Source of the DNA: a virus
Taxonomy: Duplodnaviria > Heunggongvirae > Uroviricota > Caudoviricetes
DNA length: 31,126 nucleotides
Virus record (IMG/VR): IMGVR_UViG_2874968258_000011
Direction: 5' to 3' (one strand)
The notes beneath the pieces are model-generated. The model was given only the letters and a program-made list of their open reading frames with translations, was not told the origin of the DNA and made no database searches. Below are positions 1-31,126 of this stretch, in pieces. Within the stretch, counting starts at the first letter, position 1, and every line of letters begins with the position of its first letter. The position numbers and the translations under genes were made by a program.

Positions 1-200
1 CACAACATCCGAGGACAGCATCGTCCGCCAGCCTACAGAAGTCCGGAAAGCCATGGAAGGTCGTTGGGAGGAGGTACGAATTCTATCATGCAAAAAATAC
101 GTAAAATCGATAACGCCTAGAAATCATTCAATACTCGCACTATCGAAAGTTTACCAGCCAACCGCGGCACGTTCCTGCATACGACGTGCCGCAGCTTCTG

Positions 201-764
201 TTATTCCACGATAAAATTCCTAACCGAATTCAAATCCTTCAGACTATTCAGCTCTTCCTTCAGCTCCCGCTGACGGCGATAAATCTCGTCATTGCGCTCA
301 ACCTGTGCCTGAGCCATTGCTGCCGCCAGTTCTTCCAGTTCCGGCATCGACAGTTTCACCTGCTGATTATCGGCATCACCCCACGTCATCACGTCCCGTA
401 CAATGTCGGATTTCGCAGCCATTACCACCGGATAAAGGCGGCCCAGTGAGTTGGGGCCAGCATTCCAGATACGACCGTTCCATTCAAACGTGAACGGCTT
501 CGCCTCCTGTTCTGTGCGCCATGCTTCAATTCCCTGACGTCTGGCCTCTCTGGCCGCTTCCAGCATTTCTGGTGTCACAGTGAATGGGGCTATCTCACCC
601 CATTTGCCACTTTGCAGTTCCTGCCAGATTCGCTGACCCGTCGGTGCGACATCATCAGCGGTGGCTGTGTAGGGGACTGCCTGGTCCCTGTCGTCAAAAA
701 AAACGTCACAGTCTACTGCGCCACTTTCGGTATAACGGGGATTAATGATTTTTTTAATTTCCAC
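201..764 (-). CDS. Putative tail fiber assembly/chaperone-like protein (Tfa-like); start assigned to GTG at 764 with GAGGA RBS
   Basis: ORF 201..824; position directly downstream of tail-associated gene; weak resemblance to Tfa N-terminal region (WNG motif); canonical Tfa C-terminal motif not seen. Confidence 0.35.
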   Translation of the reverse strand: MEIKKIINPRYTESGAVDCDVFFDDRDQAVPYTATADDVAPTGQRIWQELQSGKWGEIAPFTVTPEMLEAAREARRQGIEAWRTEQEAKPFTFEWNGRIWNAGPNSLGRLYPVVMAAKSDIVRDVMTWGDADNQQVKLSMPELEELAAAMAQAQVERNDEIYRRQRELKEELNSLKDLNSVRNFIVE

Positions 765-1127
765 GGTGCATTCCTCACGATGTGCGAATAAAAAGCCCGG
801 GCATTGCGCCAGAGACATGAGCATCCGGCACCCCGGACAGGGCGCTATATGACCCCGGTAATGAATGCTCTGAACATCCCGTAATGAAAAATTGTGGGGA
901 TGCTATATACGTTCCGGTGGGAGTACTGGGCACTGAAATCCCCACCGGTCCCAGTCGTGAGCCTCTGTATGACTGCCCCCTGACAAGTCTGATGACTTTA
1001 TCACCGTCAGCTTCTCCCTGGTACGCAGCAATAATCAGCCCGCCAATGTCAGGGTCTCCCCATCTGTTGCAGACAGAGCTCGCCACGATTCTGTAAATAA
1101 TATCTTCTGTGGGGTAATGACTCCAAC

Positions 1128-1631
1128 TTATTGATAGTGTTTTATGTTCAGATAATGCCCGATGACTTTGTCATGCAGCTCCACCGATTTTGAGAACGAC
1201 AGCGACTTCCGTCCCAGCCGTGCCAGGTGCTGCCTCAGATTCAGGTTATGCCGCTCAATTCGCTGCGTATATCGCTTGCTGATTACGTGCAGCTTTCCCT
1301 TCAGGCGGGATTCATACAGCGGCCAGCCATCCGTCATCCATATCACCACGTCAAAGGGTGACAGCAGGCTCATAAGACGCCCCAGCGTCGCCATAGTGCG
1401 TTCACCGAATACGTGCGCAACAACCGTCTTCCGGAGACTGTCATACGCGTAAAACAGCCAGCGCTGGCGCGATTTAGCCCCGACATAGCCCCACTGTTCG
1501 TCCATTTCCGCGCAGACGATGACGTCACTGCCCGGCTGTATGCGCGAGGTTACCGACTGCGGCCTGAGTTTTTTAAGTGACGTAAAATCGTGTTGAGGCC
1601 AACGCCCATAATGCGTGCAGTTGCCCGGCAT
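1128..1631 (-). CDS. insB: IS1 InsB (expressed as InsAB' by -1 frameshift at A6C)
   Basis: 167-aa ORF overlapping insA; TTAAAAAACTC slippery motif. Confidence 0.9.
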
Positions 1632-1825
1632 CCAACGCCATTCATGGCCATATCAATGATTTTCTGGTGCGTACCGGGTTGAGAAGCGGTGTAAGTGAAC
1701 TGCAGTTGCCATGTTTTACGGCAGTGAGAGCAGAGATAGCGCTGATGTCCGGCAGTGCTTTTGCCGTTACGCACCACCCCGTCAGTAGCTGAACAGGAGG
1801 GACAGCTGATAGAAACAGAAGCCAC
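1550..1825 (-). CDS. insA: IS1 InsA
   Basis: 91-aa [25 protein letters not shown]…. Confidence 0.9.
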
Positions 1826-2265
1826 TGGAGCACCTCAAAAACACCATCATACACTAAATCAGTAAGTTGGCAGCATCACCCTTCTGTGGTTATATTTATT
1901 TTCACCCAGCCAGTCAGTCTGGATATGGGCCAGTAGCAGTAGCGGGTGTGATAAATGGGGCCGTTAATGCCGTAAAAAGTAAGGGATTTGGCTCTGTACC
2001 TCGGTTCTGTTGTCTCAGGGCGTGCATCAGTCCACCGGATGCTGAGCCCCCCTTCAAACCGTGTGTCGGGTATGATGATGTCGTAGGGGCCAGCAACGGA
2101 ATATTCACCTGGCAGCGCATTCCTTACCCAGGCCAGGAAATCACTCTTAGTGTCAAAACGGATAACATCTTCAGGCAGAAAAGCACACCCAAAGCCGAAT
2201 GCGCCGGGTATCGCCAGACGGCTGAGGTGTACTGGCAATAGCGGACACTACCATTTGTTCTTTTT

Positions 2266-3084
2266 TTAAGCAGCCATCTGATGATATTTTTCCCTGAAGG
2301 CTGCCGGGGAGATATTCCCCAGACGAGAGTGACGACGCTGACGATTGTAGAAAATCTCAATGTATTCCCGTATTACTGAGATGGCTTCATCCCGGTTATT
2401 AAAACGATAGTGGCTCAGGCTCTCATTTTTCAGCGTTCCCCAGAAGCTTTCCATCGGAGCGTTGTCGTAACAGTTACCTTTACGCGACATTGATGTTTTC
2501 AGACCAGACTGCTCCTGTATGACCCGGTAATCGTATGCGCAGTACTGTGAACCTCGATCAGAGTGGTGGATTAGCCCGGCAGGTGGGCGCTGGCTCCTGA
2601 GCGCCATAAACAGGGCTTTACCTGTCAGCTCTTTTGTCATGCGCTCTCCCATGGCGTAGCCGACAATTTCGCACGTATAAACATCTTTGATGCCAGCGAG
2701 GTACAACCATCCCTCCTGTGTGGCAACATACGTCAGGTCCGCCACCCAGACCTGATTTGGTGCTGTAGGAGCGAACGTCTGGTTCAGCAGATTTGGCGCA
2801 ACTGGCAGATTGTGGTTCGAGTTCGTAGTCGCTCTGAACTTGCGTTTCTGCTTACAGCGTAGCCTTAGCTCCTTACGAAGACGTGCCAGTCGGTCACGAC
2901 CAACGATGATGCCATTCTCTGCCAGCTCCGTCTGGAGCCGCCGGGTTCCATATGTTTCGCGAGTGCGGATATGTGCCACCTTAATCTCCAGTTTTAGCCG
3001 CTCATCACTTTGTTTTCTGTCTGAGGGTTCATGCTGTACCCAGTTGTAATAACCGCTCCTGGATACACCAAATACCTGACACAT
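2266..3084 (-). CDS. IS600 OrfB (DDE transposase catalytic part; OrfAB by -1 frameshift)
   Basis: 272-aa ORF; A-run slippery site at end of orfA. Confidence 0.9.
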   Translation of the reverse strand: MCQVFGVSRSGYYNWVQHEPSDRKQSDERLKLEIKVAHIRTRETYGTRRLQTELAENGIIVGRDRLARLRKELRLRCKQKRKFRATTNSNHNLPVAPNLLNQTFAPTAPNQVWVADLTYVATQEGWLYLAGIKDVYTCEIVGYAMGERMTKELTGKALFMALRSQRPPAGLIHHSDRGSQYCAYDYRVIQEQSGLKTSMSRKGNCYDNAPMESFWGTLKNESLSHYRFNNRDEAISVIREYIEIFYNRQRRHSRLGNISPAAFREKYHQMAA

Positions 3085-3119
3085 CGCTTCAATGGGAAAT
3101 TGTTGTCGCCATTGTTCGA

Positions 3120-3422
3120 TTAACGCGTATTTTTCAGCGACTCCTGTGCAAAATACGCTGTTGCTTTTTTTAATATATCTCGCTCAAGGCGAGCTTCATT
3201 TAACGCCTTACGCAGTTGCAGAATTTCAGATTCCAGTTCAGCCACCGTGCGGGAACCAGGAGTACCGAGCCCTTTTCTGGCGGCGGTAACCCATTGTCCT
3301 AAAGTGCCTTCAGGAAGAGATAATCGGGAAGCGCCTTCACTGATCGAAAGTTGATTTTCAAGAACCGTTCTGACAGCTTCGGCTTTGAACTCTTTAGAGT
3401 AACGTTGGGTTTTTCTGCTCAT
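3120..3422 (-). CDS. IS600 OrfA (HTH transposase subunit)
   Basis: 100-aa ORF MSRKTQRYSKEFKAEAV…; variant with L at residue 21. Confidence 0.9.
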   Translation of the reverse strand: MSRKTQRYSKEFKAEAVRTVLENQLSISEGASRLSLPEGTLGQWVTAARKGLGTPGSRTVAELESEILQLRKALNEARLERDILKKATAYFAQESLKNTR

Positions 3423-3486
3423 TATTAGCTCCTTCTGATGCCATTCTATTTCAGGAAGGAGTGTCCGTTAAACTCAGGCTACCTCA

Positions 3487-3844
3487 TTCTGGCGAGTCGT
3501 TTTTTGGAGTGTTCGCGGGCTTTTTCCTCCGTCATCTGAATAATCAGCATATCAGCAGGATCGCAAATCACGTTGTAAATCACCCAGCCGTCAATCAGGC
3601 CGATAGTCTTGCCGGTTCGTGCCGGGCCAACAAATATCACTGCGTCGTATTCACGCGAGGCCAGGCAGTTCATCGGCTCAATAACATACGGTGCCACCAG
3701 CGGATCCCACGGGACTGAGTTCCCTGCCCCCATGGGCACCCGCATATACTGAGCAACGGCATCAGCAACCCGCATTCGTCTCGGTGCGCGAAGGATATAA
3801 CCTGAATCGGTTCGTGCTGCCTTTGCGGTTTCCTGATTCAGCAT
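3487..3844 (-). pseudogene. Terminase large subunit (gpA-like), N-terminal ~119 codons only; truncated at IS600
   Basis: ORF starts at stop of Nu1-like gene; pattern resembles lambda gpA N-terminus (W-D/E-x-L … Y-x-x-V … AR-x-G-x-T/SK); reading frame runs into IS600 end. Confidence 0.55.
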
Positions 3845-4338
3845 TACTCCTCCTGCTGTAATTCCTCCTCATCATCCGCACCTGCTTCAGTCACCCGCAG
3901 GGCTATCTGATCGCGCAGATCATCAATAATGGACTGAACACGGCTCACAGCGGCAGGCTGCAGACCGCAGTCACGTTCAAGAATATCCGGTAATGTCTCC
4001 AGCACCTGCACGACCGCTTTTGCCCAGATGGCAAACTCCCGTCTGACATCACTGGCCGGAATGAGTTGTGCCGTTTCCTGTTCGAACTTAAGACGCTCAC
4101 GTTCAGACTGATACCAGGCTTTGCGCTCATGCGCGTCCATTTCGCCTTCTGCAACCGGCGGTGGTAATGCCAGAAATGCCGACACAATATCAACCACCCG
4201 ATAAAGCTTGAGGTTGCTTTCATGCCCCCCTGCAACGGGTAGATTTTGCAGCCTTGCCGCAGCAGTCTGGCGATGTACACCTGACAGTGCCGCCAGTTGA
4301 CTGATATTCAGCGTCAGATTTTTTAACTCTCGATCCAT
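3844..4338 (-). CDS. Terminase small subunit (Nu1-like)
   Basis: 164-aa ORF with N-terminal HTH-like segment (LNISQLAALSGVHRQTAA), acidic C-terminus, immediately upstream of gpA-like ORF. Confidence 0.6.
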   Translation of the reverse strand: MDRELKNLTLNISQLAALSGVHRQTAAARLQNLPVAGGHESNLKLYRVVDIVSAFLALPPPVAEGEMDAHERKAWYQSERERLKFEQETAQLIPASDVRREFAIWAKAVVQVLETLPDILERDCGLQPAAVSRVQSIIDDLRDQIALRVTEAGADDEEELQQEE

Positions 4339-4481
4339 ACCCGCTCCAGAATGTTTTAAACATGCATCTTGCGAACAACTTTAGGCAAACGGTGTTAGTG
4401 ATGAACAAAAAACAATCAAAATTGTCAACGCCACGATGTTTGACCGTTATTTGCCATTTTCATGCCCGCTAAATACTTTCG

Positions 4482-4775
<294 letters not shown>

Positions 4776-4793
4776 CTACCATTTGTTCTTTTT

Positions 4794-5612
4794 TTAAGCA
4801 GCCATCTGATGATATTTTTCCCTGAAGGCTGCCGGGGAGATATTCCCCAGACGAGAGTGACGACGCTGACGATTGTAGAAAATCTCAATGTATTCCCGTA
4901 TTACTGAGATGGCTTCATCCCGGTTATTAAAACGATAGTGGCTCAGGCTCTCATTTTTCAGCGTTCCCCAGAAGCTTTCCATCGGAGCGTTGTCGTAACA
5001 GTTACCTTTACGCGACATTGATGTTTTCAGACCAGACTGCTCCTGTATGACCCGGTAATCGTATGCGCAGTACTGTGAACCTCGATCAGAGTGGTGGATT
5101 AGCCCGGCAGGTGGGCGCTGGCTCCTGAGCGCCATAAACAGGGCTTTACCTGTCAGCTCTTTTGTCATGCGCTCTCCCATGGCGTAGCCGACAATTTCGC
5201 ACGTATAAACATCTTTGATGCCAGCGAGGTACAACCATCCCTCCTGTGTGGCAACATACGTCAGGTCCGCCACCCAGACCTGATTTGGTGCTGTAGGAGC
5301 GAACGTCTGGTTCAGCAGATTTGGCGCAACTGGCAGATTGTGGTTCGAGTTCGTAGTCGCTCTGAACTTGCGTTTCTGCTTACAGCGTAGCCTTAGCTCC
5401 TTACGAAGACGTGCCAGTCGGTCACGACCAACGATGATGCCATTCTCTGCCAGCTCCGTCTGGAGCCGCCGGGTTCCATATGTTTCGCGAGTGCGGATAT
5501 GTGCCACCTTAATCTCCAGTTTTAGCCGCTCATCACTTTGTTTTCTGTCTGAGGGTTCATGCTGTACCCAGTTGTAATAACCGCTCCTGGATACACCAAA
5601 TACCTGACACAT
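4794..5612 (-). CDS. IS600 OrfB
   Basis: 272-aa ORF identical to copy 1. Confidence 0.9.
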   Translation of the reverse strand: MCQVFGVSRSGYYNWVQHEPSDRKQSDERLKLEIKVAHIRTRETYGTRRLQTELAENGIIVGRDRLARLRKELRLRCKQKRKFRATTNSNHNLPVAPNLLNQTFAPTAPNQVWVADLTYVATQEGWLYLAGIKDVYTCEIVGYAMGERMTKELTGKALFMALRSQRPPAGLIHHSDRGSQYCAYDYRVIQEQSGLKTSMSRKGNCYDNAPMESFWGTLKNESLSHYRFNNRDEAISVIREYIEIFYNRQRRHSRLGNISPAAFREKYHQMAA

Positions 5613-5647
5613 CGCTTCAATGGGAAATTGTTGTCGCCATTGTTCGA

Positions 5648-5950
5648 TTAACGCGTATTTTTCAGCGACTCCTGTGCAAAATACGCTGTTGCTTTTTTTA
5701 ATATATCTCGCTCAAGGCGAGCTTCATTTAACGCCTTACGCAGTTGCAGAATTTCAGATTCCAGTTCAGCCACCGTGCGGGAACCAGGAGTACCGAGCCC
5801 TTTTCTGGCGGCGGTAACCCATTGTCCTAAAGTGCCTTCAGGAAGAGATAATCGGGAAGCGCCTTCACTGATCGAAAGTTGATTTTCAAGAACCGTTCTG
5901 ACAGCTTCGGCTTTGAACTCTTTAGAGTAACGTTGGGTTTTTCTGCTCAT
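5648..5950 (-). CDS. IS600 OrfA
   Basis: Identical to copy 1 OrfA (L variant). Confidence 0.9.
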   Translation of the reverse strand: MSRKTQRYSKEFKAEAVRTVLENQLSISEGASRLSLPEGTLGQWVTAARKGLGTPGSRTVAELESEILQLRKALNEARLERDILKKATAYFAQESLKNTR

Positions 5951-6014
5951 TATTAGCTCCTTCTGATGCCATTCTATTTCAGGAAGGAGTGTCCGTTAAA
6001 CTCAGGCTACCTCA

Positions 6015-6549
6015 TGGCTTCCTCTCTGTTCATCGGCAGATAGCCTATTTCATCCAGGATCAACACCCGGGCATAACTCAGTTGCTGTAGCTGACGCTCC
6101 AGCCGGTTTTCCTGTTTCGCTTTCATCAGTGTCGCGATCAGTCTGTCCAGTGGCATAAACAGTACCCGATGTCCCGCATCCACCGCTTTCACGCCAAGAG
6201 CTATGGCCAGATGAGTTTTTCCGACACCAGGAGGGCCCAGCAGGATCACGTTTTCGCTGCGCTCCACGAACGCCAGACCAGCCAGTTCCCGGACAACCTT
6301 ACGGTCGATGCCCGGCTGGAAGGTAAAGTCGAACTGCTCCAGCGTTTTGACCCACGGCAGACGAGCCTGCTTCAGCCTGGACTCCATACCGCGCTGATGC
6401 CTGCCGTTCCATTCCTGCTGTAGCGCCATGCACAGGAACTCCCGGTAGTTCAGCTCTTTTTTAGCTGCCTGTTCCAGCAGGCTTTCAACGTGATAACTCA
6501 GATGCTCCATTTTCAGGCGACTCAGCAGGACTTCCAGTTCATGCATCAC
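6015..6549 (-). pseudogene. istB: istB N-terminal fragment (Walker A GPPGVGKT present)
   Basis: 180-aa ORF 6007..6549 whose last codons run into IS600. Confidence 0.8.
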
Positions 6550-7718
6550 AACAGCTCCTCATAGGCACTCAGTGGTCGATGTTCCACCTGACTGACCTGC
6601 TGCCAGAGCGGGGCGTGATGCTCCGGCACTGTCTGCCAGCCAGACGATGCTGAACAGAGGCGATGTGAGGCCACCAGTTTCTCATTACTGTAGATCCGCA
6701 ACTCGTCATCCAGCGATATTCGTATCGATACCGGCTGACCACACAGCGCTTCGGGAACGCTGTAACGATTACCACCAACCTCGATATAGCTGTCCCAGGA
6801 CACATGGCGGATATCGAAGTAACTGGTATCGAAGTCTGTATCCGGTAACGGCTGCAGATGTTCCTGCTCCAGCGCGAAGCGCTGTTCCGGCGTTTCTTTG
6901 AACTGGCGAAGCTCCCGTTTGTCAGCCACATCGGCTATCCATTGCTCCAGTTGTTGATTGACATGAGTGAAGCTGTCGAACCTGCGGTACCGGACGAAGA
7001 AGTTCTCCTTGAGGTATTTCACCATCCGCTCAACCTTACCTTTTGTTCTGGCCCTGCGTGGACGGCATGCCCGTGGCAGGAAGTTATAGTGGTCAGCCAG
7101 CAACAGGAATCCGGAGTTGAACACGACTTTCCCGTTGTTATTCTTCAGCACCGCAGCCTTCTGGTTATCAACCAGCACCGTTTTCACACAACCACCGAAG
7201 TAGCGGAAGGCGCGAACCAGTGATTCGTAGGTATGCTCAGCATCCTGTTTTGGTGCGGCGAAGACATGGAAGCTGCGGGAGAACCCCAGCGTATTAACCG
7301 CAAAGTTAACTTTGCACCGTTGCCCGGCAACCTCCACCTCAACTTCGCCCCAGTCATGCTGGAGCTGGTATCCAGGCTGAGTTTCGAAGCGAACTGTTCT
7401 TTTTGACGGACGCATTTTACGTTTGGGCTGGATGTAGTAACGCAGCATGGAACGTCCGCCCGTATAACCCATTGCCTTAATCTCCGCGAAGATAACCTCG
7501 CTATTCCAGACATTCTCTGCCAGGCGCATGTCGATGTAATCCATAAACGGTTTCAGCTTAACCATTTTGTGGCGGGTCTTTCTGGCTGGCGGTTCAGGGT
7601 ATTTGAGGTAGCGTCTGACCGTCCGTTCAGAGCAACCAATCTGAGTCGCAATATCGACGATGTACGCGCCCTGCTGGCGCATTTGCTTTATCATGTAAAA
7701 GTCCTCTCTGCTCAGCAT
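6546..7718 (-). CDS. istA: IS21-family transposase IstA
   Basis: 390-aa ORF with N-terminal HTH, overlapping istB start. Confidence 0.85.
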   Translation of the reverse strand: MLSREDFYMIKQMRQQGAYIVDIATQIGCSERTVRRYLKYPEPPARKTRHKMVKLKPFMDYIDMRLAENVWNSEVIFAEIKAMGYTGGRSMLRYYIQPKRKMRPSKRTVRFETQPGYQLQHDWGEVEVEVAGQRCKVNFAVNTLGFSRSFHVFAAPKQDAEHTYESLVRAFRYFGGCVKTVLVDNQKAAVLKNNNGKVVFNSGFLLLADHYNFLPRACRPRRARTKGKVERMVKYLKENFFVRYRRFDSFTHVNQQLEQWIADVADKRELRQFKETPEQRFALEQEHLQPLPDTDFDTSYFDIRHVSWDSYIEVGGNRYSVPEALCGQPVSIRISLDDELRIYSNEKLVASHRLCSASSGWQTVPEHHAPLWQQVSQVEHRPLSAYEELL

Positions 7719-8096
7719 GTTGATGTCCTTTCTGGTGTGAGAACCTTAAGGAAACAACATGTTGGGTGGAGCGGACAATCCAAATGGCGAATTACCGTCT
7801 TATATCACTGGCGCTGACAAAATCGACACCATAAAAATAAAACCACTGTAATATCAATCCATTACAGTAGTGGTGATGACGAATGAAATTTCAAAAACTA
7901 GCCTTTTTCCGCGCCGCTCCCGCCCCGTGGCAGGCCACCCCACCGGGAGGACCCGTCAGCCTGACAGCCATGACGAACGTCTGATACAGCGCCCTGCATG
8001 AATGACATCGGGATAATCCAGAAAGGAATAGCATCGTACCCACAAGAATCAGTGTAAGTGTCCTGTTTCTTCCACCCCCGCACAGGACTGGCGAGC

Positions 8097-8273
8097 ATGA
8101 GGGACAAACCCGCGAACCATAAACGCGGTAAAAACCCGGTGTGCATCGTTTTTGATTATTCCCGCACACTCGCGCAGAAGGAGTTCCCCGTCGGGCTACG
8201 GTCATGGTTAATACGGGAATACGGCGACGATACAGCGCATGATGTGTCAGGCTTGAATACCTTTATCCGTTAA
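8097..8273 (+). CDS. Hypothetical small protein (moron-like, opposite to lysis genes); start at internal ATG 8097
   Basis: ORF 8058..8273; followed by hairpin 8321-8344; position analogous to bor/ybcW-type genes downstream of Rz. Confidence 0.3.
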   Translation: MRDKPANHKRGKNPVCIVFDYSRTLAQKEFPVGLRSWLIREYGDDTAHDVSGLNTFIR

Positions 8274-8320
8274 AAGGGATATCAGTTAAGTTATCCCGTG
8301 TAGGGTATAAGCCATTATCA

Positions 8321-8348
8321 AAGCCACTCTGTAGGAAGTGGCTTTTGT
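8321..8348 (+). terminator. Candidate intrinsic terminator (stem AAGCCACT/AGTGGCTT then T-rich)
   Basis: 8-bp perfect inverted repeat; weak T-run. Confidence 0.35.
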
Positions 8349-8354
8349 AATGGC

Positions 8355-8380
8355 AATAAAAAGCCCCGCGAATGCGAGGC
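8355..8380 (-). terminator. Candidate intrinsic terminator downstream of Rz (stem GCCUCGC/GCGGGGC with one G-U, then U5)
   Basis: Hairpin plus A5 run on plus strand. Confidence 0.4.
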
Positions 8381-8554
8381 TAAATCCTGGTATTTGTAAT
8401 GACTGGCTCTTATCTCAACGCAGCCCCTTACCGCGCGCAAAATGCTCAATATCAAGCATCAGCAATGAGATGTTTAATCTGGATTCACTCCAGAAGTGAG
8501 CACCACCCTGTCTACAGAGCCAGATGTGAAGGATGATGAGTAAAATTATCGCTA

Positions 8555-9022
8555 TCATCGAAGGCATTGCGTCCTGATGTATTCCTGAAGCGTTCTCAGT
8601 GCTGTTTGGTCGCGGATAATTCCGTCCCGGATACCGAGAACGTTTCGTCCAGCAACTGGAGAGAGTTCGACGGTGGCATCATTGCCCATGCCGGAGGCGC
8701 TGGAGGTTTCGGCTGAGGATGGCACAGGGCATTTTCCTTTGACGAGCACCCGACCACCATTATCAAGCTTGCGCCGAAGAGCATCATTTTCAGCTTTCGC
8801 ATCAGCTAACTCCTTCGTGTATTTAGCATCGAGTGCATCAGCATCACGCTGGCGCTGCTGCATGTCAGTAATGGTTGCGTTCGCCAGCTTCAGTTCTCTT
8901 GCGTTTTTGTCGCGCTGCTCTTTGTAGGTAATGGCGTTATCACGGTAATGATTAACAGCCCATGACAGGCGGACGATGATGCAGATAACCAGAGCGGAGA
9001 TAATCGCGGTGACTCTGCTCAT
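8555..9022 (-). CDS. Rz: Spanin inner-membrane subunit Rz
   Basis: [17 protein letters not shown]…[11 protein letters not shown]… resembles lambda/P21 Rz; start overlaps R stop (ATGA). Confidence 0.9.
8596..8802 (-). CDS. Rz1: Spanin outer-membrane lipoprotein Rz1, embedded in +1 frame of Rz
   Basis: ORF with lipobox VVGC and proline-rich stretch [11 protein letters not shown], wholly inside Rz. Confidence 0.8.
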
Positions 9023-9516
9023 TGCTGCCCCCACAAACAGACTTCACGCTCAATCTCACGACGGGTCATCAGCCCTTTCCATTGCTTACCGCCAGCATAT
9101 GTCCAGCGACGTAGCTGGTCACATGCGCCTTTGATATAGCCCTGGTTTATTTTGCGAAGAAGCGTCGATGTTCTGAAATTGCCAGCGCCCACGTTGTAAA
9201 CGAACGAGTAAAGAGCGCCGCGCGTTGTTTCCGGTATATCGACTTTGATGTACGGGTTAATTTGTCTGGCGACAGTGGCAAGGTCTTTATTCAGGAGAGC
9301 TTTGCATTCTGCTTCGGTATACGTTTTACCAGGCATGATGTCTTTTCCGGTGTGTCCGTGACATACAGTCCATACACCAATGATATCTTTGTATGGTATG
9401 TAGCTGACACCTTCCAGACCATCGTTACCACCTGGGCCAGTGATTAACACAGATGCTATAGCAACAGCCCCGCCACCAATAGCAACTGCAACAGCCTTGC
9501 GTAATGATGGCGACAT
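9019..9516 (-). CDS. R: SAR endolysin (phage lysozyme R, P21 type)
   Basis: 165-aa ORF; N-terminal Gly/Ala-rich signal-anchor-release segment; lysozyme-like body. Confidence 0.9.
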
Positions 9517-9731
9517 TATTCACCTCTCGCAGCCTTACGCTTATCTTCTCTTATTTTGAAATACAGATTCGTCAGATAAGTCAGAAGCCCCAGAAGCAGA
9601 CTTCCCAGCACACCAATCGCAGCCCACTGTGATGGACTGACCTGATCCAACCACTGCAAAAACCAGTAGCCGGCACTGCCGGCGGAGGTGCCGTAGGCAA
9701 TGCCCGTTGAAATTTTGTCCATGGATTTCAT
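9516..9731 (-). CDS. S: Pinholin S (P21 type), dual-start motif MKSM
   Basis: 71-aa [31 protein letters not shown]…; GGAGG RBS; ORF-track start at 9893 is an upstream extension into IS600. Confidence 0.85.
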
Positions 9732-9908
9732 AGCCTCACCTCCGCAAATAACGGATGGCGTAGTTTTACACTGAGAAATGAAAGGGATTTGAAAAGAAAA
9801 AAACGCAAAAGCGGGCGAAACGATATATACAGTAAGGAAAGCACTGAGGTAGCCTGAGTTTAACGGACACTCCTTCCTAAAATAGAATGGCATCAGAAGG
9901 AGCTAATA

Positions 9909-10211
9909 ATGAGCAGAAAAACCCAACGTTACTCTAAAGAGTTCAAAGCCGAAGCTGTCAGAACGGTTCCTGAAAATCAACTTTCGATCAGTGAAGGCGC
10001 TTCCCGATTATCTCTTCCTGAAGGCACTTTAGGACAATGGGTTACCGCCGCCAGAAAAGGGCTCGGTACTCCTGGTTCCCGCACGGTGGCTGAACTGGAA
10101 TCTGAAATTCTGCAACTGCGTAAGGCGTTAAATGAAGCTCGCCTTGAGCGAGATATATTAAAAAAAGCAACAGCGTATTTTGCACAGGAGTCGCTGAAAA
10201 ATACGCGTTAA
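9909..10211 (+). CDS. IS600 OrfA (P variant at residue 21)
   Basis: 100-aa ORF. Confidence 0.9.
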   Translation: MSRKTQRYSKEFKAEAVRTVPENQLSISEGASRLSLPEGTLGQWVTAARKGLGTPGSRTVAELESEILQLRKALNEARLERDILKKATAYFAQESLKNTR

Positions 10212-10302
10212 TCGAACAATGGCGACAACAATTTCCCATTGAAGCGATGTGTCAGGTATTTGGTGTATCCAGGAGCGGTTATTACAACTGGGTATGAAGT
10301 GG

Positions 10303-11471
<1,169 letters not shown>

Positions 11472-12542
11472 TGGAGCACCTGTGTTGTTCTGAGGTGAGC
11501 ATATCACCTCTGTTCAGGTGGCCAAATTCAGTGTGCCACTTCAGTACAGCATGAACCCTCAGACAGAAAACAAAGTGATGAGCGGCTAAAACTGGAGATT
11601 AAGGTGGCACATATCCGCACTCGCGAAACATATGGAACCCGGCGGCTCCAGACGGAGCTGGCAGAGAATGGCATCATCGTTGGTCGTGACCGACTGGCAC
11701 GTCTTCGTAAGGAGCTAAGGCTACGCTGTAAGCAGAAACGCAAGTTCAGAGCGACTACGAACTCGAACCACAATCTGCCAGTTGCGCCAAATCTGCTGAA
11801 CCAGACGTTCGCTCCTACAGCACCAAATCAGGTCTGGGTGGCGGACCTGACGTATGTTGCCACACAGGAGGGATGGTTGTACCTCGCTGGCATCAAAGAT
11901 GTTTATACGTGCGAAATTGTCGGCTACGCCATGGGAGAGCGCATGACAAAAGAGCTGACAGGTAAAGCCCTGTTTATGGCGCTCAGGAGCCAGCGCCCAC
12001 CTGCCGGGCTAATCCACCACTCTGATCGAGGTTCACAGTACTGCGCATACGATTACCGGGTCATACAGGAGCAGTCTGGTCTGAAAACATCAATGTCGCG
12101 TAAAGGTAACTGTTACGACAACGCTCCGATGGAAAGCTTCTGGGGAACGCTGAAAAATGAGAGCCTGAGCCACTATCGTTTTAATAACCGGGATGAAGCC
12201 ATCTCAGTAATACGGGAATACATTGAGATTTTCTACAATCGTCAGCGTCGTCACTCTCGTCTGGGGAATATCTCCCCGGCAGCCTTCAGGGAAAAATATC
12301 ATCAGATGGCTGCTTAAAAAAAGAACAAATGGTAGTGTCCGCTATTGCCAGTACACCTCACACTCTATCCAACAAACCACCCACAGTTAATCGGAATAAA
12401 AGCAGAGTGCTTATGAATGATCGCACGCCCGAAGGTTAGTATTTCTGCACAGCAATTTTGCAAAAAAAGGCGATCATTCATAACTTAAACGTCTTTCAGT
12501 CACTCCGGGATTTCCCATCATCGCAGACTGAAAGACTCTGAC

Positions 12543-12617
<75 letters not shown>

Positions 12618-12620
12618 ATA

Positions 12621-12696
<76 letters not shown>

Positions 12697-12698
12697 GC

Positions 12699-12775
12699 TG
12701 GCCCACCACCGAGGACTCGAACCTCGCACCGTCAACTTAGAAGGTTGATGCTCTATCCGGATGAGCTAGTGGTGG
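12699..12775 (-). tRNA. tRNA-Arg (anticodon UCU); unusual C1:G72
   Basis: Acceptor CCACCAC/GTGGTGG, anticodon loop CTTCTAA, T-arm CGAGGTTCGAGTCCTCG, CCA. Confidence 0.75.
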
Positions 12776-12776
12776 T

Positions 12777-12853
12777 TGGTGGCCCTTGCTGGACTTGAAC
12801 CAGCGACCTGGCGATTATGAGTCGCTCGCTCTGACCAACTGAGCTAAAGGGCC
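12777..12853 (-). tRNA. tRNA with CAU anticodon, ileX-like (Ile2/lysidine type; elongator Met not excluded)
   Basis: GGCCCTTTAGCTCAG…GACTCATAATCGCC…GGTTCAAGTCCAGCAAGGGCCACCA. Confidence 0.75.
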
Positions 12854-12940
12854 GGAGGCAGAATAATAACCATATGTCATCACATCTGCAAACTCATCTG
12901 ACCACCAGCACGTTTAACGTCCTGTGCCGTTTTTCAGGTA

Positions 12941-12966
12941 TAAAAAAACCCGCATAAAGCGGGCTC
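12941..12966 (-). terminator. Intrinsic terminator between Q-like gene and tRNA cluster (candidate tR')
   Basis: Minus strand stem CCCGC, loop UUUAU, stem GCGGG, then U7. Confidence 0.55.
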
Positions 12967-13042
12967 TTTCAAATGTCCATGTCTGCTATTCGCCTCGCGG
13001 TACAGCTTTGCGAAGCGTACAAGAATTGAAGCAGTTTTTACG

Positions 13043-13597
13043 TCAAAAAGCAATAACTTTTTTCTCTATACCAAAAGCCATAACCATTGGTTTGTACAAA
13101 ATAAATTCTGCCACCTTTAGCCAATGCTCAATGCGTCTTTCACAGGTTCTTAAACTCCATTTCGGGTGTGCATCATTCAGCAGTTCAGCCATTTTGCGTT
13201 TGGTCATCCCCCGCCCCTCATACCGTTGCCGAAGGACGCTAATCAATCCTGGATGCTCTGCCAGCACCTCACTTATGACCCGATCAATACATAACGCCTC
13301 TGCATCAGTACAATGCGCCAGCCAGCTCTTTTGCTTACCGTTAATCATATCCCGCAAAAAAGCCTCAAGTTCAGACTTGTTCAGACCTGCTTTTTTCATC
13401 CTCCGGAGCGCCTCGTTAATTGCCGTTTTTGTCAGCTTTTTAGAGGTCAACATCAGGTTAAACATATTCCCCGTCTTACCGCCACCAATATACGACCAGC
13501 GCCCCCACATACGTAGTTTTCCCTGAATCCAGACACTTTCCAGCGTGGTGAGACGAAGGTGTTCTCCGCTTTTTCCTGTATTCGTTGGGTAAATCAT
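13043..13597 (-). CDS. Putative late antiterminator (Q-like)
   Basis: 184-aa ORF from internal ATG with AGGAGG RBS; positioned immediately upstream of terminator, tRNAs and lysis genes; family not verified. Confidence 0.5.
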   Translation of the reverse strand: MIYPTNTGKSGEHLRLTTLESVWIQGKLRMWGRWSYIGGGKTGNMFNLMLTSKKLTKTAINEALRRMKKAGLNKSELEAFLRDMINGKQKSWLAHCTDAEALCIDRVISEVLAEHPGLISVLRQRYEGRGMTKRKMAELLNDAHPKWSLRTCERRIEHWLKVAEFILYKPMVMAFGIEKKVIAF

Positions 13598-13884
13598 AAA
13601 TATCCCTCCTTTCTCCAGATTTCTTGTGTGCGAAAAACACCTTCTGCATGCATCAGGCGTAATTCTTCTTTGGTGTAATCGCTGGTTTTTACCCGCCCGT
13701 CGATTAAATCGTGGCACGAGCTACAGGCAATCGCTGCCTGCATATCGTGTGGCTTTATCGCTGTTCCGCACGTTCCCGCCAGTCGGTAATGCGCCAGCAC
13801 AGACGTTTCCGGATCGTGATTGCAGTAGCCAGGAATTCTGACGGTGCACATCTGCCCCCGCGCCGCTTTACGTAAATCCACCAT
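13594..13884 (-). CDS. ybcO: YbcO-like (DUF1364) putative nuclease
   Basis: 96-aa ORF MVDLRKAARGQMCTVRIPGYCN…ETSVLAH…; Cys-rich. Confidence 0.7.
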   Translation of the reverse strand: MVDLRKAARGQMCTVRIPGYCNHDPETSVLAHYRLAGTCGTAIKPHDMQAAIACSSCHDLIDGRVKTSDYTKEELRLMHAEGVFRTQEIWRKEGYL

Positions 13885-14483
13885 TACGCAAACTCCAGCA
13901 GCTGCGCGGCCACATTTTCGACTTGTTCCGGAGAGGAAAATTTACGGAACAGAATCCAGTTCCACAGCACATTCAGAACAGATTTATAAACCTGCTGAAA
14001 CTCGGTTTCGTCCATATTCGCAAAAGCGATGGATTTTGCCCGACGCCCGCGGCTACCGTCCGGATAAAAATGTTCGGTGTAAAATCCAGCCTGAATGGTT
14101 ACCCACTCGCGAAAAGCCTCAAACGACTTTAGCAATGCCGTATCCCGGGTTCTGCGTGTCGCAACTGTATTCAGATATTGCTCTGCGGCTTCGCTCAGAG
14201 CTGGCGTATGTTCCCGACCTACTGATTCGCACAGGTAATCAACGAAACCAGACAGCAGTTCTCGTTCGCGAGGCGTGATCGCCCCACCGACCGGAGTCCA
14301 GTAATCGAATCCCAGTTGCAGGAGTTTGAAAAAACGCTTGTGGAATGCGTAGTTACGCACACGCTTAAAGTCTGCGTGTATCCACTCACCTGTTTTGATT
14401 TGATGCAGAAAATCGCAACTCTCCGGCGTCGCCGGGAGAAGTAATCCGGAAGAGGTTTGTTTGATCAGTTGTATATGCGCCAT
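13884..14483 (-). CDS. Hypothetical prophage nin-region protein (DUF1367-like)
   Basis: 199-aa ORF with GGAGA RBS; translationally coupled to downstream ybcO-like gene. Confidence 0.55.
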   Translation of the reverse strand: MAHIQLIKQTSSGLLLPATPESCDFLHQIKTGEWIHADFKRVRNYAFHKRFFKLLQLGFDYWTPVGGAITPRERELLSGFVDYLCESVGREHTPALSEAAEQYLNTVATRRTRDTALLKSFEAFREWVTIQAGFYTEHFYPDGSRGRRAKSIAFANMDETEFQQVYKSVLNVLWNWILFRKFSSPEQVENVAAQLLEFA

Positions 14484-14554
14484 CGTAGTTCTCCGCTGGC
14501 GCAGTAGAATGGGTGTTCAGCCCGTTATGTAGTATACCAGAATTAATGCCAATA

Positions 14555-14767
14555 CTAACAGGATGCTCTGACTCGCAATTCATCCAGCAGTTTATCATTT
14601 CCCATAATGTCACTTACCCTCATCGGTAAAAAAATTGCCTTTCGACCATTACGATACATCATTGATTTTTTGGTTTCAGGGAAGTAATCCATTTCGACTA
14701 TAACTGACAGGTCATCACGACGTATGACTGCGTATTTACTACTAAATAGTTTCTTTATTTTTTCCAC
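14555..14767 (-). CDS. Hypothetical small ORF (GTG start), AT-rich
   Basis: 70-aa ORF only; no recognisable family. Confidence 0.2.
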   Translation of the reverse strand: MEKIKKLFSSKYAVIRRDDLSVIVEMDYFPETKKSMMYRNGRKAIFLPMRVSDIMGNDKLLDELRVRASC

Positions 14768-14873
14768 GATGCCTCCAGGTTTATAAGTACAAACGGTTAT
14801 ATCAACATAGAGACAAAAGGTGATGCTGCCAACTTACTGATTTAGTGTATGATGGTGTTTTTGAGGTGCTCCA

Positions 14874-15149
14874 GTGGCTTCTGTTTCTATCAGCTGTCCC
14901 TCCTGTTCAGCTACTGACGGGGTGGTGCGTAACGGCAAAAGCACTGCCGGACATCAGCGCTATCTCTGCTCTCACTGCCGTAAAACATGGCAACTGCAGT
15001 TCACTTACACCGCTTCCCAACCCGGTACGCACCAGAAAATCATTGATATGGCCATGAATGGCGTTGGATGCCGGGCAACTGCACGCATTATGGGCGTTGG
15101 CCTCAACACGATTTTACGTCACTTAAAAAACTCAGGCCGCAGTCGGTAA
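14874..15149 (+). CDS. insA: IS1 InsA
   Basis: 91-aa ORF. Confidence 0.9.
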
Positions 15150-15571
15150 CCTCGCGCATACAGCCGGGCAGTGACGTCATCGTCTGCGCGGAAATGGACG
15201 AACAGTGGGGCTATGTCGGGGCTAAATCGCGCCAGCGCTGGCTGTTTTACGCGTATGACAGTCTCCGGAAGACGGTTGTTGCGCACGTATTCGGTGAACG
15301 CACTATGGCGACGCTGGGGCGTCTTATGAGCCTGCTGTCACCCTTTGACGTGGTGATATGGATGACGGATGGCTGGCCGCTGTATGAATCCCGCCTGAAG
15401 GGAAAGCTGCACGTAATCAGCAAGCGATATACGCAGCGAATTGAGCGGCATAACCTGAATCTGAGGCAGCACCTGGCACGGCTGGGACGGAAGTCGCTGT
15501 CGTTCTCAAAATCGGTGGAGCTGCATGACAAAGTCATCGGGCATTATCTGAACATAAAACACTATCAATAA
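15068..15571 (+). CDS. insB: IS1 InsB
   Basis: 167-aa ORF. Confidence 0.9.
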
Positions 15572-15678
15572 GTTGGAGTCATTACCAAAAAAACCGCCGA
15601 AACGGGTTAAGTGCGGGTGCGTTGAGGATGCCTGACACATCAAAGGTGGCGGGAGATTACTCTCCCGCCTGGTCACTC

Positions 15679-15834
15679 TTACTCTCTAGATTCGTAGTCT
15701 ACGAAAACAGCGACCTCCGTCTGGCCGATTCGGATTCGTACCTCGCAGAGGTCTTTCCTCGTTACCAGTGCCGTCACAATGACGGTTAAACAGATGACGA
15801 TCAGGGCGATTAACATCGCCTTTTGCTGCTTCAT
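15679..15834 (-). CDS. hok: Hok/Gef-family type I toxin (51 aa)
   Basis: MKQQKAMLIALIVICLTVIVTALVTRKDLCEVRIRIGQTEVAVFVDYESRE closely resembles Gef/HokC; AGGAG RBS; ORF-track entry 15679..15891 is an upstream extension. Confidence 0.85.
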   Translation of the reverse strand: MKQQKAMLIALIVICLTVIVTALVTRKDLCEVRIRIGQTEVAVFVDYESRE

Positions 15835-16172
15835 AGCCTGCTTCTCCTTGCCTTTCGGCACGTAAGAGGCTAACCTACATTTGTGAGACATAGATTGGGC
15901 CTCAGATTAATGTTAAGCGTCTTGCAGGACGCGTAATGTTAACTGGGGCTTTTCTCTGTCTGCCTTACAGTGACATACCCGAGGCAGACAGCCTCAAGCA
16001 CCCGCAGCAATCTTACCGACACCGATAAGAAAACGCTATTTTTTATTGCCAGCACCATCTATCCAGGCTAGTTTATCTGCGTCAGAACGGCGCAATGCGC
16101 TCGCCTGAGATACGTTTACTTGCCATGGTAACAACAGGTAACGGCAATTGCTGTTTCTGTTTTGTTTCCTTC

Positions 16173-16203
16173 AAAAACCCCGGACCATCAATCCGGGGTT
16201 TTT
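16173..16203. terminator. Bidirectional intrinsic terminator (stem CCCCGGA/TCCGGGG, A5 on one side, T5 on the other)
   Basis: 7-bp GC-rich perfect stem flanked by A-run and T-run. Confidence 0.6.
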
Positions 16204-16208
16204 GTTTG

Positions 16209-16292
16209 TTAACCCCAACGGCAAATCGAATACACCACCAGCGCCACCGCCATCGCAATTCCTACCGTGGTGAATGCCTCAGGCCAGGTCAT
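16209..16292 (-). CDS. Candidate 27-aa hydrophobic peptide MTWPEAFTTVGIAMAVALVVYSICRWG
   Basis: ATG overlaps stop of DUF551-like gene (ATGA); AGGAGGTG located 6 nt upstream inside preceding gene; terminator immediately downstream; below ORF-track size cutoff. Confidence 0.4.
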   Translation of the reverse strand: MTWPEAFTTVGIAMAVALVVYSICRWG

Positions 16293-16654
16293 TGATTCAC
16301 CTCCTGCGGTGGTTCCGGTAGCGGCATCCAGTGAGTTGAGCTCTCTACTTCAACGCCGTCTTTGTCCACAAAAGCCATCTTATTCCCGCCACGAGTGGGG
16401 CAAAAAACCTTATCCCAGGAACCGGGGAATACATTCCCGAGATCATCGAGAAGAATCACATCGCAATATTCAGCAGGAACTGCATCACTACAGCTTATCC
16501 AGCCAGCCGGAGCTACCGGAGAGTTGCCAGCCTTACGCATGGCCATTTCCACGATTTCAACCATATCTCCTGGTGGAATTTTACAAAGTTGCCCAATACA
16601 TTTCTGCTGCCTGGCATATTCGAGAATGTGCTCCAGTTTGGTTCGATTAATCAT
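16289..16654 (-). CDS. DUF551-like prophage protein
   Basis: 121-aa ORF with C-terminal W…THWMPLPEPP-type motif. Confidence 0.55.
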   Translation of the reverse strand: MINRTKLEHILEYARQQKCIGQLCKIPPGDMVEIVEMAMRKAGNSPVAPAGWISCSDAVPAEYCDVILLDDLGNVFPGSWDKVFCPTRGGNKMAFVDKDGVEVESSTHWMPLPEPPQEVNQ

Positions 16655-17319
16655 TATTTATCTCCCTTAAGCATGGCAGCGCGGCAGGCGTTCCAGCCAT
16701 CAACATAATCAAACGTATTACTATCGTTTGGCCCGATTTCATCCGGCACTATCGGCTCTGGTTGGATAGTGACGTTGGCAAAGGCAGCACGCAAACCGGT
16801 TTTAATTTCTTCGATTTCATCAGAGCCAAGCGATGAATCTGACAGTGCGTGATGGAATGCGTAAGCCATGTCGTCGTTTACTGCAACCGGCACTGCCGGC
16901 GCTGCGTAAAGCGGTGTTATATCTGCCCGAAAATCACATGCTTTATGCAGTCGTACCCAACACTCAACTTCCGCTTTGTCAAAATATATAGCAGTGAACG
17001 TATTAGATTCCTGGTCAACTTGAGTAAACGTCACCTTCCACGCTACAGCTACGGCTTTCCATCCATCAGGTTGTCGCATTCGCGGGGCAGCATAAAGCTC
17101 ATGCATTCCATCAGGCAGCGAGTGACCCACATACTCACCGAACCCGTCAATACACATGCCCCCATCTTCAACAATGCATTCCGCTACAGGCTCTGCTTCC
17201 AGTGATGCCAGAGCGATAAGCGCCAGTTCACGAATTTCACCGCCGTCTATATCGTCAATATCATCGCGGCCAGAAATGTTAGCCAGCCATTGCAGTCGCT
17301 CTTTGGTAATAGTGGTCAT
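16654..17319 (-). CDS. Hypothetical prophage protein with duplicated LYAAP motif
   Basis: 221-aa acidic ORF; start overlaps HNH stop; stop overlaps DUF551 start. Confidence 0.55.
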   Translation of the reverse strand: MTTITKERLQWLANISGRDDIDDIDGGEIRELALIALASLEAEPVAECIVEDGGMCIDGFGEYVGHSLPDGMHELYAAPRMRQPDGWKAVAVAWKVTFTQVDQESNTFTAIYFDKAEVECWVRLHKACDFRADITPLYAAPAVPVAVNDDMAYAFHHALSDSSLGSDEIEEIKTGLRAAFANVTIQPEPIVPDEIGPNDSNTFDYVDGWNACRAAMLKGDK

Positions 17320-17681
17320 GCCGTAGCCCCTTCTTGATATTTTTCAAACCAGAACACAACCGGGTCAGATTTCATTTCAACCAATCCCATACGAACCAGC
17401 GCTTTGCCTTTCCCGGACGCAAGGAATTCACGACGACCATCACTGATAATTCGTCGATAATCTTCCAGGCTACTGCAATGCTTGTGCAGATTGCATGGGT
17501 GGCATGCTGGTACCATGTTGGATATATCGTCACGTTCCTGGTGAAGCATATTTCCATCAAAACGAATGACCGGTTTTACATGGTCTGCATGCCACTTTTC
17601 GCCAAGTTCGCAGCCGCAATAAGCGCAGCGACCACCGAACTTCATGCGCAGTTCTGCACGTTGTTTTTTCGTCAGTGCCAT
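17316..17681 (-). CDS. HNH endonuclease
   Basis: CAYCGCEL…WHADHVKP…CHPCNLHK zinc-finger/HNH motif; start at internal ATG with AAGGA RBS. Confidence 0.75.
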   Translation of the reverse strand: MALTKKQRAELRMKFGGRCAYCGCELGEKWHADHVKPVIRFDGNMLHQERDDISNMVPACHPCNLHKHCSSLEDYRRIISDGRREFLASGKGKALVRMGLVEMKSDPVVFWFEKYQEGATA

Positions 17682-17682
17682 A

Positions 17683-17901
17683 TCAGCTTTCCTTATACGG
17701 ATTAATTTTATTGTGCAGTGTGTTGAATGACGCCCATACCACGTCGTTATACAATTCAATAACTGGCTCAATTATTTTTCCGATTATCCAGACAAAAATT
17801 AGCGGGGATATCGGTGTCATCAACACGATAAACAGAATGAGAAACAGGAATTCTGTTGTTCTACTCTTTCGCGGATATTTTTTTCTAAATAATGTAACCA
17901 T
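17683..17901 (-). CDS. Hypothetical small membrane protein
   Basis: 72-aa ORF with hydrophobic segment FLFLILFIVLMTPISPLIFVWIIG; ends 2 nt before HNH start. Confidence 0.35.
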   Translation of the reverse strand: MVTLFRKKYPRKSRTTEFLFLILFIVLMTPISPLIFVWIIGKIIEPVIELYNDVVWASFNTLHNKINPYKES

Positions 17902-17993
17902 TCATTACCGCCCTTTCGAGCGGTCTCCTGATGATTTGAGGGTGCAGAAATCCCTCCGGTTAAGGATTAAATTTTTAACAGTGCTAAATTTAA

Positions 17994-18334
17994 TTATTCA
18001 GTTCTGGATTTTGTCGCCCTGCGTATCCGCGCTTTCGCGTTACGCTCAATCTGTATCAGCTTTTCTATATTTCTCCGCCTTTCCTGTTCCTCCTGGCGCA
18101 ATAGCCTTACATCATCTGCCAGTCTGGTTTCTCTTTTTGCCACAGAGAGCATCCAGTCAAACGGCTCCACAACCGCACCGCAGATTTTACAGCGGACCTG
18201 ACGCTCTTTTTCGTCAACCCGGACAGAGGCGTGATGGCAATATGGTCTTTCCGATGGTTCATAAAGAAAATTAACCTGATTACGTGGGTCATCCTCTTTT
18301 ACCGGAAATAAAACGATATTGCTTAACTCATCTT
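17994..18334 (-). pseudogene. 5'-truncated gene remnant (Cys/His then charged helical tail), cut by IS1 copy C
   Basis: Open frame …RPYCHHASVRVDEKERQVRCKICGAVVEPFDWMLSVAKRETRLADDVRLLRQEEQERRRN… continues without start codon into IS1 end. Confidence 0.35.
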
Positions 18335-18389
18335 GGTGATGCTGCCAACTTACTGATTTAGTGTATGATGGTGTTTTTGAGGTGCTCCA

Positions 18390-18665
18390 GTGGCTTCTGT
18401 TTCTATCAGCTGTCCCTCCTGTTCAGCTACTGACGGGGTGGTGCGTAACGGCAAAAGCACTGCCGGACATCAGCGCTATCTCTGCTCTCACTGCCGTAAA
18501 ACATGGCAACTGCAGTTCACTTACACCGCTTCTCAACCCGGTACGCACCAGAAAATCATTGATATGGCCATGAATGGCGTTGGATGCCGGGCAACTGCAC
18601 GCATTATGGGCGTTGGCCTCAACACGATTTTACGTCACTTAAAAAACTCAGGCCGCAGTCGGTAA
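18390..18665 (+). CDS. insA: IS1 InsA
   Basis: 91-aa ORF. Confidence 0.9.
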
Positions 18666-19087
18666 CCTCGCGCATACAGCCGGGCAGTGACGTCATCGTC
18701 TGCGCGGAAATGGACGAACAGTGGGGCTATGTCGGGGCTAAATCGCGCCAGCGCTGGCTGTTTTACGCGTATGACAGTCTCCGGAAGACGGTTGTTGCGC
18801 ACGTATTCGGTGAACGCACTATGGCGACGCTGGGGCGTCTTATGAGCCTGCTGTCACCCTTTGACGTGGTGATATGGATGACGGATGGCTGGCCGCTGTA
18901 TGAATCCCGCCTGAAGGGAAAGCTGCACGTAATCAGCAAGCGATATACGCAGCGAATTGAGCGGCATAACCTGAATCTGAGGCAGCACCTGGCACGGCTG
19001 GGACGGAAGTCGCTGTCGTTCTCAAAATCGGTGGAGCTGCATGACAAAGTCATCGGGCATTATCTGAACATAAAACACTATCAATAA
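18584..19087 (+). CDS. insB: IS1 InsB
   Basis: 167-aa ORF. Confidence 0.9.
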
Positions 19088-19164
19088 GTTGGAGTCATTA
19101 TGAGGTAGCCTGAGTTTAACGGACACTCCTTCCTGAAATAGAATGGCATCAGAAGGAGCTAATA

Positions 19165-19467
19165 ATGAGCAGAAAAACCCAACGTTACTCTAAAGAGTTC
19201 AAAGCCGAAGCTGTCAGAACGGTTCCTGAAAATCAACTTTCGATCAGTGAAGGCGCTTCCCGATTATCTCTTCCTGAAGGCACTTTAGGACAATGGGTTA
19301 CCGCCGCCAGAAAAGGGCTCGGTACTCCTGGTTCCCGCACGGTGGCTGAACTGGAATCTGAAATTCTGCAACTGCGTAAGGCGTTAAATGAAGCTCGCCT
19401 TGAGCGAGATATATTAAAAAAAGCAACAGCGTATTTTGCACAGGAGTCGCTGAAAAATACGCGTTAA
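19165..19467 (+). CDS. IS600 OrfA (P variant)
   Basis: 100-aa ORF. Confidence 0.9.
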   Translation: MSRKTQRYSKEFKAEAVRTVPENQLSISEGASRLSLPEGTLGQWVTAARKGLGTPGSRTVAELESEILQLRKALNEARLERDILKKATAYFAQESLKNTR

Positions 19468-19502
19468 TCGAACAATGGCGACAACAATTTCCCATTGAAG
19501 CG

Positions 19503-20321
19503 ATGTGTCAGGTATTTGGTGTATCCAGGAGCGGTTATTACAACTGGGTACAGCATGAACCCTCAGACAGAAAACAAAGTGATGAGCGGCTAAAACTGGA
19601 GATTAAGGTGGCACATATCCGCACTCGCGAAACATATGGAACCCGGCGGCTCCAGACGGAGCTGGCAGAGAATGGCATCATCGTTGGTCGTGACCGACTG
19701 GCACGTCTTCGTAAGGAGCTAAGGCTACGCTGTAAGCAGAAACGCAAGTTCAGAGCGACTACGAACTCGAACCACAATCTGCCAGTTGCGCCAAATCTGC
19801 TGAACCAGACGTTCGCTCCTACAGCACCAAATCAGGTCTGGGTGGCGGACCTGACGTATGTTGCCACACAGGAGGGATGGTTGTACCTCGCTGGCATCAA
19901 AGATGTTTATACGTGCGAAATTGTCGGCTACGCCATGGGAGAGCGCATGACAAAAGAGCTGACAGGTAAAGCCCTGTTTATGGCGCTCAGGAGCCAGCGC
20001 CCACCTGCCGGGCTAATCCACCACTCTGATCGAGGTTCACAGTACTGCGCATACGATTACCGGGTCATACAGGAGCAGTCTGGTCTGAAAACATCAATGT
20101 CGCGTAAAGGTAACTGTTACGACAACGCTCCGATGGAAAGCTTCTGGGGAACGCTGAAAAATGAGAGCCTGAGCCACTATCGTTTTAATAACCGGGATGA
20201 AGCCATCTCAGTAATACGGGAATACATTGAGATTTTCTACAATCGTCAGCGTCGTCACTCTCGTCTGGGGAATATCTCCCCGGCAGCCTTCAGGGAAAAA
20301 TATCATCAGATGGCTGCTTAA
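19503..20321 (+). CDS. IS600 OrfB
   Basis: 272-aa ORF. Confidence 0.9.
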   Translation: MCQVFGVSRSGYYNWVQHEPSDRKQSDERLKLEIKVAHIRTRETYGTRRLQTELAENGIIVGRDRLARLRKELRLRCKQKRKFRATTNSNHNLPVAPNLLNQTFAPTAPNQVWVADLTYVATQEGWLYLAGIKDVYTCEIVGYAMGERMTKELTGKALFMALRSQRPPAGLIHHSDRGSQYCAYDYRVIQEQSGLKTSMSRKGNCYDNAPMESFWGTLKNESLSHYRFNNRDEAISVIREYIEIFYNRQRRHSRLGNISPAAFREKYHQMAA

Positions 20322-20364
20322 AAAAAGAACAAATGGTAGTGTCCGCTATTGCCAGTACACCTCA

Positions 20365-20734
20365 TAGCTTCGCTCTTCCGGCACTCGCGACAGATTATAT
20401 TCAGGCGCCTGTCGTAGCGGCGTATTTCTCCGTCTGGTAATGACCAGATAAGGTCAGGATCAACCACAACCGGTTTCTTCACCTTTACCCTCGATAGCTT
20501 TTTGCGGGCGTTTTGCCAGTCTTTATGAGCCTGTTCAGAGGGAAATACCCCGTAGCCAGAATTATATACATCACCACTTGCGACCAGTTCCATGCATAAG
20601 CGACCGACAGACGCACGACTGATACCTGTTTCATCTGACAACTGCCGAATCGTGACCCGACCGTCCTGATGCACGAGTTCCACAATTCGCGTCTTCAGTT
20701 CTTCCCGCTGTTCGGGAGTAAAAGGTTTCGCCAT
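20365..20734 (-). CDS. Hypothetical prophage protein; 3' end runs into IS600, probably C-terminally truncated
   Basis: ORF 20318..20734 with strong AGGAGG RBS; last ~14 codons are IS600-derived. Confidence 0.45.
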
Positions 20735-20748
20735 AAATCCTCCTGAAA

Positions 20749-21495
20749 CTACTTAACAACCCTCGAATGGCTAACATTCGGACGCCAGCTCTCCCAGTTA
20801 AAATTCACCCAGCGCCCGCCGTTCATGACCATGCGATCCATCACCCGCTCGCCGAGAAGTGTATTCATCGCTGCATGGTTAATATTTGTCAGCATCCCCA
20901 CACCGCGTAACGATGCCGTCCGGCGATCAACAATCTGGTTCAGTACCACCTGCTCGTTTTTCGTATCCCGCTGCATGCCAATTTCATCCAGGACCAGCAG
21001 GTCAACACCACAAAGCTCCTGTAAAAATTTTTCACCGGATTTGCCGTTGTCGTAGCTCTCATGCAACACGCTCATGACATCGGACACGGTGACGATAATC
21101 ACGCTACGCCCCTTCGCCATCAGCCGGTTGCCAATCGCGTCTGCAAGATGATTTTTTCCGGTGCCGGGCTTACCGCTGAACACAAAATTCGTACAGCCTG
21201 TCATCAGTTCGTCAGCTATGGATTTCGCCTGACTCAGTGCATGTCGCTGACCGTCGTTCTGCGCCCGGTAATTCGCAAACGAACACTTCCGGTGCAACGG
21301 CTGGATGCCGGAGCGGTTCAGGATTTTTTCCACCCGCAACTGACGATTCAGGCGGTTGATCTCCTCGCAACGTTTCTGGCCTTCAGCAAGTTGCCACTCG
21401 CGCCACTCCGCAACCGTTCTGAATGGGGCGGTTACATGTGGTGGGGTCAGTCTGCGGATACGCTCCAGAACGCCTCCTGTCGCAATATTTTTCAT
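20749..21495 (-). CDS. DnaC-like replication protein (helicase loader, YdaV-like)
   Basis: 248-aa ORF with Walker A GKPGTGKN and Walker B LLVLDEIG. Confidence 0.8.
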   Translation of the reverse strand: MKNIATGGVLERIRRLTPPHVTAPFRTVAEWREWQLAEGQKRCEEINRLNRQLRVEKILNRSGIQPLHRKCSFANYRAQNDGQRHALSQAKSIADELMTGCTNFVFSGKPGTGKNHLADAIGNRLMAKGRSVIIVTVSDVMSVLHESYDNGKSGEKFLQELCGVDLLVLDEIGMQRDTKNEQVVLNQIVDRRTASLRGVGMLTNINHAAMNTLLGERVMDRMVMNGGRWVNFNWESWRPNVSHSRVVK

Positions 21496-22033
21496 GGTCT
21501 GTTACCCCCTGAAGCCTGGCGGGATCGCACTGTCCGGCAACGAGACGGTGTTAACCTGTCGGAGCAACGTCTCAGGCCGAACACCTTTCGGCGCGAACAG
21601 ACCCTGGTATTCATTGGCGATGCTGTGTCGAATCACCTGCTCAGGTGTAAAACCCTGCTGACGGAATTTTTCCAGTTCCCGTATCGCCCCGTTAGCGCCC
21701 TGCTCCGTTCGAATCGGTTTTCGCAATGCCTGCCTGAACTGGACCCACTCATGCCAGAGTGTTTCTGGCAACCAGTCGGGCAGATCAACTGACAACGGGT
21801 CAAATTTTTTCTGGCGAACAGCCCCACCGATAACCAGAATTCCCTGCTCGGTGTGCCTTGCGATATCACTGCGCCGCAAGACACATATCCCGGTTTCAAC
21901 AGCACCGATTTTGAGCAGTGATTTCTGTCGCGGAGAATTTCGGTCAAGCTCGCTCCCACACCGGACACCGTTCCTGTCAGTCACGACGATTGAGGTGTAC
22001 TGGCAATAGCGGACACTACCATTTGTTCTTTTT

Positions 22034-22852
22034 TTAAGCAGCCATCTGATGATATTTTTCCCTGAAGGCTGCCGGGGAGATATTCCCCAGACGAGAGTGA
22101 CGACGCTGACGATTGTAGAAAATCTCAATGTATTCCCGTATTACTGAGATGGCTTCATCCCGGTTATTAAAACGATAGTGGCTCAGGCTCTCATTTTTCA
22201 GCGTTCCCCAGAAGCTTTCCATCGGAGCGTTGTCGTAACAGTTACCTTTACGCGACATTGATGTTTTCAGACCAGACTGCTCCTGTATGACCCGGTAATC
22301 GTATGCGCAGTACTGTGAACCTCGATCAGAGTGGTGGATTAGCCCGGCAGGTGGGCGCTGGCTCCTGAGCGCCATAAACAGGGCTTTACCTGTCAGCTCT
22401 TTTGTCATGCGCTCTCCCATGGCGTAGCCGACAATTTCGCACGTATAAACATCTTTGATGCCAGCGAGGTACAACCATCCCTCCTGTGTGGCAACATACG
22501 TCAGGTCCGCCACCCAGACCTGATTTGGTGCTGTAGGAGCGAACGTCTGGTTCAGCAGATTTGGCGCAACTGGCAGATTGTGGTTCGAGTTCGTAGTCGC
22601 TCTGAACTTGCGTTTCTGCTTACAGCGTAGCCTTAGCTCCTTACGAAGACGTGCCAGTCGGTCACGACCAACGATGATGCCATTCTCTGCCAGCTCCGTC
22701 TGGAGCCGCCGGGTTCCATATGTTTCGCGAGTGCGGATATGTGCCACCTTAATCTCCAGTTTTAGCCGCTCATCACTTTGTTTTCTGTCTGAGGGTTCAT
22801 GCTGTACCCAGTTGTAATAACCGCTCCTGGATACACCAAATACCTGACACAT
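22034..22852 (-). CDS. IS600 OrfB
   Basis: 272-aa ORF. Confidence 0.9.
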   Translation of the reverse strand: MCQVFGVSRSGYYNWVQHEPSDRKQSDERLKLEIKVAHIRTRETYGTRRLQTELAENGIIVGRDRLARLRKELRLRCKQKRKFRATTNSNHNLPVAPNLLNQTFAPTAPNQVWVADLTYVATQEGWLYLAGIKDVYTCEIVGYAMGERMTKELTGKALFMALRSQRPPAGLIHHSDRGSQYCAYDYRVIQEQSGLKTSMSRKGNCYDNAPMESFWGTLKNESLSHYRFNNRDEAISVIREYIEIFYNRQRRHSRLGNISPAAFREKYHQMAA

Positions 22853-22887
22853 CGCTTCAATGGGAAATTGTTGTCGCCATTGTTCGA

Positions 22888-23190
22888 TTAACGCGTATTT
22901 TTCAGCGACTCCTGTGCAAAATACGCTGTTGCTTTTTTTAATATATCTCGCTCAAGGCGAGCTTCATTTAACGCCTTACGCAGTTGCAGAATTTCAGATT
23001 CCAGTTCAGCCACCGTGCGGGAACCAGGAGTACCGAGCCCTTTTCTGGCGGCGGTAACCCATTGTCCTAAAGTGCCTTCAGGAAGAGATAATCGGGAAGC
23101 GCCTTCACTGATCGAAAGTTGATTTTCAGGAACCGTTCTGACAGCTTCGGCTTTGAACTCTTTAGAGTAACGTTGGGTTTTTCTGCTCAT
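22888..23190 (-). CDS. IS600 OrfA (P variant)
   Basis: 100-aa ORF. Confidence 0.9.
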   Translation of the reverse strand: MSRKTQRYSKEFKAEAVRTVPENQLSISEGASRLSLPEGTLGQWVTAARKGLGTPGSRTVAELESEILQLRKALNEARLERDILKKATAYFAQESLKNTR

Positions 23191-23980
23191 TATTAGCTCC
23201 TTCTGATGCCATTCTATTTCAGGAAGGAGTGTCCGTTAAACTCAGGCTACCTCAGATATCAATCCGCCCTCCGCAACCGTCACCACGCTCTGGCACCGGA
23301 TACTCACGACAGACATCCAGGCCAGCAGCCTGCAACGCAACCACCGCAGAATTACAAAATTCCGCTGCAGTACCGCCAGATAATCTCCCCTCAAGCACTC
23401 CAGCCACAAAATCCCGAAACTCCCTTCCGGAAGGGAAGGGTTTGGGATGGGTTAGATCTGTTTTTAGATCTTTATCTGTATCTTTATTAGTTGCCTTTGT
23501 GTTGGCATCATGTTCGAACATCACTCCAACATCTGTTTGAACACCTGTTAAATTTCTCTCTTGTTTTGTTTGAACATCTGCTTCCTTTCTGCTTCTTCTG
23601 GCCTGAACAGATGCTTTTCCTGCGGCTGATTTTTTGGTTAATTTTTCTCTGACAGATGCCAGATCTTCCTCAATCCGAAGATGCATCCATTCGTCGCCGT
23701 TATCACAAAAAAACTCCCGCAAGGATGGTTCAACATCAACCCATCGCTCGTTAGTCAGACGGGCAATTTTTGCCAACCTGTTTTTGGGTATTGGCTTTCC
23801 TGTTTGCCAGTAATTGAACATCAGCAACAAATACGCGCCGTGCTCCTCTGCTGACAAATGCATGGTGTCAGCCAGGTAATCAGCTATGTACAGTTGCATG
23901 TATGGTAATGCGGCCATAATTGCCCCGTATGATGCTGCCCGGTTGCTTAGAATAAGCACAAACAGCATGGAAACTTTTGC

Positions 23981-24403
23981 TTAATGAACAATGACAGAAT
24001 CGTCGGAAGACCCGCCGCCGCTGAAATGCGCTTTCCGGTAAACGGCCTGGACTGCATCATCATGCGCATCAATTGCCGTACTCAACGCTTCCTGCGCCGC
24101 CAGTAATGCACGGCGTTCCAGGGTATCGAAGATGCAGAGTCGGTGACGCAGCTCGCGCGGAAGAATTGCCAGAACCGCAGGGATCAGTTTCTGAATTTTT
24201 TCCCTTTGCGCTTTCGTTTCACCTTTCAACCAACGGTGATAGATATTCTGCTGATTGTTCCAGTCCTTGCCTGGTACAAGGGGCAATTCGCCGCCCCCCT
24301 GGCGCAGATATTCTTCAGTAATTGCGTTAGCGACCCACGCCTGCCCTTTTTCGGCTGCCAGGGCTAACAACACTGATTCGATGTGCTCATGCCTGATTTT
24401 CAT
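23981..24403 (-). CDS. YdaT-like / CII-like prophage regulatory protein
   Basis: 140-aa ORF MKIRHEHIESVLLAL…; start overlaps cro-like stop (ATGA). Confidence 0.55.
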   Translation of the reverse strand: MKIRHEHIESVLLALAAEKGQAWVANAITEEYLRQGGGELPLVPGKDWNNQQNIYHRWLKGETKAQREKIQKLIPAVLAILPRELRHRLCIFDTLERRALLAAQEALSTAIDAHDDAVQAVYRKAHFSGGGSSDDSVIVH

Positions 24404-24642
24404 GAATCAACCGCTCCTATGCTGTTTTCGCTATGCTTACCGTCTGGGGGGAATACATCGTCAAGTCCACAATGAGCGCCAAGCCGATTAAGGGTAGAAA
24501 CAATTTTTCTGCACTCCTCTAGTCCAGGGGTACGAAAATTTGCTTCGTAATTTGCCAGTCGGCTTTGTATCCACCCTAACTGAACAGCAAGTTGTCTTTG
24601 AGACAGCCCAAGCTGTTTTCGATATGTTGAAATTTTGTTCAT
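24400..24642 (-). CDS. Cro/YdaS-like HTH (XRE) regulator
   Basis: 80-aa ORF with HTH QLGLSQRQLAVQLGWIQSRLANYE; divergent from repressor gene. Confidence 0.7.
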   Translation of the reverse strand: MNKISTYRKQLGLSQRQLAVQLGWIQSRLANYEANFRTPGLEECRKIVSTLNRLGAHCGLDDVFPPDGKHSENSIGAVDS

Positions 24643-24738
24643 TGAAAACCTCCGATGACAATTTTAAACACACCTTGTGTTATATAGCCAAGCTGTTTTG
24701 TGTTTTATGTAAATCACGATTCGTGATACAAGGATGCA
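24643..24738. promoter_or_regulatory. Divergent immunity-region control region with two 15-bp palindromes (AACACAccTTGTGTT 24667-24681; ATCACGattCGTGAT 24713-24727)
   Basis: 96-bp intergenic spacer between divergent HTH genes; perfect palindromes read directly. Confidence 0.55.
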
Positions 24739-25158
24739 ATGGAAAAAGAAAACGAAAAAATTGCCGCTAGTAGGCTCAATGACAAAATTGCAATGCGTCT
24801 TAAAGAGCGCAGGCAGAAGCTTGGTTTATCTCAAGGAAAACTTGCTGAAATCTGCGGATGGACGCAATCGCGTATAGGTAACTATGAGGCGGGCAGCAGA
24901 AATGTTGGAGTACATGACGCTGTCGTATTGGGAAAGGCACTTGGCATATCTCCTCCTGAGCTCCTCTTTGGAGAACAGGAATCTTCTGAATTGTGGTTAA
25001 ATGAATCCCAACGAAAACTTCTTGAGTTGTTTAACCAGCTACCGGGCTCAGAACAACAACGAATGATTGAGCTATTTGAAGTCCGGCTAAAAGAAATCGA
25101 TGAGTATGTAGAAAAATATTTGAGAGGCAGGATTAAAGATAATCCCCCACCGGAATAA
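24739..25158 (+). CDS. CI-like prophage repressor, HTH-XRE, no recognisable S24 peptidase domain (RacR-like)
   Basis: 139-aa ORF with HTH KLGLSQGKLAEICGWTQSRIGNYE; helical C-terminus. Confidence 0.7.
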   Translation: MEKENEKIAASRLNDKIAMRLKERRQKLGLSQGKLAEICGWTQSRIGNYEAGSRNVGVHDAVVLGKALGISPPELLFGEQESSELWLNESQRKLLELFNQLPGSEQQRMIELFEVRLKEIDEYVEKYLRGRIKDNPPPE

Positions 25159-25189
25159 TGATCTTGCTATCACAGTAATATGCCAATCA

Positions 25190-25212
25190 GCCCGCTATCA
25201 GCGGGCTTTTTT
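25190..25212 (+). terminator. Intrinsic terminator after repressor gene (GCCCGCT-ATC-AGCGGGC then T6)
   Basis: Perfect 7-bp stem followed by TTTTTT. Confidence 0.7.
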
Positions 25213-25254
25213 GTAGCATCATCATATGACACTCACCATAAAACACATTGCGTG

Positions 25255-25283
25255 TTGACACAAGAAAACAAATTGTGTTTAAT
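25255..25283 (+). promoter_or_regulatory. Candidate sigma70 promoter (TTGACA, 17-bp spacer, TTTAAT) overlapped by inverted repeat ACACAA…TTGTGT
   Basis: Consensus -35 hexamer and AT-rich -10 read in sequence. Confidence 0.45.
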
Positions 25284-25463
25284 AAGCATATCCAAACAAC
25301 GCCCCACCAGAGAACGGCAGGACAATACCTCGAGTTATCCAGTCACTGAACAGGGCTAAGTAGCCAGCCTGAGGCATACGAACATGACGGCAGTTGTTGA
25401 TTGATACAAAGCGCAGTAGATAAAACGTTCCGCCACCCGGCGTTAAGGGGAAATGGGGTCAAC

Positions 25464-25619
25464 ATGAATACTATCGATCTTGGCAACAACGAATCTCTGG
25501 TATGTGGCGTGTTTCCCAATCAAGACGGCACATTCACCGCCATGACGTATACCAAAAGCAAAACGTTTAAAACCGAAGCTGGCGCACGTCGTTGGTTGGG
25601 AAGACATTCAGGTGAGTAA
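25464..25619 (+). CDS. Hypothetical small prophage protein (51 aa)
   Basis: ORF from internal ATG with G-rich RBS; early-left region context. Confidence 0.4.
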   Translation: MNTIDLGNNESLVCGVFPNQDGTFTAMTYTKSKTFKTEAGARRWLGRHSGE

Positions 25620-25662
25620 AATGAACGAGACAGAATTAAAACACGTTATCGCTCTACTCCTA

Positions 25663-26815
25663 AATAGCTGCGCGGAATAGTAGATCACTTTGAGGGAACT
25701 TAGCCCGGATTGTGCGATCTGATCAATCGCCAAATCAAAACAAATCACCAACCGGACTGAGCAATGCCGATCATAGCACCAATTTCCCGTGACGAACGAC
25801 GCCTGATGCAGAAAGCCATCCATAAAACACACGATAAAAATTATGCCCGCAGACTGACTGCCATGCTGATGCTGCACCGGGGCGACCGTGTCAGCGACGT
25901 TGCCAGAACGCTCTGCTGCGCCCGTTCCTCTGTTGGACGCTGGATTAACTGGTTCACGCAGTCGGGTGTTGAGGGACTGAAATCATTACCTGCCGGGCGT
26001 GCCCGTCGCTGGCCGTTTGAGCATATCTGCACACTGTTACGTGAGCTGGTAAAACATTCTCCCGGCGACTTTGGCTACCAGCGTTCACGCTGGAGTACAG
26101 AACTGCTGGCAATAAAAATCAATGAGATAACCGGTTGCCAGTTAAATGCCGGAACCGTTCGCCGCTGGTTGCCGTCTGCGGGGATTGTGTGGCGAAGGGC
26201 TGCGCCAACTCTGCGTATCCGTGACCCGCATAAAGATGAAAAGATGGCAGCAATCCATAAAGCACTGGACGAATGCAGCGCAGAGCATCCGGTCTTTTAT
26301 GAAGATGAAGTGGATATCCATCTTAATCCCAAAATCGGTGCGGACTGGCAACTGCGCGGACAGCAAAAACGGGTGGTCACGCCGGGACAGAATGAAAAAT
26401 ATTATCTGGCCGGAGCGCTGCACAGCGGGACAGGTAAAGTCAGCTGTGTGGGCGGCAACAGCAAAAGTTCGGCGCTGTTCATCAGCCTGCTGAAGCGGCT
26501 TAAAGCGACATACCGTCGGGCGAAAACCATCACGCTGATCGTGGACAACTACATTATCCACAAAAGCCGGGAAACACAGAGCTGGCTGAAGGAGAACCCG
26601 AAGTTCAGGGTCATTTATCAGCCGGTTTACTCGCCATGGGTGAATCATGTTGAACGGCTATGGCAGGCACTTCACGACACAATAACGCGTAATCATCAGT
26701 GCAGCTCAATGTGGCAACTGTTGAAAAAAGTTCGCCATTTTATGGAAACCGTCAGCCCATTCCCCGGAGGCAAACATGGGCTGGCAAAAGTGTAGCGGTA
26801 TTAAGCGCAGCTATT
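25663..26815 (+). mobile_element. IS630, 1153 bp, TA target duplication
   Basis: Inverted ends AATAGCTGCGC…/…GCGCAGCTATT; TA at 25661-25662 and 26816-26817; 343-aa transposase. Confidence 0.85.
25764..26795 (+). CDS. IS630-family transposase
   Basis: 343-aa ORF with N-terminal HTH and DDE-type C-terminal region. Confidence 0.85.
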   Translation: MPIIAPISRDERRLMQKAIHKTHDKNYARRLTAMLMLHRGDRVSDVARTLCCARSSVGRWINWFTQSGVEGLKSLPAGRARRWPFEHICTLLRELVKHSPGDFGYQRSRWSTELLAIKINEITGCQLNAGTVRRWLPSAGIVWRRAAPTLRIRDPHKDEKMAAIHKALDECSAEHPVFYEDEVDIHLNPKIGADWQLRGQQKRVVTPGQNEKYYLAGALHSGTGKVSCVGGNSKSSALFISLLKRLKATYRRAKTITLIVDNYIIHKSRETQSWLKENPKFRVIYQPVYSPWVNHVERLWQALHDTITRNHQCSSMWQLLKKVRHFMETVSPFPGGKHGLAKV

Positions 26816-26955
26816 TAGAAGATGCAAAACGCCTCCAGCAACTGGAGCCAAATGCAGGCACTGGGGCACGCATCTGGCTGGCTAAAGAAGCGCTGGAATC
26901 TGGCGATTATGATAGCGAAGAAGCCTTCTACAAAGCAGAAGGCCGTACAGGATAT

Positions 26956-27246
26956 TCACCGGGTCTTGGCGGGGTATAAATACCATGCGCATTGACTGAA
27001 TTCGCAAACAAAAACAGACGCGCGATACCTGGATAGTCGGTCTGCATAGTCAGATATCTGGCTGCGAATTTGATAAATATCACCGCCCTTTTCGGAAACA
27101 TAAGTTCCGTCCGGGAGTTGATTATACGAACCATCTCCATGGGGGATCGTTCTCCTGAATCCTAGTGAGAGCATATATTTATGAAGCCCTTCGTAATCCT
27201 CTGGCTCAGCATTATATAGTTCTACTCTGGCGAGATACGTTGGCAT
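26956..27246 (-). CDS. Hypothetical protein (96 aa), convergent with and overlapping the 3' end of the IS630-split gene
   Basis: ORF 26956..27252; second ATG has properly spaced AGGA RBS. Confidence 0.4.
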   Translation of the reverse strand: MPTYLARVELYNAEPEDYEGLHKYMLSLGFRRTIPHGDGSYNQLPDGTYVSEKGGDIYQIRSQISDYADRLSRYRASVFVCEFSQCAWYLYPAKTR

Positions 27247-27482
27247 ATTCATTTCCTTACTGGTTGTGTGAGAACTTCAGTAAAGATACCACCAAAGCCC
27301 GGAGGTGGTGAAATAAAACCGGGCACAACACGAAGGCGCATTTCCGGTATCCATAAAGAGTCGGTCTTGTCTGTTAAATTTAAATGGTGGGAGTGCGCCT
27401 CCGGTTGTAAATAACGACATTGCTGTGTGAAGTACCAGTTGGCGGCATCGGTTTAATTGCTGGCTGATGTCCGCCCTTTTTA

Positions 27483-27625
27483 AAGTGAATTTTGTGATGC
27501 GGTGAATGCGGCTCAGCGCACGCGGAACAGTTAAAACAGTAAGGAAAATCCCTTATTCCGGCGTTAATTGTTAACTGGTTAACGTCACCTGGAGGCACCA
27601 GGCACCGCATCAACAAAGTTCACTT
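27483..27625. repeat. Imperfect inverted repeat pair (22/23 nt arms at 27483-27504 and 27603-27625, about 98 bp apart) upstream of Rha-like gene
   Basis: AAGTGAATTTTGTGATGCGGTG versus reverse complement AAGTGAACTTTGTTGATGCGGTG. Confidence 0.6.
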
Positions 27626-27647
27626 CGGTGATGAAAGGAAAGAGAAA

Positions 27648-28493
27648 ATGTTGAATGTAGCTATTGAAAACCAGAACGGGTGGAATTATAGTGCACCTGC
27701 ACCTCATAAAACGGGTGCCGGGATTGCTACCCCGAAGTCATTCACGGCGCATAACCGCGCTCAGGCGGTTTTTTTATGCGTAATGCACAGCCACATTCAA
27801 ATTATGGTGGGGCGTGCGGGGCAGTCGCAAGACTGGCCGGGTTCCGTGATGACCGGTTGTAGCAACCCTGTACGTCTCACCACCCATGAGATTGCTACCT
27901 CCGGTGGTGAGTTAATCAAATTCATCGCGGAGGCTGCCATCATGGCTACTACCCTTTCTCACCCTTGTGTAACCGTAGAAAACGGTCGCGCTGTCACTAC
28001 GTCTGTTGCGGTTGCAGAGTTCTTCCACAAACGACACGACAATGTGTTACGTGCCATCGCAAATATTGAATGCTCAGATAAATTTACTGCCCTCAATTTT
28101 GAAGCGAGCGAATACACCGACTCAATCGGGCGCAAACTCCCAATGTACCAAATCACCAAAAACGGCTTCGTTTTCCTGGTTATGGGCTTCACTGGCAAAA
28201 AAGCCGCTGCATTCAAAGAAGCCTACATTGCTGAGTTCGACCGCATGGAGGCCGAACTGCGCCAGAATAACACCCCACCTGCTGACAAGATGATTCCGGG
28301 TGATGGTCGCACTCTGGTTGTTCACTTCGACAAATTCGGCAATGTCGAATTCACCGAAACCGTTCCTGATGGCGCACTGGTCTGTACCCTGGAGACTTTC
28401 CGGTTTTATCTGGAAAAACAGGGATGGACTCTTGTTAACCGGGGCGCAATTAAAAATATGACTGTGGAACAATTACTCAAAATTCATTGTTGA
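27648..28493 (+). CDS. Rha-family phage regulatory protein / antirepressor-like; alternative internal start at 27942
   Basis: Rha-like segment VTVENGRAVTTSVAVAEFFHKRHDNVLRAI begins near residue 105; both 27648 and 27942 ATGs have RBS. Confidence 0.5.
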   Translation: MLNVAIENQNGWNYSAPAPHKTGAGIATPKSFTAHNRAQAVFLCVMHSHIQIMVGRAGQSQDWPGSVMTGCSNPVRLTTHEIATSGGELIKFIAEAAIMATTLSHPCVTVENGRAVTTSVAVAEFFHKRHDNVLRAIANIECSDKFTALNFEASEYTDSIGRKLPMYQITKNGFVFLVMGFTGKKAAAFKEAYIAEFDRMEAELRQNNTPPADKMIPGDGRTLVVHFDKFGNVEFTETVPDGALVCTLETFRFYLEKQGWTLVNRGAIKNMTVEQLLKIHC

Positions 28494-28503
28494 GGACGCA
28501 ATA

Positions 28504-28692
28504 ATGGAGACGTTATTACCAAACGTTAATACGTCTGAAGGTTGTTTTGAAATTGGTGTCACTATCAGTAACCCTGTATTTACTGAAGATGCCATTAACA
28601 AGAGAAAACACGAACGGGAGCTATTAAATAAAATATGCATTGTTTCAATGCTGGCTCGTTTACGTCTGATGCCAAAAGGATGTGCACAATGA
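28504..28692 (+). CDS. Hypothetical small protein (62 aa)
   Basis: GAGGA RBS; stop overlaps next start (ATGA). Confidence 0.4.
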   Translation: METLLPNVNTSEGCFEIGVTISNPVFTEDAINKRKHERELLNKICIVSMLARLRLMPKGCAQ

Positions 28693-28880
28693 ATACAGTA
28701 TTTGCACTCGTTCTGACGGTTTTTCTTGTTTCCGGTGAACCGGTTGACATGGTTACTGGCGTATACAGCTCAATGAAAGAATGTATGACTGCCGCAGCGA
28801 AACAGAAAATTCCCGGTGACTGTTATCCGGTCGATAAAGTTATTCACCATGATAATAACGAAATCCCGGCAGGTCTTTAA
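28689..28880 (+). CDS. Hypothetical small exported protein (63 aa, N-terminal signal-like segment, two Cys)
   Basis: MNTVFALVLTVFLVSG… from internal ATG with AAGGA RBS; coupled to upstream ORF. Confidence 0.4.
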   Translation: MNTVFALVLTVFLVSGEPVDMVTGVYSSMKECMTAAAKQKIPGDCYPVDKVIHHDNNEIPAGL

Positions 28881-28964
28881 AACAGTTCCGTAATAAATAT
28901 CCGGTTTCATTCTTATATGCCAGCAATGGCAGGGGTTCGCTCAACCTTAATTAAGGAGAAAAAC

Positions 28965-29240
28965 ATGATTACCAGTTATGAAGCCACTGTTGTAACTACT
29001 GATGACATTGTTCACGAGGTTAATCTGGAAGGAAAGCGTATTGGCTACGTGATTAAGACAGAAAATAAAGAAACCCCATTCACTGTGGTTGATATCGACG
29101 GTCCATCAGGCAACGTTAAAACACTTAACGATGGTGTAAAAAAAATGTGTCTGGTGCACATAGGAAAGAATCTGCCCGCAGAAAAAAAAGCCGAATTTCT
29201 GGCAACTCTGATTGCAATGAAATTAAAAGGTGAAATCTGA
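28965..29240 (+). CDS. Hypothetical protein (91 aa)
   Basis: AAGGAGAAAAAC-ATG RBS; followed by 7-bp stem hairpin 29251-29269. Confidence 0.4.
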   Translation: MITSYEATVVTTDDIVHEVNLEGKRIGYVIKTENKETPFTVVDIDGPSGNVKTLNDGVKKMCLVHIGKNLPAEKKAEFLATLIAMKLKGEI

Positions 29241-29435
29241 AAAAAAGAAAGCCTGCACACTGTGCAGGCCTGAGTGAAGAACCTGGGACATTTATTCATC
29301 ACTCGCAGTAATTTTAATCTGAGTTGAGGTTAAAAAACAATGAGCACCGATAAACAAGTTTACCCACTGTATGAGGTAGCCTGAGTTTAACGGACACTCC
29401 TTCCTGAAATAGAATGGCATCAGAAGGAGCTAATA

Positions 29436-29738
29436 ATGAGCAGAAAAACCCAACGTTACTCTAAAGAGTTCAAAGCCGAAGCTGTCAGAACGGTTCCTGA
29501 AAATCAACTTTCGATCAGTGAAGGCGCTTCCCGATTATCTCTTCCTGAAGGCACTTTAGGACAATGGGTTACCGCCGCCAGAAAAGGGCTCGGTACTCCT
29601 GGTTCCCGCACGGTGGCTGAACTGGAATCTGAAATTCTGCAACTGCGTAAGGCGTTAAATGAAGCTCGCCTTGAGCGAGATATATTAAAAAAAGCAACAG
29701 CGTATTTTGCACAGGAGTCGCTGAAAAATACGCGTTAA
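29436..29738 (+). CDS. IS600 OrfA (P variant)
   Basis: 100-aa ORF. Confidence 0.9.
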   Translation: MSRKTQRYSKEFKAEAVRTVPENQLSISEGASRLSLPEGTLGQWVTAARKGLGTPGSRTVAELESEILQLRKALNEARLERDILKKATAYFAQESLKNTR

Positions 29739-29773
29739 TCGAACAATGGCGACAACAATTTCCCATTGAAGCG

Positions 29774-30592
29774 ATGTGTCAGGTATTTGGTGTATCCAGG
29801 AGCGGTTATTACAACTGGGTACAGCATGAACCCTCAGACAGAAAACAAAGTGATGAGCGGCTAAAACTGGAGATTAAGGTGGCACATATCCGCACTCGCG
29901 AAACATATGGAACCCGGCGGCTCCAGACGGAGCTGGCAGAGAATGGCATCATCGTTGGTCGTGACCGACTGGCACGTCTTCGTAAGGAGCTAAGGCTACG
30001 CTGTAAGCAGAAACGCAAGTTCAGAGCGACTACGAACTCGAACCACAATCTGCCAGTTGCGCCAAATCTGCTGAACCAGACGTTCACTCCTACAGCACCA
30101 AATCAGGTCTGGGTGGCGGACCTGACGTATGTTGCCACACAGGAGGGATGGTTGTACCTCGCTGGCATCAAAGATGTTTATACGTGCGAAATTGTCGGCT
30201 ACGCCATGGGAGAGCGCATGACAAAAGAGCTGACAGGTAAAGCCCTGTTTATGGCGCTCAGGAGCCAGCGCCCACCTGCCGGGCTAATCCACCACTCTGA
30301 TCGAGGTTCACAGTACTGCGCATACGATTACCGGGTCATACAGGAGCAGTCTGGTCTGAAAACATCAATGTCGCGTAAAGGTAACTGTTACGACAACGCT
30401 CCGATGGAAAGCTTCTGGGGAACGCTGAAAAATGAGAGCCTGAGCCACTATCGTTTTAATAACCGGGATGAAGCCATCTCAGTAATACGGGAATACATTG
30501 AGATTTTCTACAATCGTCAGCGTCGTCACTCTCGTCTGGGGAATATCTCCCCGGCAGCCTTCAGGGAAAAATATCATCAGATGGCTGCTTAA
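29774..30592 (+). CDS. IS600 OrfB
   Basis: 272-aa ORF. Confidence 0.9.
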   Translation: MCQVFGVSRSGYYNWVQHEPSDRKQSDERLKLEIKVAHIRTRETYGTRRLQTELAENGIIVGRDRLARLRKELRLRCKQKRKFRATTNSNHNLPVAPNLLNQTFTPTAPNQVWVADLTYVATQEGWLYLAGIKDVYTCEIVGYAMGERMTKELTGKALFMALRSQRPPAGLIHHSDRGSQYCAYDYRVIQEQSGLKTSMSRKGNCYDNAPMESFWGTLKNESLSHYRFNNRDEAISVIREYIEIFYNRQRRHSRLGNISPAAFREKYHQMAA

Positions 30593-30635
30593 AAAAAGAA
30601 CAAATGGTAGTGTCCGCTATTGCCAGTACACCTCA

Positions 30636-31126
30636 TTGTGAATGTCAGAAGAAACCTGACGATACTTGATATGTTCGGTCCCCCAAAAACAAATGCCGGG
30701 ATCCGGACGGTAACATTACTGCAGCCGGCTCTTGAAGCACTGAAGGAGCAATACAAACTGACCGGGCATCATCGCAAAAGCGAAATCACTTTTTATCATC
30801 GGGAGTACGGCAGAACTGAAAAGCAAAAACTGCATTTTGTTTTCATGCCCAGGGTGTGTAACGAAAAACAGAAACCTTATTACTCGGTAAGCAGTTTGGG
30901 TGCAAGATGGAATGCAGCAGTAAAACGTGCTGGTATTCGCCGCCGTAATCCGTACCATACGCGACATACTTTTGCCTGCTGGCTGTTGACGGCAGGAGCG
31001 AACCCGGCATTTATAGCCAGCCAGATGGGGCATGAAACTGCGCAAATGGTGTATGAAATTTACGGTATGTGGATTGATGACATGAACGACGAACAGATAG
31101 CCATGTTGAATGCGCGGTTATCGTAG
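30636..31126 (+). pseudogene. Tyrosine integrase, C-terminal catalytic fragment (~164 codons)
   Basis: …YHTRHTFACWLL…GHETAQMVYEIYGMW contains the H-x-x-R and terminal Tyr region of tyrosine recombinases; begins at IS600 boundary, no start codon of its own. Confidence 0.7.

Follow-up and report, generated by a model that had tools for sequence, protein, structure and literature searches.

Organisation of the locus

Downstream of an Ash-Rha gene, the plus strand of the analysed DNA (31,126 nucleotides, in the following referred to as the window) carries three short open reading frames (ORFs), which were assigned to dicB, to a homologue of ydfD and to racC. They are followed by a hairpin, the start of a recE-type exonuclease gene, an IS600 element and part of an integrase gene (Table 1). 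Together with the upstream region, the order is HTH repressor - DUF1391 gene - dicF-like RNA - isrK/C4 - Ash-Rha - dicB - ydfD - racC - recE' - (IS600) - 'int.

Table 1. Features of the prophage region in the window and the evidence on which they are based.
Feature	Position	Strand	Evidence or remark
HTH repressor	24739-25158	+	Faces a Cro-like HTH gene and a YdaT gene on the opposite strand (Pfam)
DUF1391 (ydfA/ydaF-type) gene	Between HTH repressor and IS630-family transposase		Pfam
Inserted IS630-family transposase	25764-26795		Pfam
Divergent dicF-like RNA with terminator	27426-27481		28.6 bits, below Rfam cut-off
Ash + Rha ORF, antirepressor-like, orf45-anrP-type, 281 aa	27648-28493	+	PF10554, PF09669
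Promoter-like site	27664-27692		Consensus match; isrK terminator downstream
isrK RNA	27699-27775		Rfam, 64.8 bits; within 5' part of Ash + Rha ORF
C4 antisense RNA	27800-27887		Rfam, 79 bits; within 5' part of Ash + Rha ORF
dicB, predicted 62-aa cell-division inhibitor DicB	28504-28692	+	PF05358, NF049927, K-12 identity, dN/dS, Shine-Dalgarno sequence
ydfD homologue (DUF1482 family), predicted 63-aa lysis protein	28689-28880	+	PF07358, phrog_1092, K-12 YdfD, dN/dS
Conserved 35-nt linker, ydfD-racC spacer, mosaic joint	28916-28950	+	Spacer comparison, break of phage matches
racC, predicted 91-aa RacC, reported blocker of retron toxin RcaT	28965-29240	+	PRK09790, phrog_4778, K-12 RacC, dN/dS
Conserved hairpin, racC-recE intergenic	29251-29269		Folding, terminator scan, 20 variants
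recE-type exonuclease start, 10 codons (MSTDKQVYPL...), IS600-truncated	29340-29371	+	Alignment of relatives
IS600 orfAB	29436-30592		Cuts recE-type gene at about 29372
Tyrosine integrase, C-terminal part	30620-31126

As stated in a preliminary description of the locus, the three ORFs behind the Rha-like gene, which are all intact, possess good ribosome-binding sites. These are GAGGA, 7 nt upstream of the first start codon, the Shine-Dalgarno-like AAAGGA in front of the second, and AAGGAG, 6 nt before the third; all of them lie 6-8 nt from the respective ATG. The overlap of the first two ORFs by the tetranucleotide ATGA was likewise found (28689-28692). It is kept in 83/83 related loci and in Escherichia coli K-12, and dicB and ydfD are translationally coupled. 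Within the block, coupling is limited to this pair. The third ORF, which had been described as linked as well, begins 84 nt downstream of the second and has its own Shine-Dalgarno sequence; therefore, it is not translationally linked. Longer forms of the second (ATG 28635, 81 aa) and of the third ORF (ATG 28917, 107 aa) were rejected, since neither start is preceded by a Shine-Dalgarno sequence and both the family models and the K-12 annotation begin at the shorter form.

The Shine-Dalgarno sequence and the ATG of the recE-type gene are conserved in an alignment with two related loci (L003 and L002) and the Rac prophage of K-12, and the remnant is identical to the exonuclease start of L003 up to the end of IS600. 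racC lies directly upstream of this remnant, as it does in the relatives which extend that far. In intact relatives, an Exonuc_VIII gene of 636-646 aa occupies the recE position, and the operon goes on with Exonuc_VIII - Gam - AAA_24 - DUF1187 - xis - intR, adjoining ttcA. In two further loci, L170 (CP044191.1) and L171 (AKNC01000063.1), IS630 and IS600 are arranged as in the window. Because of this layout, and because the protein of the second ORF bears the name '[Shigella]' in the database, the region is almost certainly an IS-riddled, defective copy of a Rac/Qin-type lambdoid prophage adjoining ttcA in Shigella.

Identification of the three genes

The length of the three ORFs alone lies within the range of chance, as a 4.6-kb stretch here is overlapped, counting all frames, by 54 ORFs of 30 aa or more. 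Their coding status is derived from matches to protein families and from purifying selection, for which about 160 related loci were gathered from viral contigs. In the preliminary description, none of the genes was recognisable; profile searches, however, matched all three over their full length to curated families above the cut-offs.

The first ORF matched the Pfam family PF05358 with 135.8 bits (cut-off 27), covering residues 1-62 of 62, and the NCBIfam model NF049927 with 134.6 bits (cut-off 100). It shares 60 of 62 residues (97%) with DicB of E. coli K-12 (b1575), the two changes being K2E and Q36H. Among 71 full-length copies from related loci, which represent 23 distinct alleles, a dN/dS ratio of 0.36 was obtained, with 17/21/31 variable sites at codon positions 1/2/3. 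The gene is situated in the repressor-controlled early operon of a lambdoid prophage with ydfD as its neighbour, and these features identify it, at the level of sequence, as dicB. In K-12, DicB interacts with MinC and prevents formation of the Z-ring; via MinC it also inhibits ManYZ, by which the resistance of the cells to lambda and further phages that depend on ManYZ rises about 100-fold (PMC6832061). If overproduced, DicB is itself toxic (PMC10448788). With an identity of 97%, there are strong grounds to expect the same function for the allele of the window.

For the second ORF, 80.6 bits were obtained with PF07358 (cut-off 25; residues 4-61) and an E-value of 1.4e-36 with phrog_1092. It is identical to K-12 YdfD (b1576, annotated as 'lysis protein') in 75% of the residues over the full length, and its exact sequence is deposited at NCBI as 'DUF1482 family protein [Shigella]'. 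The traits of YdfD and the DUF1482 family, i.e. a length of 63-67 aa, a hydrophobic N-terminal segment, two cysteines and the overlap with dicB, are all present, so that the ORF is to be classified as a ydfD-family gene. The 83 full-length copies of the related loci (25 distinct alleles) gave a dN/dS ratio of 0.26 and 21/15/34 variable sites per codon position. K-12 YdfD binds and inhibits IspG, an enzyme of the MEP pathway, its overexpression leads to rapid lysis, and overexpression of ispG or the product of IspG rescues the cells (PMC8835842). Lysis depends on cell division and is prevented by co-expression of DicB or SulA (Masuda 2016, as cited in PMC8835842). Inhibition of IspG by the homologue of the window might be extrapolated from the K-12 protein, with less weight at 75% identity than in the case of DicB.

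The third ORF was matched by PRK09790 (NCBIfam, 204.2 bits, cut-off 171) and phrog_4778 (8.9e-61), its database matches bear the name 'protein RacC', and 88 of 91 residues (97%) correspond to K-12 RacC (b1351). It can be assigned to racC on this basis. In the related loci, 84 full-length copies comprising 22 distinct alleles showed the lowest dN/dS ratio of the three genes (0.10); 35 of the 50 variable sites lie at the third codon position (7/8/35). In a genome-wide screen, K-12 RacC was the strongest blocker of RcaT, the toxin of retron-Sen2, and it also blocked RcaT-Eco9; RecE triggers the RcaT retron by degradation of msDNA, and racC-recE was called a linked blocker-trigger pair by the authors, who presumed a direct binding of RacC to RcaT (bioRxiv 10.1101/2020.06.22.160242). 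As for DicB, the identity of 97% argues strongly for the same function of the window allele.

The RacC family is tiny and offers no remote homologues to exploit: an exhaustive search of 1.8 billion representatives yielded 22, among which identity over the full length goes down to 42%. A match of the single RacC sequence to PDB entry 6xi1 ('Flagellin hook IN motif family', E 1.6e-5), in which no stretch was significant alone, was gone when a profile was used. It resembles the matches of RacC to long repetitive proteins in the search of 1.8 billion representatives and was judged an artefact of composition or repeats. In two of the related loci (L009 and L010), racC appears as two overlapping partial matches, which resembles a frameshift, and in L002 a frameshifted hypothetical gene lies at the racC match right before recE.

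Thus, dicB, ydfD and racC are under purifying selection. The region 27600-29400, which includes the block, has matches in 4613 of 5426 complete E. coli genomes. Conservation and a coding signal, on which the preliminary description had made its reading depend, are both present: the block occurs in thousands of E. coli genomes, and dN/dS ranges from 0.10 to 0.36. The defence-system models of PADLOC matched neither the three proteins nor Rha nor a 98-aa ORF on the minus strand, and Rfam, searched at permissive thresholds over 27300-29400, gave no match inside the three genes.

The N-terminus of the YdfD homologue

The hydrophobic start and the two cysteines which had been described for the middle ORF are real. 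Its N-terminus contains a run of 11 hydrophobic residues (V4-V14, mean Kyte-Doolittle value 3.17), and Cys32 and Cys45 showed no variation across an alignment of 17 sequences. This core is of signal-like length, and the motif V-S-G/E, in which the slash marks a possible cleavage site, might fit. The further claim of a signal peptide is not supported. A basic n-region is lacking, as MNT directly precedes the hydrophobic run and the first lysine or arginine is residue 30. Furthermore, residues 7-20 are among the least variable positions of the protein, and IspG, its reported target, is cytoplasmic. For these reasons, a cleavable signal peptide, while conceivable, is unsupported, and the segment is better read as a hydrophobic domain which is conserved in this lysis protein with the reported target IspG. 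[quoted passage not shown] The AF2 model of the YdfD homologue (pLDDT 59) is uninformative with regard to topology and pairing of the cysteines. In the K-12 protein, the N-terminal 28 residues (1-28) are the part reported as binding IspG (PMC8835842).

Mosaic structure of the block

The spacer between ydfD and racC contains a segment, TATGCCAGCAATGGCAGG..TTCGCTCAACCTTAA, which is common to the ydfD-ydfE spacer of Qin, the ydaE-racC spacer of Rac and the corresponding spacers of two related loci (L001 and L003), whereas the flanks differ. Within the phage collection, the matches have their breakpoints at query positions 471 and 437, corresponding to 28950 and 28916 of the window. Phages with dicB-ydfD such as Tritos and mEp460 matched query positions 1-471, and phages of the Rac-SA53 type, which carry racC-recE, matched positions 437-866. 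The segment is shared between differing flanks, the matches split exactly there, and the linker is the recombination joint of a mosaic. The block represents a dicB-ydfD cassette of the Qin type joined at this linker to a racC-recE module of the Rac type. It is conceivable, though unlikely, that the linker itself functions as a signal for processing or recombination which the alternative cassettes have in common.

A comparison of about 170 related loci shows this modular arrangement as well: the slot which follows Rha is filled by KilR-YdaE (Rac type) in about 77 and by DicB-YdfD (Qin type) in about 85 of them. DicB and YdfD are adjacent without exception, and RacC is followed by RecE/Exo in every locus that extends that far. 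The order Rha > DicB > YdfD > RacC (> Exo) was found in L008, L009 and L010 and recurs in L168-L171; DicB > YdfD > RacC > RecE is present in L037.

Three known systems resemble the region. The dicBF operon of Qin (b1575, b1576) shares with the window the order dicB-ydfD, the ATGA overlap and the highly similar proteins DicB and YdfD, and in both cases a dicF-like RNA, a DicA-type HTH repressor and a DUF1391 (ydfA-type) gene are located upstream. In contrast to Qin, the window contains an Ash-Rha module of the isrK/C4/anrP type between the dicF-like RNA and dicB, its dicF-like RNA is divergent, and the downstream gene is racC instead of ydfE. The racC-recE region of K-12 Rac (b1351, b1350) is similar in RacC, in the intergenic hairpin, in the Shine-Dalgarno and ATG context of recE and in the intR-type integrase adjoining ttcA. 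It differs in that kilR-ydaE and not dicB-ydfD lies upstream of racC, and in the N-terminus of the exonuclease, which is of the 'MSTDKQ' type in the window, where it is cut after 10 codons, and 'MSTKPL' in K-12. The third system is isrK-orf45-anrP of Salmonella Gifsy-1, which is related to the c4 immunity RNA of P1. In the window, Rfam matched isrK and C4 over their full length, a Rha/antirepressor ORF is present too, and a promoter-like site closely precedes isrK. The last element of the Gifsy-1 unit is isrJ, whereas the unit of the window runs straight into dicB. This part is merely the upstream neighbour of the three genes. A fusion of orf45 and anrP was noted in S. dysenteriae when isrK-orf45-anrP was described (PMC4825925).

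The hairpin between racC and recE

According to the preliminary description, the block ends at a hairpin with a perfect stem of 7 bp. The inverted repeat GCCTGCA/TGCAGGC is indeed present (29251-29257 and 29263-29269), and the stem in fact comprises 8 bp with a loop of 3 nt. On the plus strand, the folding energy is -14.2 kcal/mol (z = -3.1; 1 of 200 shuffled sequences was as good), and on the minus strand -16 kcal/mol. The structure occurs in all 20 distinct variants of the racC-recE intergenic region (84 loci). The stem occurs in two haplotypes, GCCTGCA...TGCAGGC (window) and GCCTGCG...CGCAGGC (K-12 Rac), which are related by one compensatory change of the seventh base pair (A-T in the window, G-C in K-12). 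The loops vary (ACT/AGT, TATGG/TATGA/TATGT), and the flanks are divergent.

This conserved intergenic structure does not mark the end of the operon but lies inside it, since the recE-type ATG at 29340 follows 70 nt past the hairpin and the gene continues in intact relatives. As expected for an intrinsic terminator, the hairpin has a stem-loop rich in G+C; a U-tract 3' of it is, however, absent on the sense strand, where the tail reads CUGAGUGAAG. The terminator scan called the hairpin on the minus strand only, antisense to racC, with the tail TCTTTTTTTC in the window; in L003 and K-12, too, it was called on the antisense strand only, and the T-run lies on that strand. One conceivable role of the hairpin is to terminate an unannotated RNA that runs antisense to the 5' region of recE. 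Scans of L003 and K-12 revealed no consensus promoter antisense to recE, which leaves this idea unsupported. A weak OmrA-B-like Rfam match over the hairpin on the minus strand (E 0.25, permissive thresholds) probably reflects a resemblance between terminators. Alternatively, the hairpin could act on the sense strand as a 3'-end, attenuating or stabilising structure, by which RacC, the blocker, would be kept above RecE, the trigger. A regulatory role of either kind, as opposed to a passive structure, is considered unlikely.

Interpretation of the block

Taken together, it is highly probable (about 0.93) that dicB, ydfD (DUF1482) and racC are named small genes of an early-left, repressor-controlled operon of a Rac/Qin-type lambdoid prophage. 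In K-12, DicA represses the dicBF operon, the transcript of which is polycistronic, and a ydfABC-dicFB-ydfD species was detected (PMC10448788). Upon derepression, or by read-through from the isrK promoter, such an operon would stop division of the host. The same early operon (dicB-ydfD-racC-recE) might counter an abortive-infection defence and start recombination: RacC would neutralise the RcaT that is freed when RecE degrades msDNA, so that racC-recE would function as a blocker-trigger pair. In the window, the upstream insertion of the IS630-family element and the cut of recE by IS600 may have left just the small genes intact. Whether the block is expressed in this decayed prophage is uncertain, because the IS630-family element lies between the block and the repressor-proximal promoter and because the sole nearby promoter-like site is a consensus match which is followed by the isrK terminator.

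A narrower reading treats dicB-ydfD as a toxin/antidote-like pair, in which coupling fixes the ratio of DicB to YdfD so that lysis would occur only when division resumes, and to which racC is unrelated. The strict adjacency of the two genes and the invariable ATGA overlap fit this idea, as does the reported prevention of YdfD-dependent lysis by DicB or SulA, and the same slot is filled by KilR-YdaE, a pair which also starts with a division inhibitor. Overproduced DicB is toxic, as mentioned above, and hence no classical antitoxin; in addition, neither a difference in stability nor an addiction phenotype is known. This reading, which is compatible with the early operon and does not exclude it, is possible although rather improbable.

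The position of the genes had also been taken as that of lysogenic-conversion or exclusion genes. This applies insofar as they are small, non-structural early-left genes, placed between those for immunity/antirepression and those for recombination/integration, and are directed at the host or at competing elements: DicB excludes lambda-like phages which use ManYZ for entry, and RacC counters a retron defence toxin. It is very improbable, on the other hand, that the block is an autonomous moron, i.e. a self-contained conversion cassette with its own promoter and terminator, which is active in the repressed prophage and encodes a secreted effector of 63 aa. The phage exclusion conferred by DicB (PMC6832061), the hydrophobic N-terminus of the second ORF with its possible cleavage motif and the strong hairpin after the third would be in line with such a cassette. 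However, a scan of the plus strand revealed no promoter-like site from 27693 to 29386, a region which includes the block (28504-29269), and just 10 nt separate the stop codon of Rha from the start of dicB. The hairpin lacks a U-tract on the sense strand and is followed by the conserved recE start, and the K-12 orthologues are part of one polycistronic RNA from the DicA-repressed dicB promoter (PMC10448788). The putative effector has no basic n-region, and its reported target is the cytoplasmic IspG.

The heavy disruption by IS elements and the abundance of short ORFs in every frame might suggest that these are random reading frames or degraded pseudogenes of a dead prophage. At the level of sequence, this reading is refuted. 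None of the three ORFs is shortened, their start and stop codons are intact, they agree completely or almost completely with functional K-12 alleles, and they belong to families with the low dN/dS ratios given above, in contrast to the frameshift-like racC of L009 and L010 and the frameshifted gene of L002.

Significance for the prophage family

The three genes, dicB, a ydfD homologue and racC, were already known, and the finding is real yet ordinary. For two of the named genes the function is well studied, and for the third a phenotype has been published, so that little is added in this respect. The outcome is mainly one of correction: the block forms a section of an early operon already known from prophages and not an unknown conversion cassette. 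The role of the racC-recE hairpin is the sole part of the finding without an existing explanation. Beside this, small host-directed genes remain intact in a Shigella-type prophage which is otherwise dismantled by IS elements. Both this and the modular exchange at a short conserved linker, in which the racC-recE blocker-trigger pair and a cassette with a division inhibitor (dicB-ydfD or kilR-ydaE) are swapped, may be of interest to prophage biologists.

Linker and start of racC

The short sequence between the ydfD homologue and racC (table) includes a small hairpin (GCCA-GCAA-TGGC) and is common to four different cassette junctions, and the phage-database matches stop or start at this position. 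The linker appears to be a recombination site at a module boundary; a role in RNA processing might come in addition. In several database entries (proteins P0001-P0004), RacC is given as a protein of 107 aa starting at the upstream ATG 28917 (28917-29240, +). This ATG is located inside the conserved linker and is not preceded by a Shine-Dalgarno sequence; there is better support for the shorter product of 91 aa that is annotated in K-12.

The hairpin between racC and the remnant of recE is terminator-like on the antisense strand only, and this orientation is kept in the Rac prophage of K-12 and in the related locus L003. No promoter was found for it on the antisense strand.

Small RNAs upstream of dicB

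Both isrK and the C4 antisense RNA lie in that half of the 281-aa Ash-Rha ORF which codes for the Ash domain. This layout is similar in appearance to the isrK-orf45-anrP switch of Gifsy-1, with a fusion of orf45 to anrP of the kind reported for S. dysenteriae (PMC4825925). The dicF-like RNA matched the Rfam DicF model with 28.6 bits (E 0.0012), which is under the cut-off of 48 bits. Compared to dicF of K-12 its 3' flank is identical, whereas the 5' seed region is different. The STnc100-like match is flanked by this RNA on one side and the isrK promoter on the other. At an approximately equivalent position, immediately 5' of Rha, the annotation of the relative L003 has a fragment of a DicB pseudogene.

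Further features of the window
Feature	Position	Strand	Remark
IS600 copies and IS630-family transposase	29372-30620, 25764-26795, 19165-20321, 22034-23190 (-), about 9845
Four tRNA genes	12546-12853	-	cluster elsewhere in prophage
Putative IS1 ORF pairs	14874-15571, 18390-19087		91 + 167 aa
sok antitoxin RNA	15829-16003	-	full-length, 118 bits
98-aa ORF	26956-27252	-	between IS630-family element and dicF-like RNA
dicF-like small RNA	27426-27481	+	divergent; Rfam DicF match, own stem-loop and T-run
STnc100-like RNA match	27488-27617	+	33.7 bits vs 47, sub-threshold
Promoter-like site, isrK and C4	27664-27887	+	promoter-like site TTGAAA-17-TATAGT, followed by the two RNAs
c4-a1b1 target-like match	27686-27738		sub-threshold
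isrK	27699-27775	+	full-length Rfam match, terminator
C4 antisense RNA	27800-27887	+	full-length Rfam match
Conserved linker	28916-28950	+	35 nt, TATGCCAGCAATGGCAGGGGTTCGCTCAACCTTAA
racC-recE hairpin	29244-29271	-	terminator-like, tail TCTTTTTTTC

Insertion sequences and other genes

Several copies of IS600 are present, each with the same pair of ORFs (100 aa and 272 aa). One copy interrupts recE past codon 10 and adjoins an integrase fragment; therefore, recE, gam and xis were lost, together with the 5' part of int. Two further ORF pairs look like IS1. The full-length sok RNA implies a toxin locus of the hok/sok type in the prophage. For the 98-aa ORF, no match was obtained in Pfam or PADLOC; L001 and L003 possess hypothetical genes of 91-92 aa on the opposite strand at roughly its position 5' of Rha.

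Cassette exchange

Among the related loci, the slot between Rha and RacC or the exonuclease is occupied by either kilR-ydaE or dicB-ydfD (L087-L165 and L005, the K-12 Rac prophage, compared with L007-L086). In both cassettes the division inhibitor comes first, and the next gene, which overlaps or abuts it, encodes a small protein of 56-95 aa; this suggests that YdaE and YdfD may have analogous roles.

Follow-up and report, generated by a model that had tools for sequence, protein, structure and literature searches.

At the right end of the stretch of DNA analysed here (31,126 nucleotides in full, hereafter the window), a copy of the insertion sequence IS600 lies between a gene that breaks off shortly after its start and the 3′ end of a tyrosine integrase gene, which raises the question of what these two fragments are and how they came to flank a single mobile element. 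The window is a remnant of a Rac-type prophage at ttcA of Shigella sonnei and is heavily IS-ridden. Insertion sequences, among them IS1, IS600 and IS21, break up its prophage body (Table 1). The regions for lysis, replication and immunity are split by IS21, IS1, additional IS600 copies and an IS630-like transposase gene of the DDE_3 family, IS600 cuts the gene for the large terminase subunit after approximately 120 codons, and the late region (positions 1–13717) is mostly gone. The prophage is defunct in further ways, then, besides the damage to intR and xisR described below.

Both attachment sites lie outside the window, which is where the original prediction had proposed to look for them. 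No match to the 26-bp attP core of phage Rac-SA53 was found anywhere in the window when up to three mismatches were allowed; the integrase-proximal site, which Rac-SA53 has within the 5′ portion of ttcA, is beyond the window end, and the distal one must lie beyond position 1, since the terminase and tail-fibre assembly genes show that the window begins within the prophage.

Table 1. Annotated features of the window (positions counted from its first nucleotide)
Feature	Position	Strand	Basis or remark
Tail-fibre assembly gene	201–824		DUF4376
IS600 copy	2223–3486		
Large-terminase stub	3479–3844		cut by IS600
Small terminase gene	3844–4338		DUF1441
IS600 copy	4751–6014		
IS21 istA/istB	6007–7718		istB truncated by IS600
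Rz and lysozyme genes	8555–9516		
IS600 copy, split	9845–12361		contains the next element
Nested IS3-family element	10295–11543		1249 bp
Q-like antiterminator gene	13043–13717		
IS1	18335–19100		
IS600 copy	19101–20364		
IS600 copy	21991–23254		
racC-like gene, 91 aa	28965–29240	+	annotated racC or protein RacC in matching Rac-type phages; final intact early-left gene before the junction
Terminator-like hairpin, racC/recE intergenic	29249–29271	-	10-bp stem, then a T-run; function putative
recE ribosome-binding site GAGG	29326–29329	+	same sequence upstream of annotated recE in E. coli DEC5A
recE (exonuclease VIII) remnant	29340–29371	+	codons 1–10 and two bases; DNA identity, synteny
Junction IS600, 1264 bp	29372–30635	+	probable hybrid: left end from a recE insertion, right end from an intR insertion
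orfA, 100 aa	29436–29738		within the junction IS600
orfB, 272 aa	29774–30592		within the junction IS600
intR 3′ remnant, 491 nt	30636–31126	+	two bases of codon 249, codons 250–411, stop
Chimeric ORF, 168 aa	30620–31126	+	predicted; TTG start inside the IS600 right end, in frame into intR

Identity of the two gene fragments and of the element between them

The original prediction described a well-initiated open reading frame (GAGG, MSTDKQVYPL) that is cut after 10 codons and regarded it as an orphan gene start. The frame is indeed present, with GAGG preceding its ATG by 10 nt and with the native bases TA following MSTDKQVYPL up to IS600 (10 2/3 codons), and its parent gene can be named as recE, which encodes exonuclease VIII. 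At least 80% of the segment 29100–29371 of the window is matched in 1768 E. coli genomes; the best of these matches reach 99.6% DNA identity over 272 nt, and the ATG coincides with the annotated start of recE (exodeoxyribonuclease VIII). In intact genes, the native sequence past the break point continues as ...CCACTGTATTACGAAGC, whereas in the window the frame reads through the junction to give MSTDKQVYPLYEVA, a 14-residue peptide that ends in YEVA and is terminated by a TGA inside IS600 (29382–29384). E. coli genomes sharing this recE allele served as the reference for the left flank, and a megablast alignment to Rac-SA53 stopped 8 nt into the frame because the recE allele of Rac-SA53 diverges there. 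A full-length RecE homologue contains the Pfam domain Exonuc_VIII at residues 52–189 and a PDDEXK-like C-terminal nuclease domain at residues 861–1025, both of which are absent from the remnant. It had also been asked whether MSTDKQVYPL might be the N-terminus of an integrase or excisionase; this candidate was rejected, the peptide being the annotated RecE start in many E. coli genomes.

The racC-like gene upstream encodes a 91-residue protein that is found, with exactly the same sequence, in many Shigella and E. coli genomes, and the hairpin sequence between racC and recE also occurs in E. coli DEC5A. This terminator-like hairpin is on the minus strand, where no convergent gene is evident. 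An identical RacC, together with an uninterrupted recE start, was also observed in seven loci (L014–L020) that belong to a different prophage, which lies beside an ipaH-type (LRR_TTSS/NEL) effector gene near znuA in chromosomes that look like those of Shigella flexneri.

The right fragment is the 3′ end of intR, the integrase gene of the Rac prophage. All of its 491 nt agree (100% identity) with intR of the EIEC strain CFSAN029787, in which ttcA adjoins the gene, and its DNA identity to intR of Rac-SA53 is 98.4%. Intact IntR has 411 residues, and the break falls in codon 249, so that codons 1–248 are missing and 162 complete codons are kept (close to the approximately 164 that had been predicted), the stop codon being the final triplet of the window. 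The arm-binding domain (PF12167) of the intact protein occupies residues 5–69, the SAM-like core-binding domain residues 82–139 and the catalytic domain begins at residue 205; a fragment that starts at residue 249 therefore lacks both DNA-binding domains. It had been described as the catalytic C-terminus of an integrase. It corresponds, however, only to positions 64–165 of the 172 in the PF00589 profile, whereas the intact protein begins at profile position 6, and it is thus less than a full catalytic domain. Also lost is the box I catalytic arginine R231 (GLRHGEL, aligned to TGLRISEL of the Tn1549 integrase, 6emy), whose position precedes the break by 18 residues. The box II region with the R-H-T motif (...NPYHTRHTFACW...) and the C-terminal ...MVYEIYGMW... 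are kept and could be aligned to the same structure; the latter probably carries the tyrosine nucleophile of IntR, for which it is the candidate region.

The chimeric frame that enters intR from the right end of IS600 (Table 1) is a predicted open reading frame only, for which an alternative start, ATG at 30671, would give 151 residues. Public annotations of S. sonnei list proteins that exactly match the 168- and 151-residue products under the names 'putative transposase' or 'Phage integrase', and the exact 151-residue product was observed on hundreds of contigs.

The element between the two fragments starts with TGAGGTAG... and finishes with ...ACACCTCA, its inverted repeats ending in TG...CA, and is 99.7% identical to E. 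coli elements annotated as IS600. The Pfam domains HTH_Tnp_1 and rve match the identical orfA and orfB genes in CP044151.1 (locus L009). Among the uninterrupted IS600 copies of the window, the junction element is number five, as the original prediction had numbered it; with the copy that another IS splits (9845–12361) included, it becomes the sixth. No 3-bp duplication surrounds it, GTA being its left flank and TTG its right one, just as had been reported. Since two triplets would differ by chance alone in 63 of 64 cases, this mismatch is informative only because IS600 normally makes a 3-bp duplication, as is seen at two other copies in the window (TGG/TGG and GAT/GAT) and at the parental copies in sister genomes. 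The absent duplication is a reflection of the recombinant history of this copy and no argument against its identity as IS600.

Undeleted sister genomes and the origin of the junction

In relatives with intact genes, the recE and intR break points are 4586 bp (CFSAN029787) or 5718 bp (Rac-SA53) apart, and the interval contains the rest of recE, a recombination module consisting of gam and an AAA_24 ATPase gene or of recT and ralR, a DUF1187 gene, xisR and intR codons 1–248. Two other chromosomes retain this interval together with IS600 insertions at the very end points of the window junction. In S. sonnei strain 53G (lineage II; HE616528.1; PMC5447701; locus L007), intR carries a simple insertion in codon 249 (GGGAATTG, IS600 on the plus strand, TTGTGAATG) with TTG duplicated. 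To the left of this insertion, the strain retains a recE fragment, gam, the AAA_24 and DUF1187 genes, xisR and the 5′ part of intR. Removal of the element and of one TTG from this sequence restores a 411-residue IntR identical to that of CFSAN029787. Upstream of these genes, another plus-strand IS600 copy is followed at its right end by GTATTACGAAGC, at which recE resumes, with a GTA duplication. CP061367.1 (locus L022) has both insertions in full, that is, CCACTGTA, IS600, GTATTACGAAGC at 10408–11671 on the plus strand in recE codon 10 (GTA/GTA), and GGGAATTG, IS600, TTGTGAATG at 17342–18604 on the plus strand in intR (TTG/TTG). The two copies are 6934 bp apart from start to start with 5670 bp between them, a segment that is colinear with the recE...intR region of CFSAN029787 except for an extra IS600, and that is absent from both the window and CP044151.1. 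The latter is a complete chromosome listed as a record of its own; it matches the window at 100% identity for 8456 nt and extends into ttcA.

The IS600 copy of the window thus combines the left flank of the recE insertion with the right flank of the intR insertion, which is the product expected of recombination between direct repeats. It is very probable that two IS600 copies, one in recE and one in intR, recombined and that the intervening DNA was deleted in this process. The order of events can be inferred from extant genomes. An ancestor would have acquired two independent insertions of IS600 in the same orientation, one in recE after codon 10 (GTA duplicated) and one in intR codon 249 (TTG duplicated), and the integrase gene would accordingly have been broken by a simple insertion before any deletion took place. 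Homologous recombination between the direct repeats, presumably RecA-dependent and carried out by the host machinery, would then have excised the intervening DNA and one IS copy, leaving a single hybrid IS600 with the recE-side left flank ...CCACTGTA and the intR-side right flank TTGTGAATG.... Relative to CP061367.1, the loss would amount to 6934 bp, made up of the 5670 bp between the copies, which include a third, inverted IS600 in recE, and one IS copy; recE would already have been split by this inverted copy before the deletion. The genes lost would be the rest of recE, gam, the AAA_24 ATPase gene, the DUF1187 gene, xisR and intR codons 1–248. Taken together, the sister genomes with both duplication-bounded parental copies bear out the original view that the junction arose by deletion or rearrangement and not by simple insertion.

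The internal sequence of the element also contains a trace of both parents. At position 715 of IS600, A is shared by the hybrids, the intR copies of 53G and of locus L021 and the otherwise divergent intR copy of CP061367.1, and every other copy has G. At position 126, the recE copy of L021 and most other IS600 copies have C, and all intR copies examined as well as the recE copy of CP061367.1 have T. The window element carries C126 and A715, a chimera which, with two informative sites only and with position 126 polymorphic among recE copies, supports (weakly on its own) a crossover that would fall between positions 126 and 715. The intR copy of CP061367.1 shows approximately 30 differences from all other copies, clustered at positions 684–1101, in addition to a 1-nt deletion, which may reflect a divergent form of IS600, gene conversion or a fault in the assembly.

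Other routes to the same arrangement were considered. In a one-step adjacent deletion associated with transposition, a single IS600 in intR or recE would have attacked a nearby target on the same molecule without any second copy, which likewise leaves one IS with non-matching flanks. This seems very unlikely, considering that sister genomes carry IS600 at exactly both end points, each copy with an intact 3-bp duplication; such occupied end points are the substrate that recombination predicts, whereas under adjacent deletion they are an unnecessary coincidence. The surviving element, moreover, has A715, otherwise confined to intR copies, on its right and C126 on its left. Equally little credence can be given to an assembly artefact in which two identical 1.26-kb IS600 repeats were collapsed and racC-recE′ was falsely joined to intR′-ttcA. 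The IS600 copies of the genome differ by 0–2 nt and are collapsible in short-read assemblies, and most public contigs with these genes end at IS copies. The same junction is nevertheless present in CP044151.1, other complete S. sonnei genomes have related yet different deletions at the same IS, and locus L023 has C126 and A715 at the recE site with another right partner, which implies that the hybrid existed in an ancestor. That IS600 simply inserted into one gene and left an atypical duplication or none, the case in which both fragments would belong to one integrase and for which nothing speaks beyond their adjacency, can practically be dismissed, as the start is that of recE, the 3′ piece is that of intR and the break points are 4586–5718 bp apart in intact relatives.

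Under recombination between direct IS600 repeats, the deletion state of the window would be derived with respect to the undeleted state of its sister strains, and it is an instance of ordinary IS-driven prophage decay. Because the DNA-binding half of IntR, R231 and xisR have been lost, the Rac remnant should be unable to excise by its own functions. That the prophage would not be excisable by its own integrase was part of the original prediction, to which the loss of the arm- and core-binding domains, of the first catalytic arginine and of xisR now gives substance; judging from these sequences, the remnant appears to be locked in place.

Variation of IS600 junctions in Shigella sonnei

The junction between IS600 and the 3′ end of intR is kept in every examined S. 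sonnei genome that has the integrase fragment, and deletions of at least three further kinds have removed DNA on its left. A comparison of left partners across loci L005–L012, L021, L022 and L023, of which those that could be identified are S. sonnei, revealed at least four among the genomes examined: the 5′ part of intR, recE codon 10, a 'CGCGCTGCATAG' site and a 'GAAACAGAATAA' site. Most of the complete genomes that were read have the 'CGCGCTGCATAG' partner, strain 75/02 (lineage IIIc) among them. With so many left partners, the IS600 copies at this place must recombine repeatedly; the junction is a polymorphic IS600 recombination hotspot, whose deletion states could be usable as lineage markers. 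Locus L023 has racC-recE′-IS600 joined to a fragment of abgT, a sign of a larger deletion or of an inversion.

Whether the chimeric integrase fragment, or transcription running outward from IS600 toward ttcA, has been retained for a function was also considered. Modulation of ttcA expression and interference with incoming Rac-type integrases would be candidates, although such a role appears quite improbable, and simple protection from deletion by the adjoining ttcA is an alternative explanation for the retention of the junction.

Several other IS600 copies in the window (Table 1) have their own peculiarities. Matching 3-bp flanks were observed for two of the six copies (TGG/TGG and GAT/GAT) and mismatched flanks for the other four (GGC/TTC, CAC/ACT, TTA/TAG and GTA/TTG), which suggests that several copies took part in recombination or adjacent deletions. 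The split copy contains a nested IS3-family element with an apparent GTA duplication, the ends TGAAGTGG...CCACTTCA and a 279-residue rve ORF; this element may be IS911-like. IS1 at 18335–19100 abuts the IS600 copy at 19101–20364 with zero spacer. The counterpart of this copy in CP061367.1 is a simple insertion with a TAG/TAG duplication, and the window must therefore have undergone a further rearrangement on the left of that copy.

Among complete E. coli genomes, the recE/IS600/intR junction was found in none, the best match being a different but analogous event in strain FDAARGOS_943 (NZ_CP065615.1; locus L004). At 6069–8878, this genome, which carries many IS600 copies, has a truncated recE (540 nt), IS600 and integrase fragments in a prophage that adjoins ybhA, and the arrangement is a convergent event in a different prophage.

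Relation to known systems

In Shigella, the loss of DNA between homologous IS copies is a recognised process (PMC7373316). In topical literature searches, only this general process was found to be described and not the event that joins recE codon 10 to intR codon 249; the mechanism is already known, and the locus is a textbook instance of it. The value of the present analysis lies chiefly in annotation, in that the fragments can be named recE′ and intR′ instead of an orphan gene and a catalytic integrase. In addition, the locus provides an unusually clean example of how IS600 expansion has removed prophage DNA in S. sonnei, both parental insertions being preserved in sister strains.

As an element of the IS3 family, IS600 is like the junction copy in its length of 1264 bp, its TG...CA ends, orfA (HTH_Tnp_1) and orfB (rve), and the difference is that simple IS600 insertions have 3-bp duplications, whereas the junction copy, being a recombinant of two copies, is without one. 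The Rac prophage of E. coli K-12 and Rac-SA53 (intR-xisR-...-recT-recE-racC) occupies the same ttcA-side locus and has the same racC-recE...xisR-intR order as the window, and the intR of Rac-SA53 represents the same integrase (98.4% DNA identity). The recombination module of the window type is recE′-gam-AAA_24, as in EIEC CFSAN029787, and that of the K-12 Rac prophage and Rac-SA53 is recE-recT-ralR; compared with the latter two, the window is without the whole recombination module, xisR and 60% of intR. The closest parallel is offered by the IS-mediated deletions between direct IS repeats in Shigella (PMC7373316). As in the window, these start from directly oriented parental copies, remove the intervening DNA together with one IS and leave a hybrid IS whose flanks do not match. 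Each flank of the present hybrid corresponds to one half of a duplication-bounded insertion in relatives, and the event in the window does not differ in kind from those deletions.
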